From an uncultured virus (IMG/VR IMGVR_UViG_3300031227_000030) (Duplodnaviria; Heunggongvirae; Uroviricota; Caudoviricetes): a stretch of DNA of 64,000 nt. The stretch is taken from IMG/VR virus record IMGVR_UViG_3300031227_000030. One strand, written 5' to 3'. The notes beneath the pieces were generated by a model. The model worked only from the letters and a program-made list of their open reading frames with translations. It was not told where the DNA came from and did not search any database. Numbering within the stretch: position 1 is the stretch's first letter; each line of letters starts with the position of its first letter. A program made the position numbers and the translations under genes. Positions 1 to 64,000 of the stretch are shown piece after piece.

Positions 1-1965
1 TATCAACTTTATTGCGCAAGGAACGATATATAGAGCTGAATTAGCATTATCTTTGTCAATAGAAGTTGTTCCTACAACATTTCCGTCTAACCTACATCCA
101 GCATGCATTCTAACTGATGGGCCTTTATCTGATATTAACAACTGATTCCCAACACCTTGATTATAAATAAAACAACTTGGCATAATATCTACATACGAAA
201 CACTTACACTGCCTCCCACTTGGATTGTATCTCTTGAAGCTGAATTGTTCTCAATGTAACCATCTAAATGTGCAATTCCTGTTGTTATAAGAATAGCAAT
301 TGAATCTTGTGCTATTATTCTACAAGTTGGAGCCATATGTAAAGTTGAAGCAAATAGGGCTTGAGTAATAACACTACTATTACTTCCTAAATTGGTTACA
401 TGGGCATCTAAGTATATTGTACCCCCAAGAATAGATATTGTTTGATTTCCAGCAGAATTGTTTTCAATTGTACCCTTTAGAAAAACATCCCCTGTTCCTG
501 CAATTCTAACCGCAATACTATCCCCTGTTGTAAATTTACAATTCTCATCTGACCAAAAAGAGCCATTTGTTATACTAATTAATCTTCCTGATGCATGGTT
601 TACATGAAAATTATAAGCTTCCACTTTAGAAGTAGTATCTGTTAATGAAAAAATGCTTTCTGAACCAGAACCAGTTATCCTAAAATTCCTAATAATTAAT
701 TCTTGACCGACACCAACAGTGAACATTGGAAGTGTTGAACAGGTAAATAAAGCTGATTCTCCGATTACTGTATAAACACCTGTTCCACTTAATGTAATTA
801 TGTCATCAAAAACAACTCCTCCAACAAATCTATACACCATTCCTGGCAAAAGACTAATACTCCCTAAAGAAACTCCAGCATGCATTCTTATGATTATCTC
901 TGAAGCCGAACCACCTGTTGCTGTATTTGCATCAGGAATTGTTCTAAATGGCCTTATTACAGAACCATCTCCACCCGCTGCTGACGCATAATCTACATAA
1001 TAAGTTCTACCAAATTGACCTATAAACTCTAATGCTGTTACCCCTACATTTACTACAGGGATTCTATTAGCTTGAGCAACATATGTTGATGGCGTATCTG
1101 TTAAATTTAAAAATGTTCTATCATAAAATTCTAAAGCTGTTGCCCCTGTATTTACTCTTACACCTTTTAAGGCTTGTCCTGTATATGTTGATGGAGTATC
1201 TGGTAATGCTAAAAACTCATAAGAATAAAATTGTAACGCAGTTTCTCCACCATTAACTCTACAAATTGTTCCAGCTGCTCCTGCAAATGCTGCTGGAGTA
1301 TCTGTCATTGCAAGAAATGTTGTAAACGGACCTGCAACAAACTCTATCTCTGTTTCACCAACATTTACTCTTGTAAATAAACCAGCCTGACCTGCATATG
1401 TTGCTGGAGTATCTGTTAATCCTAAAAATGTACTAGTATCAGTTGCTGTAGAGCCTATATACCTATACCCTTGAATCCATAATGGTTCTGTGTAAGTCCC
1501 AGTTATGTCTTCTTGGAATGTTAATATTCCTGTTTTTTCATCGAATATCCAAGCATTAACATCTGAAGAAACTATTTCATCTCCAGGAGCTAACCCTGTT
1601 CCATCATCTTGATATAATCTAGAAGCATAAGATATTCCATATCTAGGGGGAATCCAATTTTCTAACAATGCTGATGCTATATCTCCTGGAGTTGTTCTTG
1701 CTTGCCAACCTCTACTTGCGCTAACTGTAATATCATTAGTCAATTGTAAAGCACTTGCTCCTGTTCTGTCTTGTGCTACTCCTGCCGCTATTGCTGTCGC
1801 AGGGTCATTATCTGCAATTGGAGCCACATAGACATCAGATCCATCTATGAGAAATCCACCACCTTCGGCTTCTTCATAAAAGGCTTTAGCTAAGTCAGAA
1901 AACGCTTTTGACTTAGCTTTTTTAAAAGTAAAACTTAATTTACTACTGTCGCTAAATTTTGCCAT
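1..1965 (-). CDS. Tail fibre/spike-like protein with four ~31-aa repeats and a probable pectin-lyase-like beta-helix; runs off the window end and is absent from the ORF track
   Basis: Hand-translated from ATG at 1965 (MAKFSDSSKLSFTFKKAKSK...). Contains four FLxLxDTPxxYxGxA..xVNxGxTxLEF repeats, then RTYYVDYASAAGGDGSVIRPFRTIPDA, a typical beta-helix cap motif. Confidence 0.7.
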   Translation of the reverse strand, partial: MAKFSDSSKLSFTFKKAKSKAFSDLAKAFYEEAEGGGFLIDGSDVYVAPIADNDPATAIAAGVAQDRTGASALQLTNDITVSASRGWQARTTPGDIASALLENWIPPRYGISYASRLYQDDGTGLAPGDEIVSSDVNAWIFDEKTGILTFQEDITGTYTEPLWIQGYRYIGSTATDTSTFLGLTDTPATYAGQAGLFTRVNVGETEIEFVAGPFTTFLAMTDTPAAFAGAAGTICRVNGGETALQFYSYEFLALPDTPSTYTGQALKGVRVNTGATALEFYDRTFLNLTDTPSTYVAQANRIPVVNVGVTALEFIGQFGRTYYVDYASAAGGDGSVIRPFRTIPDANTATGGSASEIIIRMHAGVSLGSISLLPGMVYRFVGGVVFDDIITLSGTGVYTVIGESALFTCSTLPMFTVGVGQELIIRNFRITGSGSESIFSLTDTTSKVEAYNFHVNHASGRLISITNGSFWSDENCKFTTGDSIAVRIAGTGDVFLKGTIENNSAGNQTISILGGTIYLDAHVTNLGSNSSVITQALFASTLHMAPTCRIIAQDSIAILITTGIAHLDGYIENNSASRDTIQVGGSVSVSYVDIMPSCFIYNQGVGNQLLISDKGPSVRMHAGCRLDGNVVGTTSIDKDNANSALYIVPCAIKLI

Positions 1966-1968
1966 ATT

Positions 1969-3669
1969 TTACCACCCTGTTTCTTGTAAATTAGTTAAAG
2001 CAGGTACTGCTGCATTTAATAGCGTAATTCTAATAATATACATGTCTCCTGAAAAAGCCGTTGAAAACACTCCTGAAGTCCAGTCATATCTATGAGTAAC
2101 ATCATTTTGATCTGTTCTGCATCCATCTCCATCAACTCCAGTAAAGGCAAAAGCGTTATAAGGAGTTCCTAAATCTAGCCAACCTGTTTGCGTTGGCAAT
2201 TTGATTTCTATTTTTGCTGTTGGAGCTCCTGTTGTATCGAATGTTGCAAGTAACCACCCTAATAACTCTATTTTTCCACTTGAGTGAGGAACTCCATTTT
2301 CATATATCGCTCTTATATAATATTGACTTGCTGCAAATGCCGAATAATCGTTACCAACCTGTGCTGGTAAATATCCTACTGGGAAATTCTGTGTTGGAAA
2401 GGTTAATGCATTATTAAATAATAAAGCTTCTCCATCATCTAATATTGTCGCGCTAGTCCAAACTCCTGTAATTGCTCCAGGTATAGCATCGAATTGATCT
2501 ACTGGAGATGCGTTATTTCCCTGTACTGTGAAATGTGATAATCTTCTATTCTCGTCTATAAATGGCTCATCTGTTGCCGTTGCCTCAACTCCATAAGTGT
2601 TAACCATTCTATTCTCTGATATTGATTGTGCAGGAACCCCATCGCTAAATGGGTCTCTACCATATATAGTTATCCTAGCGTTTTCGTTAAGTACATCTAC
2701 CATATCTATTGTATATGGCGCTACATATGAGAAAAGATCTCCAACTCTTGGGGGAGAATTAGGACCAACGACCAATACATTATTATATGCTATTTCAACA
2801 TTTGTTATAGCTACTGGATCCATTGTCAATACTAATGGATCGTTGTGGAATGTATTATCAAATACTGCTCCCACTACTGTTGATATATCAAAAATATCTC
2901 CTGTAAAATATTTTTGTACTCCACTTATATATTTTGCACTTGCTATCGCATTTTGCACTATTGTCGGAATATCTGCTGCAGGATGAGAGCCAGCATTATC
3001 ATAAAAAAATGTTACTATCGCACTTGTTTGAGTTACTGCCCCAAAATTATGTATCAATGCTATTGTGTTCTCTCCAGCAATTATTCCAGGTGCATCAAAT
3101 GCTCCATTTAAATTTATCCTACCCTTGAATATCTGATGAACCGAAGAAGCTCCAAACTTCTGAACTGATGTAATTGTTATTGTTGCTCCTACAGAACTTG
3201 CTGGTGGGTATATCTGTGCTGCATCTGCCAATGCTGGAACAAATACGGCTGCTAAATCAAAACTATCTGTTTGAACAACCCCATTTAATATAGCGTATAC
3301 CGTTCCTAAATGACCTGAATTTGCCGCGCCCACATCATCTGCTCCTGGAATAGTTAATGTAAATACTAAAGTTTCCATTAGATTAGCAAATGAGTCTTCA
3401 GGAACTAAAACATCGAAATGACTAGGATTATCAGGTAACCCCCCAGTCCCATCTGACATCCTTCCTGGAACACCTACTGGAGATTGTGTTAATGTTATCC
3501 CTGTTAAGGGTAAAGCATCTACACCTTCTAAAGCATCTAACCTAGAGTCCACATATTCAAGTGCTGTTTGGTTTATATTGGTATCTCCAAAACCTAGTGG
3601 GGCTCCAATATGAGTAGTAGTATCATCATAAATTATTTGTTTTGAATGTCTAATTATTGGTTTTGCCAT
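1969..3669 (-). CDS. Putative virion structural protein (beta-rich)
   Basis: 566-aa ORF rich in G/A/T/V/I, with SD GGGAG. Adjacent to the fibre-like gene. Confidence 0.5.
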   Translation of the reverse strand: MAKPIIRHSKQIIYDDTTTHIGAPLGFGDTNINQTALEYVDSRLDALEGVDALPLTGITLTQSPVGVPGRMSDGTGGLPDNPSHFDVLVPEDSFANLMETLVFTLTIPGADDVGAANSGHLGTVYAILNGVVQTDSFDLAAVFVPALADAAQIYPPASSVGATITITSVQKFGASSVHQIFKGRINLNGAFDAPGIIAGENTIALIHNFGAVTQTSAIVTFFYDNAGSHPAADIPTIVQNAIASAKYISGVQKYFTGDIFDISTVVGAVFDNTFHNDPLVLTMDPVAITNVEIAYNNVLVVGPNSPPRVGDLFSYVAPYTIDMVDVLNENARITIYGRDPFSDGVPAQSISENRMVNTYGVEATATDEPFIDENRRLSHFTVQGNNASPVDQFDAIPGAITGVWTSATILDDGEALLFNNALTFPTQNFPVGYLPAQVGNDYSAFAASQYYIRAIYENGVPHSSGKIELLGWLLATFDTTGAPTAKIEIKLPTQTGWLDLGTPYNAFAFTGVDGDGCRTDQNDVTHRYDWTSGVFSTAFSGDMYIIRITLLNAAVPALTNLQETGW

Positions 3670-3700
3670 ATGATTTCTCCCTTATACAATCTTTTTACTA

Positions 3701-4336
3701 TTATTCAGGTGGTGCAAACATTTTATTTACGGGGTATGTCACCGCATTACTTACAACCAATATCTCTCCAGTGACTTCTAATGTACTTGCTGCTATTCGA
3801 TATAATTTCATTCCTAATATCTCATCTGGTTGAATTTCGTTCCCCACTCCATCAATATCGTAATCAATTGTAAACTCAATTCTATATTCATCGTACTGAG
3901 CATTTCTATTTATCAAGACTATTTTCTCTACACTTACTAAATTTGAAGTTACAGGAATAGGCTGACCAGCTGGCACGTGTTCCCATTCTAATCTCATCTG
4001 AAATCTATCATTAATATCTTCACCTTGTGATAATGCAACATGAGTATGAAAAGTTATATCACTCTTTCCATCCCATCGATAAGGCACACAATGAGAAAAA
4101 GGAAGGTACTCAGCATTTGCAGCAAAAATAGGCAAAGAAAAAGTGTCATAAATACCTAATGCCTTAGTGACGTTTAAAGCTAAATCAGTAACAATAAACT
4201 CTCCTTCTCCATTTGAGGAAGAAGATCTTAAGAATCTATCAGCAACATTTAATATAGTCTCCTGAGATATAGCTGTAGATACTACAGTCTCTTGTGCTGT
4301 TAAATCTCCACTGATTCTTATATTTTCTAAGCCCAT
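3701..4336 (-). CDS. Putative virion protein with jelly-roll-like C-terminal domain
   Basis: 211-aa ORF with alternating beta-strand pattern, in a structural context. Confidence 0.4.
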   Translation of the reverse strand: MGLENIRISGDLTAQETVVSTAISQETILNVADRFLRSSSSNGEGEFIVTDLALNVTKALGIYDTFSLPIFAANAEYLPFSHCVPYRWDGKSDITFHTHVALSQGEDINDRFQMRLEWEHVPAGQPIPVTSNLVSVEKIVLINRNAQYDEYRIEFTIDYDIDGVGNEIQPDEILGMKLYRIAASTLEVTGEILVVSNAVTYPVNKMFAPPE

Positions 4337-4365
4337 AAGATCCTTTGAACAGGTAGCTTCTTAGA

Positions 4366-4908
4366 TTAACCTCTTGCCCAAACTCTGACTAAAGCCGTAT
4401 CTGCCCCAACTGTAATTAGATGAAGATTGTTTGACTCATAATTGTCAACCATAATCTCTCCTGCAAACATTTTTGGAGAAGTTCCAACAACTGGAATTGC
4501 TCCATGTTCATAGTATATTGTGACTAAGCCATCATTAAAAATTGTTAGTTCTTTTGCGCCAAAAGCAAAAGCCAGAACGGTATCGACAGAAGTAATGGTT
4601 CCTTCATAATAGTCTTTACTATTTGCTGTTGGGATCTCAATCTCTATGTGTCCAACATCAATATGGACATTTTCTAGATTTACATCTAAGAGTCTTTTAA
4701 GCCCATCAACTGTTGAAGTGATAGGATTTCCTGAACCATCTCGCAAGTTTACATCTGCAGCGCCCCCTGCTCCGATGCTTGACCCATCAGGGTTAACAAC
4801 TGAAAAGCAGGGTTGAGCAGGAAGTGTTGTTGATGGAATAATCGCTTTTACTAGTGAACTTTGGGTCCCTGTTGTAGACCAGGGTGGGTGATCAACTGGT
4901 TCTGCCAT
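4366..4908 (-). CDS. Putative small virion/fibre protein
   Basis: 180-aa beta-rich ORF with SD AAGGGAG and an upstream late-promoter-like motif. Confidence 0.4.
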   Translation of the reverse strand: MAEPVDHPPWSTTGTQSSLVKAIIPSTTLPAQPCFSVVNPDGSSIGAGGAADVNLRDGSGNPITSTVDGLKRLLDVNLENVHIDVGHIEIEIPTANSKDYYEGTITSVDTVLAFAFGAKELTIFNDGLVTIYYEHGAIPVVGTSPKMFAGEIMVDNYESNNLHLITVGADTALVRVWARG

Positions 4909-4948
4909 AATTACTCCCTTTTATTATTAAAGATGAAATTCTTTCTTT

Positions 4949-4958
4949 AATAATAGCA
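4949..4958 (-). promoter_or_regulatory. Extended -10 (late-type) promoter TGCTATTATT
   Basis: Matches the TGnTAwwAT motif that recurs upstream of several genes. Overlaps a 12-bp inverted repeat (4922-4955). Confidence 0.5.
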
Positions 4959-4990
4959 TATAAAAACAAAAGGGTAAGCAAAAATAGATA

Positions 4991-5596
4991 TTAAGATGCC
5001 ACTGGACCTTGAGGAGAAATTTGCTCTTTTATTTTGTTGATAGTCACCTCTATTTCAACTTCTTTTTCAGTCTCAGTATTATAGAATTCTTTTGGAACAA
5101 TAAGTTTTGTTTTCTTTTTTTCTCCAATAATCATCCCTATAAGAGAGTCATGGACTGCTTTAGGAAAGTTTAAGTCTGATCCAACATTTACCATAAAAGT
5201 CTGAGGATTTACTTTTGCCAATTTTTCCTCAGAACCTTCTTCTAATGTAGGAGAAATAGACATAGTTATTTCTGCAAAGAATCCTTCAGCAATAGGCTTA
5301 TCTGTTAAAAATAAGTGGTTTTCTTTATCAAATTGCTCTTCAATTCTATTATGAAAATTAATGTTTTCATTTTCCATTATTTTATCCAATTCATCTTCTT
5401 TTATTACTCCATCTTTTATCAATAAATTGATTAAAGAATCTATTCTAATTTCTTGAGATTGAAGAATTGGGCCTGAATCTTCTCTTATTTTTTTAAATTC
5501 TTTTACAGAGTATATTCCTAAGTTATTGATTTTTGTTTCTAATTCGTCTATTTTTTTTGAGATATTCCCTTTTAAAGGGACAACTTTTTCATTCAT
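4991..5596 (-). CDS. Coiled-coil protein with C-terminal trigger-factor/FKBP-like domain
   Basis: C-terminal DKPIAEG..FMVNVGSDLNFPKAVHDSLIGMIIGEKKKTKLIVPKEF..EVEIEVTINKIK follows the trigger-factor PPIase-domain pattern. Confidence 0.6.
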   Translation of the reverse strand: MNEKVVPLKGNISKKIDELETKINNLGIYSVKEFKKIREDSGPILQSQEIRIDSLINLLIKDGVIKEDELDKIMENENINFHNRIEEQFDKENHLFLTDKPIAEGFFAEITMSISPTLEEGSEEKLAKVNPQTFMVNVGSDLNFPKAVHDSLIGMIIGEKKKTKLIVPKEFYNTETEKEVEIEVTINKIKEQISPQGPVAS

Positions 5597-5607
5597 GTTT
5601 CCTCCTT

Positions 5608-6288
5608 TTACATTCTAAGTAAACAGTCATGACCTACCAAAAGTCTATCTTTTGGATTAGACTGCAATGTTGCACAAAGCCAAACTTTATCAGAACCTTT
5701 CATTGGGAAAGGTCCTTGAAGGTTTAAGATATCCCCATTTTTTATTCCAGAAAACGTTATGGGACCTTCTTTTGTATTTTTAAGAATTTCAGAATTGTTC
5801 TTAACCTTTGCGAGAAAGGGGAAGCGAAAGCTTCGTATGTCCTCCATTTCTATCTCTTTCTTAAAGAGATCATCTTCCTCAGCTTTTGGAGAAACAGCCA
5901 TAGGAATTAAGGCAGTTTCTTGAAGATCTGGTTTAGGAGTTTCTAACTCTGCTTTTTTTTGGGGGAGACAGTCCCTAGGATCAGGAGTTGCTTTAGCAAT
6001 AAATTCTTTAATTATTCTGATTTCTTCCTTTGTCAAAGACTCCTTATAGGCCTCTTCAATTCCAAGATATTTAATTCCCAAAAATTCTTTAATTTCAGAT
6101 AAAATTTGAGGAATAACTTGTTTTGAAATAGAATCTCGAAAACCCTTGATAGTTAAAATATCGTCAGACTTAAGGATAGTTTTGACAATTTCATAGGTTT
6201 TCCCTTTAATGTAGTACTTATTGGCTTCTGGTTCTATTTTTTTTCTGCCCCTTTTTTTAAGCACTCTTTCTGAAGTTTTCTCTACCAT
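5608..6288 (-). CDS. Hypothetical protein
   Basis: 226-aa ORF with strong SD GGGGGAGG. Confidence 0.6.
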   Translation of the reverse strand: MVEKTSERVLKKRGRKKIEPEANKYYIKGKTYEIVKTILKSDDILTIKGFRDSISKQVIPQILSEIKEFLGIKYLGIEEAYKESLTKEEIRIIKEFIAKATPDPRDCLPQKKAELETPKPDLQETALIPMAVSPKAEEDDLFKKEIEMEDIRSFRFPFLAKVKNNSEILKNTKEGPITFSGIKNGDILNLQGPFPMKGSDKVWLCATLQSNPKDRLLVGHDCLLRM

Positions 6289-6304
6289 AACCCTCCCCCT
6301 TTTT

Positions 6305-7195
6305 TTATTTTACATTTTTTGATCTATAGTCTTTAGAAATAAATTTTAAAGAATTTGTCCCTGATTCAAAATCAAACCCTTTTGGAAGTTCTAATAGAAC
6401 ACATCTTTCATTTGGATGTGTTGCCCCAACAACTGGCTTCCATTCGCTTTTTTTCTTGCCGTAATTAGACCCATTTGCCATTAAAGTAGATAATTTATAC
6501 ACCTTTGGAGAACCATTGTCATCTAAATAAAATTTTCGACACCATTGACAAAGAAACTGATCATTCATAACTAGGCGATAAACAAGGATATTCTCTGGTT
6601 TTTCACCTTTATTTTTTTCTAAAATTGCGTCCATTCTTCCAATATTTGAAGCATCTGAAATTGCAGTAACTACTATTCTATTCCAATTTCTTTTAAAATC
6701 TTTTGTAGCTTCTTTTAACCTTCTAACAATTGTTCTATATGGGACAGTTGTTATAATTCCTTGCTCTAATTCATAGACTATTGCTTCAGAGATAGTCTTA
6801 TCCTTATACTCTAAACTAGCTATTCTTATTAAGTTTTCTAAGATATTCCTTGTTTTATCTCTAGCTAACTTTAAGTCGTTTGAAATAGATAGCTTTAAAG
6901 CATTTACAGAGTATTTTTGGACAGCAGATAGAAGTCTTCCTCCTCTTTTTGCAGATATTTCTTTTAAAAACTTAGGAAGAGTTGCGGCCATTTTTGTTTG
7001 ATAAGGAAGATTGGCATGTCTACTTCCAGCTAAATATCCAATTTCAATTAAATTCTCATTTTCTGGATTAATTGGAAATATTCTTTTTTCTTCGTTTTCT
7101 AGTGAGTTTTTTCCAGAAACTTCAATAATTAGTGAGTTATAGGTCTCATTAACTAACTTATTTATTTTCTTTATTTTATCTTCATTTATAATCAC
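6305..7195 (-). CDS. MuF-like head morphogenesis protein
   Basis: C-terminal D..LCQWC...HPNERC motif. Lies downstream of the portal gene; GTG start overlaps the previous stop. Confidence 0.7.
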   Translation of the reverse strand: MIINEDKIKKINKLVNETYNSLIIEVSGKNSLENEEKRIFPINPENENLIEIGYLAGSRHANLPYQTKMAATLPKFLKEISAKRGGRLLSAVQKYSVNALKLSISNDLKLARDKTRNILENLIRIASLEYKDKTISEAIVYELEQGIITTVPYRTIVRRLKEATKDFKRNWNRIVVTAISDASNIGRMDAILEKNKGEKPENILVYRLVMNDQFLCQWCRKFYLDDNGSPKVYKLSTLMANGSNYGKKKSEWKPVVGATHPNERCVLLELPKGFDFESGTNSLKFISKDYRSKNVK

Positions 7196-8055
7196 AAAAT
7201 TGCTACCCCATTCCCATCACAAAAAATATCTAGGTTCTTTCTAGCAAGTTCAGATTTGCTGTTATTCTCAACAGTTAAGTTATTTTTTGAACTATCCTGA
7301 CCAATAGCTTTAAATTCATTTTGAAATAAATCCGATATTTCTTTATCAGGATTTGCTAAAAATAAAATATAATGACCACCTTGTTTTGTTATTGCCCAGT
7401 CTCCATCAATTTCAAGAAAATCTATTTCTTCAAGCTCCACTTCTTTAGGAAAAAGAATCATGTAAAATTTTTCAAAAATTTTAGGAGAAATATAGTTTTT
7501 ATTGCCTATCTCTTGCAGTTTATCTACTTGATTTTCTTTTAACTTAATAAAATACTTTATATCAACTCCTGCTTTTTTGCCCATAGCATAATTAAAATAA
7601 AAATCCTTTAAATCTTCCTCTATGTTTTGAGAAGATTCTGTTAAATTTTGATTTGAAGTTTCAACACTTTCTTCTTGTTTAGAGTCTTTCTTTTTCTTAG
7701 GATTTCCTTCTTTTATATAATCTACAGGGTTTTTATTATAGACATAAGTATAATCATTAGAAACCCCATCTCTTCTGTTAAAGTTATGATGTCCTTCCTG
7801 TATATTTCCTTTAGGGTTAGATTTAATAGTCTCCTCTAACCCATCTTCTTTTAATATACTAAAGATTTCTTTCATCATTGACCCAAGTTTCTCATCAAAT
7901 CTCTTAAACAAAAAAGACTCTAAGTTGTTCAAAACTTCAGGAATAAATCTTTCTTTATGAGAAACTTCTTCCTTTGTTTGGATAGCTTTAATTAGTCCTT
8001 CTTCTATTTCAGAAATCTCTTCACCTTCTTCTAAAAATATATTTATATTTGCCAT
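7192..8055 (-). CDS. Hypothetical head-associated protein
   Basis: 287-aa ORF between portal and MuF genes, with LIKA and TIKS motifs. Confidence 0.5.
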   Translation of the reverse strand: MANINIFLEEGEEISEIEEGLIKAIQTKEEVSHKERFIPEVLNNLESFLFKRFDEKLGSMMKEIFSILKEDGLEETIKSNPKGNIQEGHHNFNRRDGVSNDYTYVYNKNPVDYIKEGNPKKKKDSKQEESVETSNQNLTESSQNIEEDLKDFYFNYAMGKKAGVDIKYFIKLKENQVDKLQEIGNKNYISPKIFEKFYMILFPKEVELEEIDFLEIDGDWAITKQGGHYILFLANPDKEISDLFQNEFKAIGQDSSKNNLTVENNSKSELARKNLDIFCDGNGVAIL

Positions 8056-8059
8056 AGCT

Positions 8060-9784
8060 CTACTTAAAATATTGAACGGTTAGAAGGGGTTTAAATTGTT
8101 TAGACTTTCCAAGAGGAACTACGTCCTCTTTCATGTCTTTATCGCCTATTGGAGCAACATCTTTAATTTCTGTATTAACAACTGGAGCTCCTCCACCTTC
8201 CATCGGGGCTTCCATTTGCTGATTTTGCAGCATAGTCTCTTTAGTTATGTCACGAGCAACTTGAGAGAATTGAGACCACATGGCAAAATAAGTAGGATCT
8301 CGGATAAACTCATCAGCACCTGGAACATTTAAAGGAGGATGTCCTAACTCTTTTCTTGCCTCATTCAATGTTTTATAGGTCTGAGTTTCTTTTTCAATTC
8401 TTTCGAGTTCTTTATCCTTATCATAGTCTAACCCAACAAATTGAAATTTATATTTTTTTGAAATATATCCATTATTGTCTGGAAAAGCTTGAGGGATAAT
8501 CTTATTGTTAATTATTCTTTCAAAATATCTAAGTAAAGGTCTAAGACTCTCTACCTTAGAAAGTCTATTTTGCGTCTCTATCTTGCCTTCCTGACTTTTA
8601 CTAAATCCACCTGAACCTTTTTCTTGGACAATGTCAAAATTAATTTCAGTAGGATTCATTAAAAAAGAGGCACATATGAGTTTTATGAGGTAATTATTCC
8701 AATTTTGCCATTCCATGTCTTTATTTGAGACAGACATATTGATCCATTGCATGTCGTCAACACCACTGATAATAGGAAGTCTTGCAGCGTTTCTAGCTCC
8801 TGCAGTAACTGCATGCCAAGCTCTTCTAAAGGATTCCATTTCTTGATAAGGAATATCTCCTTTAATAAAGAGAACTCCATTTTGAGACATTCCATTTGTG
8901 AAGAATAATCTATTATGAGTTTCTGTAAATATATGCGATGAAACAGTATTAACCAACAATTCCAAGATACTTAAAGAATATCCACGAGATTCAATATCAT
9001 TTATTGGAGAAGACTGAGTAACGATAAGCTCATCTTCTGAGAATAACTGAATAATTCTTTGCTGATGTATTTGGCAATATTTAGCCCATGCAACAGTCGC
9101 AGGTTCAAAACTCCAATCTTGTTTAAATTGATCATTGTTAATTTTCTGTCCATCTGGTCCATAAACAGGTCCAACAACCATATCAGGATGTAATTTAAAG
9201 TTAGGACTGACATATCTTATTGATACAGCTGGAGCTGGCCAAAAATGATGGATTCTTCCAAGCCTATCTCGAATCAATTCTATTGCTGTTTGGCCAAAAA
9301 TAAGACTATCTCGAGTTTCAACTCTCATAAAAGTTTCAAAATCCATCTCTTCTTCTCTTGGTCTCCCATGAGGGTTCCCACAAGTAAGTATCCATTGTTC
9401 AAGATGATGGCATATTTTTTTATCTTCTGTAGATTGTTCTTCCTCAGCATTTTTTAAGACAACTTTAAAGCCAGATTCAAACTTTGACGGAGAAGGCTTT
9501 GAATAAACTGTTACATTATTTATTATCTTATTGATAACAAGAGCAACAATAGAATCTCTCATTGCCATTCTTTGAAGAGTTTCAAAGGTGATTCCTGTAA
9601 ATTTTTCCTTAAACCCTGTATCAGTTACTAATTGATTCTCATCCCACCAGATTGTCTTTCTATGATAATCATCAATTCCTAAAGGCACTGATTTGATTAG
9701 CTTTTGAGAAGATTTTTTTCCACCACCAATATATCTATCAAGAGCTGTCTCAACAGCACTCATAGACTTTTTTAGAATTCCCAT
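8060..9784 (-). CDS. Portal protein (SPO1/Twort-like)
   Basis: Motifs RDSLIFGQTAIELIRDRLG, N.LFFTNG..NGVL, DMEWQNWNNYLIKLICASFLMNPTEINF, LRPLLRYFERIIN, TLNEARKELG. Confidence 0.92.
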   Translation of the reverse strand: MGILKKSMSAVETALDRYIGGGKKSSQKLIKSVPLGIDDYHRKTIWWDENQLVTDTGFKEKFTGITFETLQRMAMRDSIVALVINKIINNVTVYSKPSPSKFESGFKVVLKNAEEEQSTEDKKICHHLEQWILTCGNPHGRPREEEMDFETFMRVETRDSLIFGQTAIELIRDRLGRIHHFWPAPAVSIRYVSPNFKLHPDMVVGPVYGPDGQKINNDQFKQDWSFEPATVAWAKYCQIHQQRIIQLFSEDELIVTQSSPINDIESRGYSLSILELLVNTVSSHIFTETHNRLFFTNGMSQNGVLFIKGDIPYQEMESFRRAWHAVTAGARNAARLPIISGVDDMQWINMSVSNKDMEWQNWNNYLIKLICASFLMNPTEINFDIVQEKGSGGFSKSQEGKIETQNRLSKVESLRPLLRYFERIINNKIIPQAFPDNNGYISKKYKFQFVGLDYDKDKELERIEKETQTYKTLNEARKELGHPPLNVPGADEFIRDPTYFAMWSQFSQVARDITKETMLQNQQMEAPMEGGGAPVVNTEIKDVAPIGDKDMKEDVVPLGKSKQFKPLLTVQYFK

Positions 9785-9802
9785 AGATTACCTTCCTATT
9801 TT

Positions 9803-10186
9803 TTAGTTTCCCCAAAAATATGTAATTTGAGCCATACCAGTTGTCCCGTTTAACAAAGAAGCTGAAGTAACTAACCCTTTTAAGAAAAATTGGCCATTTT
9901 CTGAGTCAGCATTGTCTGGAATGATGGAAATTACTGCTCCACCGTTAAGAGAAAGACCAAGAGTTGTATTTGATTTTATATATAAATACCTTACTCCTGC
10001 AGCAGGGAAAGTGAATGTAAAGGTGTCTCCAGCAATAATGTCTGCTGTTCTACTTTCTACTTGATCAAAGACAAGACTTGTATCTTTTGACGTAAAGTCA
10101 AAAATTCTTTGTTCTGGTTTATTACTATCTTCAATGTCATTGTAAATCAGAAAATCTAAAATTATATTCCCTTTAGGTGCAGCCAT
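9803..10186 (-). CDS. Small beta-rich putative virion protein
   Basis: 127 aa, with SD AAGGAG and a late-type promoter upstream. Confidence 0.5.
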   Translation of the reverse strand: MAAPKGNIILDFLIYNDIEDSNKPEQRIFDFTSKDTSLVFDQVESRTADIIAGDTFTFTFPAAGVRYLYIKSNTTLGLSLNGGAVISIIPDNADSENGQFFLKGLVTSASLLNGTTGMAQITYFWGN

Positions 10187-10206
10187 AAATGTCTCCTTTT
10201 TTTATT

Positions 10207-10216
10207 AATATTAGCA
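10207..10216 (-). promoter_or_regulatory. Extended -10 (late-type) promoter TGCTAATATT
   Basis: Recurring motif, upstream of the portal operon. Confidence 0.55.
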
Positions 10217-10224
10217 CCAAAAAT

Positions 10225-12093
10225 TTAAAATGACCATGTAAACCCAGACTTTCTCTTTAAATTTGAAGCTGGGTCTGCATCTAATTCTTCCGTTGTTGGC
10301 CTAATTTCTTTTCCTACATAAGCCAAAAGCTCTAGCCCAGTTGGAGGCCTTGCTGGATTCATTGGATTAAACTCAATATAGTTAGGATCTCCATTTTTTA
10401 AACCTTTTTTTGCAAAAGAGACCTTTGATTTTATCCTTCCAAATATTTGTATTAAGCAATACCTAAGACAGTCTAAACAATGATCATTCCCTTTCTCAAT
10501 TTCGTCTGAAGGGTCACCTGTCTTCTTTTCAACTTTATGTCTATAGTATCTAATCTCTTCTTTAAGATTTGGACAATCAGAAGAAAAATAAAGATTTGTT
10601 TCTAAAGATCCTGGAATCCTTAACAAATTTCTAACAATTGCTACTCCATCAGAAACGTTTTTGTTTATATTATGTCCTTCTATTGGAACAGGAAGACCTA
10701 TTTCTCTTAGCTGTTTAATCCCCTCTTGAGATTCATAATCTGGGAAAACTCTTTCAATAGGATATATTCCAAAATCTCTTTTTAAGACTTGCCCCAGCTC
10801 TTTGTGGGTTAACTTACTATATACTCCTTCTTTTATAACAAAAACTTTGTCTTGTGGTCCAGTTGCGACTAACACTGCTGCAGCGACATGCCACCCAAAA
10901 TCTACTCCTAAAAATAAAGCCCCACCATTGTCTAATATCCACTTTACAAAATCATCTCGACTTACTGGCTTATCGGAAGGCTCTTCTGTACAAACTTCAT
11001 ACATTTCAGAAAATGTTTTAATATGTATACTTTCATCATACATCGGATAAACAAGACCAATTTGAGAAGGTTTTCTATTTAATCTTTGAGATCTAAAAAA
11101 GATAGTATCATCATGAAGGAAATGGTCTTTTGTTGTCTCTATGGGCTGTAGGTACGGATTGTCACCTTTTTGGCTTATTAACCTACCTAGACAAAAACTA
11201 AAAATTCCACAAGTTAAGCAATTTTCATGTCCAACAAATTTCCTATAGGATAACTTTTGTTTTCTATTTAGAAAAGAGTAATTGCTAGAAGATATTGCGA
11301 TTAGGCTATCTTCATCAACATATATTTCTTGAGTTCTTAGTTTCCCGCTTCTTTTTAGGTGACACTTGTCTGTAGTCTCTAAAATCCCCCATTTATGAAC
11401 TCGCATGGAAGATCTACCTTCTCTAAGTCTTTCTAATTCATGTTGATCCAAAAGCCTTTGGATATTTCCAAATGCAAATTTTCTAGAAGAGATATAAACT
11501 GCTATTGGAAGCTTGCCCTTTTCAGCCGTCAACATACCACGAGATTCATTAAATACGGCCTCATCTGTCAGCTCAACTTCATCTTGAAGAATAGATCCAT
11601 GGAAACTATTAACCTGTTCCATTGTCGCAGAACCAATTTTAAGGATATTTCCATATCTTCCATGGACTAATCCCTTTAGAGGTTGTTTGTTCGCGAAATC
11701 TTTTATAAAAGGTTTTTGAAGAAAATTTAAAACGTATCCCATAACTACCATTGCTTGTTCTTTAATAGCAGCCATAGAAAACCAACTTCTTGTATCATGG
11801 CCTAGTAATAAAGTTTCCACAACAGCCGCACTTAAGCTTTTCATTGAACCACGAGCTGCCATTCCAATAAAATTATAGACAGGGTCAGGGTTTATCCCTA
11901 TTGCTGTAGAATAAATGTCCCAAACAAAGTCTAAAGGAGAAGTGTTCCCTTCATCTATTGGAGTAGATGCTAGATAAACCCCTAAGAATACTCTAAGAAA
12001 TTGGTCTAACTTCTCTTTAGAAGTAATTATTCTTCTAGAAAGAATCTCTAATTGCTGGGGAGTAACATTAACTATCTGTTTGTTTTGAGACAT
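10225..12093 (-). CDS. terL: Terminase large subunit
   Basis: Walker A-like AARGSMKS, Walker B ILQDE, and RNase H-like nuclease motifs GVDFG and NDHCLDCLRY. Confidence 0.92.
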   Translation of the reverse strand: MSQNKQIVNVTPQQLEILSRRIITSKEKLDQFLRVFLGVYLASTPIDEGNTSPLDFVWDIYSTAIGINPDPVYNFIGMAARGSMKSLSAAVVETLLLGHDTRSWFSMAAIKEQAMVVMGYVLNFLQKPFIKDFANKQPLKGLVHGRYGNILKIGSATMEQVNSFHGSILQDEVELTDEAVFNESRGMLTAEKGKLPIAVYISSRKFAFGNIQRLLDQHELERLREGRSSMRVHKWGILETTDKCHLKRSGKLRTQEIYVDEDSLIAISSSNYSFLNRKQKLSYRKFVGHENCLTCGIFSFCLGRLISQKGDNPYLQPIETTKDHFLHDDTIFFRSQRLNRKPSQIGLVYPMYDESIHIKTFSEMYEVCTEEPSDKPVSRDDFVKWILDNGGALFLGVDFGWHVAAAVLVATGPQDKVFVIKEGVYSKLTHKELGQVLKRDFGIYPIERVFPDYESQEGIKQLREIGLPVPIEGHNINKNVSDGVAIVRNLLRIPGSLETNLYFSSDCPNLKEEIRYYRHKVEKKTGDPSDEIEKGNDHCLDCLRYCLIQIFGRIKSKVSFAKKGLKNGDPNYIEFNPMNPARPPTGLELLAYVGKEIRPTTEELDADPASNLKRKSGFTWSF

Positions 12094-12787
12094 CTTCTTC
12101 TCCCTCTACGACAAACTCTGCTTCTTGGATATCTTCTTCTTCCTCTACAACAAATTCCACTTCTTGGGGAACTTCTTCTTCTCTGTTAGGAGCTTCTATT
12201 TGAAAAGACTCACCTTGTTTTGGCTCACTTAAGGACATGACTTTGTCTCCAGCCATTTGGGACAAATCTAACAAAAGATTGTCTAAAGTTTTATCATCTG
12301 CTGGAGTAGCATTTAAAACATTTTGTTGATTGTTCTGTATCTGAACCTTTGCCCCATAAATATTAGTTTGAGAAGATTTAAAAGGCTCTAGCTTCTCCCA
12401 TTTTTCTCCTAAAATTTCTAAAAGTCCTGTTAACTCTCTCAAGTTTTTAGGCAAAAATGCAGGAACTTTTGCTTTTTTATTTTTCATCTTCCTTATTAAA
12501 TAATCCTCTATTTGTTCCTTAACCAAATCATTGCTAACATTTGTCGCATAAGCAATAGTATTTAGCATTTTGGCCTTAGCTTCAGAAATAACTTTTATCG
12601 TTTTTTCTTCAACATTTTCATCTATTTGCTTTTTACAATCATCCCAATTTCTTTCTTTAATTAACCTGTAAATTGATTTAGTAGATATCTCATTCTTATA
12701 TCTTCTTCCAATATCCTCAACAGTCATTCCTTTAATGTAATCTATGAAAACTTCTTGAATTAAATTTGTTGAGAGAACTTTTGGCAT
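12068..12787 (-). CDS. Putative terminase small subunit
   Basis: N-terminal HTH (GMTVEDIGRRY..KSIYRLIKERNW) and acidic tail; overlaps the terL start. Confidence 0.6.
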   Translation of the reverse strand: MPKVLSTNLIQEVFIDYIKGMTVEDIGRRYKNEISTKSIYRLIKERNWDDCKKQIDENVEEKTIKVISEAKAKMLNTIAYATNVSNDLVKEQIEDYLIRKMKNKKAKVPAFLPKNLRELTGLLEILGEKWEKLEPFKSSQTNIYGAKVQIQNNQQNVLNATPADDKTLDNLLLDLSQMAGDKVMSLSEPKQGESFQIEAPNREEEVPQEVEFVVEEEEDIQEAEFVVEGEEDVSKQTDS

Positions 12788-13143
12788 TATTCTTGTCCTT
12801 GTCTGTAAAATTTAACATTTGACCATTCAATCTCGAACTTAAAATCTGTTGCAGAAAGGTAGTCTTTTAAAACCATTCTACATCCAGATAGAATTTTTGG
12901 CATTTTTCTCAAAAGGATTGCCCAAGTAGTTACCCAAATTCCTAGTTTAATTAGTTTATTTTCTTTGTCTATAGCCATTTCAACTTTTTTTACTCTTTTG
13001 TCTAAAGAATAAATGCTTATAACTATTGAATTAATAACAGTTTTTGTTAAAACTCCGTTCTTAATTAACCAACTGTTCCCAAACTTAGAGAGAGTTTCTG
13101 GGTTAAGGTTAGAAGTTTTAGGTTGTTCTTCAACATTCGTCAT
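12787..13143 (-). CDS. Hypothetical protein
   Basis: 118-aa ORF overlapping both neighbours. Confidence 0.55.
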   Translation of the reverse strand: MTNVEEQPKTSNLNPETLSKFGNSWLIKNGVLTKTVINSIVISIYSLDKRVKKVEMAIDKENKLIKLGIWVTTWAILLRKMPKILSGCRMVLKDYLSATDFKFEIEWSNVKFYRQGQE

Positions 13144-13612
13144 AATTAAAATTCTCCAAAAATTGACTTAAAGTCATTATTCCTTTATCTTTCCAGTAGA
13201 TAATCTTTTCTCCTAATTTTTCTTGGTCTACATTAAAATCTAAAATATTAAACATTATATAAATAGCGTCAAAATTTTGAGAAAAAATTAACAAAGGGAT
13301 TCTTTGAGAAGTTTTTGCGTCACTTGATGCTTGTTTCCACCATTTTAAAATTAAAGAAGAAACAGGGCAAAAAATAAGTTCTTGAAGAGCAAAAGAATGA
13401 GTTTTGTATTTTTTACATTCTATTGATAATTTCCATCTAAGTTCATCAATTGGATTATCTACAGTTAAATCTCCTGGCTTAATTGTATGACTCCACCCTC
13501 CACTTAAAGGAGTACGTCTTAAATTGATCCCTGACCATTTAGATAAAAGTTTAGCTATCTTTCTCTCAAAAGTAGATCCCTTTGTTCGGCTATTTATCCT
13601 CTTATTTTTCAT
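13130..13612 (-). CDS. Holliday junction resolvase (Hjc-like PD-(D/E)xK)
   Basis: KGSTFERKIAK...GDL...IECKK. Confidence 0.85.
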   Translation of the reverse strand: MKNKRINSRTKGSTFERKIAKLLSKWSGINLRRTPLSGGWSHTIKPGDLTVDNPIDELRWKLSIECKKYKTHSFALQELIFCPVSSLILKWWKQASSDAKTSQRIPLLIFSQNFDAIYIMFNILDFNVDQEKLGEKIIYWKDKGIMTLSQFLENFNYDEC

Positions 13613-13681
13613 ATGTTTGTCTTATTTGGGCAAATAATTTTTTATTCTATTTTATGTCTAAACCTTCCTGACTTATTTATT

Positions 13682-13691
13682 AAGTCTAGCA
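13682..13691 (-). promoter_or_regulatory. Extended -10 promoter TGCTAGACTT
   Basis: Upstream of the resolvase-terminase operon. Overlaps the inverted repeat GACTTA-N5-TAAGTC. Confidence 0.5.
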
Positions 13692-13722
13692 TATTATTTA
13701 GATAATGGCAAAAAATATTATT

Positions 13723-14007
13723 TTAAAGACTCTTCTTTATATTAAACATATCAAGAATTTCATTAACATGGGGAACTATAACTTTCATAGCACTTGTGAA
13801 TCTGTCTACTCCCCCAATTTCTATAAAAAATCTCTCAAGATTTATCATATCATGGTTAAACTGATTAAATTCTGAAGACAAAGCTTTTACCTCCGAAATT
13901 ATACTAGCCATAGGTGAAGGAGAAGAGTAATTGCTATCTCCAAACATTTCCTCTAATTTTTCAGAAATATTTTCTAAACTCACTTTAATGTTTTGAGAAT
14001 TTATCAT
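13723..14007 (-). CDS. Hypothetical protein
   Basis: 94 aa; start overlaps the SbcC stop region. Confidence 0.55.
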   Translation of the reverse strand: MINSQNIKVSLENISEKLEEMFGDSNYSSPSPMASIISEVKALSSEFNQFNHDMINLERFFIEIGGVDRFTSAMKVIVPHVNEILDMFNIKKSL

Positions 14008-15833
14008 AAAATAGAACTTTCCCCATTTCTTTTCTCGATTTTTATTATTTGATCAAAAAGAGATTGGAACTCACTTGAGTGGTCAACAACTAAGAGATAG
14101 GACCTATCTTGTTTTAGCTTTCTAAGAAGTTGCATAATTTTTTCTTTGCCTATTTTATCTAATCCATCAAAACATTCATCAAAAATAAAGAAAGTAAAAG
14201 GATTATCCGACCTATTAGAAATAATGTCAGATAAAGCTAGATTAACTGCTAAAATAACTCTTCTTTTCTCTCCTCCAGATAAATTAGGAACAGGGAATGG
14301 TTTCCCGTTTATTAAGAATTCTGTACTTATTTTTTGAGTTATTCTTCCAGAAGACAATTCTGATTCTGATTTAAAAGTTAACTTAACACTCTCATTAAAT
14401 AATTCAGAGAGGTATTGGTTAGATCTAAAAGTAAGTTCATTTAATAGCTTTGTAAAAATTTGAGACTTTAATCCTTTTTGACCAAACATTTCTTCTATAA
14501 ATGAAAAAAGCTCTTTACTCTTCCCTAGCTTCTCTTCTTTTATTCCTAAATTACTTAATTTTTCGTTAAAATCAAAAAGATATTTTTGTGTTTCAGAGAT
14601 AAGGTTAAGATAGTCATTGCTTCTAGATGAGATAGTTTCCTTATGATCTAAAGCCTTTTTTAAGTTTCTTTCTAACATTGCTTTCTTTTCTTCTCTGACT
14701 CTTTCTTCAATCTTAGCTTTACTTTTTTCTCTTTCAAAGCTTTCTTTTTGTTGTTCTATCCCTAAAACTAATGACTTTATGTTTTCTTCACCTTTATTTA
14801 GGGTAGTTACTTGCTTATTCAAAACTTCTTTCTGGCTCTCTTTTGAAATAACACTATTTTTTATTTCATTAATCTGGCTCCCTAAAACCTCAAAAGATGT
14901 CTTTTGGAAACATTTTGGACAAACTGGTTGTTTAAAGCTCTCTATATTTTCCTTTTCTCTGTTAAGTTTAACTATCTCAAAATTTAAAGACTTATAGGCA
15001 GCTAGGATTTCTGCTCTTTTTTCAATAATTCTTCTTATTTTATCTTTGTTGTCTTTAAAGGAAACCTCATCTATTTCTTTAAAAAAAGAAGATTGAGATT
15101 GAATAGATAAATCTAATTGGGAAATTTCTTCTTTGGCTTCTGTAATGGCAAAATTGCAATTTAAAAGATCTTTCTCTTTTATCTCTTCAAATTGACCTGA
15201 TTTTTCTTGATATATTTTTAAATCCTTACTTTTAATATCTATTAAACTTAGTATATTTTCTCTGTTTTTTTGAGATTCAAAAATATCATTATTCAATAAA
15301 ACAAGTTTTTTCTTTGCTTTTCCGTTAGCTTCATCAAAAATTCCAACTCCCAATAATTCTGTAAATATGTCTTTTTTAAAAGAGTCAGAAGCATCAAAAA
15401 AGTTAATCATTGAGTTTTGATGAAAATAAACAGAATGAGTGAAAATATCAAAATTAATCTTAAAAATTTTCTCCAATTTTCTTTGAAGATCTTTTTGATC
15501 TTGTCCCAAAATAGGGACTCTATTATGAGACATTGTAAAGATATTGGGTTTTCTTCCTCTAATAATTTCAAAATCCCCTTTGTCTGTTTCCAATGTTCCA
15601 GAAATTTTAAAGCCTCCAACTTGATTAAAACTAAGATCATCTAATTTTGATTTTCTAGGGATCTCTCCAAAAAGAAGATATGAAATTGCATCTAAAAAAC
15701 TACTCTTACCAGATCCATTTGCAGAGTTTTCATCAACATTGACTCCATCAATTAAGTAAAGATAGTCGTCAAAACAAAAAGACATTTTTCGAAAAGACAT
15801 AAAATTTTCTACTTTTATTTTTTTTATCTTCAT
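14004..15833 (-). CDS. sbcC: SbcC/Rad50/gp46-like ATPase
   Basis: NGSGKSS Walker A, coiled coil with CPKC zinc hook, LSGGE signature, FIFDE Walker B. Confidence 0.93.
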   Translation of the reverse strand: MKIKKIKVENFMSFRKMSFCFDDYLYLIDGVNVDENSANGSGKSSFLDAISYLLFGEIPRKSKLDDLSFNQVGGFKISGTLETDKGDFEIIRGRKPNIFTMSHNRVPILGQDQKDLQRKLEKIFKINFDIFTHSVYFHQNSMINFFDASDSFKKDIFTELLGVGIFDEANGKAKKKLVLLNNDIFESQKNRENILSLIDIKSKDLKIYQEKSGQFEEIKEKDLLNCNFAITEAKEEISQLDLSIQSQSSFFKEIDEVSFKDNKDKIRRIIEKRAEILAAYKSLNFEIVKLNREKENIESFKQPVCPKCFQKTSFEVLGSQINEIKNSVISKESQKEVLNKQVTTLNKGEENIKSLVLGIEQQKESFEREKSKAKIEERVREEKKAMLERNLKKALDHKETISSRSNDYLNLISETQKYLFDFNEKLSNLGIKEEKLGKSKELFSFIEEMFGQKGLKSQIFTKLLNELTFRSNQYLSELFNESVKLTFKSESELSSGRITQKISTEFLINGKPFPVPNLSGGEKRRVILAVNLALSDIISNRSDNPFTFFIFDECFDGLDKIGKEKIMQLLRKLKQDRSYLLVVDHSSEFQSLFDQIIKIEKRNGESSIL

Positions 15834-16606
15834 TTATACATCCTATCAGGATACTCCCCTTTTAATGATTTTTTTATAAAGTTCTTATAATCTTCTTTAA
15901 AATCTTGATTTAATGTCCACTGTAAATACTCTTTATCAGAAGATTCACACATTTCTTTCAAAGTCTTTCCACAATTTTTTCCAAAAGCTAGTACTGCTTC
16001 TCCATTAGAATTCCATTTTATTTTTCTTGTTGAGTCTAGGTATTTGGGATCTTCTGATTCAGAAAGCAACCCTAAGACCTTAGTGTCTCTAGGGAATCCA
16101 TATCTTTTAATTTGTGCTGTTAAGACTTTGGCTGTAGCTCTACAGTCTGCTAAAGCATCGTGAGCATCATTGTGGTGTTCATTTAAATAAAATCTACAAG
16201 CTCCTTCTAAGCTTTTAGACTCCATTCTTTTAAACAAGATATATCCGTCTATTACATTAGTGTTTTCAAAGCTTATCTTTGACAGACCAGCTCTTTCAAA
16301 TTCATTGTTTAACAAAGGAAGATCATATTTTAAGATATTCCAACCTGCTAAATCACAATTTTCAAGATACTTAGATATCTCTTCAGCAACAAATTCAAAA
16401 GTTTCTTCTCCAATAACATCTTCGTCTCTAATTCCATGTATTTCTGTTACTTTTTCAGGAATAGGTCTCCCAGGGTTGATTAATATTGATCTCTCTTCTT
16501 TGTCTTTTGAAGATGCTTTAAATTTAATCATAGCTATTTGGACAATTCTATCATTTTTTGTAGAAATGCCTGTCGTTTCTAGATCCAAAAAGACTAAGTC
16601 TTTCAT
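15830..16606 (-). CDS. DnaQ-like DEDDh 3'-5' exonuclease
   Basis: DLETTG, WNILKYDL and HDALAD motifs; C-terminal FGKNCGKTL..YLQW domain. Confidence 0.9.
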   Translation of the reverse strand: MKDLVFLDLETTGISTKNDRIVQIAMIKFKASSKDKEERSILINPGRPIPEKVTEIHGIRDEDVIGEETFEFVAEEISKYLENCDLAGWNILKYDLPLLNNEFERAGLSKISFENTNVIDGYILFKRMESKSLEGACRFYLNEHHNDAHDALADCRATAKVLTAQIKRYGFPRDTKVLGLLSESEDPKYLDSTRKIKWNSNGEAVLAFGKNCGKTLKEMCESSDKEYLQWTLNQDFKEDYKNFIKKSLKGEYPDRMYK

Positions 16607-16634
16607 ATAGTTACCTCCTTTTCTTGAAGTTTAT

Positions 16635-16979
16635 TTATTTTTCATCAATACTTTTTATTTTTTTTCCACTTTTAGTGAGAAATCCTTTATTTTTGGCTAC
16701 CTTCACTCCTTCTCTCTCAATTATCTCAGACATTTCTCCTCTATCTCTCATATGATTATGGGCTCTTTTCCTCATTATTTCTTTTATATTCTTTAATACT
16801 TTTCTTTTTTGAAAAGTTCCCATTATTTCAAAAACAGTTGGCTCATAAGGAAGAGATGGGATTTTTTTTATTTTTTTACTACCACACTCAGGACAAATAA
16901 AATCATTAAAATACTTAGGTAATATAAAAAACTTTACTCCTTTGTTTCCACACTCACATTCATATTTATAGTAAGGCAT
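16635..16979 (-). CDS. FmdB-family zinc-ribbon protein
   Basis: MPYYKYECECG...CPECGS. Confidence 0.8.
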   Translation of the reverse strand: MPYYKYECECGNKGVKFFILPKYFNDFICPECGSKKIKKIPSLPYEPTVFEIMGTFQKRKVLKNIKEIMRKRAHNHMRDRGEMSEIIEREGVKVAKNKGFLTKSGKKIKSIDEK

Positions 16980-18004
16980 TAAACTTCTCCCAATAACCCA
17001 GTAGACATTTTTAAAAGCTCTGTTTTGTCTAGTTTTGTTTTTGATGAACTAATATATTCTTCTATCATTTTTGGGTAAGACCATTTTTCATTTATTTTTA
17101 TGACATTTGCTTCATCTGATATTTTAAAATGTATTTGGAAATCTTCTAAAAATGAAAACTGAGACTTAAGCCAATTCTTCACAGAACTTTTATGAATATC
17201 TTCAAAGTGAACCAAAGAATTTTTTGAAGTTTCGCAATTGAATCTGATTAAGTCATCTTTTCTTATCTCTTTTTCTTTTAAAAGATTATCAGCAATCATA
17301 ATTGCATCTTCGTTTATCTTTAAGTCAAAACAATAATGCTGAGGAATTCCGACTACATCAATTAATTTGATCTTACCTCCACTAATTAATCCTATAACTT
17401 TTTGTTCGTTAGCTTCTCCAAAATTAATTGAATAAGGACTTCCTACATAAAAAACATTCTTATTTTTAGCTTTTGTATGGATATGCCCAGAAATAAATAT
17501 AGTTTTTGAATCTAATGAGTCTAAGTCAATTCCATCAATTATTTCTTTTCCACTTCCATATTTAAACCCAGTAAAGTCTTGGTGGCAAAAAACAAACTTC
17601 CATTGTGGATTCTGGTTAAGAATCTCTTTAAATTTTTGAGGGTTTCTTTGATATGCTAAAAAACCAACGTCTTCTATAGACAAAGCTTTCTCTACAACAG
17701 TGACATTTGAAGGGGTAGATAGAACTAATAAAGCAGATTCATTGCATTCGTTATCAACAAAATCGTGATTTCCTGTAATGAGAACTATTGATAAGTTTTG
17801 TTTTTGACACCATTTCCAAAAAAAATTCTGGACTTCACTTCTTATTACAGCTTTTGTATCATAAATATCTCCAAGAAAAAAGATCCCTTTAGGGCTATAC
17901 TTCTCAATTTGTTTATCTAAAAAGACAAAAAATGCCTCAGAAGTCTTTAAATTAGAAAGAGTTATATGTAAATCTCCCACAAAAATATAATTATCTTTTA
18001 ACAT
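16979..18004 (-). CDS. sbcD: SbcD/Mre11/gp47-like metallophosphoesterase nuclease
   Basis: GDLH, GDIYD, GNHD, SGHIH, YVGSP..FGE. Confidence 0.92.
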   Translation of the reverse strand: MLKDNYIFVGDLHITLSNLKTSEAFFVFLDKQIEKYSPKGIFFLGDIYDTKAVIRSEVQNFFWKWCQKQNLSIVLITGNHDFVDNECNESALLVLSTPSNVTVVEKALSIEDVGFLAYQRNPQKFKEILNQNPQWKFVFCHQDFTGFKYGSGKEIIDGIDLDSLDSKTIFISGHIHTKAKNKNVFYVGSPYSINFGEANEQKVIGLISGGKIKLIDVVGIPQHYCFDLKINEDAIMIADNLLKEKEIRKDDLIRFNCETSKNSLVHFEDIHKSSVKNWLKSQFSFLEDFQIHFKISDEANVIKINEKWSYPKMIEEYISSSKTKLDKTELLKMSTGLLGEV

Positions 18005-18033
18005 GATCTAGGTTCCTCCCCAATACGTATTGT

Positions 18034-18043
18034 TATTTTATCA
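18034..18043 (-). promoter_or_regulatory. Extended -10 promoter TGATAAAATA
   Basis: Recurring motif, followed by the perfect palindrome CAATACGTATTG (18021-18032) and an SD. Confidence 0.45.
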
Positions 18044-18070
18044 ATCTCCTTACCCCTTAAAAAACTCTAA

Positions 18071-20029
18071 TTATTCTTTAACTTCTTCGATATCTTCTTC
18101 AGTTTCTTCTTTACTTTCATCTACCATATAAATCTCTTTCAGATCCTCTAATGAATTCATTTTAGCTTCATACTTTTCCATTAATTCAGGGTTAGAAGCT
18201 AGAACTTCTATTGTCTTGTCAAAGCCAACTGCTATCTTTTCCCCATCATCTCCATAATAAGTATTTCCTTCTTGTTTAATTAACCCAATATTAATGATTA
18301 ATTTAGCAAGTTCTTCTTCTGTGTTTATTACTCCATAATTGTAATGAAGATCAAACTCTGCTTCCCTAGAAGGGATTCCTATTCTATTTTTGACGCATTT
18401 TACCATTACCCTATGACCCATTTGAGAAGCTTTCCCAGTAATTGTTTTAGCCCCTTCGTTGAATATTTTAGTATCTTTTGCCCCTCTTTTTTCAAAAGAA
18501 AGTTCTAGATCTAACGCATGTTTATATGCTTGCCCTCCAGAAATAACGAACTTCTTTCCTGTCCAAGCTGCTGATGGATCCATATTAAGTCTAACTTGAG
18601 AAATAAAAAACCAAGTTATTCCATGTTCTCTACTAGGAGCAGTAATCCACCTAAGAGCTTTCGGTAAGTATTGAGATAAATCTCCCATTACATGAGCTTC
18701 TGATTGTTTAAGCTTCTGTTCTTTTGGTCCTCTCATTGCGTTTACTGAATCAATTACACAGGCTTTTAGATTAAACCCTTTCTTAACCAAAGGAATTAGC
18801 TCTCCATCAAAAAAATCAATAATATCTTTAGGGCGATTCGTTTGTCTTAACAGTAATCTCTCTTGCATTTGTTTATCAGGCATAAGAACATCTAACCAAT
18901 GTCTTTCAAAAGAATACTCTGTATCGAACCAAATTGCATATGCATCTTTGAATTTTTCAAGAATAGACTTTATACAAGAAAGAGTGAAAAACGACTTACC
19001 GCTATTATGGACAACTATCCCATTAGCTACGTAATTGTTGTAAGGATAAAGACATTTTATATCGTAAGTTTCTTTTTCTCCAACATATTCAATTTTTTTG
19101 ATTTTATCTAAGACAGAGATAAATCTTAAAAAATTATGGTTTTTAAGAGAATGAAGCTTATTATGTTCTTTGCCACTCATTTCTACTAAGTTTTCTATCA
19201 CATCATTTGAATGATTTTCGTCTAAATGATGGATATGTCTGTCTCTTGGTAAAATTTTTATATTAGCCTCAATTTCTTCCTTAGAAGCTGTGTTCAAAAA
19301 ACTTATATAATCTTGATAATCTAGATTATTTATAGATGCTTCATAAACCAATCTAGATCTTTTTATTCTACAATACTTATGTTTACCTGAACTATGCCAA
19401 TGGTTTGAAGGATGATATTTGACCATAACTTCAAAATACTTAAACACTTTTTTATCTTTTTTAAAGCGAGTATTGTTATGAATATAAATTTCATCTTCAA
19501 TTTTTAAATCCTTTAAAGATTTATACCCATCTTTTGTATAATATTTATGTTCTAAGGTAGAAATCAACTCTTTCCCCTCAAAAGTTGTAACTTTATAGCA
19601 ATCTTTAATTCCACACCTTACTACATCAGCGACTCTATTCATAAAAATACAACCCGCTTCATTTATCGAAGGAATAAGAAAAATAGCATCATCATTCTTT
19701 TGTTTATTTACATTTGTTCCTTTAATCCCTCCCCTAGACCCTTTCTCATAAATTTTATTAAATCTTTGATATAGCTTTTTAATTGTTCCGCCTTTGTTGG
19801 TTCTAGGTTTTCCTGTGGTAGAGCAAAAAACATCAAAATCTATAAAAGTGTTTTCATCTAAACAACTTTCAACACCTTCCATACAATAAAATCTTCCAGA
19901 CTTTATTCCTCCTCCCATTAGATAATTGACAGAAGGGCTTATTGTTTTAATTATATCTTTAGATGGACTAAAACTCGAAGACTGAACTAAATTCCCAAGC
20001 CCAAGAACTTTTTTGACAAAATCACTCAT
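18071..20029 (-). CDS. recA: RecA/UvsX-like recombinase interrupted by an intein (about 365 aa after splicing)
   Basis: Spliced P-loop GVES|SGKS, FDTEYSF, VIDSV, ISQVR, SGGQAYKH, VKNRIGIP. Confidence 0.92.
   Translation of the reverse strand: MSDFVKKVLGLGNLVQSSSFSPSKDIIKTISPSVNYLMGGGIKSGRFYCMEGVESCLDENTFIDFDVFCSTTGKPRTNKGGTIKKLYQRFNKIYEKGSRGGIKGTNVNKQKNDDAIFLIPSINEAGCIFMNRVADVVRCGIKDCYKVTTFEGKELISTLEHKYYTKDGYKSLKDLKIEDEIYIHNNTRFKKDKKVFKYFEVMVKYHPSNHWHSSGKHKYCRIKRSRLVYEASINNLDYQDYISFLNTASKEEIEANIKILPRDRHIHHLDENHSNDVIENLVEMSGKEHNKLHSLKNHNFLRFISVLDKIKKIEYVGEKETYDIKCLYPYNNYVANGIVVHNSGKSFFTLSCIKSILEKFKDAYAIWFDTEYSFERHWLDVLMPDKQMQERLLLRQTNRPKDIIDFFDGELIPLVKKGFNLKACVIDSVNAMRGPKEQKLKQSEAHVMGDLSQYLPKALRWITAPSREHGITWFFISQVRLNMDPSAAWTGKKFVISGGQAYKHALDLELSFEKRGAKDTKIFNEGAKTITGKASQMGHRVMVKCVKNRIGIPSREAEFDLHYNYGVINTEEELAKLIINIGLIKQEGNTYYGDDGEKIAVGFDKTIEVLASNPELMEKYEAKMNSLEDLKEIYMVDESKEETEEDIEEVKE
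19004..19864 (-). mobile_element. Intein (287 aa) with HNH homing endonuclease domain
   Basis: Starts C56 (CLDENT), block B-like STLEHKY, ends TYDI..NNYVANGIVVHN followed by Ser+1. Internal HNH motif IHHLDENHSNDVIENL..EHNKLH. Confidence 0.93.
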
Positions 20030-20040
20030 TTTTTTCTCCT

Positions 20041-20505
20041 TTATTCTCTGTTCCCAAATTTAGCCAATCCAGAATCTTGATAAAATAAATTATGACAAAA
20101 TTGATGAGCTTTAATATAAATATTTAGCTTTCCTTTTAGAAAAAGGAGAACAGCTCCCCAATTATTTTTCTCTCTTTTTGCTTCAGAATATTCTATCTTG
20201 TTCTCAGCCCAAGCTTTTTTAAGCGCTTCTGTAGTATCTGCCCCTATTTTTTTTAATTCTCCTTTAGACTCTATCAATGCTTTAGAGTACTCAGAATTAA
20301 CAATTGTTTCGCATTTTGATATTTTTATACTTATGGCTAAAATAAGATCATTAAGTGTATTACTTAAATACAGATAATCAGACGCATCTTTTGCGGCTTC
20401 TGCTGCATCATTCTTATAGAGAACTCTAAGTTTTTTATCAAATGTCTCAAATGAAGAAAAATCAACTTTATCTAATTGCAGATTTTCATGCTTTTCTATA
20501 TCCAC
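20041..20505 (-). CDS. Helical protein, possible UvsY-like recombination mediator
   Basis: 154 aa, all-helical pattern, located between SSB and RecA genes. GTG start with SD GGAG. Confidence 0.4.
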   Translation of the reverse strand: MDIEKHENLQLDKVDFSSFETFDKKLRVLYKNDAAEAAKDASDYLYLSNTLNDLILAISIKISKCETIVNSEYSKALIESKGELKKIGADTTEALKKAWAENKIEYSEAKREKNNWGAVLLFLKGKLNIYIKAHQFCHNLFYQDSGLAKFGNRE

Positions 20506-20520
20506 TTCTCCTCCTTTTTT

Positions 20521-20772
20521 TTATAAAATATTTTCTCTTTTTATTTCAACAAAACATTTAGATTTATTATTCATTTTTTCTATTATCATAACTAAGTCTT
20601 TTATCTCTTTTTTTCTTAATTCCCCTAGATGTTGCTCTTTATACTCTTCGTACTTAGAGCCAACATCACTTTTAATAGGGTAAATAATTCTCCATTCTAT
20701 TCCAGACAAGATAGTTTTGTAAACAACCACTACCCTATAGAGAATATCAGAAGTATCTTGTGTTGCTAACAT
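20521..20772 (-). CDS. Hypothetical protein
   Basis: 83 aa; TAATG coupling with the SSB gene. Confidence 0.5.
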   Translation of the reverse strand: MLATQDTSDILYRVVVVYKTILSGIEWRIIYPIKSDVGSKYEEYKEQHLGELRKKEIKDLVMIIEKMNNKSKCFVEIKRENIL

Positions 20773-21584
20773 TATCCTCCTAAAATAGCGTCTAAACTTG
20801 ATGCTGGATCTTCATCAGCATTCTGTTCTTCTACGGATCTTGAGTCTTCTACAGGGGCTGTTTCTGTTTTTACCTTAATTGATTCACCTTTATCACTTAA
20901 TGGAGTTGCTTGAGGAAAACTAAAAGCGTCTTCTGGTTTAGACTGAGGGGTCTCTTCTTTGTTAATAATCTCTGAAATTTTGTCATATGAGATTTTAGGA
21001 TAAATAGCAGACAAATCATGAAGCTCAGTAATCTCTTTTAAAACACTCATATCAATTTCTGTTGGGTTTGGAGCTATTACCAAAGTGTATTCTGTTTTTA
21101 TTCCAAATCCAGTTTTTTTAACAATTAAATTTCTACCTGTTTTAATATCTGTAATATCTTGGCCTAACATTTGAATTTGATTAACAAGAGTTTCTTTTAC
21201 TGTTTTAGGAAGCTGTAAAATCTTATATTCACCTTTTTCATTTAAAGCATTAAATAAAAATCTTGTTTTCCTTGAAACGAGAGAAGCTTTCTTGTCATTT
21301 CCTTCTGACTTAAATTTTGCCCATTTTTCACAAAAAGGACATTTTCCTTCTAGTTCTGAAGTGCATAAGAAAGATCTGACTTTGCCAGAAGATGTTGTAT
21401 AAAAATGAACAACTATCTTTTCCCAAAACTTAGAGAGACCTTTTGCTGGGGGAAGAATTCTAAAAACATTGTTCTCTTCAGACTTAATCTTATGGAATTG
21501 ATAGTTAACCCTAGTTTCTTGAGCTTTTGCTTCTGTGTTTACTTCCTCTAACGAGGCTTTGCCAAAAATTTCTTCGAGTGACAT
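20772..21584 (-). CDS. gp32-like single-stranded DNA-binding protein
   Basis: FRILPP, H..C..CPFC, DIKTGRNL.VKKTG.G.KTEY and an acidic C-terminal tail. Confidence 0.82.
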   Translation of the reverse strand: MSLEEIFGKASLEEVNTEAKAQETRVNYQFHKIKSEENNVFRILPPAKGLSKFWEKIVVHFYTTSSGKVRSFLCTSELEGKCPFCEKWAKFKSEGNDKKASLVSRKTRFLFNALNEKGEYKILQLPKTVKETLVNQIQMLGQDITDIKTGRNLIVKKTGFGIKTEYTLVIAPNPTEIDMSVLKEITELHDLSAIYPKISYDKISEIINKEETPQSKPEDAFSFPQATPLSDKGESIKVKTETAPVEDSRSVEEQNADEDPASSLDAILGG

Positions 21585-21585
21585 A

Positions 21586-22329
21586 TTATTCTCCTTTTGT
21601 TTTTCTTTTTAAAAAACTCATTGTTGGAATGTTTTCTTTCAAAAAAGATTTTTTTATTAATTTAAATATTTTTTCAAACTTTTCATAAAAAACCTCTGTT
21701 TTCCCCTCCTTTTGTATTTCAAAGTCTGTTTTGATAAAATCATAGTCTGATAAACCTCTTAACCCATCATAACTCTCACCTCCTTTTATTTTTATTGTCC
21801 TATAGTATTTTCCAAAATAATTTTTAAGATACTCGTTTTCATAGTTATAGGTAATATCCCAAATGATATGAGTACCTGAAATTTTAGAAAGTTTTTCTGA
21901 ATATAAAGTAGCATAAGATTCAGCAAAAAATAACTTATAGGCATCTCTAATTATCTTAAACTCTACATTCTCCACTAAGTTAAAAATCGAAGAAGCTCCC
22001 ATTTCATATCTTCCATAAGGAATCATTGCTGGAGTAAAATCAGATTCATGATATAATGTTTTTCCCATTTCTCTTAAAATTTCTTTTATTTCTACCTTTC
22101 CTATTAAAATAGGAGGGTCAAACTTTTGATCACGAGAAGGATAGTTTGGATTATTCCCAATATCCTTAAAATTAAAAATATTAGAAATCATAGCCATTTC
22201 AAAATTCAAAAGAGAAGTTCTAGACTTTGCTTCAAAATTTTTAACAATATAATCTGCTAATGTTTTCTTTCCAGCTTTTTTCCCACCAATAATACCAAGA
22301 ATATAATTCATTTTAATCCTTCCATTCAA
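21586..22329 (-). CDS. Deoxynucleoside monophosphate kinase-like protein (divergent)
   Basis: N-terminal ILGIIGGKKAGKKTLADY P-loop and IIWDITYNYE (cf. DxRFxNE). Confidence 0.55.
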   Translation of the reverse strand: MNGRIKMNYILGIIGGKKAGKKTLADYIVKNFEAKSRTSLLNFEMAMISNIFNFKDIGNNPNYPSRDQKFDPPILIGKVEIKEILREMGKTLYHESDFTPAMIPYGRYEMGASSIFNLVENVEFKIIRDAYKLFFAESYATLYSEKLSKISGTHIIWDITYNYENEYLKNYFGKYYRTIKIKGGESYDGLRGLSDYDFIKTDFEIQKEGKTEVFYEKFEKIFKLIKKSFLKENIPTMSFLKRKTKGE

Positions 22330-25300
22330 TTTCGTTACAAATAAAGTTTAGATTATTGTTCCAAAGATTATTGTAACCGGTCATTTTTACCAAAGGTGCT
22401 TTGTTGTTTTTTAACAATCCCTTATATTTAATTAGTTCTTTTTCATATATTTTATACGTTTCTGGCCAAAGAGTTGCTCTAACTTTTTGAGATCCATTCT
22501 GAATCGTAATGAATCCCATACTTTTCCTCTCTTTTTTTGTCCTTATTTCTTTTACCTCCGAAAGCAGCCCTCCAATAATGTACTCTCTTTTTAAATTTTG
22601 CCTAACTGCAAGATATTTGTCACAGTCTCCAAACCAATCTCTAAACATTTGATAAAAATCCATTGGAAATGAAGGAAGAGCTTTTTGCCTCAATTGAAGC
22701 ATCTCTAGCTTATTCATAGATTTTATCTCAGAAGAGACTTTTGCTTTTTTTCTTTCTTTTGCAATTTTATATTCTAAATATTCTATATATTGATCTCTTG
22801 TCGCTTTATCTTCAAGATCTAATGACTTAAATAGCCCAGCAAAAATCAAATTCTTCATTACATCAGAGTCTACAATAGAGAGATTTATCCCAGAAGTCAA
22901 GAAGTCAGTTAAGGAAGTGAAATCTTTTTTTCTAGAATCTTTTATTTTTTTGATTTCTTTTAGAGCTACTGGACCAACTTGATTTACAACTGTTAACGGA
23001 GTCACTATCTTATCATTTCTAATAACAAAGTTTTCTTCAATAAGATTTACTGTTGGCTCAAGAAGATATGGCATAGCAAGAGGACAATATTTTTTCAAAT
23101 CATCTGAAGAAGAGTTTGACAAGACAGAGCACCACCATTCTAGAGGATAGTATACTTTTAGATATTGGCAAAGATAGGAAGTCATCGCATAAGCAGCTGC
23201 ATGAGATAAATTAAAAGAATACCCTGTAAAGGCATAAATCATGTTCCATAATTGATTTGCTTTTTTATCATCAATGTCAGGATGTTTTTTTCTTGTCCTA
23301 ATTATAAAATCTTCTTTATATTTCTTAAGCATCTCAGGTTTTTTCTTGCCCATAGCTCTTCTTGCCTCATCAGTTTCTTCACCGTTGAAATCTGCCAAAA
23401 CCTCAAGGGCTTTCATCATTTGCTCTTGATAAAGCATAACTCCATAAGTATCCTTTAAAACAGGCTCAAGAGAATTGTGGAAATAATCAACTGACTTCCT
23501 TCCTGATTTTCTATCAGCATAAGCAACATCCATTTTTAAATTAGTTATTCCTGGTCTTCCTAAAGAAAGAATGGCGGCCAATTCAAAGAGATTTTCTGTT
23601 TTTATTCTTGTAAGAAGTTGTTTTTCTAAATCTGTATTAGCTTGAAAGACAGTATCTGTCTTTGCTTTTTGAAACTCTTCAAAAACTTTTGGGTCTTCCC
23701 AATCAACATTGTAAGGATCAATTTCTTTCCCAGTTCGATCTTTTATTAATTGAAGGGCTCCTTGAATATCTTTCAATGTGTTTAGCCCTAAGAAATCAAA
23801 CTTTATTGCTCCCGCACGTTCACACCATTCCATTGTATATTGAGTATAACTTACTCCATTAGACCTCGCTAAAGGGATAAAGTTTTTTAAAGGTTTTCCT
23901 GTTATACAAACAGCTGAAGCGTGAATCCCTCTTTGTCTAGCATTGTCTATTAAATCTATTAATGGATCAGCTATTCTTTTATTATCAAATAGAAACTTTC
24001 TAACTTTTTCAGCTTCAGGAGATTTTAGGTAATCAATTGCCCATGTTTTCTCATCAACAGATCCAGGAGGAGTAGGGATTTCTCTAGTTATTGCATTAAG
24101 CTCAGAAAAGTTTTTCTCAGGATAGAAAACTCTAGCGATATCTTTAATAGAGGACTTTAATTTTAAATTCTGAGTTGTTCCTATTGAAGCAACAAACTCT
24201 CCTCCATATTTATTTATTAAATATCTTTTTATCATTGTTGGGTTACTAGAATCTATATCTACATCAGGAAGATGGTTTCCTAAAATTCTAGATTTATTTA
24301 TAAATCGATAAAAAGAAAGATCCCAATCTAAAGGATTAATATTCGTTATCCCCATTAAATAACAGAGTAAAGAACCTCCAGCAGAACCTCTGCCTATACC
24401 TACTAGAACATTTTCTCTTTTACACCACCTACAAAGATCTTCTAACAAAAGAAAATAGTTAGTTAGATCTGTTTTTCCATTATTCACTATAACTTGGAAT
24501 TCTTCTTTTATTCTATCAACATACTTATTTGTATTTCTAAATCTTGGACTTTTTTTGCAAATTTCTAACATTAATTTTTTAGGAAGCATCCCTTCTTCGT
24601 ATAAAGGATGTTCTTTTAGATTAACGGTAGGAAGAGACGGAGAAAGATTTAACTCAAGATCTTTACATTTATCTAAAATTTCAAGAGTGTTTAAACAATA
24701 CTTATCAAACATTGCTTTATCAATATACGGATGATTTTCTTGAAATTTTCCCCAAAGCTCTTCTTCAGATAACAGAGGGTTTTTACTGTATATTTTTTTA
24801 CCTAAAGAAGAATTTGATTTTATGAAGTTAAGATGCTTAACCCGTTGAGCTATATGTTGCTTTTCCCAAAGATAATAAGAGTTAGAGGAACAAATTACCT
24901 TTATGCTTAGTTGGTTACTAAGCTCTATGATCCTTTTGTTAACAATTTCTAAAGGGTTAGATCCATCTTTCCTAAGATCAATAAAAATATTCTGTTGGGA
25001 GTCCCAAACTTTAGATACATCATGCGGTAAAACTTCTAAATAGAAATCAGAACCAAATATAGCTTTTAAATCGCTTACAGTAATAAAGTCTATTTCGTCA
25101 TTTGATAAAATAGTCTTACCAACAAATCCCTTATGACCTCCAGAGATAACGATCAAACCTTCTCTATGAGCGCCTAAATCATTTAAACTAATCCTAGGTT
25201 CTAAGAAGAAATGGGATTTTTGCTCTGAACTTAATGTTGAAAGATTACATAAGTTTTGATATCCTTTTTCATTCTTAACAAGACAGACAATCTTTTGATA

Positions 25301-25558
25301 TGGGTCATAAGGATCTTTTTTTGACAAATCTTCTGATAGGTAAAAATCGCAGCCCATTACTATAGGGAACTTTTCTCTTTTTCCTAGTTCATATAACTCT
25401 AGAGCACAAGAAATATTAGCATCATCTGTAATAGAAATACCAGATAGATTCTTTTTCTTTGCTTCCTTTATCCATTCCTTTACTGTGCAAAGTCCACCTT
25501 TAAGTGAAAAATGACTATGGTTATGAAGACTTGAATAAGCCATATTAAAAACCTCCAA
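22313..25558 (-). CDS. dnaE: DNA polymerase III alpha subunit (family C)
   Basis: HNHSHFS PHP start, GRGSAGGSL, PDVDID, KFDFLGL, YQEQ, FNLSHAAAY, C-terminal OB fold. Confidence 0.96.
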   Translation of the reverse strand: MEVFNMAYSSLHNHSHFSLKGGLCTVKEWIKEAKKKNLSGISITDDANISCALELYELGKREKFPIVMGCDFYLSEDLSKKDPYDPYQKIVCLVKNEKGYQNLCNLSTLSSEQKSHFFLEPRISLNDLGAHREGLIVISGGHKGFVGKTILSNDEIDFITVSDLKAIFGSDFYLEVLPHDVSKVWDSQQNIFIDLRKDGSNPLEIVNKRIIELSNQLSIKVICSSNSYYLWEKQHIAQRVKHLNFIKSNSSLGKKIYSKNPLLSEEELWGKFQENHPYIDKAMFDKYCLNTLEILDKCKDLELNLSPSLPTVNLKEHPLYEEGMLPKKLMLEICKKSPRFRNTNKYVDRIKEEFQVIVNNGKTDLTNYFLLLEDLCRWCKRENVLVGIGRGSAGGSLLCYLMGITNINPLDWDLSFYRFINKSRILGNHLPDVDIDSSNPTMIKRYLINKYGGEFVASIGTTQNLKLKSSIKDIARVFYPEKNFSELNAITREIPTPPGSVDEKTWAIDYLKSPEAEKVRKFLFDNKRIADPLIDLIDNARQRGIHASAVCITGKPLKNFIPLARSNGVSYTQYTMEWCERAGAIKFDFLGLNTLKDIQGALQLIKDRTGKEIDPYNVDWEDPKVFEEFQKAKTDTVFQANTDLEKQLLTRIKTENLFELAAILSLGRPGITNLKMDVAYADRKSGRKSVDYFHNSLEPVLKDTYGVMLYQEQMMKALEVLADFNGEETDEARRAMGKKKPEMLKKYKEDFIIRTRKKHPDIDDKKANQLWNMIYAFTGYSFNLSHAAAYAMTSYLCQYLKVYYPLEWWCSVLSNSSSDDLKKYCPLAMPYLLEPTVNLIEENFVIRNDKIVTPLTVVNQVGPVALKEIKKIKDSRKKDFTSLTDFLTSGINLSIVDSDVMKNLIFAGLFKSLDLEDKATRDQYIEYLEYKIAKERKKAKVSSEIKSMNKLEMLQLRQKALPSFPMDFYQMFRDWFGDCDKYLAVRQNLKREYIIGGLLSEVKEIRTKKERKSMGFITIQNGSQKVRATLWPETYKIYEKELIKYKGLLKNNKAPLVKMTGYNNLWNNNLNFICNEIEWKD

Positions 25559-25757
25559 TATTTTTAAGAATTCCGTGATGTCTTGGATTACTCGTTATTG
25601 TTTCTCCATTTACAAATGTTTTTTTAGTATTATCTTTAATATTAAATATTTTCTTGATCTCTTGTTCTTCATTCCAAAGCTCCCAAGATTTTTTAGCTTT
25701 TTTAATAGCCAACTCGACATCTGTTTCATTTAAAAAATAGATATTTTCACTATTCAT
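25545..25757 (-). CDS. Hypothetical protein
   Basis: 70 aa, overlapping the primase and dnaE genes. Confidence 0.5.
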   Translation of the reverse strand: MNSENIYFLNETDVELAIKKAKKSWELWNEEQEIKKIFNIKDNTKKTFVNGETITSNPRHHGILKNIGGF

Positions 25758-26683
25758 TTTAAAACTCCCTCAAGATAGTTAGGACTATATTTTTGAGCTG
25801 AATAAATATATTTAGAAGCCTCTAGGTAGTTGCAATCTCCTAAGTCCTTAAGGTGCTTTGGTAAAATAACTCTAAATAGCTCAAGAGGTGTCGATAAACT
25901 ATATGCCATTGATTTAACGGCTTTGATTTCCGATGGATCTATCCCAATAACTATTTCTTTAAGATTTTTAAGATTTAAGATAAGCTGTTTTTGTAAAGGA
26001 GAAAGTGTCTTCCCTAATAGAGCGACAACAGGGTAAATAGAAGATTTTATACAATCTATTGGCCCCTCAACTATTACCAATTTTACTGCATTTTTAATTT
26101 TATCATAATTATATAGGAACTTAGATTTGTCAAACCCTGGGCAAGTAAAAGCCTTAACTCTACTTAACCCAGAAATATCTCTTCCTTGCCATCCAACACA
26201 TTTTCCATCAAAATAAGCTGGAAAAATTATCCTTTTCATTCCTCTAGAATATCTTATATCAAATTCTTCAGACTTTTCTGGAGTAATCCCTCTTCTATCT
26301 AAATAATCAGAGAACTCGTCTTCTTTTGAAAAGTCTACTTTAGGGAATCTTTCTATGTTAATTTCTTTTTTAATTTCTACTGAGAGACTAGAAAGACCAC
26401 TATTTCCTAAGTTTGGGATTAATTGACGCTTTGTAAGTGTTCTCTGTCTTTCTCCAGCTTTTTTAATAGCTTCCGAATAGGGTATCTTTTCGTATTCTTT
26501 AATAAATTTAGAAAATCTCCCCTTTACTTGACAACTCCAACAATGAAAAACTCCGTTATCTTTCTTAATATATAGTTTTCTTTTTTTGCCACAAGCAAAG
26601 CAAGTTAAGGAATAGTCATTTCTTTCTTCTTTAAACTCAATTCCTTGAGATATTAAATAATTTTTTACTTTATCATCTAGCAT
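25754..26683 (-). CDS. DNA primase (Zn finger + TOPRIM)
   Basis: CFAC..HCWSC, YLDRRG, VGWQGR, IVEGPID. Confidence 0.88.
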   Translation of the reverse strand: MLDDKVKNYLISQGIEFKEERNDYSLTCFACGKKRKLYIKKDNGVFHCWSCQVKGRFSKFIKEYEKIPYSEAIKKAGERQRTLTKRQLIPNLGNSGLSSLSVEIKKEINIERFPKVDFSKEDEFSDYLDRRGITPEKSEEFDIRYSRGMKRIIFPAYFDGKCVGWQGRDISGLSRVKAFTCPGFDKSKFLYNYDKIKNAVKLVIVEGPIDCIKSSIYPVVALLGKTLSPLQKQLILNLKNLKEIVIGIDPSEIKAVKSMAYSLSTPLELFRVILPKHLKDLGDCNYLEASKYIYSAQKYSPNYLEGVLK

Positions 26684-26691
26684 AGTTCCTC

Positions 26692-28185
26692 CTATTTTAT
26701 ATCTAATATTTCATCCATTATCTCTCCACCAGGCCTAGAGTCATACTTCGGATCAACTTCTTCATATGGATTCTCTATTCTTGTTTGAACTAACTTTTTA
26801 AGCTTTTGTTCTTCTCCTTGCTCTACTTCTATTTCCTCATAAGCTAGTTCAGGACCAAACATATTATAGTAGCTCCAGTCACACTGGTATCTTACGGCTA
26901 AATTAGCTTTAGTGTCTCTTTGCTTATCTAAACAAAAAACAATTTTGTCATCTCTTGTATCTTGAATTGATTTAGAAATTGTAATAACTTGATCTGCATC
27001 TTGAACAATTCCAAAACATTCAGAAATATCTGTCATCCTTAAGATGTCATTGTTTTTCCTAGTTCTTTTCATGGCATCTCTGTTTCCTTGAGCTGCAGTA
27101 ATTGAAACAACATCTAAGCTATCGGAGATAGATTTTAATCCTTGATAAATCTCTTGGTGCACAAACCTTTTTTCTTGATACTTACTTTTTAAAGATAATT
27201 TTTGTCCATAATCATCTATGACTACATCGAAATCAAACTCTTGTTTCTTTATGGAACAATAATCTATAACTTCTTCTACAGGGGTTCTAAATTTTTTCAT
27301 CTTTTTTGCATGAAGATTCTCTTTTAATAATTTAAGCGCATAATCTTTTCGATATACTTCGTCTTTATCTTCAAACTTATAGTTTGGGTCAAATAATTTT
27401 TCATATGGAATTTTACTAAACCTACTAAAGAAACGTCCATAAACTTGATCATCATTACCTTCATGGTAGATATAGAGAACTTTATATCCAGCCCAAATAA
27501 TATGGTAAGCTAAATTTATGAAGAAACTAGTTTTCCCAACGTTAGAGACACCTAATATAGTTGTAAAAGTTTGTCTAGGAAGACCGCCAAACATTGCTTT
27601 GTCAAAGGTAGGGATTCCTGTTGGTACTCTTCTTTTTGAAATATTTTTTGCTCTTAATAAAAATTCATCAAAATTTGTAAAATCTAAAATATCATCTTTT
27701 TCAAAGTTAACTCCATAGAGCTCCCCTATCTTTTCTCTAGTTAACTCATAAGCACTTTCATGTCTTTCTTGATTATATAAATTAGTTGTCTGAATATACG
27801 TTTCACTAAATATTGCTCGTCTTATGAAACCTGTTAATTCTTTTCTCAGATAATCTGTATCAGAGTAAAGACAATTTAAGACGTCTTTAATGCAAGTTTC
27901 ATATAAAATTCTCTCTACAACATCAAATTTTGAAATTTCATAATCTAAAGTAGCTATCTCAGGTATTTTTTGATATTCAAGATAATGGGCAGAGATTTTA
28001 GAGAACAACCAAGAAAGTTCTTGAGAGACAAAGTAAGAAGGTTTTAAGTAAAGAGAACATCTCCCTAAAAATTGAAAGTCTTTAAGCATCAAATTTAATA
28101 TAGATTCTTGGAGTCTTTTATCGAAAGGGAACTCAGAGACAGAGTGCTCTGATTTTTTCTCAATAATATCATTTTCTGAAGACAT
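26692..28185 (-). CDS. DnaB-like replicative helicase
   Basis: GVSNVGKT, VIDDYG, TAAQGNR, DISECFG...AD, KQR. Confidence 0.88.
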   Translation of the reverse strand: MSSENDIIEKKSEHSVSEFPFDKRLQESILNLMLKDFQFLGRCSLYLKPSYFVSQELSWLFSKISAHYLEYQKIPEIATLDYEISKFDVVERILYETCIKDVLNCLYSDTDYLRKELTGFIRRAIFSETYIQTTNLYNQERHESAYELTREKIGELYGVNFEKDDILDFTNFDEFLLRAKNISKRRVPTGIPTFDKAMFGGLPRQTFTTILGVSNVGKTSFFINLAYHIIWAGYKVLYIYHEGNDDQVYGRFFSRFSKIPYEKLFDPNYKFEDKDEVYRKDYALKLLKENLHAKKMKKFRTPVEEVIDYCSIKKQEFDFDVVIDDYGQKLSLKSKYQEKRFVHQEIYQGLKSISDSLDVVSITAAQGNRDAMKRTRKNNDILRMTDISECFGIVQDADQVITISKSIQDTRDDKIVFCLDKQRDTKANLAVRYQCDWSYYNMFGPELAYEEIEVEQGEEQKLKKLVQTRIENPYEEVDPKYDSRPGGEIMDEILDIK

Positions 28186-28198
28186 ATTACTCCTAAAA

Positions 28199-29872
28199 TT
28201 ATATTGAATTTTCTAAAGAATTATCTTGTACTTTCCCTGAACTTCTGATCACAAGGCCTCCTCCTTTCAGTAGCCCACAAGCGATTGAAATAGCATTTTT
28301 AAGAGCAGTTCTAACAACTTTATACGGATCAACAATTCCATCTTCTTTTAAGTCTACTATTAATCTATTTACTCCGTCATAACCTTTCCATCCATTAGTA
28401 AGAGCGTCTTTAGAGTAAAGATCTTCGTAAACTTGCAAAGCCATAGTTTCTGGATTATCTCCACAATTCTCGGCAATTTGTCTAAAAGGAGACTGAAGAG
28501 CTTGAATTAAAACTCCCCAAGCTAAATAAGACGGAGAATTTTTTTCAAAATTTTGTTTATAGTAAGAAACATTTAAAAGAGCTTTCCCTCCTCCAGGGAC
28601 AATACCTTCTTGAATTGCTGCTCTTGTAGCATGAATAGAGTCAATAACTCTATCTTGCTTCTCTTTCATCTCAAAATCTGTAGCTCCTCCAACACCAATT
28701 ATAGCAATTCCTCCAGTTAATTTTCCAAGTCTTTCTTTCCAATTTTCTTTCTCAAACTCAGATTCAGCAGTCTCTATTTGTTTTTCACATATCTTAACTC
28801 TTGCGTCCATAATCCTCTCTGTTGTTTGTCCTTCATAGATTGTCGTTTTATATCTATCTCCAACTATCTTCATACATCTTCCAAATTCATATTTTCCCGC
28901 AATCTCTTCCCACTTTATTCCTGGGAAAGGAGAGATGATATCTCCTCCACAAAAAGCAGCTAAATCTTCTGCAGTATAAATTCTAGAGTTAGGAGAACCT
29001 ATCATTGGAATTTTAACTGGAAACCAAATCATTCCTTGTTCTAGTCTATTTCTTGCCATCCAAGCTAAGGCATCTCCAACAATATCATGAGCAATAATAC
29101 AAATATGAGGTTTCTTCCCTTCTTCTAATTCATTAACTTTAGAAACAAAATGAACTAACCAAATAGGGTCTGAAATGATTGCATTAAAAACAACAATATA
29201 CGGAGAGTCTAAAACAGTTTGCTGTCTAGGTGGATCTGTTACAAAAAAAGTCCCTGGTTCTTTAAAAGAAGCAAATCCTGAGTCTAACTGGTAACCCTCA
29301 ATATGACGTAATGATGTCCCTAGTCCAAAGCCTTCCTCTAATTGGATAACACCATTTGACCCAACCAAATCAAAAGCTTCACAGACTGTATTAGAGATAT
29401 CTTCATCTCCATTACAAGAGATCTTAGCAATATTCAGAAGATCTTCTTGTCCTTTAACTTCTTCTTTAACTTTTTTTAATTTTTCAATAATAAATGGTTC
29501 TAGTTTTTGGATTTCTGTCACTAACTTTTGCGGGGTAATTGCCCCAATTTGGATAAGCTTTAAGCCTTTCTCATAAATAGCCTCAGTTAAAACAATTGCA
29601 GTTGTTGTTCCATCTCCAGCTTCTGTGTTTGTTTTTTTTGCAGCTTCTTTAATAGATTGCATAATTAAGTTTATCTGAGGATCCTCAGAGAAACAATTTT
29701 CTGACACAGTTACTCCATCTTTTGTTGAGAGAGGAGGTAGTTTGTCTCTTTCAAGTAAAATTGGTAAACCATTAGGTCCCAAAGTAGTTTTGACTATCCC
29801 AGATAATTGATTAAGAGCTTTTGTAGCACTTTGGTAATACTCTTCTTTTCTAATGATTAAGTCATTTGACAT
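28199..29872 (-). CDS. groEL: Phage-encoded group I chaperonin
   Basis: TLGPNG, TKDGVTV, AGDGTTTA, GIVPGGG, GIVDPYKV. Confidence 0.95.
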   Translation of the reverse strand: MSNDLIIRKEEYYQSATKALNQLSGIVKTTLGPNGLPILLERDKLPPLSTKDGVTVSENCFSEDPQINLIMQSIKEAAKKTNTEAGDGTTTAIVLTEAIYEKGLKLIQIGAITPQKLVTEIQKLEPFIIEKLKKVKEEVKGQEDLLNIAKISCNGDEDISNTVCEAFDLVGSNGVIQLEEGFGLGTSLRHIEGYQLDSGFASFKEPGTFFVTDPPRQQTVLDSPYIVVFNAIISDPIWLVHFVSKVNELEEGKKPHICIIAHDIVGDALAWMARNRLEQGMIWFPVKIPMIGSPNSRIYTAEDLAAFCGGDIISPFPGIKWEEIAGKYEFGRCMKIVGDRYKTTIYEGQTTERIMDARVKICEKQIETAESEFEKENWKERLGKLTGGIAIIGVGGATDFEMKEKQDRVIDSIHATRAAIQEGIVPGGGKALLNVSYYKQNFEKNSPSYLAWGVLIQALQSPFRQIAENCGDNPETMALQVYEDLYSKDALTNGWKGYDGVNRLIVDLKEDGIVDPYKVVRTALKNAISIACGLLKGGGLVIRSSGKVQDNSLENSI

Positions 29873-29889
29873 TTATTCTTCTCCTTTTT

Positions 29890-30096
29890 TTATTTTTTCT
29901 TTTTTAAAGAAAGCCTCTTATCAAAAAATGGATTAACAGTTCCATCAGAAGACCATCTGCAATTGCATCTTCTACATTTTTTTCCACCACTAAAGTCCTT
30001 CATTTCTAAACGTTTACTTCCACAATTAGGACACTTTCTTCTATTAACAGCATCATTAATTTTATTTTCAATATTAGAATCAATAAGTTTTTTCAT
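29890..30096 (-). CDS. Small zinc-ribbon protein
   Basis: CPNC...CRRC. Confidence 0.6.
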   Translation of the reverse strand: MKKLIDSNIENKINDAVNRRKCPNCGSKRLEMKDFSGGKKCRRCNCRWSSDGTVNPFFDKRLSLKKKK

Positions 30097-30138
30097 TTTT
30101 TCACTTTAACAAAGTTTATCAGTTATTTTATTTATTTC

Positions 30139-30294
30139 CTAAACTTTACTTTCTTCTTCTTCTTCGGCCTCTTCTTCATCATCTAAAACTTGGACTAAAC
30201 AAGCCTCACAAATTGCTTCACCTTCTGGGCTATTCTTAACAGCAGACTCTTTTATCTCACTTCCACATAAAGAGCAAAAAATTCTTTTTTCCAC
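30139..30294 (-). CDS. 51-aa ClpX-type C4 zinc-finger protein with acidic tail (not in ORF track)
   Basis: GTG start after AAGGAGG; MEKRIFCSLCGSEIKESAVKNSPEGEAICEACLVQVLDDEEEAEEEEESKV, C-x2-C-x18-C-x2-C. Fills the gap between co-oriented genes. Confidence 0.7.
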   Translation of the reverse strand: MEKRIFCSLCGSEIKESAVKNSPEGEAICEACLVQVLDDEEEAEEEEESKV

Positions 30295-30303
30295 GATACC
30301 TCC

Positions 30304-30732
30304 TTATTTTAATAATAAAATTGATTTACCAGTAAGAAGCTTCTTCCCCCCTTTTTCTAGCTCTTTTCTAAGCTTCCCTTTTGCTGTCTTAACTTTTTTA
30401 AGCTGATAGAGTTGCTGAGAAGTTGGTACTGAGATTATATCAATTCCTTCTCCTTTTGGAAGAATCTTTTCTCCTTTTCTTAAAGCTGCTGAAATTAAAC
30501 ATCTTTCAGGACCTGTAGGAGAGAGACGGACAGGGTTAGCATGACAAGGATAAGCATAATCTCCTTCAGGAATCTCTCGTCCAGTTATTACACAAGTTCT
30601 ACTTTTTGACAAACGAATTGGGTTTAAAAGACGAGCACGTTTGTTGGGAATGATAAAAAGATAACTATATCCAACAACGTCTAATAACTTCTGTCTAGCT
30701 TCTGAGATAACAAGTCTCTTTTCCTTTTTCAT
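30304..30732 (-). CDS. Hypothetical basic protein
   Basis: 142 aa with SD AAGGAG; RTCVITGREIPEGD resembles a zinc-finger knuckle. Confidence 0.6.
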   Translation of the reverse strand: MKKEKRLVISEARQKLLDVVGYSYLFIIPNKRARLLNPIRLSKSRTCVITGREIPEGDYAYPCHANPVRLSPTGPERCLISAALRKGEKILPKGEGIDIISVPTSQQLYQLKKVKTAKGKLRKELEKGGKKLLTGKSILLLK

Positions 30733-30745
30733 AGAGTTCTCCTTT

Positions 30746-30788
30746 TTACTTATTTATTACTTATTTATTACTTATTTATTACTTATTT
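30746..30788. repeat. 11-bp tandem repeat TTACTTATTTA, about 3.9 copies
   Basis: Directly visible; the last copy contains the stop codon of the upstream gene. Confidence 0.9.
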
Positions 30789-31339
30789 TTTAAATAATTT
30801 ATTATTTTTCCTACTTTAGAAAAAGTACAGGTCCCCATTTTTGAGCCAATTAGTTTTGAAAATTCTATTAAGTTAATTTTATCATTTTGATAATCTTTGA
30901 ATGCAGAAATCTCTTCTTTTGAAGGGACAAAGGTTCTCCCACCAACAAACTTTGTTCGTAAGTTACAATATTTTTGGACAAAAGAGAGATATTCTTTTGG
31001 AGGAAGAAATTCTTTAACGATTCTAGATCTAAATAAAAAGTTATCAAGTTTGACAATTTCTTTAGGATCTTTTGATCTTTTTTCTCCTTCTCTATTTGAA
31101 ACAGGAATTCTATTCTTTTTGGTAGAGTTAGTAAAAACTGATCTTTTAAAAAGTCTATCTAACTTTTTAGCGAATTGCTCTTTATGGATTCCAGGATGGA
31201 ATTCAAAAATCCTTATGACATCTTTAATAGCTTTGTCATTTCCAATAAAACTTTTAGTTTTGTTTGGATAAGTTTTCTTAAGATAATGCGCAACTTCTTC
31301 TTGTCTGGCCAAGTTTTCTTTATAAGTTAACTTCTTCAT
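30779..31339 (-). CDS. Hypothetical basic protein (possibly DNA-binding)
   Basis: 186-aa Lys-rich ORF. Confidence 0.55.
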   Translation of the reverse strand: MKKLTYKENLARQEEVAHYLKKTYPNKTKSFIGNDKAIKDVIRIFEFHPGIHKEQFAKKLDRLFKRSVFTNSTKKNRIPVSNREGEKRSKDPKEIVKLDNFLFRSRIVKEFLPPKEYLSFVQKYCNLRTKFVGGRTFVPSKEEISAFKDYQNDKINLIEFSKLIGSKMGTCTFSKVGKIINYLKNK

Positions 31340-31462
31340 CTTGCTTCCTTTTAAGTTTTTTGTGAAACAGCTTTTTTCAGTTTTTCAAAAATATAAAAAG
31401 GATTTATCTTATTTATTGTCAAAAGTCAAGATAAAAAAGAACATAATTAAAAAAGGGAGTTT

Positions 31463-31903
31463 TTAGGAGTTAACTGAGTGAATTAAAGGAACATCTTCTA
31501 TCATTTTTTCGAACTCTTCAAAAGTTTTTGGAGAAACTTCAGGATATTCATCTCTTTCATTTGCATAATATTTGAAAGCTTTAAGTGCTTTTTCTGAGAG
31601 ATCTATCTCACAATTAGTGACTCTCTCTAGAAAAGCAGGATTTTTTGAATGATGTTCACGATATTCTCTTAAAGGATACCAGACAACTTTTTCAACTTCT
31701 TTATCTTCTATTTTTTCTTTCTCTCTAACTGCAACCTCTATACTATTAACAAGAATTTTCTCTTTAAGCTCTTGAAATCCATGATAATGTTTTTTATTTA
31801 TAGATGTTCTTCTCTCTCTGTTCCCTGTTTTTTCATCTATATTATCTGTGAATGAGATAATATCCCCAATTATTTTTTTCATTTCTGGATTCGTTATTTT
31901 CAT
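31463..31903 (-). CDS. Hypothetical protein
   Basis: 146 aa, SD GGGGGA. Confidence 0.6.
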   Translation of the reverse strand: MKITNPEMKKIIGDIISFTDNIDEKTGNRERRTSINKKHYHGFQELKEKILVNSIEVAVREKEKIEDKEVEKVVWYPLREYREHHSKNPAFLERVTNCEIDLSEKALKAFKYYANERDEYPEVSPKTFEEFEKMIEDVPLIHSVNS

Positions 31904-31914
31904 TTTATCCCCCT

Positions 31915-32133
31915 TTATTTCATTTTTTTTAAAAATTTCATATCATATCTTCTATTTTTAAAAGTGGTTCTTTTTTTTTGTTTAACATCTATTATAGAGA
32001 CAGTTGCAATTATAGTTCGAGTTATTCTGTCTTTTCTTATGTCTTTGACTGAAACATAGATATTGTCTTCTTTTTTAATATATCTAGTGTTTTTTTCAAA
32101 TTTAGCAATAGAGTCTTCCCATTTTTTTCTCAT
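31915..32133 (-). CDS. Hypothetical protein
   Basis: 72 aa, ATGA overlap with the upstream gene. Confidence 0.55.
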   Translation of the reverse strand: MRKKWEDSIAKFEKNTRYIKKEDNIYVSVKDIRKDRITRTIIATVSIIDVKQKKRTTFKNRRYDMKFLKKMK

Positions 32134-32435
32134 TTTTTAATTATAAAAAGAAAATTCATAGATAGCTTTACTCCTTGCTGATTATCTTTTCTCCAATTTT
32201 TGCTTTCAGCTTCCATTGTTTTATATATTGGATTTAAAAATTTTGTAATAGGGGAAACTCTTGTTCTATACTCTATTTCTAATTCTCTTCTCCTAACAAT
32301 AGTAATTGTATCTAGAGTCTTTAGGGTTTTAAGGCTTTCCCTCTTAAAAAGCTCTCTTTTAACTATTTCTTCATAGTTGTCTATATCATAAGCATCGCCA
32401 AATTTTTCTGAATTATTCTCAGAATTTTGGAACAT
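32130..32435 (-). CDS. Hypothetical protein, first gene of the leftward arm
   Basis: 101 aa, SD AAGGGAGG. Confidence 0.6.
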   Translation of the reverse strand: MFQNSENNSEKFGDAYDIDNYEEIVKRELFKRESLKTLKTLDTITIVRRRELEIEYRTRVSPITKFLNPIYKTMEAESKNWRKDNQQGVKLSMNFLFIIKK

Positions 32436-32453
32436 ATTTTTCCTCCCTTATTT

Positions 32454-32520
32454 AATCTTTAGAACATTATATTTAATTTGTAAATAGAAATCTTTATGTA
32501 TTTTTTAATTTTTGTAAATA
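32454..32520 (-). promoter_or_regulatory. Tandem pair of sigma70-like promoters (TTTACA-N16/17-TAAAGAT)
   Basis: Two copies of TATTTACA-N16/17-TAAAGATT directly upstream of the leftward arm. Confidence 0.55.
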
Positions 32521-32860
32521 TTCAGACCAAGGCTTTTATCATTTTGATAAAAAACTTTTGACAGACTTTCTTAAAAAAAAAGCAGGGTATCTTGTTGGAA
32601 TTACACAGTTTATCATTATGATAAATCTTGTTTTTTTAAAAAAAAGTGAAGGATTTCAACAACAAAGACTCTTTTTGAAAAACAGCGATATTCTGTCAAT
32701 AGTTTTTTTCATTAAAAAACACTTAAAATTAAGGCAGTTACAAAAAAAAAGTGATGATTTTGGAAAAACTATGTTAAACCCCCCTCTGCACTCCCCCCAA
32801 GAATATCTAAAAAAAATAACTAATAAGAAAACTTAAAAATTCTTCTTTTCTTCTCCCCCT

Positions 32861-33192
32861 CCTCCCCCCCCTTTGGGGGGTCTAGGCCGAAGGCCTCAAA
32901 AAGCACCAAGCCGAAGGCTTTAGGGGGGAGGGCAAAGCCCGATGGGGGGCGAGAGCCCCCCTGAACGTATAGAAGAAAACAATTAAGGTAATTTAAATAT
33001 TTGAAAAAAAAACAAATAAAAAAAAATATCTTTAATGGAGAGGTCTGTCTAAATTCTTTAGGCCATTTTATAATTGGGGGACTTAGTCCCCCAAACCCCC
33101 TCTGAACCTTCGGTTCGTTGGGGGGGCAAAGCCCCCCGTATAAGGGGGCAGACCCCCTGACCCCCTATGCGGGACTCCGAAGGAGATCCCGC
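32861..33192. other. Two clusters of GC-rich mini-hairpins flanking an AT-rich spacer; candidate replication origin
   Basis: Ten short inverted repeats at the strand switch (see findings). Confidence 0.55.
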
Positions 33193-33298
33193 CCTGAAGA
33201 AACCCCTAAATAATTTTTTTCTTGAAATAAGTTAAGATAATCTGTTATTCTTCTTCTGTTAAAACAAAAGTTAATCTGTTTATTTTTTAGGAAAAAAT

Positions 33299-34687
33299 TT
33301 GGAATATATTTTTTCAATAGATAACTCTTTTTCAAAAATAGATCCTCTGCTTCCAGAGAGGATAAGATTGAAAATAGATAAAAAAACTTCTTTTCTGAAT
33401 AAGAGTAAGAGTTTTTATTTAACTGATCCAGATTGGTTAGCTTATGAACATCTGTTTAGTTATGAAAGTCAATTTTTCCCAACAGGATTAGGGAAAGAAG
33501 TTGCTTCTATTCTAAAAGAAGAAAATATCTCATTTAAAATTTTAGATAAAAGAAAAGTCCCTCCTTTTTCTTTTAATAGAGATTTTTCCAGACAACCATA
33601 TGAATTAAGACCATATCAAGAAGAAATAGTTAAGAGATGTCTTAAGTATAGAAGAGGAGTTGTTGAATCTGTGACGGGTTCAGGAAAAACTCTCATGGCT
33701 TTACATTTGATAAATAAGTTAAGAAGAAATGTTTTATTCATTGTTCCTACTATAAATATAGCAGAACAAACCCATTTTTATTTTTCAAAACATTACCCTA
33801 AGAACACTGTTGGCTTTGTTGGAGGAGGGAATTTTGTAGTTAATCCTATTACGATTGCTTTACCTCAGTCTTTATTAAAGCTTCCTCTTGATTTTTTTAA
33901 GAAATTTGGTTGTTTAATGATAGACGAATCTCACCATGCTTCTGCTCTTACTATTAGGGATTTAAATTATAAAAAATTTAATGGAATATATTTTCGTTAT
34001 TTTCTAACTGGAACAAATTTTCGAAATGATGGTAGCGATTTAGCTTTAAAAGGTACTGTGGGGAATGTTATAGCTTCTTATGGTATCCATCAAGCTATTA
34101 GAGAAAAGTTTCTGGTTGCTCCTGTTTTTAGGATTTATTTTTTTCATTCTGAAAATAATCAACTTAAAAATGTTTATAGCGAAGAGTACAAACAAAGTTT
34201 AGTCTATAATGATGATTATCATAAAGTTGTTGCTTCTCTGGGCAATAAATTATTAAAACAAGGAAAGCAGACTATTATTTTTGTAGAAGAGATTGCTCAT
34301 GGTAAAATTTTAAATAAGTTAATTCCAGGATCTTATTTTATTTGTGGAGAAAGGTTGTCTAATAATAATAGAGAGATTCTCCAAAAATTTAATAAAAAAG
34401 AAATTAAATTAATTATTGGCACATCTGTTATTGGGGAAGGGGTAGATACTGTCCCCGCTGAATATGGAATTTTTGCTGGAGGAGGAAAGGCTAAATCTGA
34501 AGTTATTCAAAGGATTGGGAGACTTTTAAGACCCTCCCCAGGAAAGAAAAATGCTTATATCATTGATTTTGCTCATGTTAATACTAATTTTCTCTTTAAA
34601 CATTATCAACAGCGGCTTAGTATCTATAAGGCTTATAACTCTTTCATAGATCATAAGCATATTTCTGCTAAAGAACTCAATAAATAA
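33299..34687 (+). CDS. SF2 helicase (UvsW/XPB-like)
   Basis: LRPYQ, TGSGKT, DESHH, TGT, GEGVD, QRIGRLLR. Confidence 0.9.
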   Translation: MEYIFSIDNSFSKIDPLLPERIRLKIDKKTSFLNKSKSFYLTDPDWLAYEHLFSYESQFFPTGLGKEVASILKEENISFKILDKRKVPPFSFNRDFSRQPYELRPYQEEIVKRCLKYRRGVVESVTGSGKTLMALHLINKLRRNVLFIVPTINIAEQTHFYFSKHYPKNTVGFVGGGNFVVNPITIALPQSLLKLPLDFFKKFGCLMIDESHHASALTIRDLNYKKFNGIYFRYFLTGTNFRNDGSDLALKGTVGNVIASYGIHQAIREKFLVAPVFRIYFFHSENNQLKNVYSEEYKQSLVYNDDYHKVVASLGNKLLKQGKQTIIFVEEIAHGKILNKLIPGSYFICGERLSNNNREILQKFNKKEIKLIIGTSVIGEGVDTVPAEYGIFAGGGKAKSEVIQRIGRLLRPSPGKKNAYIIDFAHVNTNFLFKHYQQRLSIYKAYNSFIDHKHISAKELNK

Positions 34688-34712
34688 AAATATTTTGTTT
34701 TTTTTAATTTCA

Positions 34713-34722
34713 GGTTAATATT
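34713..34722 (+). promoter_or_regulatory. Late-type promoter GGTTAATATT; probably gives a leaderless transcript
   Basis: TAATAT ends 7 nt before the ATG at 34729; no SD. Confidence 0.4.
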
Positions 34723-34728
34723 AAAGAT

Positions 34729-36246
34729 ATGGATAATATTACTTTAGAAAAAACTTTCCAGTTTCATGTTCCTATTGATTTAATTAAAGCAGGAGAGGAT
34801 GAAAATGGAGATTATAAAATTGCTGGTTTAGCTTCGACTGAGCATGAAGATTTGCAAGGAGAGATTGTTAGAAAAAATGGCCTTGACATTTCTTATTTAA
34901 AAGCAGGTCGAGGTCTTTTTAATTTTGATCATCAAAAAGGCCCTCAGAATATTATTGGGTTAATAGAAGATGCAAAAATAGACAAGGCTGGTCTTAAAGT
35001 AGAAGGGTATCTTTTTAGACATCAGCCTTCTGCCCAGGGTTTTGTTAATATTTTAAAATCACTTAAAGATAAAGATAAGAATCGTGTTCAGATGTCTATA
35101 GAAGGAAAGATAGTAAAAAGAGGAGGAGAAACTGGAAAGACAATTGAGCAAGCTAGAGTTGAAAAAATTGCTTTAACATTAGATCCTGTTAATCCCCATA
35201 CTTATGCTAATTTAGCGAAGTCTCTTGTCTCTAATGTAGAGGCTAATCCGTCAGAGGCCCAAAAAAAATCTGGAAATTATAAAAAAGATCACATTAGTTA
35301 TAAGGGGCTAGATATCTCTATTGAAAGCCCTAAAGGATCTGTTCGTTCAGGTAAATCTAGATATGGAGTTGAGTGGAAGACAGAGATGAAACATGATTAT
35401 GGATATTTCAGAGGAATAAAAGGAAAAGATAAAGATCATCTTGATGTTTTTGTTGGAGATAAAGATTCTGACGATATTTTTGTTATAGATCAGGTTGACC
35501 CTAAGACAGAGAAGTTTGACGAACATAAAGTAATGTTAGGTTTTGAGTCAGCAAAAGAGGCCAAAGATGCTTATCATGCTAATTATGAGAAAAATTGGCA
35601 AGGGTTCAATGGAATGTCTCAACTGACATTTAATGATTTTAGAGATTGGACAAAAAAGGGAGTAGTTAAAGATCCCATAAAGAAAGATTTAGAAGAAGCT
35701 CAAACTCCAGAACTTGGTGCAGGAGATTTGGGATTGATGGAGTCTCAGTCAAAAGCAGATAAAAAACATGCTGATGGAATGAAATTAGAAGGAATTAAGA
35801 AAAACGAAGGTAGGAAAATTAAAATTCTTGAACAGGATTTGAGGCATATTCTAAATCAAATAAATAAATTAATGGTAGAGAAAGATATTAAAAATCTTTC
35901 AACAGAAAATTCTACTCTTCAAAATGTTCCTAATCCTCCTAAAATCGAAGTTGATGAAAATAAATTTAGAAATTTAATGTTTGTTCTTACAGAGTTAATT
36001 ATTGAGGAATCTACCGAGGTAGATAAGGCTCTTACTGCTGGTACAGGGTATACTGGATCCCCAAGCGCAATGTCAGGAGGAGCAGCACTTGGAACAGAAT
36101 CTTTAGATTTAAAACCTAAAAAAATTAGGAAGAGTTTAGACACAGAAGAGCTTGTCAAAGAAGCTTTAGAATTTATAAAAGAATACCCTCCTGCCTATGT
36201 TAGTGGAGTAATTAGTTCTGTTTGTAAAAAAGATGTTTGCTCATAG
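34729..36246 (+). CDS. Prohead protease fused to an InPase-like domain and a capsid-N-terminus-like peptide
   Basis: IAGLAST..DLQGE, NFDH, MSIEG and ALTLDPVNP (HK97-type protease), then GNYKK...DYGY...DHLDVFVG...FDEHKVMLGF. Confidence 0.85.
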   Translation: MDNITLEKTFQFHVPIDLIKAGEDENGDYKIAGLASTEHEDLQGEIVRKNGLDISYLKAGRGLFNFDHQKGPQNIIGLIEDAKIDKAGLKVEGYLFRHQPSAQGFVNILKSLKDKDKNRVQMSIEGKIVKRGGETGKTIEQARVEKIALTLDPVNPHTYANLAKSLVSNVEANPSEAQKKSGNYKKDHISYKGLDISIESPKGSVRSGKSRYGVEWKTEMKHDYGYFRGIKGKDKDHLDVFVGDKDSDDIFVIDQVDPKTEKFDEHKVMLGFESAKEAKDAYHANYEKNWQGFNGMSQLTFNDFRDWTKKGVVKDPIKKDLEEAQTPELGAGDLGLMESQSKADKKHADGMKLEGIKKNEGRKIKILEQDLRHILNQINKLMVEKDIKNLSTENSTLQNVPNPPKIEVDENKFRNLMFVLTELIIEESTEVDKALTAGTGYTGSPSAMSGGAALGTESLDLKPKKIRKSLDTEELVKEALEFIKEYPPAYVSGVISSVCKKDVCS

Positions 36247-36299
36247 AATAAATTTATGGGATAATTTATTTAAATAATAAAGAAATGGGAGAAACAATT

Positions 36300-37133
36300 A
36301 TGGAAAACGAAGTCCTCAACAAGACAATCGAAAATTTAGTCGATAAGTTCTCCTTAAGAAAAGCTTCTAAAGTTGAAGAAGAAGAAAAAGAAGTTAAGAA
36401 AGCTGAAGCTTTTGAAGGTAAGGAAACTAAGGAAGAAGAAAAGAAGGAAGAAGAAGAAAAGAAAAAGAAAGTTAAAAAAGCTGAAGGTGAAGAAGAAGAC
36501 GCTGAAGAAGAGAAAAAAGGTTTTGATGAAGCTGGTGATGTAGATGAAGATAAGAAGAAGAAAGAGTCACCTACTTCAGCAGATGCTTCTAGCGGTGCAG
36601 CAAAAGCTTTTTCTGAAGGTGGAGAGGCAAATGCTGATAAGTACAATAAGCAAGCCCCAGTTGAAGATCCCAAAGGTTCTGGAGCGGCAGCAATAGACAC
36701 TTCTAGAGCTAATGGTGGAAAAGATAGAATTGGTAAAAGTTTAAATTTCAATGATATGAATTCTGTTATTACAGTTTTGAAGGCTCTTCATGAAGAAAAT
36801 AAAGACCTTCGTAAGTCTCTTGACGGAATGGAAGAGAAATTTGAAAAGATTGCAAGTCAACCCGCTTCAGTTAGAAAATCAATGTCAGGTCTTACTCCAG
36901 TTCTTAGGGGTGGAGAAAACGTTGATGGAGTGACTAGTAATTCAAGAGATTTGAATAAGTCTAAAGTTATTTCTGCTTTAGATGATCTTCAGAAGTCTGC
37001 TACAGATAATACAGTATTCTGGTCTGATTATGTAACTCAGACAGAGATCCATAAAGGACCAATAACAGCTGAAACTCCTCCGTTCGCTAATAAAGAGATC
37101 TGGGGCAAGGTTTTAGAAAAAATTAATTCTTAA
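36300..37133 (+). CDS. Putative scaffolding protein
   Basis: E/K-rich coiled coil between protease and capsid genes. The ATG at 36300 has SD GGGAG (the track start is 36285). Confidence 0.7.
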   Translation: MENEVLNKTIENLVDKFSLRKASKVEEEEKEVKKAEAFEGKETKEEEKKEEEEKKKKVKKAEGEEEDAEEEKKGFDEAGDVDEDKKKKESPTSADASSGAAKAFSEGGEANADKYNKQAPVEDPKGSGAAAIDTSRANGGKDRIGKSLNFNDMNSVITVLKALHEENKDLRKSLDGMEEKFEKIASQPASVRKSMSGLTPVLRGGENVDGVTSNSRDLNKSKVISALDDLQKSATDNTVFWSDYVTQTEIHKGPITAETPPFANKEIWGKVLEKINS

Positions 37134-37156
37134 GAAACATATAGGAGGAAACCGTT

Positions 37157-38629
37157 ATGTTAGCTGATTTTTCGAAACTTCAAGATGGATTTGGCTCAGC
37201 AACTCCAGAGGAACTGGATGAGTTGAATAAAGCTCTACAAGCAGGATCTGGTTATACTGGAGCCCCCTCAGCCCTTGCAGGTGGTGGAGCCCTCCAGGTG
37301 GAATCGCTAGAAGCAACACTTAAAAGTGTTACTTATGGTAATAAACATTTTGTAACTTGGGCTAGAACGCCTAAAGACCCAGCACACAACACTGTTGAAG
37401 AATACAACAGAGTTATTAGTTATGGAGAACAGCAAAATGGCTTGTTTTTCGATGCTGATGCTGGAACAACACCTACTGCTCAGGATTCGAACTATGTTCG
37501 TCAAATCCAGATCGTTAGGTATATGGGAACAACGAGAGTTATTTCTCATCCATTAACCTTGATTCGTCCAGCACATGGACCTATTGTGGCTAGAGAAATT
37601 AGAAACGCAGTTACCGAAATTCTTGGTAATTGGGAACGCCAGATTTGGGAAGCTAATGGAATATTTCAGTCTGCTACAGGAACTTATGTTGGTGCAGCTG
37701 GTGATATTTCTACAGGTTCTCTAAAGTTTAATGGTTATGATCAGCAGATTCGTTTTGGAGATACTGATGCAAATAGCCGTTATACAGGATTTGCTGGTTA
37801 TGGTTTATCAAATTTAAGTTCAATTGTTAATGCTGGTGATAATCCGATTTCAGAAGATATTCTTGAAGAGTCTTGTCGTATTGCAGCTTCAAATTTTGGT
37901 AATTTGACAAATCTGTTTATGACATATAAGACAAATGCTGATTTTTCAAAACAGTTCTTTCCTAAAGAGCGTATAATGAATATGGGTGTTGCTCAAGGTA
38001 GAGCAGGTTTTGTTTTGAATGAATTTATTTCTTCAGCAGGTCCTATTGAATTAGCCCCAACTCGTTTTATTGATCCTAAATTTGAGCCTTTAACTGGCGC
38101 ATTAACAAATTCTCCTGCTACTCCAGTAGTTGGTGGAACAGCTTCTGAAATTGATGCTAACTCTGTCTTAGTTGCAAGTGCTGTTGGTTATTCTTACAGA
38201 GTTTCTGCCTTAAATGGCCAAGGTGAATCTATTGCCTGTGCAGCTACAGCCGCTCAAGTAATAGCATCTGGAAACAGAATTGCTATTACAATTAATGCTG
38301 GTACTGTTGGTGCTCAATATTATGCAGCTTATAGAGCTCCAGTCGCGACTCTTTTAAACCATCGTTTTATTGGTTTTATCGCAGATAGTACTGGTAATGG
38401 TGGTGGAGCAACATTTCGTGATGCAGGTTATCGTCTTGCAGGTAGACAGCAAGCTTATCTAATGAGTTATGATGCAGAGAATATTTCTTGGCGTCAGTTG
38501 GCTCCATTGATGAAGATGGATCTTGCAATCACAGGTACAGCTTATAGATTTATGTGCATGATGTACGGAACTCCAGTAGTTTTTGCACCTAAAAAGCATT
38601 GCCTAATTGATAACATTGGTTATTTATAG
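37157..38629 (+). CDS. Major capsid protein (Twort/SPO1-like, with FN3-like insertion)
   Basis: LNKAL..G.GY..GGALQVESL, TVEEYNR, YSYRVSALNGQGES, QLAPLMKMDLA. Strong SD; terminator downstream. Confidence 0.92.
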   Translation: MLADFSKLQDGFGSATPEELDELNKALQAGSGYTGAPSALAGGGALQVESLEATLKSVTYGNKHFVTWARTPKDPAHNTVEEYNRVISYGEQQNGLFFDADAGTTPTAQDSNYVRQIQIVRYMGTTRVISHPLTLIRPAHGPIVAREIRNAVTEILGNWERQIWEANGIFQSATGTYVGAAGDISTGSLKFNGYDQQIRFGDTDANSRYTGFAGYGLSNLSSIVNAGDNPISEDILEESCRIAASNFGNLTNLFMTYKTNADFSKQFFPKERIMNMGVAQGRAGFVLNEFISSAGPIELAPTRFIDPKFEPLTGALTNSPATPVVGGTASEIDANSVLVASAVGYSYRVSALNGQGESIACAATAAQVIASGNRIAITINAGTVGAQYYAAYRAPVATLLNHRFIGFIADSTGNGGGATFRDAGYRLAGRQQAYLMSYDAENISWRQLAPLMKMDLAITGTAYRFMCMMYGTPVVFAPKKHCLIDNIGYL

Positions 38630-38655
38630 GATCTATAGGTTATATAGAAAAATTC

Positions 38656-38692
38656 AAACCCCTTAAGGCTAGTTTCTTAAGGGGTTTTTTTT
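38656..38692 (+). terminator. Rho-independent terminator after the capsid gene
   Basis: AAACCCCTTAAG-N8-CTTAAGGGGTTT followed by a T tract. Confidence 0.88.
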
Positions 38693-38741
38693 GTTCTTTT
38701 AAGTCCTTCCTTTTTATTCTTTTGTGTTCTTTTCGTTTACC

Positions 38742-38751
38742 TGCTAAAATA
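38742..38751 (+). promoter_or_regulatory. Extended -10 late-type promoter TGCTAAAATA
   Basis: Recurring motif, just after the terminator. Confidence 0.55.
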
Positions 38752-38771
38752 AAAGAAAAAAGAGGAAAATT

Positions 38772-39350
38772 ATGGCTTTAACTCTATCTGTTATTAGAGA
38801 AAATGATTTGAGAACCAGTTCTTTTGAATTTTATCCTGGAGAGGATATTCAGATGAAATTACAGGTTTATGAATCTCAGAATGATCAATTTTTTCATATT
38901 CCTGAAGAATGGACTGTTGAGGTAACTCTTCCAGCCACTCCTACAGAGATTGCTATTCCAAACACTTCTGTTATAAGAAGTTGTCAAGAAGATTTTATTT
39001 TTTATGTTCCTGTAACCAATGTTGTAACTCCTAGATTACTTTCAGGGAATATTGTTTTGACCATAACTGAATGCATCCCTTTTATTTCTGATGGAACAGC
39101 TGGTGGAAGCTTTACTGTTAATTCTATTTCTAATCTTTCAGAAGATTCTTCAATTATATTAAGAACGAACACTCTTACTTATACTGGAGAAATTTTTTCT
39201 ATAGTTGGAGTAGAGGCTCCTTATACTGTCCAGTTGCTTGGGGCTCCAGATCTATCTCTTTATACTGTGGCGTTAAATGCTAGAATAACTCAAAAGGTTC
39301 ATTTGGCTGTATTAAGAAATGGACTAAAGAAACGTGTGAGTTCAGTTTAG
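38772..39350 (+). CDS. Putative virion protein (Ig/BppU-like with nested module)
   Basis: 192 aa, beta-rich; shares a module with baseplate proteins. Confidence 0.5.
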   Translation: MALTLSVIRENDLRTSSFEFYPGEDIQMKLQVYESQNDQFFHIPEEWTVEVTLPATPTEIAIPNTSVIRSCQEDFIFYVPVTNVVTPRLLSGNIVLTITECIPFISDGTAGGSFTVNSISNLSEDSSIILRTNTLTYTGEIFSIVGVEAPYTVQLLGAPDLSLYTVALNARITQKVHLAVLRNGLKKRVSSV

Positions 39351-39358
39351 GATAAAAT

Positions 39359-40165
39359 ATGGCAGTTGTTAATAATATAATTTTCCCTGGGAATGGCATT
39401 GCCACTGAATGTACTTTTGATAGATTCGGGACAATTCCTACTGCAGATGAAATAAAAAATACTTATCTCTTTGGGATTCCATTTGAAGATCAATTTGGAG
39501 AAACAATTACAGATGACGCTATAACTCATTTTATTCTAGTAGCTATTTCTGAGTTTGAACATCAATTTAATGTTACAGTTAATCCTGCTATTCATACAGA
39601 AGAGAAACATGATTATTATTTTTCTGATTATCAGTATTATAATTTTATTCAACTTTATCATTATCCTGTTCAAACTATTGAGCAAATTCAGTTAAGATTT
39701 TCTCAAGATCAGCCTATTATTACGTTTCCTCCTGAATGGACAAGGCTTTATCCAGAGAGTGGCCAAGTCCAGATAACTCCAAATACAGCAGCAATTTCTC
39801 AGTTTATTATTGCTGGAACAGGATTGTTACCTAGAGTTTTTGGAGCTAGAAATGAATATCCTCAGCTCTTTTATTTGGATTATACTTCTGGCTTTGAACA
39901 AAATAAAATTCCTTTTGCGGTAATTCATTGGCTTAGTTTAAAAGCTGCTATTGATTTGTTGAGTATTGCAGGAGATTTAGCAATGGGGGCAGGAATTCAG
40001 TCTACAAATATTGCCTTAGAGGGCTTGTCTCAAGGAATTGTTACGACAAAAGGTGGAGGCTTAGGAGCTTTTGGTGCAAGAGTTAAATTATACCAAACTT
40101 TTCTTGAGAGGGCTTCTGATTTGGTAAGGAACTATTATAAAGGTCCACGCTGCACAGCGTGTTAG
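39359..40165 (+). CDS. Head completion/adaptor protein
   Basis: YLFGI, I..AISEFEH, IQLYHYPV, LDYTSGF..IP; position after the capsid gene. Confidence 0.7.
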   Translation: MAVVNNIIFPGNGIATECTFDRFGTIPTADEIKNTYLFGIPFEDQFGETITDDAITHFILVAISEFEHQFNVTVNPAIHTEEKHDYYFSDYQYYNFIQLYHYPVQTIEQIQLRFSQDQPIITFPPEWTRLYPESGQVQITPNTAAISQFIIAGTGLLPRVFGARNEYPQLFYLDYTSGFEQNKIPFAVIHWLSLKAAIDLLSIAGDLAMGAGIQSTNIALEGLSQGIVTTKGGGLGAFGARVKLYQTFLERASDLVRNYYKGPRCTAC

Positions 40166-40183
40166 TTAAAAAGGAGTTTTCAT

Positions 40184-41956
40184 ATGCCTCTTAAACAAGG
40201 TTCGTCTGATAAAGTAAAAAAGCCTAAAGAAAGTCTTGAAAATGACTATGAAGAAGCAAGAGATTTTGATTATGGAACTGAAGATATAAGCTCTGAAATT
40301 AGGAGTGAAATTAAAAATAAAGATGATGGTAAGGAAGAGGAAGAAAAGGAAGAGTCAAATCAGAATAAAAGTGATGTTTCTAAGACTACAGATAAGATTA
40401 TTTCTGATTTAGAAAAAGATTTTTCAGGGACTCAAGGTCCTCAAAGAGATGTTAGAAGGAATCAACAACTTATAGAAAGATACTATGAGTATCTTTCAGA
40501 GCAAACTCATAAGATATTTTTAGGAGATAATCATGAAATTTCTCTTAAAAATGGGTTAAAGTTATTAATATTTAAAGTAGCTAGAGATAGTTTTACTGGA
40601 GCGGTATTATCTTATGAGAGAAACGTTCCTTTAGCCACTTTTGAGAATTTAGATCTTTCTGCTTTGGTTGTAGATATGGCAGACAAAGGTTTTATAACCG
40701 AGAGAAGTTTTTATTCTATTTTAGAAGATGGTAATGCTACCTTTGATAATGAAACTCATACAGATAATATGGGGAAGGGAGAGAATATGCAAAAAACAGG
40801 CCATGTCCCTGGAGGGGACGTTATAGATGGAGTTTATCCTGATCAAAATGTTAGTTGTCCTGGTGGAAAGATACGTTCAAGAGGCCAGGGACGAGGGCTA
40901 GGAGTTGGAGGAGGTAGGGGCCCAATAGGTAGGCAAGCTGATAATCCAAAAAAATATGATTCTTTAGAGTCGGAAGATCTTGTCCGAGCTGCTATTGCTA
41001 GTTTTGGTAAGGCAGAAGTTTATGAAAAATATTCTTCTTCTGAAAGAAAAACTGTGGCTAATCAAATAACAAAAGCCGCTAAGAAATTTGGGATTGAAGT
41101 CTCTGATGATTGGAAAGAAAGGCATAATATTGTGAAATCTCAAACAGAATTTTTGGATAGTTGTTTTGAAGCTCTTGAGAAGGGTGATCTTAATAAAGCA
41201 AATGAATTAAGTAAGACATTTATGGGATATGATTCTATAAAGTATACCCCTTCAAATAGATCTGAAGCTATGGAAGTTGTGATTAAACCTCAACAAGAAG
41301 CTTTTGATATGACTTCTGTTGATACTGGGAATCCTATATCTGATGAGAATTATGGGACAAATGATTTTGGTCTTACTGAAATTCAAAAAGAAGTCATAAA
41401 GATGTTGCAGAAAGATCTTCATGTTGGTGCAAAAGTAGTGGGAATTTACAATGTCTATGATGGTAGTTACAATATTTGTTTGTTAGGTTCAGACAACATT
41501 GAACATAGATATAATTTGAGCAAAGAAGGAGTTTCTGTAAAGATGGCCTCGAGGAAAGTTGAAGAGAAGTTTAAAACTAAAGTAGACTTTCCAGGGACAG
41601 AAGTTTTTGGGAAAGCTGATCTATCTTTGGGCCAAAGTCTTTTTACTAAAAACTGGAATGATAAGTCAGATAAAGAGTCTGTTGAAGATTTTGCTAAGTC
41701 TCAGCCAAATTTTGAGTCAGCTTTTGATAAGAGAAAGGATCTTGGAGAGTTGAGAGTTCATAATAGTGAGTCTCAATTTAATAAGATGACCGATAATCTT
41801 AACGGTCTTGACTTTAGTAAGGCTAATGGGATTGGTGGAGGAGCAGGGTCTAGAGGTGGGAAAGTTGTAGGATATTATTCTGATGGAACTCCTGCTTATG
41901 CTTCTCAGCAATATAAACCTCAGACAGCCACTCCTAAAAAAAAACTTCTGAAGTAG
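40184..41956 (+). CDS. Mosaic putative internal head protein; probably extends to 42279 by frameshift
   Basis: Many K-S/K-A sites, a DUF6582-like segment VRAAIASF..ERK..I.KAAKKFGIEV, and GSRGGKVVGY..GTPAY. Confidence 0.55.
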   Translation: MPLKQGSSDKVKKPKESLENDYEEARDFDYGTEDISSEIRSEIKNKDDGKEEEEKEESNQNKSDVSKTTDKIISDLEKDFSGTQGPQRDVRRNQQLIERYYEYLSEQTHKIFLGDNHEISLKNGLKLLIFKVARDSFTGAVLSYERNVPLATFENLDLSALVVDMADKGFITERSFYSILEDGNATFDNETHTDNMGKGENMQKTGHVPGGDVIDGVYPDQNVSCPGGKIRSRGQGRGLGVGGGRGPIGRQADNPKKYDSLESEDLVRAAIASFGKAEVYEKYSSSERKTVANQITKAAKKFGIEVSDDWKERHNIVKSQTEFLDSCFEALEKGDLNKANELSKTFMGYDSIKYTPSNRSEAMEVVIKPQQEAFDMTSVDTGNPISDENYGTNDFGLTEIQKEVIKMLQKDLHVGAKVVGIYNVYDGSYNICLLGSDNIEHRYNLSKEGVSVKMASRKVEEKFKTKVDFPGTEVFGKADLSLGQSLFTKNWNDKSDKESVEDFAKSQPNFESAFDKRKDLGELRVHNSESQFNKMTDNLNGLDFSKANGIGGGAGSRGGKVVGYYSDGTPAYASQQYKPQTATPKKKLLK

Positions 41957-42279
41957 GAGTAGTTGGAGCGGCCTCTTCTTCTTCGGGAGGGGGAAGAGAA
42001 TTTTCGGGAGAAGACAATGGGAGTAAGAATAAGAAAAAACCCCAAACAAAAATTCCCAAAACTCCAGGGATGCCCCAACAATCTGCTGGATCAACTATAT
42101 CTTCTTCGTTTTCTGTCGGAGAAAAAATCAAATTGCAAGGAAAGACTTATACCATTTCGGGGGTTATTGATGGATATATTCTTGAAGATGAAAAAGGCAA
42201 AAAGTTTTTTGCAGCGTCTAATCTTCTTCAAGAAGCTGAAAAAGTAGCTTCTGAGAAAAAGGAAACTAAAAAGGAATAA
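41937..42279 (+). CDS. -1 frame continuation of the 40184 gene (includes track ORF 42070..42279)
   Basis: Frame open from the A9 run: KTSEVGVVGAASSSSGGGREFSGEDNGSKNKKKPQTKIPKTPGMPQQ...KKE*, ending 5 nt before the next gene. Confidence 0.55.
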
Positions 42280-42284
42280 AAAAT

Positions 42285-43151
42285 ATGTCTCCGATAAGCA
42301 GTACTCCAAATAAATACTCTAAGCGTGATCCTTATACTGGAAAAACTGGCTATAGTAATATTGATCCAAAATCATTTGACAGTCTTATTGCAACGCAAGG
42401 AATAAGATGGATACATGAGAAAGTAGCTATATGTCCAAATATAACTGGAAGATTGGATACAGGAGTTCATGATGTTAATTGTCAACTTTGCGATAATTCT
42501 TTAATTCATTTTGATGCTACAGAGATTTGGGCTCTTCTTCAAAGAACTCGTTTGAATAAAATGTTTGAAGCTCATGGGACTTGGGATATTGGTTCAGCTA
42601 TCATTATTACTCCATCTAAAAAAGAGAATGGAGATCCTTTTGATATAAATTATTTTGATAGATTTACGGCTGTTGATTTCAATGTAAGATTTTCAGAAAT
42701 ATTTGAACATTCTGGAACAGATGTAGATGTTTTAAAATATAAAGTTACTGATATTATCTATATGGCCTCAAAAGAGCATGTTTTTATTTTAAATAGTGAT
42801 TTTAGGATGACAGAAGCTGGTCAAGTTAAGTGGATCTCTGACAGAAGGCCTAATTATGATTTTATTAATAGGATTGGGGATGTGGTTAGTTGTGTTTACT
42901 ATACTCCATTAGTTATGAGAGTTTTAGATATGAACCATGAGCATAGGTATGTTTCATCTGGCGTAAGGAGCCATTACAAAAATCCACAAGCTTTGCCTCA
43001 GTCTGCTGTAGTTAAACGAGATTTTTTAATTGAATCAAGAGATATTCATGACAAGTTGGTTCACCCTGAAATTATGGCACAAGTTACTCATCCTAGAGCT
43101 GTTGATATAGCTCCTGTGGGATATGTTAACCCAGAATCTGAGATATCATGA
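42285..43151 (+). CDS. Neck/head-closure protein
   Basis: WIHEKVAICP...CQLC, DRFT, LPQSAVVKR; Twort-like gene order. Confidence 0.6.
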   Translation: MSPISSTPNKYSKRDPYTGKTGYSNIDPKSFDSLIATQGIRWIHEKVAICPNITGRLDTGVHDVNCQLCDNSLIHFDATEIWALLQRTRLNKMFEAHGTWDIGSAIIITPSKKENGDPFDINYFDRFTAVDFNVRFSEIFEHSGTDVDVLKYKVTDIIYMASKEHVFILNSDFRMTEAGQVKWISDRRPNYDFINRIGDVVSCVYYTPLVMRVLDMNHEHRYVSSGVRSHYKNPQALPQSAVVKRDFLIESRDIHDKLVHPEIMAQVTHPRAVDIAPVGYVNPESEIS

Positions 43152-43960
43152 TAAAGTTAACTTTTGAAGTAAATGACAAGGAGTTTGAGAAAGAAACAGA
43201 AATGTTTAAAGAGACTGCGGAGGTTTGGGCTGCAAGTGTCATTAATAAGGTTTCTGATTCGACTTATAATGAAATTCATAAGAGGATTAACGATGATCCT
43301 TTGCATACTCTTTCTCATAAAGATATTTATACAAATAATTTAAAGAGGTCTTTTGAATCTCCTTTTGACCATTCAGTTTCTTTAGAACAAGAGGCTTGGT
43401 TTTTAGAGGAAGGTTGGAGCTCTTTTGACTTAAGGGATAGTATTTTGGAAGGTGGGTCTCAAGGCGTTAAATATAGTAAAAAAGATCAAAAACCTTATAT
43501 GATTGTCCCCATTAAAAAACATAAAAATCCAAGTGGGACAAGTCCTTCTAGAGAGTTAAGTTTGTCAGAAGTCCAGGCAAAAAGCATGATACCTACATTT
43601 TCTGGTGTATCTAAGGATTTGACTCAATTATTGGCAGAGACAAAACAGTCTTCAAGTGGATATATGGGAAAATCTAAGTATAGAAATTTGAGAGCTACTC
43701 AAAATACTTTAGCTGGCATGATAACGGAGGGTCCAAGAGGTTTTGGAAAATATGAAGATGTTTATAAAAAATATTCTGGGATATCTAGATACAGAAGTGC
43801 TGGGTCAAATGGTTCAGAATTTGTTGCATTTAGAACTATGAGTTATGATTCTGCTGCTAGTTGGAAACATCCAGGGTATAAAGGATATCAAATTTTTCCT
43901 GAGATGGAAGTTTATGCGCAAGTAATGCTTCAAGATATTTTAAGTAAAGGAGCTTTTTAA
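43148..43960 (+). CDS. Neck/tail-completion protein
   Basis: LEEGWSSFDLR, PYMIVP, FVAFRTMS...SWKHPG. Confidence 0.6.
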   Translation: MIKLTFEVNDKEFEKETEMFKETAEVWAASVINKVSDSTYNEIHKRINDDPLHTLSHKDIYTNNLKRSFESPFDHSVSLEQEAWFLEEGWSSFDLRDSILEGGSQGVKYSKKDQKPYMIVPIKKHKNPSGTSPSRELSLSEVQAKSMIPTFSGVSKDLTQLLAETKQSSSGYMGKSKYRNLRATQNTLAGMITEGPRGFGKYEDVYKKYSGISRYRSAGSNGSEFVAFRTMSYDSAASWKHPGYKGYQIFPEMEVYAQVMLQDILSKGAF

Positions 43961-44925
43961 TGGGTCTACCAATGCCAGACTTTATGCTTGAAGAAGTAAT
44001 TTTAGCAGGATTAGATGATATTTATAAGAATATGGATGCTCGACTTGCTGATATTTTTGAGGATTTTCACAGTCCTCAACTTTTAGCTCTTCATGGGAAA
44101 AGACATTTAGATATTTTTAAAACTTTCCTTCAAACAAATAAAATAAGAGTTATCCAAGGGTGGACATTAGTCCCTCAGAGTGTTCCAGCATATTCTATCA
44201 ATTTAGCAGCTCAGACTGAAGCTGTTTCTCAGGCTTTTTTAGGAGACTATGCAGGTTCTTTTGACACTGTTGTGGATCCCACAAATGTTGTTATAAACTT
44301 TATTCCTACATCTTATGACTCTACAACAGGATATGTCACTGTGGCTGATGGAGTGGACTTAGGGAGCACTTTTATTGGATATCAGTTCGTGGATTTTGCA
44401 GAGAATTCTTTTTCTATTCTATCTGGTATCGTCAATACAATTGGGGAGAAGAAATTTAATATTGGTCCATCCCAAGTTATTGATATAACAGGGAATTGTA
44501 ATATTACTACTCCTGAAGGATCAACTCGATCTTTAGTTAGATGCGTTCCTTATAGAATGAAATTAGAGATTGGATGTCATACAGAAAATGATCCAAATGT
44601 TTGTAAAATGCTTTTTGCTATTCTTTATTATATTTTGTTAAAATATAAGTTAACATTGGAAAATTATGGACTATTTATTAGTGTTTCTTCTGCAACAGAT
44701 TTGAGTAGATTAAATCAATATCTACCTGACAATATTTTTACTAGAACAGTTATGTTAGATTCTTTAACTTATTTGGCAACAATTTCAGAAACAAATACGT
44801 TAATGGGAACATCAGACATTAGATTAGTCGTTAGAGTCCCTAGGGATGATTGGAGTCTTCAGGATATTGATTATACTTTGAATACAACTATAGATAGCGA
44901 ACAAACTCCTTTGCCAAGCTTCTAA
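43960..44925 (+). CDS. Putative tail terminator protein
   Basis: 321 aa; position before the sheath gene. Confidence 0.5.
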   Translation: MGLPMPDFMLEEVILAGLDDIYKNMDARLADIFEDFHSPQLLALHGKRHLDIFKTFLQTNKIRVIQGWTLVPQSVPAYSINLAAQTEAVSQAFLGDYAGSFDTVVDPTNVVINFIPTSYDSTTGYVTVADGVDLGSTFIGYQFVDFAENSFSILSGIVNTIGEKKFNIGPSQVIDITGNCNITTPEGSTRSLVRCVPYRMKLEIGCHTENDPNVCKMLFAILYYILLKYKLTLENYGLFISVSSATDLSRLNQYLPDNIFTRTVMLDSLTYLATISETNTLMGTSDIRLVVRVPRDDWSLQDIDYTLNTTIDSEQTPLPSF

Positions 44926-44966
44926 AAACATGAGATAATTATAATAATAAAAAGAAGGGAATATTT

Positions 44967-45341
44967 ATGGGTGAAGAGATTACATTAAAAAAAGCAGAAG
45001 AAATTATAGATAAACCTTTGAAGAAAGAGGATATCAAAAAAGATATTAAAAAAGAGGAAATTAAGAAGAAAGAGGTTATCAAGGAAATTAAGAAAGAAAT
45101 TAAGAAAGAAGTTAAGAAGGAAGTTTTTAAAAGGCCTATTCCGATTAAGGCTATTGATATTTTTCCTAAAAACAATGTTTCAGAGAATGCAATTAGTTTT
45201 GATATTTATTTCAATAGGAAAGTCTTTGAAGGAAAATATGCTAAACATCATAGACTTCCTCTTTTGTCTTTTTTAAAGAAGAATAGTGAATCGGTTAATC
45301 TAACATTTGAGGAATTTGAAAAGATATTTATAAAATATTAA
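44967..45341 (+). CDS. Hypothetical protein with (I/V)KKE repeats
   Basis: 124 aa, low-complexity K/E/I repeats; occupies the small pre-sheath gene slot. Confidence 0.55.
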   Translation: MGEEITLKKAEEIIDKPLKKEDIKKDIKKEEIKKKEVIKEIKKEIKKEVKKEVFKRPIPIKAIDIFPKNNVSENAISFDIYFNRKVFEGKYAKHHRLPLLSFLKKNSESVNLTFEEFEKIFIKY

Positions 45342-45356
45342 TAAGGAGATATTCAC

Positions 45357-47639
45357 ATGGTTATTTCTGTAAATTTTAATGGGAAGTCGTTAGTTCATCC
45401 AAATACTTATTCAAAAATAACAACTCTACTTTCAGGTGGCCTTCCTGTCACTGCTTCTGGGGTTGTTGGGATAATTGGCGAAGCTAGTAAGGGAGCTCCA
45501 GGAGATGTCACTGGAGAAGGGGTCCAAAGTTTTAACTCTACTCAATTGTCAGATATTGCAGCAAAATATTCGTCTGGTCCAATTGTTGATGCGGCAAAAC
45601 TATTAATTGAGCCTTCTAGAGATGCTAGGCTAGTTAATGGAGCTCAAATTATAAGAGTTTGGAAAACAAATTCTTCTGTTCAGTCTACTCTGACTCTTGC
45701 TAATGTTGACACTGGAGTTGGAAACACCATGTTAACCGCTACTTCTGGGAATTATGGTGTTGACGAAAATAACTTAGCAGTTTTGTCTTCTTCTGGCTCT
45801 GTTGTTGACGCTCATGCTTCTGTCGTCTCAGATTCAGATGTAGCTTTCCCAATTGCTGTTGCGACTGCTGATACTTTAATTGTTGTGATAAATGGGATAA
45901 CTTATACTTTAACTGTTACAACTGCTCCAGGTGGGTCTGTTTCTTTAACTCAGGCTCAGTGGGTTACATTGTTAAATGGAGCCGCTGTTACTGTTGGAGC
46001 AGATACCGCAACTCCTGTTTGGGCTCCTTCAAAACCAGTTATAGCTAGTGCTTCTGGAACGGTAAGGATTCAATTAGTTGAAGACCCAACAGTTATTGAT
46101 GATTATACTTCTCTTCATGAATATGGCTTAATGACTCTTACTGCAGCAAACATTAGAACAACTTTAGCTCTTGGAGTTGCTTCTGCGGTAAATGCTTCAA
46201 CTCTTGTTGTTACTCCTGGTGGAGCTGGTCCAGTTCGTGGTTCTAGAGGGTCTAGAGTTTTTACAGTTACTAGGAATGATGTCTCTGAGACTATTGATGA
46301 GAATTCAAATGATGTAATTTTTAGCATTAGGTATGTTGGAGCTTCAACAGGATGTCTTTTTTCTGTTTCAGATGTTTCTACAGTTAGAACTTTAGTCACG
46401 ACAACTAGTGGTCCAGCAACTCCTGCAGAAGATCTTAATTTGAATTTAAACTCTTATACAGTTCAAGAATTAGTTGATTATATCAATAATTTTGGAGGAG
46501 GAGGTCTATACACTTGTGTAACCTCTTATTTTAATGCTTCTGTTGTTGAGGCTAATCTAATGGACTATTATCGTTCTATAGATATTTTAACTTTGCCTCT
46601 TAATGCTAAAGCTGCAATAAATGAAATTGTTGAACTTACAAATGAGCAGTCTCAGTTGATTTCTGTTGAGCAAACTTCTAATGTCTATGGTCAATTAAGG
46701 ACCTTTACTCCTAAGCAGTTTTTAACGGGAGCTTCAACAGGTGGATCAACAAATACTGATTTTCAGGATGGTTTTGACGCAATTCTTGCTGTAAGGTGTA
46801 ACACAGTTATCCCTTTGATTAGTCAGGATGCAACAACTGACATTACTGATGGCCTTACGGATGCTAATTCTACTTACGATATAGCTTCTGTGAATTTACA
46901 AGCAGATACCCATTGTAGAACTGCCTCAAATACTCAAAATAGAAGTGAGAGAAATTGTATTATTTCTTTAAAAGATTCTTTTGTGGACACAATAGCTGCT
47001 TCTAAGATTTTGAATTCGGAATATTCTTCTATGACTTTTGAAGATACTGGAGTTTTAGATATAAATGGGACTATTGTTGTAAAACAACCTTGGGCTCAAG
47101 CTTGTTTAGCTGCTGGAATGATGGCTGGTGCTCCAATTGGAGAACCAATCACATTTAAGTATGCAAATTGTTATTCTATAACCCATTCTGACTTTAATTC
47201 TAAAACTCAAGCTGATTCTGCGATTAAAGCAGGATTATTATTTTTAGAACAGCCAGATCAAGGTGGTTTTAGGTTTGCTGTTGGAAACACTACTTATCAA
47301 AAGGATGGGAGTTTTGTTTATAATAGAATTTCTGTGTTTCAAGCTGCTCAGTATGTCGCTTATGACTTACGACAAGTCTTAGAAAACATTTTTATTGGTA
47401 CTAAAGCTAGGACTGGTTCAGCTGAAAATGTTAAAAATGTTGTTATTAGTGCAATGGCTAAATACTTAAGAGATGAAATAATTGTTGGAGATGATTTGAA
47501 TTCTGGACTTGGTTGGAGAAATCTTACTGTTGTTATAACTGGCCCAGTTGCAGCAGTAGACATTACGATTACTCCAGTTGAGGGACTTGATTTTATTCTT
47601 CCAACAATAAATTTGGATCAAATTAGGCAGACGGCATAA
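45357..47639 (+). CDS. Contractile tail sheath protein
   Basis: FNGK..HPNTYS, GIIGEA.KG.P, GEPITFK, NRISV, FIGTK. Confidence 0.92.
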   Translation: MVISVNFNGKSLVHPNTYSKITTLLSGGLPVTASGVVGIIGEASKGAPGDVTGEGVQSFNSTQLSDIAAKYSSGPIVDAAKLLIEPSRDARLVNGAQIIRVWKTNSSVQSTLTLANVDTGVGNTMLTATSGNYGVDENNLAVLSSSGSVVDAHASVVSDSDVAFPIAVATADTLIVVINGITYTLTVTTAPGGSVSLTQAQWVTLLNGAAVTVGADTATPVWAPSKPVIASASGTVRIQLVEDPTVIDDYTSLHEYGLMTLTAANIRTTLALGVASAVNASTLVVTPGGAGPVRGSRGSRVFTVTRNDVSETIDENSNDVIFSIRYVGASTGCLFSVSDVSTVRTLVTTTSGPATPAEDLNLNLNSYTVQELVDYINNFGGGGLYTCVTSYFNASVVEANLMDYYRSIDILTLPLNAKAAINEIVELTNEQSQLISVEQTSNVYGQLRTFTPKQFLTGASTGGSTNTDFQDGFDAILAVRCNTVIPLISQDATTDITDGLTDANSTYDIASVNLQADTHCRTASNTQNRSERNCIISLKDSFVDTIAASKILNSEYSSMTFEDTGVLDINGTIVVKQPWAQACLAAGMMAGAPIGEPITFKYANCYSITHSDFNSKTQADSAIKAGLLFLEQPDQGGFRFAVGNTTYQKDGSFVYNRISVFQAAQYVAYDLRQVLENIFIGTKARTGSAENVKNVVISAMAKYLRDEIIVGDDLNSGLGWRNLTVVITGPVAAVDITITPVEGLDFILPTINLDQIRQTA

Positions 47640-47663
47640 ATAAATAAATAAAGGAGAATTATT

Positions 47664-48158
47664 ATGACTTCAGGAGGACAAACTGCTATTGGAACGACAA
47701 GACCTTTCGGTGGAGTCGTTACTGGTGTAAGGGCTATTCTTTCAATAGGGAATTTGCCAATAATTTTTGCGTCAAATGTGAGTTATACAATTACTCATAA
47801 TATGACTCCGATTGAGGTTCTTGATCGTCTTACTCCTGCTGAATGGGCAGAGACTGGATATCAAGTAGAGTTTACTTTTAATTCTTTTAGGGTTGTGGGA
47901 AAATCGGCTACAGCGTTAGGTTTTGAAGCTTTACCAACTGATGCTCTTTTAAGACAGCCAGAGTTTACTGTTGAATTACAAGCAGCAGCTCCAGATAATA
48001 CTGACCCAAAAACAATTTTGAGAATTTATAGAGCTAAAATGAGAGGTCGAAGAGGAACAGTTGATGCCAGAGGAGTTATGACAGAGACATTTGATTTTGT
48101 CGGGATTCTTGCAGATGATGAAGGTGGATACGCTCAAGAACAACCTTTACCTGCATAA
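47664..48158 (+). CDS. Tail tube protein
   Basis: 164 aa after the sheath gene; VTGVRAIL..FASNVSY..PIEVL. Confidence 0.8.
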   Translation: MTSGGQTAIGTTRPFGGVVTGVRAILSIGNLPIIFASNVSYTITHNMTPIEVLDRLTPAEWAETGYQVEFTFNSFRVVGKSATALGFEALPTDALLRQPEFTVELQAAAPDNTDPKTILRIYRAKMRGRRGTVDARGVMTETFDFVGILADDEGGYAQEQPLPA

Positions 48159-48167
48159 CTTTTCTTT

Positions 48168-48207
48168 AACCCATTGGTGCTTTCCCCCACACCAATGGGT
48201 TTTTTTT
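48168..48207 (+). terminator. Rho-independent terminator after the tube gene
   Basis: AACCCATTGGTG-N10-CACCAATGGGTT followed by a T tract. Confidence 0.88.
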
Positions 48208-48242
48208 GGGGGAAGTATTTAAAATAATAAGCAGGAGGGAAA

Positions 48243-48497
48243 ATGGAAAATAAAATTGGGATATTTTTAAAAAGAAGAAGAGAAAGTTTAGGAATTTCTC
48301 TTAGAGAGTTAGAGAGCAAGATTGGTATATCTGATTCTTATATTTCAATTATAGAAAATGGTAAAAAAGATTTTGTTCATCCGAATATCCTTAAGAGATT
48401 TTCAAAAATTTTAGATGTTCCATATCTATACTTAATGGAGATGTCTGGATATTTAGAAAAAAATATAACTTTAAAAGAAAGGGGAAAAGATGTCTGA
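48243..48497 (+). CDS. XRE-family HTH transcriptional regulator
   Basis: LKRRRESLGISLRELESKIGISDSYISIIENG..HPNILKRFSKIL; SD GGAGG. Confidence 0.88.
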   Translation: MENKIGIFLKRRRESLGISLRELESKIGISDSYISIIENGKKDFVHPNILKRFSKILDVPYLYLMEMSGYLEKNITLKERGKDV

Positions 48498-48924
48498 TTT
48501 CATGCCAGTAGAGCATATGTTTTCTGTAGATAGTGTCGGGAAAGAAACGAAAAAACAGTATCAAGGGGATTTTATTTATAGGAGGCTAAACCTTAAACAT
48601 CAAGCTGAAGCAGATAAGCTTAAAGCAAGACTTAATGGGACAAATGTCCAACAGCTTAGTAAATCAACTTTAGCTGTTCATGAAATGCTTTCTTGGCTAT
48701 ATTATGGAATAGCTTCTGCACCTAAATGGTGGTTTGAGAGCGCTTTTTCAGATGTTGAATCAACTCAAATTCGTGAGAATGATGATTCTGTCATCCCTGG
48801 TTATCATTTGTATGATGCTAATATTGTAAGGGAGATTTATGATGAAGTCGCAAAATTTGAGGAATCTTTTAGAGAAAGAATGTTTGGAAAGAAAGAAAAG
48901 AAAGAAAAAGAAAACAAGTTATGA
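48490..48924 (+). CDS. Tail assembly chaperone (G-like)
   Basis: Lies between tube and tape measure genes; GDFIYRR...APKWW..D.NI..EIY..V.KFE.SF. Confidence 0.7.
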   Translation: MSDFMPVEHMFSVDSVGKETKKQYQGDFIYRRLNLKHQAEADKLKARLNGTNVQQLSKSTLAVHEMLSWLYYGIASAPKWWFESAFSDVESTQIRENDDSVIPGYHLYDANIVREIYDEVAKFEESFRERMFGKKEKKEKENKL

Positions 48925-49285
48925 TTCTTTGTTGGAAATAAAGAGTCAAGCAATTTCTTATATAGATTCTGAGTGGAAGGGTTCAAACACCCTTAAGGTC
49001 TTAAAAAAATGGTGGTGTTTACAGTATAATCGGCCTTTTTTAGACCCTCTTTTTAATGAATATTCGTTGGAGGAATTAATCCTTGAATTTTTTATTGTAA
49101 CCTTGTCTGAAAGTCCAGAACAAATTAAACTTATTAAGGCGGAGATTTCTGGTCAAGCTATTAATGATGAAAAATGGTTAGATGAAATGGTATTAGAGAC
49201 AGAATCAAAAATAGGTGATAATATAGATATTAAAGAATTGCAGGAAGGAATTGAAGAAAGTTTTGAGGTAAATGATGGTAACTAG
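48839..49285 (+). CDS. Tail assembly chaperone second frame (T-like), probably reached by frameshift
   Basis: Overlaps the G ORF in the +1 frame; WWCLQYNRPFLDPLF..YSLEEL. Confidence 0.6.
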   Translation: MMKSQNLRNLLEKECLERKKRKKKKTSYDSLLEIKSQAISYIDSEWKGSNTLKVLKKWWCLQYNRPFLDPLFNEYSLEELILEFFIVTLSESPEQIKLIKAEISGQAINDEKWLDEMVLETESKIGDNIDIKELQEGIEESFEVNDGN

Positions 49286-51170
49286 TATAAGAATGAGGTT
49301 AGATTTAGCAGAGTTTGATAGAGACATTAGATCTGCTCAAGATAAAATTCAAGAACTTTCTCGTTATGGCTCTGAGCTTTCTAAAAGAAAAGTTTCTTCT
49401 CCTGAAGAGCTTTCTGCTAAAAGATATGAAAAAAAAGAGGTAACTAAGTCTATATCTTTAGAGCGTAAATTTGCAGATGAAATGGTTAGGTCTAGGAAAA
49501 CTATTGCGGAAGCAGATGATGAAGTTTTTGGAGAGAAAGCCTTATCAAAGTTAAGTAAGTTTCGACAAGGATTTGAATCTACTTTTGGCCCTTCAATAAT
49601 TTCTAAAATGTTTACTAAGCTTGGAATGGGTGGAGCAGGTGGTGGCTTTTCTGGTGTTGCTAGTTTAGGTGCTGCAGGAATTGGTGGGGCAATGGCTGGG
49701 GGAGTCCTTACTGCTGCAATGATCAGAGGGGCAATGGGAGTCTCTACTTTTGCTGGCCAGTCAGGATTGAGATTAAGAGCTAGAGGTTTGGGGGTTTCTC
49801 CTGATGAGTTTCAAAATGTAGGTCTTGGTTTAGGTTATGGACCTAGTGCTTCTCTTGAGCAAGCTTCTGCTTTGGCTATGGCAGGTGGAAACATCTCTCC
49901 TTCTTTATTGGAAAAAGCTCAAGGATTTGGGAGAACTTATGGGATGGATCCATCTGAATTGGGAGGTATTTTAGGAGTTGTGAGAAGAGGAGGAGCAACA
50001 GGTACAGAGCAAGAGAGAAGGTTTTCTGCTATTTTGTCTGATGCGATTGCTTCTAAGCTTGAAGATTCTCGTTTAGGTGAGTTTTTAGCCACAACTGCTT
50101 CTTCTGTTGAGTCGCTTCAAGAAAGAGGTGGAGTAATTGACTCTTCAAAATTTGCTCTTGCTCTTGCGGCTACAATGACATCTTCTGGAATTTTTTCAGA
50201 TCCTACTAGAGCCGCAAAATATATTGGGTCAATGGATGCAACAATTCGTTCTGGAGCAGGATTCCAGACAGGATTTTATAGACAGGCTTTTGGAAAATTG
50301 ATGCCTGGTTCTGGTCCGTTAGCTCAATACTTACAGATGACAGGTTCTGGTTTGTTTAAAACAGATATGTCTCAATATGAAGGAGTTCTTAGGCCAGACG
50401 AAATGTCTTATTATAAAAGTAGACAGGCTGGTTTAGGTTTTGGAGCGACCACTAAAGAGATTTCTAGTCGTTTTAACCAATTAACTGCTGGAAAATCTTT
50501 TGAAACCCAAGAATTAATTGCGAGACAGCTTACTAATCTTCCTGGAATGGAGGGTTTGGCTCTTTTTAGAAGACTTGAGACGGGACAAATTAGTTCTGAG
50601 GATTTTCTGAAGGCTGTTAAAGATGCTAGTATTTCTTCTGAAGAAAAATTAGCTGGAATAAGGTTTTCCACTGAAGGGACTTTTGAACAATTAAAAGCTT
50701 TAAATGAGTCTCAGTTGGTAACATCTGGTGGAGTTTTATTGGAAGCTTTGCTCCCTATTTCTTCAGCTTTACTTGGTTTAGAGAGAGGATTGATGAAGTC
50801 TCCTGGGTTAAGAATTCTTGGAAAAATTCTTGGTTTTTCAGGGAAAAATTCTGGTTCAGATATTTTAGGAGATACGGGAGAAACTTTAGGGTATTGGGCA
50901 GGTGGTGGAGGGGCAGAACAGTCTCTTTCTGCTTATATGAAATCTTTTGGTTCAGGAGGATATTCTTCAAAAGGTCTTAAAGAGGGAATGGGTGAATTTT
51001 CTAAAGTTCCAGCATCTATTACTATTGTTGGTTCTATAGAAAAGTTAATTAAGGCGTTAAACAATGTTTCTGAAAAAGTAGAGAAAAATATTGAGAAAAC
51101 TAAAGAAAATGAAGCAAAAGATAATAGAGCACTTACCCCGTTAGAACTTGGGGCATTGCCAGGGTTTTAA
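49272..51170 (+). CDS. Tape measure protein
   Basis: 632 aa, A/G/S-rich and helical, following the chaperone genes. Confidence 0.75.
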   Translation: MMVTSIRMRLDLAEFDRDIRSAQDKIQELSRYGSELSKRKVSSPEELSAKRYEKKEVTKSISLERKFADEMVRSRKTIAEADDEVFGEKALSKLSKFRQGFESTFGPSIISKMFTKLGMGGAGGGFSGVASLGAAGIGGAMAGGVLTAAMIRGAMGVSTFAGQSGLRLRARGLGVSPDEFQNVGLGLGYGPSASLEQASALAMAGGNISPSLLEKAQGFGRTYGMDPSELGGILGVVRRGGATGTEQERRFSAILSDAIASKLEDSRLGEFLATTASSVESLQERGGVIDSSKFALALAATMTSSGIFSDPTRAAKYIGSMDATIRSGAGFQTGFYRQAFGKLMPGSGPLAQYLQMTGSGLFKTDMSQYEGVLRPDEMSYYKSRQAGLGFGATTKEISSRFNQLTAGKSFETQELIARQLTNLPGMEGLALFRRLETGQISSEDFLKAVKDASISSEEKLAGIRFSTEGTFEQLKALNESQLVTSGGVLLEALLPISSALLGLERGLMKSPGLRILGKILGFSGKNSGSDILGDTGETLGYWAGGGGAEQSLSAYMKSFGSGGYSSKGLKEGMGEFSKVPASITIVGSIEKLIKALNNVSEKVEKNIEKTKENEAKDNRALTPLELGALPGF

Positions 51171-51173
51171 TTT

Positions 51174-53345
51174 ATGAAAGAAAAATCAATAGTATCGAGA
51201 TGTTCTTGCACAGTTTATCCTTTTGTTTATAGGAATATGACAAGAGAGGGGAATATTCCTGAAAAATTGATGACGATTCCTTCTCCAAATCAGTCTTCTT
51301 ACTTTGGTGGTGTAGATTTTATTGGGGGAGAAACTTCAGCAAATCCTATAACTGGGGAACGGTATTTTGAGGAAAGTATAAGTAGATACCATCCTTCTTT
51401 TTGTCATAAATATGATCTTGTAAGTCCTAGTTGTAGGACTCCAGAAGAAATAGCAGAATTAAATTCTAAAGAATCTCAGCAATATTTTGATGATCCAGAC
51501 ATAAGAATGATTCCAGATGAAACAAACCCTTTTTTATCTACTGGAGTTGTAGATCTTAAAGGAATTATTGGATTTAATTATTCTAAGAATTTAAAATCTC
51601 CTGCTGGAAAGTTTACTATAACAACTTTGGCGGATAAAGATTATCTTAGATTAATTGCTCCAGGAGATTGGTTAATTTTTAATTTTCATCAAAATAATAC
51701 ATCAGTTTTCCATCATAGAAGATTCATTGGGAATATAGATAGAGTCGCTAAAAATTTCCAAATAACGGATGATGGGAAGCAACAAGAAACTTTTACAATT
51801 TATGGTTCTGATTTTGGAAAAGTTTTTGAAACTTTTAAACTTTATATAAATCCATTTGATCCTACTGGTGTAGTCCAACAAGCAGTGTTAACTGAATTAG
51901 GGATGAATGCTTTGAGTGGTAGTGCAGCTCATTTGGTTGCTACGTTGTTGGCAATTCTTTATCGAAATCCAAGCCAAGGAACTTATTCGGGAATGAATTC
52001 TATAAATCAGTTTTTACTTCCTTCAGCTCTCACTAATGAATTGCTTAAGGGTGCTCAAAATGAGCCAGATCCTGCTTATAATCTTTTAGGTCAAGAGCCA
52101 GCTATTTTTCAACAAAATACAGGAATTCCTAATCTTCTTGATGGAGATAGAGTCTCTGATGTTTTAGTTTTGCAATTAGAAAAAGATATTCCTGGTTTAA
52201 AAACTAACTCTGGAGAGGGGCTTGTTGGTGAAGATGCAATTGTTACTGCTTGGGATTTGTTAAAAAGTAACTCAAATGCTCCAGTTATTAATGAATTATT
52301 TTTAGAAACAGACAACTATAGTGGAAGACCTATTTTATATTTAAGGCCTGTTCCTTTTTCTAGAAAAAAGTCCCCTTATATAGATAGAGTTTCAACTTCA
52401 GGGTTTAGAGATTTACTTTATAAATATGCTTTTAAGACTCTATCTGCAGTAAAAATTATTACAGCAGATATTCTAAAATCTGACTTAGGAGTTTCAGATG
52501 CTGAGAGGTTTAATTATTTTTTAGTTTCCTCTACTTTTGCGGATGGGCTAAGTAAGGCTTCAAAAGTCTTAGTCTCTACCAAAGAAGGATTTCCTTTATT
52601 TGACAAATACTCTATTGCAGCCCATGGTTTTAGAATTTTTAGACCACAAACCTTGTTCTACCCTTCAGGTGTTAAACTGACTAGCAGTTTAACCACTAGG
52701 ACTGTTTCTAATAGTCAAGATTCTAGTAATGCTGTGAAGCGAAATGCAGTTATTCAAAATTCTCAAAACTATTTTAAACAGGCAGATGCTAAGATAGCTG
52801 AACTTCAAGCACAATTGGATTCTGGGGTTTTTCCTCAAGGAAGGACTCGTGAAAGTACTAAAATAAATATGCAAACTTTGATAGACAATAAGAATAGTCT
52901 TATTGAGAAATCTAGAGAAGGTGATGATAGTGATTCAACTCCTCCATTCAATACAGAGGTTGGAGACTATTCAAGTCCTTGGAGTCAAATAAATAAAATT
53001 ATTAAGTCTGGAGAATGCCTTGAAGATCTAATTTTTGATTGGAATCTTCTTTGTTATGAGAATAATGTAAATAATCCATTTTTTGAGAATGGAACGATAA
53101 CAATTGTTGGAAATCCTCATGTTAGGGTTGGGAAAAGGTTAATAATTAATTCTGAGTCAGAAAATGAAAAACAATACTATATTGAAGGATATGAGGATAG
53201 TTGGTCTTACCCTGGAGAAATTTGGATACAAACTTTAACAGTTACTCGTGGTCAAGATGCTAACGAGAGGCCTTTGCATATTTCTCAGAGAAGAGGGAAT
53301 ATTTTTAATGTTTCTAAAACTGTTTTTAAAGGAATAAGAAGATGA
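51174..53345 (+). CDS. Baseplate hub (gp27-like) protein
   Basis: GKFTIT..IAPGDWL, FTIYGSDFGK, NELF, NGTITIVGNPHVRVGKRL..YYIEG..TLTVTRG. Confidence 0.72.
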   Translation: MKEKSIVSRCSCTVYPFVYRNMTREGNIPEKLMTIPSPNQSSYFGGVDFIGGETSANPITGERYFEESISRYHPSFCHKYDLVSPSCRTPEEIAELNSKESQQYFDDPDIRMIPDETNPFLSTGVVDLKGIIGFNYSKNLKSPAGKFTITTLADKDYLRLIAPGDWLIFNFHQNNTSVFHHRRFIGNIDRVAKNFQITDDGKQQETFTIYGSDFGKVFETFKLYINPFDPTGVVQQAVLTELGMNALSGSAAHLVATLLAILYRNPSQGTYSGMNSINQFLLPSALTNELLKGAQNEPDPAYNLLGQEPAIFQQNTGIPNLLDGDRVSDVLVLQLEKDIPGLKTNSGEGLVGEDAIVTAWDLLKSNSNAPVINELFLETDNYSGRPILYLRPVPFSRKKSPYIDRVSTSGFRDLLYKYAFKTLSAVKIITADILKSDLGVSDAERFNYFLVSSTFADGLSKASKVLVSTKEGFPLFDKYSIAAHGFRIFRPQTLFYPSGVKLTSSLTTRTVSNSQDSSNAVKRNAVIQNSQNYFKQADAKIAELQAQLDSGVFPQGRTRESTKINMQTLIDNKNSLIEKSREGDDSDSTPPFNTEVGDYSSPWSQINKIIKSGECLEDLIFDWNLLCYENNVNNPFFENGTITIVGNPHVRVGKRLIINSESENEKQYYIEGYEDSWSYPGEIWIQTLTVTRGQDANERPLHISQRRGNIFNVSKTVFKGIRR

Positions 53346-54313
53346 GATTATGGCATGGCGGAATCGTAAATAGTTCAATTCCAATTTCTTCTAAGACAAA
53401 TCTTGGAAAAAATGTCGGAGGGACAACTTCTATTTGTTTAGCTCAGATAAGGGAGGTAGTTTATTCTGATGATGACAATAATATTTTAGGAGAGTCTGGA
53501 AATAAACAAGTTATGTATAATTGTGAAGTTATCGGTGGTCCAGATGCAGGTAGACTTTTTTATAGTTGCGTTATGGCTAGGCCATATGCTGGTAGCACTA
53601 ATTTCCAAGAAACTGTCTTAACTCCGAATACTGATAAAGAAAATCAGCAAAATTCTAAGGGGGCAAGAAAGCTTCCATCTCAAAATAGTGGAGATTTGGT
53701 TATTGTCGCGAGATTGTTTGGATATTCTAATTTTCCTGTGATTATTGGTTCTCTTCCAAGTTATAAAGTCCCTACTGCTGCAAAGAAATCAGATGGGGTG
53801 AGGCAGTTTTCAGTAACTAATGGGATTGTTGAAAAAGTTACAGCTCAAGGTAATAAAATTATTAGGACTGCAGGGAGTGCTGTTGATAGTGTTAAGGGGG
53901 TAATGGATATTTCTTTCAAAGTTCCTTCTTTATCTGAAGTAGTAGCTCAGTTAAGGGAAGAAGCTGAAGAGATGTTAGGTTGTACTGGTTTCTCTCTTAC
54001 TCCTGGTGGTGCTATAAGTCTTTCTAATAAAATAGGGAATAAAATAGGTATTGACCGAATGGGTCAACTTGGATTAAAATCTCCTTTGGGTGGCATTAAG
54101 ATGTTGACTGGTGGCATTACAAAGATGCAAAGTACAGTTACAGATATTAAGTCAACAGCTGCTATGAATATAAAATCTACCTTAACTTCTATTGGTCAAG
54201 GAGGAGTCCCAGCTGCAAGAATAAGTGATATGTCTTTGGGAACAGATTCAAATGGGATGCCTGTAGTCAGTAGAGTAATGTCAGGAAGTTTTATTAGCTT
54301 GGTGGGAAGCTGA
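53342..54313 (+). CDS. Baseplate central spike (gp5/gpV-like)
   Basis: N-terminal OB-fold pattern (GDLVIV..PVIIG), beta repeats, and C-terminal PAARISD...SGS..VG. Confidence 0.7.
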   Translation: MRLWHGGIVNSSIPISSKTNLGKNVGGTTSICLAQIREVVYSDDDNNILGESGNKQVMYNCEVIGGPDAGRLFYSCVMARPYAGSTNFQETVLTPNTDKENQQNSKGARKLPSQNSGDLVIVARLFGYSNFPVIIGSLPSYKVPTAAKKSDGVRQFSVTNGIVEKVTAQGNKIIRTAGSAVDSVKGVMDISFKVPSLSEVVAQLREEAEEMLGCTGFSLTPGGAISLSNKIGNKIGIDRMGQLGLKSPLGGIKMLTGGITKMQSTVTDIKSTAAMNIKSTLTSIGQGGVPAARISDMSLGTDSNGMPVVSRVMSGSFISLVGS

Positions 54314-54321
54314 CCTAACAT

Positions 54322-55086
54322 ATGAAAAACATTGAAAAAATTAAAAATTATAAAAAAGAGTGGTATAAAAAGAATAAAGATCGGATTAGTTTATTTATAA
54401 AAGAAGACCGAAAAAAAAATCCAGAAAAGTATAAAAAATATAAAAAACAAGAATATTTAAAAAATAAAAAAGAGATTTTATGTAGAAATAAAGAATATCG
54501 CTTAAGTCATAAAGAGAAGATAAAGGAGTATTCTCAGGAATATCGTCTAAAAAAGTTAGATATCTTAAGGAAGCAGCAAAAAAAATGGAGATTAGAGAAT
54601 AGGGAAGAGTTAAAGAGTAAAAAAAAGAAATATTATTTAGATAATAGGGAAAACCTTTTAAAAGGAGGCAAGAGGTATAAACTTAAAAATAAAGAATGGA
54701 ATAAAGAGTATAATGAAAATTATAGAAAGAAAAACAAAGATTCTTTAAATAAAAAAAGAAAAGATAGAGAGAAATTTGACCTTTTTTTTAAAATTTCTTG
54801 TCAATTAAGAAAAAGATTTTGGATGGCTTTAAAAAAAGGCTACAAGTCTGGTTCTGCAGTAAGAGATTTAGGTTGTTCTATAGAAGAGTTTAAAAAATAT
54901 ATAGAGCTTAAGTTTCAAGAAGGAACGAGTTGGGAGAATTGGGGATATAGAGGATGGCATCTAGATCATATAATTCCTTTAGCCAATTTTAACCTTTCTA
55001 ATAGAAATGAGCTTTTGAAGGCGGTAAATTATACAAATCTTCAGCCCCTATGGGCTATAGATAATTTAAGAAAAAATAAATATTGA
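54322..55086 (+). CDS. Free-standing HNH homing endonuclease
   Basis: Lys-rich helical N-terminus, then LGCSIEEFKKYIE.KF..G.SWENWG..WHLDHIIPL...YTNLQPLWA.DN..K. Confidence 0.85.
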   Translation: MKNIEKIKNYKKEWYKKNKDRISLFIKEDRKKNPEKYKKYKKQEYLKNKKEILCRNKEYRLSHKEKIKEYSQEYRLKKLDILRKQQKKWRLENREELKSKKKKYYLDNRENLLKGGKRYKLKNKEWNKEYNENYRKKNKDSLNKKRKDREKFDLFFKISCQLRKRFWMALKKGYKSGSAVRDLGCSIEEFKKYIELKFQEGTSWENWGYRGWHLDHIIPLANFNLSNRNELLKAVNYTNLQPLWAIDNLRKNKY

Positions 55087-55098
55087 GGGAGTTAGAAT

Positions 55099-56928
55099 AT
55101 GGCGATATTAGACGTTACAGCTAGAAAAACAATAAGCCGTAGACTTTGTAAATTACCTACTGAAAAGGGCATTTTTACAACTACCAGTTCTAATTTAAAT
55201 GATACCCTTCAGGCTTATTCTGAAGTTGACTCTTCAAATGATTTGTTTTTAGTAGATTGGGTTGGAAGTTCAGATGCTTATTTGGGAGAAAGAAGGTCTT
55301 TGGCAGGATTAGAATTTGAAACTTTTACAGTTCTTGAGGCAGAAAATGAGTATGTTGTCCCTTTGACTGGAGGAGGAAATAGCAAATTTTTTCCATTTAA
55401 TTCTGGACTGGTTCCTGCTCTTTCAAATAATTATTTCCTTAATCCTCAAATAAATAGATACACTGATGGGTTATCTTCTGGAGCTTTTTCTCCATATGAA
55501 GAGCGAATAGCTTTAGACTATCAACAGATGTTGATTATTTTAATTAATGGGGTAACTGGTGGAATTAATACAGCATTGTCTGCTCCCTTTAACTCTGGAG
55601 ACATAGTTTTAAATGTAGTTGATGGATCTGGGACATCTGATGGTACTTGTGTTATTGTCTCTGGGAATGATGGAGGTGGAATTCCTGTTAATTCTCAGTA
55701 CCTTTTTTATATAGAGTCTGGTGGAGGTACGAATACTCTAACTGGGCACATTGTCTGTGGGGGAACTTCTACCATTATTGTTGTTGGATCAACTATTGCA
55801 GTTGGTGGAGGAGTCATTTGGGCAGATCATCCTGATAGAGATGACTTGGCGGCTTCATTGACTTTTCCTAATGTTGCTCAAGGAATTTCCTCCTATGGGG
55901 TTATCTCTTGGGGAATTTGCCTAACTGATGAATTAGTAGATTTAGGATTAAATATTGACACAAGAATTACCCAACAAGCTTTAATAACTGCTGCTATTGC
56001 TGTAAATATTCCAGCTATTCAGGCAGGGATAACTGCATGGACAGCTTTCCCTCTTTCTGATGTAGGTGGAAATAGTCGATTTAACGATGTTGCTCTCTTG
56101 CCATTTCAAATTGAAGTTGACGATAGAGTTATTCAAATTGCAGGAAGGCTTGGGGAAATTGTTACAGCTGTTGGATCTGTTACAGATGGAGGAGATGGGA
56201 CATATATAACAGTAGATGGAGCTTTTGCTTTTCGGTATCAGTGGTTAGATAGACGGATCAATAAAGGTTATGGATCTTTGGCTTCTCAAGATGGAGCTGA
56301 TAAAACAAAAAAGATAATAGATCAGCAAAATTTAAATGCCCAAAGCATGGAACAAAACTATAAGGACGCAATGGTTGCCACTCTTTTTGTAGAGAATCCA
56401 GAGGATTTCTTTTCAGATATGGAAGGTTTTTCTAGTGCTTTAGTGGCTTCTCAAGATTTAAGAGTTATTACTGTCATCTCTATTCCTTCAGCTCAAACAT
56501 TGTATCCAAATGTTGTAACAGAAGTTCCTGCGATTTCTGCATCACTACTTCAAGCTGTTTCTGGGGCAACTGCTATAATAAGTAAAATCAATATCAATAA
56601 TAATAATATCGTTTCTTTTTATGTCTCGGATATTGTTGGTACATTTGATTCTACTAACTTGGTTACTGGAGTAAACTTAGACCAAACAACTTTTTCTTTT
56701 GTTCCAGCTAATACTTTCCCTTCTCTTTATCAATTTGAGAGAGGAGACGATGTCTTTGTTATTGATGATAGTCTGGGGAATGCAGAACTTCCTTCTGTAG
56801 GGACTCCTGGGAGAATTTTACATTTAGATTTTGATAATAATCAAATTTATTTAGATTTTGAAGTTCCTGCGACATATACTCCTGAGAATTTAGTAAGAAT
56901 TTATAAATGCTTAATTGCATATGTTTGA
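55099..56928 (+). CDS. Putative baseplate/tail structural protein
   Basis: 609 aa, G/V/I-rich, within the baseplate cluster. Confidence 0.5.
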   Translation: MAILDVTARKTISRRLCKLPTEKGIFTTTSSNLNDTLQAYSEVDSSNDLFLVDWVGSSDAYLGERRSLAGLEFETFTVLEAENEYVVPLTGGGNSKFFPFNSGLVPALSNNYFLNPQINRYTDGLSSGAFSPYEERIALDYQQMLIILINGVTGGINTALSAPFNSGDIVLNVVDGSGTSDGTCVIVSGNDGGGIPVNSQYLFYIESGGGTNTLTGHIVCGGTSTIIVVGSTIAVGGGVIWADHPDRDDLAASLTFPNVAQGISSYGVISWGICLTDELVDLGLNIDTRITQQALITAAIAVNIPAIQAGITAWTAFPLSDVGGNSRFNDVALLPFQIEVDDRVIQIAGRLGEIVTAVGSVTDGGDGTYITVDGAFAFRYQWLDRRINKGYGSLASQDGADKTKKIIDQQNLNAQSMEQNYKDAMVATLFVENPEDFFSDMEGFSSALVASQDLRVITVISIPSAQTLYPNVVTEVPAISASLLQAVSGATAIISKININNNNIVSFYVSDIVGTFDSTNLVTGVNLDQTTFSFVPANTFPSLYQFERGDDVFVIDDSLGNAELPSVGTPGRILHLDFDNNQIYLDFEVPATYTPENLVRIYKCLIAYV

Positions 56929-56974
56929 CGCTTATAAGGTAAGCAATAAAAATAGTAACTTTATTTCAATAAGA

Positions 56975-56984
56975 TGATAAAATA
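56975..56984 (+). promoter_or_regulatory. Extended -10 promoter TGATAAAATA; probably gives a leaderless transcript
   Basis: TAAAAT ends 6 nt before the ATG at 56990; no SD. Confidence 0.45.
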
Positions 56985-56989
56985 ACTCT

Positions 56990-58915
56990 ATGACAGATTC
57001 TAAATTTCCATATCCAAATCTAGCAAAAACTTCAGGGAAAGAGTCTCTTGGAGCTTTAGGAAGAGTTGCAGGAAATTTTCAAGATTTTTTTAAAAACTTA
57101 AGTTTTTCTAGAATTTTTGGAAAGAATGTTAAATCTTATCCTGTAAATGATGTCATTTCTCCTGCTGTTTGGGATATTGTTGAATCAAATTGGAACAAAG
57201 ATTTAGGCTATGCCTTTAGGGTAGAAGAAGAAAGCAAAAATAATGGAGGAATCCAATCTACTTTTAATGATTTAGTTGGTTCTCAGTTTTTTGGCCAATC
57301 TGGATTTCAAGAGTTTATCCTTCAAGTTAATCCTTCAGATTTAACACAGGATGAAGAATTTGCCGTTGTTATCAGACCAACACAAACTGGGGTTGTGACA
57401 GAACATAAGGGTTTTATTTTTAAAGATTTAATTATTTCTGGAACTACAGCTGTTCATCCTTTAAGAGGTGAAGCAGGGATTCAAGATAATGGGACTTTGA
57501 TGGGAAGTTCTGGAAGGTCTGGTTTTTTGGAATTCTTAGAGCTTAGAAATTATTTTAGAGCTTATGCTCAATATAAAACTGATCAAGGACATTCTAATGC
57601 TAGAATGATTTTTGAAAATTTTAAAGACAATGAGTCATGGTATATCGAGCCTTTAAAATTTTCTATGAAAAGAAATTCTTCTAGAGCAACTTTGTATGAT
57701 TATAATATTGTTTTAAAAATTATTGGAAAAGCTAAATTTGGTTCTGGGAGTAGTTCAAATTCTGTTTTAGATTTTCTTGATGAAGTTGACAATGTTTTAA
57801 ATGTTGCAAATGAAGCTATTACTGGATTTACTGGTATGGTAAATAGATTCTCTAGTTTATTAAAGCAATCAGAAAGAGCTTTAGAAGAAACTATCCTAGG
57901 GCCTATAAACAGAATCTCTACAGCTATTTATTCTTTGCAGAATTTAAAGACTACTGTTTTAAATATTCCAAGACAATTTATTCAAGCGACTTTGTTTTCA
58001 GTTTATAGACTAAGAGATAACACTTTAGATTTGTTTGGAGAAAATGATCCTTACTATGACTCTTATGTTGGAAGAGATCAGACTGTTGATCCTAAGTTTG
58101 AGAACCAAACAACTATTTTTACTAAGACTCAAATTATGGAGCATTTTAATAACCTTGAAGGTGCGTTTAATCAGTTGATTTCTAGTAATTTGCCATTTTC
58201 TAAAACAACATCTCAAATTAATAGCCAAATTTATAGACAAGGTTTTGGTAACCAACTTTCATTTCCAGATCCTTCTTCCGTTAAAGAGTTAACAATAAAA
58301 GGTGGAGATACTTTAGAGTCAATTTCTGCAAAAGTGTTAGGAGATCCAGATAGGTGGGTAGAGTTAGTTACTTTAAACAATCTTATCCCCCCATATCTTT
58401 CTGACACTCCTTCTTCGGATCCTAGGATTAAATCTGTTAGTGATAAAATTTTAATTCCTTTGTTTGACTCAAATAGTCCAGTAAGAACTAACTTTAATTC
58501 TAAGAATTTTAATTTTACAAGAAACTTGTCAGAACTTGATAAGTTTCTAGGAATAGATCTAAGGCTTAATTTAGATTCTCATGATTTAATGATAACAAAT
58601 TCTAATGATTATTCTTTAGTTTCTGGTTCTGAAAATGCCGCTCAAGCTTTATTCATAAAATTAGGTTTAGAAAAAGGAAGTCTTAAAAGATATCCTGAGA
58701 TAGGCCTTGGTCTTCAAGTGGGAACTAAATCTAGAACTAGAATGGCAGCTTCTTTTAGGACTGAAATAGCTAGGTCTGTTTTGACAGATCCAAGATTTGT
58801 AGATATAAAAGACGTTTATTTTGAAATGATTGGAGGACAAGTTAAGTTCAATTTAACTCCTGTAATTGCTGATATGAATTTATCTGTTCCTCTAAAACTT
58901 AGTGTGGAGAATTAG
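56990..58915 (+). CDS. Baseplate protein: tube-initiator-like + LysM + gp25-like wedge domain
   Basis: LysM IKGGDTLESISAKVLGDPDRWVELVTLNNL; C-terminal SGSENAAQAL..KGSL.RYPEIG...DPRF. Confidence 0.75.
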   Translation: MTDSKFPYPNLAKTSGKESLGALGRVAGNFQDFFKNLSFSRIFGKNVKSYPVNDVISPAVWDIVESNWNKDLGYAFRVEEESKNNGGIQSTFNDLVGSQFFGQSGFQEFILQVNPSDLTQDEEFAVVIRPTQTGVVTEHKGFIFKDLIISGTTAVHPLRGEAGIQDNGTLMGSSGRSGFLEFLELRNYFRAYAQYKTDQGHSNARMIFENFKDNESWYIEPLKFSMKRNSSRATLYDYNIVLKIIGKAKFGSGSSSNSVLDFLDEVDNVLNVANEAITGFTGMVNRFSSLLKQSERALEETILGPINRISTAIYSLQNLKTTVLNIPRQFIQATLFSVYRLRDNTLDLFGENDPYYDSYVGRDQTVDPKFENQTTIFTKTQIMEHFNNLEGAFNQLISSNLPFSKTTSQINSQIYRQGFGNQLSFPDPSSVKELTIKGGDTLESISAKVLGDPDRWVELVTLNNLIPPYLSDTPSSDPRIKSVSDKILIPLFDSNSPVRTNFNSKNFNFTRNLSELDKFLGIDLRLNLDSHDLMITNSNDYSLVSGSENAAQALFIKLGLEKGSLKRYPEIGLGLQVGTKSRTRMAASFRTEIARSVLTDPRFVDIKDVYFEMIGGQVKFNLTPVIADMNLSVPLKLSVEN

Positions 58916-58918
58916 CTT

Positions 58919-61900
58919 ATGCCATTTACCCCAAAACCTTATAATAAAATAAAAGGAGCAATGGTCGCTACTTTAAAATCAGTGACTCCTTTAACTGATT
59001 TTGTGCCAGGATCTGTCGCTGATACTCTTTTGGAAGCTCCTTCTGTTGAAGATGCTCAGCAATATATTCAGATGACAAATCTTTTAGCATTGTTTCACTT
59101 AGATACAATAGAGGGTGCAGACTTAGACGTTAAAGCTTTTGAATTTGGTTTAACGAGAAATCAGCCAACTAAGTCTTCTGGGTATACGACAATTTCAGAT
59201 TCTGCTTTCCCTAAAATATCTACTATAATATATCCAGTTTTGTCTGGGCCTATTGTTGGATCTTTTTTATTAAATGTAGTTGATGCTTCTACTTTCCCAA
59301 CTCCTGATGCACTTCATCCAACTTATACTCTTGTTATTGGCAGAGGAACGGCTAATTCAGAAATGGTAACTTATGCTGTTGCTCCTGTTAATAATGTTTC
59401 TTATTGGACAATTACTCTTGTTGCTGGTTTTGGGAATGACCATGGGACAGAGGAAACTGTAGTTCTTTCTCAGGGAGGAAATCGAGCAATTCCTGCAGGA
59501 ACTCAGGTGGCGATTCCTGAGTCTGATATTTACTCAGAAATTAACTATACTAGTAATAATTTAGCTACTATCTTAGATGGAGAAGAAGAAGTCTCAAGTG
59601 TTTCAGTTACAGCGGCTCAAGCAGGATCTTCTGGAAATGCTCCAGCGGGAGGAATAAGCCAATTTTCAACTTTACCTTTTACTACTGCTCTTGTCACGAA
59701 TCCTCTTCCATTTAATAATGGAGAAGACTTAGAATCTGATCAAGATTTTAGAGATAGGATTAGGAATAAAGTATCTTCATTAGCTGCAGGAACTATTAAA
59801 GCAATTATTTCTGGAATTGCTGGTCAAATAGATAATGAAGACAGCAAGAGAGTTGTTTCCGAAACTTTTAGAGAGGCTATAAATTATCCTAGTGATATTT
59901 CTCAATTATTTATTGATGATGGCACAGGTTTTGAACCTTCTTTTGAAGGGCAAGGGTATGAGATAATTATAGATCAAGCTTCTGGAGGAGAAGGGCTTTT
60001 AAATACAAGTTTTTATCCTATTGTTAAAGCTTCTTTGGTTACTTCGAATTCTTCTCCATATAATTTAATTGGAAATGAGGTTCTTTCTTATTCTGTTAAT
60101 AATGTCTTGGAAGAGGTGACTTTTTTAGTTACAGATTTTTCTATTATTGGACAAGCAACTGCTTTAGAAGTGGCAACTGCTATCAATACAAGAGCTACTT
60201 TAATTGAGGCTAGGACAACAGATGAAAAAAATAAAGTAATTATAACTCCTAATATAAACTCTAGTGAGTCTGTTATCGTAAATGTTTTAGGGGCTGGAGT
60301 TGACGCAAATAACCTTTTGGGGTTTGTTGTGAATGAAGAGGCTCATACTTTAAATCTTTATAAGAATGATATATTTTTAGTTAAAGATGGAAGAACTGCT
60401 TTTTTAGATTCTGGAAACCCCCAAACTTATGCGATTATAATTGGAGATACTTTAACTATTCAAATTGATGGGAAAGCCCTTATTCAAACAATTACTTTTA
60501 CTATTGGTGGAGCCTTAACAGCTCAGCAGGTTTGTGACGATATAAATGATCAATTAGTTGGAGGAGTTGCCCAAGTTGGGATTAATTCTATAGGGCAAAG
60601 TTTTGTGAGATTGTCTTCATTTACATTATTATCTTCAAGTTCTATGATTAGAGTAACAGGTGGAACGGCTAATGCTCTTTTAGCTTTTCCTACAACTGCT
60701 CCTGCTTCTGGGTTAACAAACCTAGGACTTAACAAAGATTATGTTATGAATAGGTTTAATGGACAAATTAGGCTTACGACTCCATTACATACAAATGATA
60801 TGTTATCTGCTGGATCTTCTCAGACAAGAGCTTTTGTTTCAAATTATTTTGATTTTGGAGACCCTCTAAACCATCCTATTACTGGAGATGCTTCAGATGA
60901 TGTCTATGCAATAGCCGATACTCAAACTCTTATTGTCACTGTTGATGGTGGGGCTCCGCAAACTCATGTTTTTACTGTTCCTGGGGACTTCATAGATCCA
61001 GTTACTGGCTTTACTATTGCTCCTCCATACGATGCAACTCAAGTTGCTGAAGCATTTAATTCTTATACAACAGTCTTAGGGGCAAGAATGGATGTTGTTA
61101 ATTTTGGTGGACTTCATTATTTAAGATTGAGGTCTACAGATTGGGAGAATGGGACTATATACTTAGATTCAGCTTCTACAGCGAATCCTTTGCCTAATGG
61201 ATTAGGACTAGGTTTGACAGATACGACTATTTCAGGACAAACTTCTAGTATGGCCTATATAGAGTCAGGAAATTCTGGAGATTATAGCTTTGGTCCTGGG
61301 ATGACTTTTTCTATTGTTTTAGACCAAGATCCTTTAAACAGATTATTCATTGTTCCTTTAACAAGAGCTGGAGCAGTTACGACTCAGATTAATAACTTAC
61401 GCTTTAGAGATTCTTCATTGGTTTCTCTTTTTACAAAAGACTCTGATTTGATTGGTTATGAAGCAAGGTTTACTGACACTACTGTAACAGTAGCACTTAG
61501 TTCTCAAAGAAGAACGGTAATTGCTTATGACCATACAAATGGAGAGATTACTGTTGGAGCAGCTTTTGGTGGTATTCCTATTATTACAGATGATTATGAA
61601 TTAATTCCTGTTACAACCTTAAACACAGTGAATTTTATTAAAAATAAAGGGATAACTCCTCTGTCTGTTTTCTCTGCGATAGAAGAATCTTCTAGTGGGT
61701 CAAATGTACAGATAACTCCTACAACAATTGGTTCTTCTGGTGCAGTTCAAGTTGCTGGAGGATATGCCAATGGTTTATCCGTACCAGTTAGTGTTGATGG
61801 AGATGCTTTGGGAACTATTGGAATAGATAGTATCTCTGGATTATCTATTAATTTACATATTACTGTTCATAGACCTGGTCCTGTTACAGTCTCGGGTTAT

Positions 61901-62461
61901 ATTGACTCTATTGTCACAGGAGCAGATCATTATATCCTCACTGTTACTGTGGCTCCTGATGGGGCTGGTGGGGCGGTAGACTTATCTACTTATACTATCG
62001 CTGTTGGGGCTACAATTAGCGCACATAACCTTTTAGATTTTCCAACAAATTTGGTAGAAGGAATGGATGGATATAAAAATTACACAGGGCTAATGAGAAA
62101 ATGCCAATGGTTAGTCGATGGCTATCCTGCTGATTTAATTAACTATCCTGGGTTAAAAGCTGCTGGAATAAAAATAGAAGTTTCTGCTCCTTTAGTTAAT
62201 CAACTTTCTCAGATTATTTTAGATGTTACTCCTCTTCCAGGAGTTAATTTAAGTAATATTTCTGAGTATGTTAGATCTGCTGTCCTTTCTTATGTAAATA
62301 GTTTAGAGTTAGGAGAAGATGTCCTCTTAGCTTCGATAATAGATGTAGTGATGGATGTAACAGGAGTTCAGAATGTAAGGGTTATATCTCCAACTGCAGA
62401 TACTTTAATTTCGGATAATCAAATTGCGAGAATTTTCTCAGGAAATGTTACTGTGAGTTAA
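58919..62461 (+). CDS. Baseplate J-like wedge protein with large repeated insertions
   Basis: TDFVPGSVADTLLEA, G.DLD....FGLTR, GEDLESDQDFRDRI, YVNSL.LGEDV..GVQNV. Confidence 0.88.
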   Translation: MPFTPKPYNKIKGAMVATLKSVTPLTDFVPGSVADTLLEAPSVEDAQQYIQMTNLLALFHLDTIEGADLDVKAFEFGLTRNQPTKSSGYTTISDSAFPKISTIIYPVLSGPIVGSFLLNVVDASTFPTPDALHPTYTLVIGRGTANSEMVTYAVAPVNNVSYWTITLVAGFGNDHGTEETVVLSQGGNRAIPAGTQVAIPESDIYSEINYTSNNLATILDGEEEVSSVSVTAAQAGSSGNAPAGGISQFSTLPFTTALVTNPLPFNNGEDLESDQDFRDRIRNKVSSLAAGTIKAIISGIAGQIDNEDSKRVVSETFREAINYPSDISQLFIDDGTGFEPSFEGQGYEIIIDQASGGEGLLNTSFYPIVKASLVTSNSSPYNLIGNEVLSYSVNNVLEEVTFLVTDFSIIGQATALEVATAINTRATLIEARTTDEKNKVIITPNINSSESVIVNVLGAGVDANNLLGFVVNEEAHTLNLYKNDIFLVKDGRTAFLDSGNPQTYAIIIGDTLTIQIDGKALIQTITFTIGGALTAQQVCDDINDQLVGGVAQVGINSIGQSFVRLSSFTLLSSSSMIRVTGGTANALLAFPTTAPASGLTNLGLNKDYVMNRFNGQIRLTTPLHTNDMLSAGSSQTRAFVSNYFDFGDPLNHPITGDASDDVYAIADTQTLIVTVDGGAPQTHVFTVPGDFIDPVTGFTIAPPYDATQVAEAFNSYTTVLGARMDVVNFGGLHYLRLRSTDWENGTIYLDSASTANPLPNGLGLGLTDTTISGQTSSMAYIESGNSGDYSFGPGMTFSIVLDQDPLNRLFIVPLTRAGAVTTQINNLRFRDSSLVSLFTKDSDLIGYEARFTDTTVTVALSSQRRTVIAYDHTNGEITVGAAFGGIPIITDDYELIPVTTLNTVNFIKNKGITPLSVFSAIEESSSGSNVQITPTTIGSSGAVQVAGGYANGLSVPVSVDGDALGTIGIDSISGLSINLHITVHRPGPVTVSGYIDSIVTGADHYILTVTVAPDGAGGAVDLSTYTIAVGATISAHNLLDFPTNLVEGMDGYKNYTGLMRKCQWLVDGYPADLINYPGLKAAGIKIEVSAPLVNQLSQIILDVTPLPGVNLSNISEYVRSAVLSYVNSLELGEDVLLASIIDVVMDVTGVQNVRVISPTADTLISDNQIARIFSGNVTVS

Positions 62462-62464
62462 AAT

Positions 62465-64000
62465 ATGATTACTGTTCAACAAAAATTAGCTAGATATTAT
62501 GCGACAGTCCCTTCTAGTTTTTACCAGCCAAGTGTTAACCTTGAGACTTTAGGGTTGTTAACTGCTTGGGCTACTGAGGACGCAGCTATCTTAAATGAAT
62601 TAGAAAGTTTAAGATTAGAGTTTTTTGTAGCAACAGCTGATGGGATATTTTTAGATATGCTTGGGTCTGATGTTGGAGTTTCAAGACCTTCGGACTTTCT
62701 TAATGATGATGACCATTATAGAGAATTAATCGCTTTAGCTTACTCTCCTCATGTTAATGAAGCATCTTATGACGAATTATTTGATATAATTTTTGGCCCT
62801 CTTGCTTCTCGTTCTTATGTTGTTTCTAGAGAACCTGAGAATTATACGTTACTTCAGAGCATTGACTTTGCAACAGATGGGACTCTTGTTGGAACATTTA
62901 CTACGGATTCTGATTTAGGACTAAAACACACTATTGATGATAGTCCATTATTGGATGAAGATTTTAGAATACAAAGAGATACCGTTGGCTTTCAACTTGA
63001 GGTCTTAGCTACATTATCAGGATTAACAGCCCCTCCAGCTCCTTACACTGTTGAAGTTGATGATGGAGATACTGATTTAACTTTATTTACTACGTTAGCT
63101 AATTCAAAAATTTTAACTTTAGAAGTTTTAATCATTAGAACAGAGAGTGGAATTCAGACAGTAACATTTTTATCTTCAGATTTTCCTGACTTATTAAATG
63201 TAACTGTTCAACAAGCTGCAACAATTATTAATGAAAGACAGACTCTTGCTACAGCAGATGTTTTCTTTAATATGACTGATAGCCAAAATTATCTTAGGAT
63301 TAGGACAAATACTCCTGGATCTAGTGGTTTTATCCAAATTTTAGGTGGGACAAGTAACGCTACTTTTTGTTTTGATCACAATATCCATAGAAATTTTGAA
63401 GTAGATATTGATGAAACTGGGGATGATCCTGTCATAATTATTCCTCAAGTTTCTTTGACAAATAGAGATTTAAGAGGAAGTTGGCATTTTCATGATGATC
63501 CTGCAACTATTCCATTTATAAATACTCATCTTGGACAAATGGCTAATCAATTAATTTGGGATACTTATCCTTCGACAGAAGCTACACCTTATTGGCCAGG
63601 ACCATTTTTATTTCATTCTTTGCCTTCTACAGATGTTTCTCCTGTTTTCCCCGCAGCTGCTTATACGTTACATTCTGTTTCTACAACTTTAACTAGCCCT
63701 TTAGAGCATGGGACTTCTGCGTCTGCTGGACCGAATATTTACCCTACTCCAGTAGATGATTCTTCTCAATTTCCTAACCCTAGTGTGGGAGCAGAATCTT
63801 ATATCATGATTAGTTTAGGAGAGGGGAATCAAGAAGGCCCAACGAGAGAGAGAGCGGATCTTCTTTTAAAGTATTTGGCTAGAACAGGTAACCATTCTCT
63901 TAACTTAGATCCTTTATACCAGTTTGGACTAACATTAGATCCAGTTTTCCCTGTTTCTATCCCTGGTTTTAGATTTGACCATATTTCTGGAGAAATTGTC
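62465..64000 (+). CDS. Baseplate wedge (P2 gpI-like) protein; runs off the window and is absent from the ORF track
   Basis: Hand-translated MITVQQKL...FFVATADGIFLDMLGSDVGVSRP..DDDHYRELI; follows baseplate J. Confidence 0.72.
   Translation, partial: MITVQQKLARYYATVPSSFYQPSVNLETLGLLTAWATEDAAILNELESLRLEFFVATADGIFLDMLGSDVGVSRPSDFLNDDDHYRELIALAYSPHVNEASYDELFDIIFGPLASRSYVVSREPENYTLLQSIDFATDGTLVGTFTTDSDLGLKHTIDDSPLLDEDFRIQRDTVGFQLEVLATLSGLTAPPAPYTVEVDDGDTDLTLFTTLANSKILTLEVLIIRTESGIQTVTFLSSDFPDLLNVTVQQAATIINERQTLATADVFFNMTDSQNYLRIRTNTPGSSGFIQILGGTSNATFCFDHNIHRNFEVDIDETGDDPVIIIPQVSLTNRDLRGSWHFHDDPATIPFINTHLGQMANQLIWDTYPSTEATPYWPGPFLFHSLPSTDVSPVFPAAAYTLHSVSTTLTSPLEHGTSASAGPNIYPTPVDDSSQFPNPSVGAESYIMISLGEGNQEGPTRERADLLLKYLARTGNHSLNLDPLYQFGLTLDPVFPVSIPGFRFDHISGEIV

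Follow-up and report, generated by a model that had tools for sequence, protein, structure and literature searches.

A compact island of ten GC-rich hairpins (positions 32861-33192) was found in the genome of an uncultured myovirus. It is tentatively proposed that this single-copy, lineage-specific element acts in cis at the level of DNA on separated strands, most likely as a replication origin at which single-stranded DNA is primed. The window, i.e. the whole stretch of DNA that was analysed, comprises 64,000 nucleotides of the IMG/VR record IMGVR_UViG_3300031227_000030. Judged from its sequence, the island is real, strange in its context and a matter of DNA, with roles as an origin and as a genome end that are both putative. 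In the literature covered by the search, which left most subscription papers outside, no account of a comparable array from any large tailed phage was found. Few origins and end signals have been mapped in large myoviruses, and the island, if functional, would offer a compact and synthesisable test substrate for the phage DnaG/SSB pair or for the terminase.

From its predicted genes, the window belongs to an uncultured myovirus with a SPO1-like capsid and a bacterial-type replisome. The capsid protein is 31-33% identical to those of CP-51 and SPO1, and portal, terminase, sheath and baseplate genes were also identified. Genes for replication and repair code for DnaE, a DnaG-type primase, DnaB, SSB, RecA, SbcCD and GroEL. 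Complete relatives have genomes of 109-118 kb. The Herelleviridae core genes for capsid, portal, sheath, primase, DnaB and SbcCD are present. The core set of that family includes DNA polymerase I (PMC7414437), in place of which the window encodes DnaE, so that the Herelleviridae set is not fully matched. A tblastn search with the terminase returned three matches only, the best being Myxococcus phage Mx1 (28%) and the others one small virus present in two records.

The replication module (22313-29872, - strand) comprises GroEL, DnaB helicase, DnaG-type primase (25754-26683) and DnaE polymerase, with which the SSB gene (20772-21584, -) is listed. The island sits in the gap between GroEL and a gene for an SF2 (UvsW-like) DNA helicase (33299-34687, +; phrog_16, E 1e-72, with weaker matches annotated as uvsW), and several small lineage-specific ORFs lie between GroEL and the island. 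The non-coding gap itself (32436-33298, 863 bp) reaches from the leftward small ORFs to the helicase and is the sole large-scale strand switch of the window. Genes run on the - strand leftward of the island and on the + strand rightward of it, as expected from the divergence point of transcription that had been proposed here. An ORF of 92 residues inside the gap (32558-32836) has no Pfam match and is probably spurious.

All ten hairpins of the original prediction were recovered at their positions. With perfect stems of at least 4 bp and loops of 3-4 nt as definition, 32861-33192 holds ten hairpins. Dinucleotide shuffles (n=2000) average 2.1 and never exceed 7, so that none reached ten. Each cluster contributes five (cluster 1: shuffle mean 1.5, p=0.002; cluster 2: shuffle mean 1.4, equalled by 0/2000 shuffles). 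The DNA folding z-score of 32840-33210 is -5.9. Most of this signal is carried by cluster 2 (-6.0 on the + strand, -4.6 on the - strand), cluster 1 being weaker (-2.3 and -1.5, respectively). The two clusters have a GC content of 68% and 65% in a window of 33%; the top values for windows of the same length elsewhere, 56% and 55%, are below both. Triloops closed by C-G make up eight of the ten hairpins, in line with the prediction, and those at 32944 and 33143 have 4-nt loops.

The island is present once in about 66.7 kb, made up of the 64-kb window and about 2.7 kb more of record G001. Contigs from three runs, one of them independent and two flagged as possible sources of the record, cross the island with zero differences; it is therefore genuine sequence and not an assembly artefact. 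Record G001 showed no variation with respect to the window across cluster 2. The listed contigs of run X4 do not extend over the island, an observation that carries no weight. Among the datasets listed as containing this phage, most are labelled as salt-lake metagenome and none is of RNA, which is uninformative as to expression.

Cluster 1 is preceded by three unpaired C-runs on the + strand (32779-32859, starting at 32779, 32793 and 32855); they belong to the unpaired C-runs, missed before, that are scattered from 32779 to 33206 beyond the ten hairpins. Hairpin 1 (32866-32880) presents a C-AAA-G loop on the - strand. Hairpins 2 (32884-32896, +; AGGCC-GAA-GGCCT) and 3 (32908-32920, +; AAGCC-GAA-GGCTT) follow, both with a C-GAA-G triloop. 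Hairpin 4 (32930-32940, +) has a C-AAA-G loop, and hairpin 5 (32944-32961, +) contains GCGAGAGC, which follows the GCGNNAGC mini-hairpin pattern (PMC13037366, available part), with TGAA next to it. The proposed pairing of 32861-69 (CCTCCCCCC) with 32923-31 is indeed an exact complement, yet it competes with hairpins 1 and 4.

The AT-rich spacer between the clusters, also anticipated, extends over 112 nt (32962-33073) and is 79% AT. Its 66-nt core is 88% AT, within the top 0.13% of the window, and no stable fold was detected in the spacer (z +0.45), which is a candidate unwinding element. An eleventh, weak hairpin (33047-33063) had been overlooked; it shows an A-T-closed GAA loop on the - strand and one G-T pair on the + strand. 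Cluster 2 consists of hairpin 6 (33074-33094; 9-bp stem, TTA/TAA triloop), hairpin 7 (33104-33116; C-GAA-G triloop on the - strand), hairpin 8 (33121-33137, +; 7-bp stem, C-AAA-G loop), hairpin 9 (33143-33158, +; 4-nt loop, with a C-run at 33161 that allows an alternative register) and hairpin 10 (33169-33192, +; bulged stem of 10 bp with a C-GAA-G triloop, and CCTGAAG after it). Hairpins 4-5 resemble hairpins 8-9 on the same strand with borderline significance (p=0.059).

To the left of the island, an inverted TTGACA-containing repeat (32549-32570 and 32687-32708) and three A-run-GTG repeats (at 32573, 32638 and 32743) were observed; possibly they are divergent promoter or operator sites. A promoter scan gave 18 sites versus 19.7 expected and was uninformative. 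Further left, the ORF at 30779-31339 (-) codes for an all-helical protein of 186 residues that belongs to a family of 21 matches with a conserved TNNAG motif. This protein was considered as a possible binding protein, but its confident model (pLDDT 89) gave no fold or family match. For the ORF at 30304-30732, a comparison with proteins of similar length revealed relatives within this phage only. A tandem 11-nt repeat, TTATTACTTAT, at 30743-30786 overlaps the end of the ORF at 30779-31339, and the contigs of all four runs break within it, at 30759-30775.

Loops of the types C-GNA-G, C-GNNA-G or C-AAA-G, assigned by an automatic rule, were found in 7/10 hairpins of the island and in 2/33 elsewhere in the window (Fisher p=1.2e-4). 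In the records of eight relatives, they amount to 36 of 643 hairpins. Reading hairpin 1 in its triloop register raises the count of stable loops in the island to 8/10. Four C-GAA-G, one C-GAGA-G and two to three C-AAA-G loops make up the tally, so that the island holds GNA and GNNA loops closed by C-G on short GC stems, as is typical of DNA mini-hairpins. Sequences such as GCGNAGC and GCGNNAGC are described as unusually stable DNA mini-hairpins to which SSB binds poorly, and mini-hairpins occur at the priming site of phage G4, in RSF1010 ssiA (CCGAAGG) and in N4 promoters (PMC13037366, available part). The CCGAAGG motif is contained in hairpins 2, 3, 7 and 10. Their GAA loops are located three times on the + strand and once on the - strand, and as read from the sequence they cannot form a C(UUCG)G or C(GAAG)G RNA tetraloop, the next pair being a mismatch. 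Since stable loops occur on both strands and the GAA hairpins are unable to form RNA tetraloops, the loops of the island fit stable DNA mini-hairpins, and the earlier claim of a DNA rather than an RNA structure is supported.

The region also folds well as RNA (z -6.7, + strand), the loop of hairpin 5 is of the GNRA type and hairpin 3 resembles a terminator on the - strand. A structured RNA, leader or terminator array governing the divergent operons is nevertheless very improbable. Eight of the ten loops are triloops, the four GAA/TTC ones lack a UUCG register, and strong loops are found on both strands. Hairpin 3 is the only terminator-like one, a T-tail being absent from the other nine. No family reached the gathering score in the Rfam search, and the search for tRNA and tmRNA gave none. 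Hardly any credence can be given to hairpin promoters of the N4 type, read by an RNA polymerase on single strands, or to a G-quadruplex or R-loop switch. With their stems of 4-5 bp, the C-GAA-G hairpins are reminiscent of the promoter hairpin of N4, whose early promoters likewise have a short stem and a GNA triloop closed by C-G (PMC13037366, available part), but no RNA polymerase, and thus no virion RNA polymerase as in N4, was found among the 52 proteins scanned of this incomplete genome. The - strand is rich in G-runs, most of which are locked in stems. A G-quadruplex had been named as an alternative in the original prediction, and it lost ground here, as no four-tract motif of G3+ is present in the region even with loops of up to 12 nt.

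Among characterized systems, the G4 and RSF1010 mini-hairpin priming signals come closest to the island, and by this analogy a priming role is putative. The complementary-strand origin of phages G4, alpha3 and St-1 and the RSF1010 ssiA/ssiB sites share with it the GCGNNAGC and CCGAAGG mini-hairpins, and G4 in addition uses a DnaG-type primase, which is also encoded here. Precedents for the priming sites are GCGAAAGC at phage G4 and CCGAAGG in RSF1010 ssiA (for all of these, PMC13037366 and PMC8567376, available parts). One to three hairpins are present in these systems, which are small single-stranded DNA phages or a plasmid, in contrast to the 10-11 hairpins in a large double-stranded DNA myovirus. 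Moreover, ssiA and ssiB form an inverted pair served by RepB'. The window has no significant inverted symmetry (cluster 1 versus cluster 2: score 19, null mean 24.6, p=0.95 in module permutations), and no RepB'-type primase was found in it. Because both the inverted pair and a RepB'-type primase are missing, the island is assigned to neither system.

For the proposed priming origin, the following sequence of events can be envisaged. The AT-rich spacer would melt, aided by divergent transcription or a helicase. The exposed strands would then snap into GNA, GNNA and AAA mini-hairpins that resist coating by SSB, as suggested by the computed folding and by the exclusion of SSB from hairpins of the G4 type (PMC13037366, available part). 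The DnaG-type primase of the phage may prime beside the hairpins, with the CTG(A) words found after four hairpins of the + strand as possible start sites, and DnaB and DnaE might subsequently take over. Priming need not be symmetrical and may be asymmetrical, because most of the strong loops and the CTG words are on the + strand.

Several observations speak for the priming origin. The spacer that separates the clusters belongs to the most AT-rich part of the window, as in an unwinding element, and the island is flanked by the replication module and the SF2 helicase. In the four GAA hairpins the core CC-GAA-GG is constant; their outer pairs vary yet still pair, such that stems differ while pairing and loop are kept. 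CTG is the start word of DnaG in E. coli. It follows hairpins 5, 6, 9 and 10 on the + strand, the start word of this primase being possibly a different one, and the 350 nt before the helicase hold CTG eight times versus CAG once. Such a CTG bias is not general among the relatives. CTGAA occurs four times each in L087 and L096 and three times in the window within 350 nt upstream of the helicase; the other 31 loci have two copies at most.

The original prediction had suggested a cruciform-based bidirectional origin, a primase site or a packaging signal. These functions are plausible, but the bidirectional origin has lost both of its expected supports. Cumulative GC skew, which had been proposed as a check, does reach its minimum at the island, but the sign of the skew goes with the coding strand, in relatives as much as in the window, and the minimum was rejected as evidence for an origin. 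Overall GC skew on the coding strand is +0.16 and +0.17 in the two arms. Helicase genes that oppose their neighbours keep, on the coding strand, the neighbours' skew sign at four-fold sites (pooled -0.19 versus -0.15, 18 loci). In complete relatives, two of which (G005, G006) are almost wholly one-directional, skew tracks gene direction. Because skew follows the coding strand, the divergence of gene direction, which probably arose from an inversion, is no evidence for an origin either. This outcome takes support away from an origin and is still compatible with one. The other expected support was inverted symmetry of the clusters of the ssiA/ssiB type, which is not significant at the p value of 0.95 given above. 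No iterons, in the sense of a 10-mer present three times, were found in the 1.2 kb upstream of the window's helicase. No initiator gene was identified among the window proteins of this incomplete genome, nor any HTH or initiator match in the neighbouring ORFs.

The functional reading had originally been tied to conservation of the hairpins in relatives and to a replication signal; on the side of conservation, the island proved to be absent from all relatives compared, which at 40-51% protein identity are too distant to infer loss of function. No comparable island was found in 156 related loci, this phage's own aside, and none in those helicase gaps of relatives that were inspected or at the strand switch before the capsid genes. 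The records of eight relatives, seven of them covered end to end and the eighth over 40 of 48 kb, likewise contain no island, and no 400-nt stretch in them has more than one such loop. None of the relatives carries a copy that can be aligned for covariation; those at 52-56% capsid identity entered the analysis as proteins.

In the same gap, distant relatives show an anatomy like that of an origin, which is a lead in favour of this reading. An HTH gene is located at or beside the GroEL-helicase gap in L105, L115 and Myxococcus phage Mx1, and in L113, where a weak lambda O-like profile was detected (E 5e-5); in L104 an HTH was recognized by eye. The gap of L105 adds a 10-mer in four copies and three G/C-run hairpins, and that of L115 a 10-mer in three copies. 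Mx1 (OR576727.2) and the uncultured L105 share with the window the order GroEL, gap, SF2 helicase; Mx1 in addition has DnaE and the closest cultured terminase, and L105 has G/C hairpins and iterons in its gap. Unlike the window, in which no such gene was found, both have a small wHTH gene at the gap, and the gap of Mx1 is devoid of a hairpin island. In L105, a 170-kb phage, the stretch 6853-7800 (the L185 region), between GroEL and the SF2 helicase, combines the wHTH gene with G/C-run hairpins and four copies of a GTGCTACTTAGAC-type repeat, and from its sequence it is a clear origin candidate. In another relative (L362, 5409-7186, record G010), 1.8 kb of non-coding DNA contain G/C runs together with a G/C hairpin that has a long loop, a candidate terminus or origin.

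Such relatives are in the minority: repeated 10-mers upstream of the helicase were detected in 5/57 loci versus 19/572 control windows, and the window is without them. G/C-run hairpins within 700 nt upstream of the helicase were found in 13/58 loci versus 81/1019 control windows, a comparison that is confounded by setting non-coding against mostly coding DNA among related genomes. All 13 cases are in loci of at least 48% GC, and none in the AT-rich closer relatives. It is somewhat doubtful that a large double-stranded DNA myovirus with a bacterial-type replisome uses a dense array of single-stranded DNA mini-hairpins, of the sort found in small single-stranded DNA phages and IncQ plasmids, to initiate replication or to mark the end of its genome, this array having replaced the wHTH-plus-iteron site of its distant relatives.

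Instead of an origin, the island could be a genome-end or packaging signal, the G/C-run clusters being recognized or cut by the terminase. The two clusters have the same orientation and a distance of about 195 bp; they could be the borders of a short direct terminal repeat, or indicate a pac site by a block of small early genes. The cutting and duplication of long terminal repeats are still poorly understood (PMC13595956, available part). In its make-up, the island resembles the repeat ends of herelleviruses, as far as sequence comparison can tell. The right ends of the terminal repeats are G/C-run islands in 6/7 Herelleviridae phages, which are not all independent (SPO1 and CampHawk are one genus, and the boundary of K is annotated as inferred); CP-51 and A9, having no annotated repeat boundary, were left out of this count. 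Per 120 nt at the right end, five G/C runs were counted in SPO1 (reached by 0/409 background windows), four in CampHawk (0/22), K (0/18), A511 (0/34) and BigBertha (0/29), and three in Grass (0/32). The two runs of phiAGATE, reached by 3/34 background windows, are not exceptional. The clusters of the window hold six and eight runs per 120 nt versus a maximum of four elsewhere in the window. As at the ends of the six herelleviruses, these runs form a non-coding island by small genes. The right end in SPO1 (13,185, inferred) is the densest G/C-run site of its first 50 kb and holds CCCTCCCCCCTAAA, a 14-nt sequence that is identical just inside the right ends of the SPO1 and CampHawk repeats and on the - strand of the window at 32919-32932, of which it is the exact complement. 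This match was reached by 2/300 and 4/300 shuffles and by 0/100 other SPO1 windows, but the 14-mer is of low complexity and was noticed post hoc. The SPO1-like capsid (about 31-33% identity) and the resemblance between hairpins 4-5 and hairpins 8-9 on one strand (p=0.059) are in favour of this explanation as well, as are tandem GAA-triloop hairpins near the terminase gene in several unrelated phages. Taken with the counter-evidence, a genome end is rather unlikely. By tblastn the terminase has no detectable similarity to that of SPO1, its best match being Mx1 (28%), and the polymerase is DnaE rather than polymerase I. The Herelleviridae ends contain no arrays of GNA triloops, and their GGGTA-like junction motif is absent here. 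Complete relatives have no such non-coding island (at best 3-4 runs per 120 nt in G005, G006, G008, G009 and G010). Adjacency of tandem GAA hairpins to a terminase gene, defined as a gene within 3 kb with only longer ORFs scanned in the 80/102 IMG/VR matches with flanks, showed no clear excess (8/35 non-coding matches, in six families, versus 6/45 inside ORFs). The sole independent contig over the island has a depth of 6.4 compared with 6.2-7.3 for its neighbours, i.e. no doubling, at the crude level of contigs. Finally, record G001 begins at 32959, inside hairpin 5, which would suit an end but is equally explained by sequencing dropout, since this too is expected to break contigs at hairpins. 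By analogy with the G/C-run islands that mark SPO1-like terminal-repeat ends, origin and terminus could even be one structure.

A serious rival that had not been considered originally, although an unlikely one, is that the island is an accretion of GC hairpin modules, selfish or largely without function, which duplication and template switching brought together in an intergenic gap that tolerates them. It would account for the absence of the island from every relative examined (40-51% protein identity) and for modules that are alike in direct orientation. Yeast mitochondrial GC clusters and MITE-like modules are likewise short, lineage-specific GC-rich palindromes in AT-rich DNA (PMC4478555, available part), but they are dispersed and polymorphic. 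Here a single locus was found, with no second copy in about 66.7 kb and no variant within the island in the contigs compared or, across cluster 2, in G001. At least 120 stretches in unrelated viruses hold GGGGGGCAAAGCCCCCC, and most of those read are lone intergenic hairpins. The IMG/VR pattern scans, in which 80 loci with flanks were taken from each of at least 120, 102 and 95 matches, revealed no whole-island homolog besides this phage's own record, and BLAST against phages and plasmids gave short chance matches only, with no homolog of the whole element. An ORF in the gap of two relatives, L093 and L100, is TnpB-like, by eye only and without a Pfam or PHROG match. At the island itself there is no convincing terminal inverted repeat or target duplication, the matches being of 7-8 nt only. 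The maintenance of 65-68% GC in a genome of 33% GC suggests selection, which argues against functionless modules.

A number of further observations were made on these elements. The ORFs in the GroEL-helicase gaps of L093 (6443-7396) and L100 (6059-7234) code for 317 and 391 residues, respectively. Repeat-boundary G/C-run islands of herelleviruses were located in L478 (13015-13504) and in L479, L480, L481, L582 and L583. At several herellevirus repeat ends, a common junction resembling CTACC-CNGG(G)TA precedes an A/T tract. The G/C-run islands at the repeat ends of six herelleviruses could help to predict genome ends from sequence. In unrelated tailed phages, tandem GGCC-GAA-GGCC hairpins lie outside coding sequence and close to terminase genes (L388, L436, L445, L395, L429, L438, L376 and L440).

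Elsewhere in the window, a RecA/UvsX-like recombinase gene (18071-20029, -) is split by an intein with HNH-like matches. A protein of 505 residues (34729-36246, +), encoded before the scaffold-like and capsid genes, carries an inserted InPase domain of the polyvalent-protein type and is probably the prohead protease. A coding repeat of about 100 nt is present in four copies at 1024-1435, in a gene that is probably tail-fibre-like. At about 51132, next to a G/C-run hairpin at 51136, record G001 falls out of register with the window, probably by an insertion or deletion.
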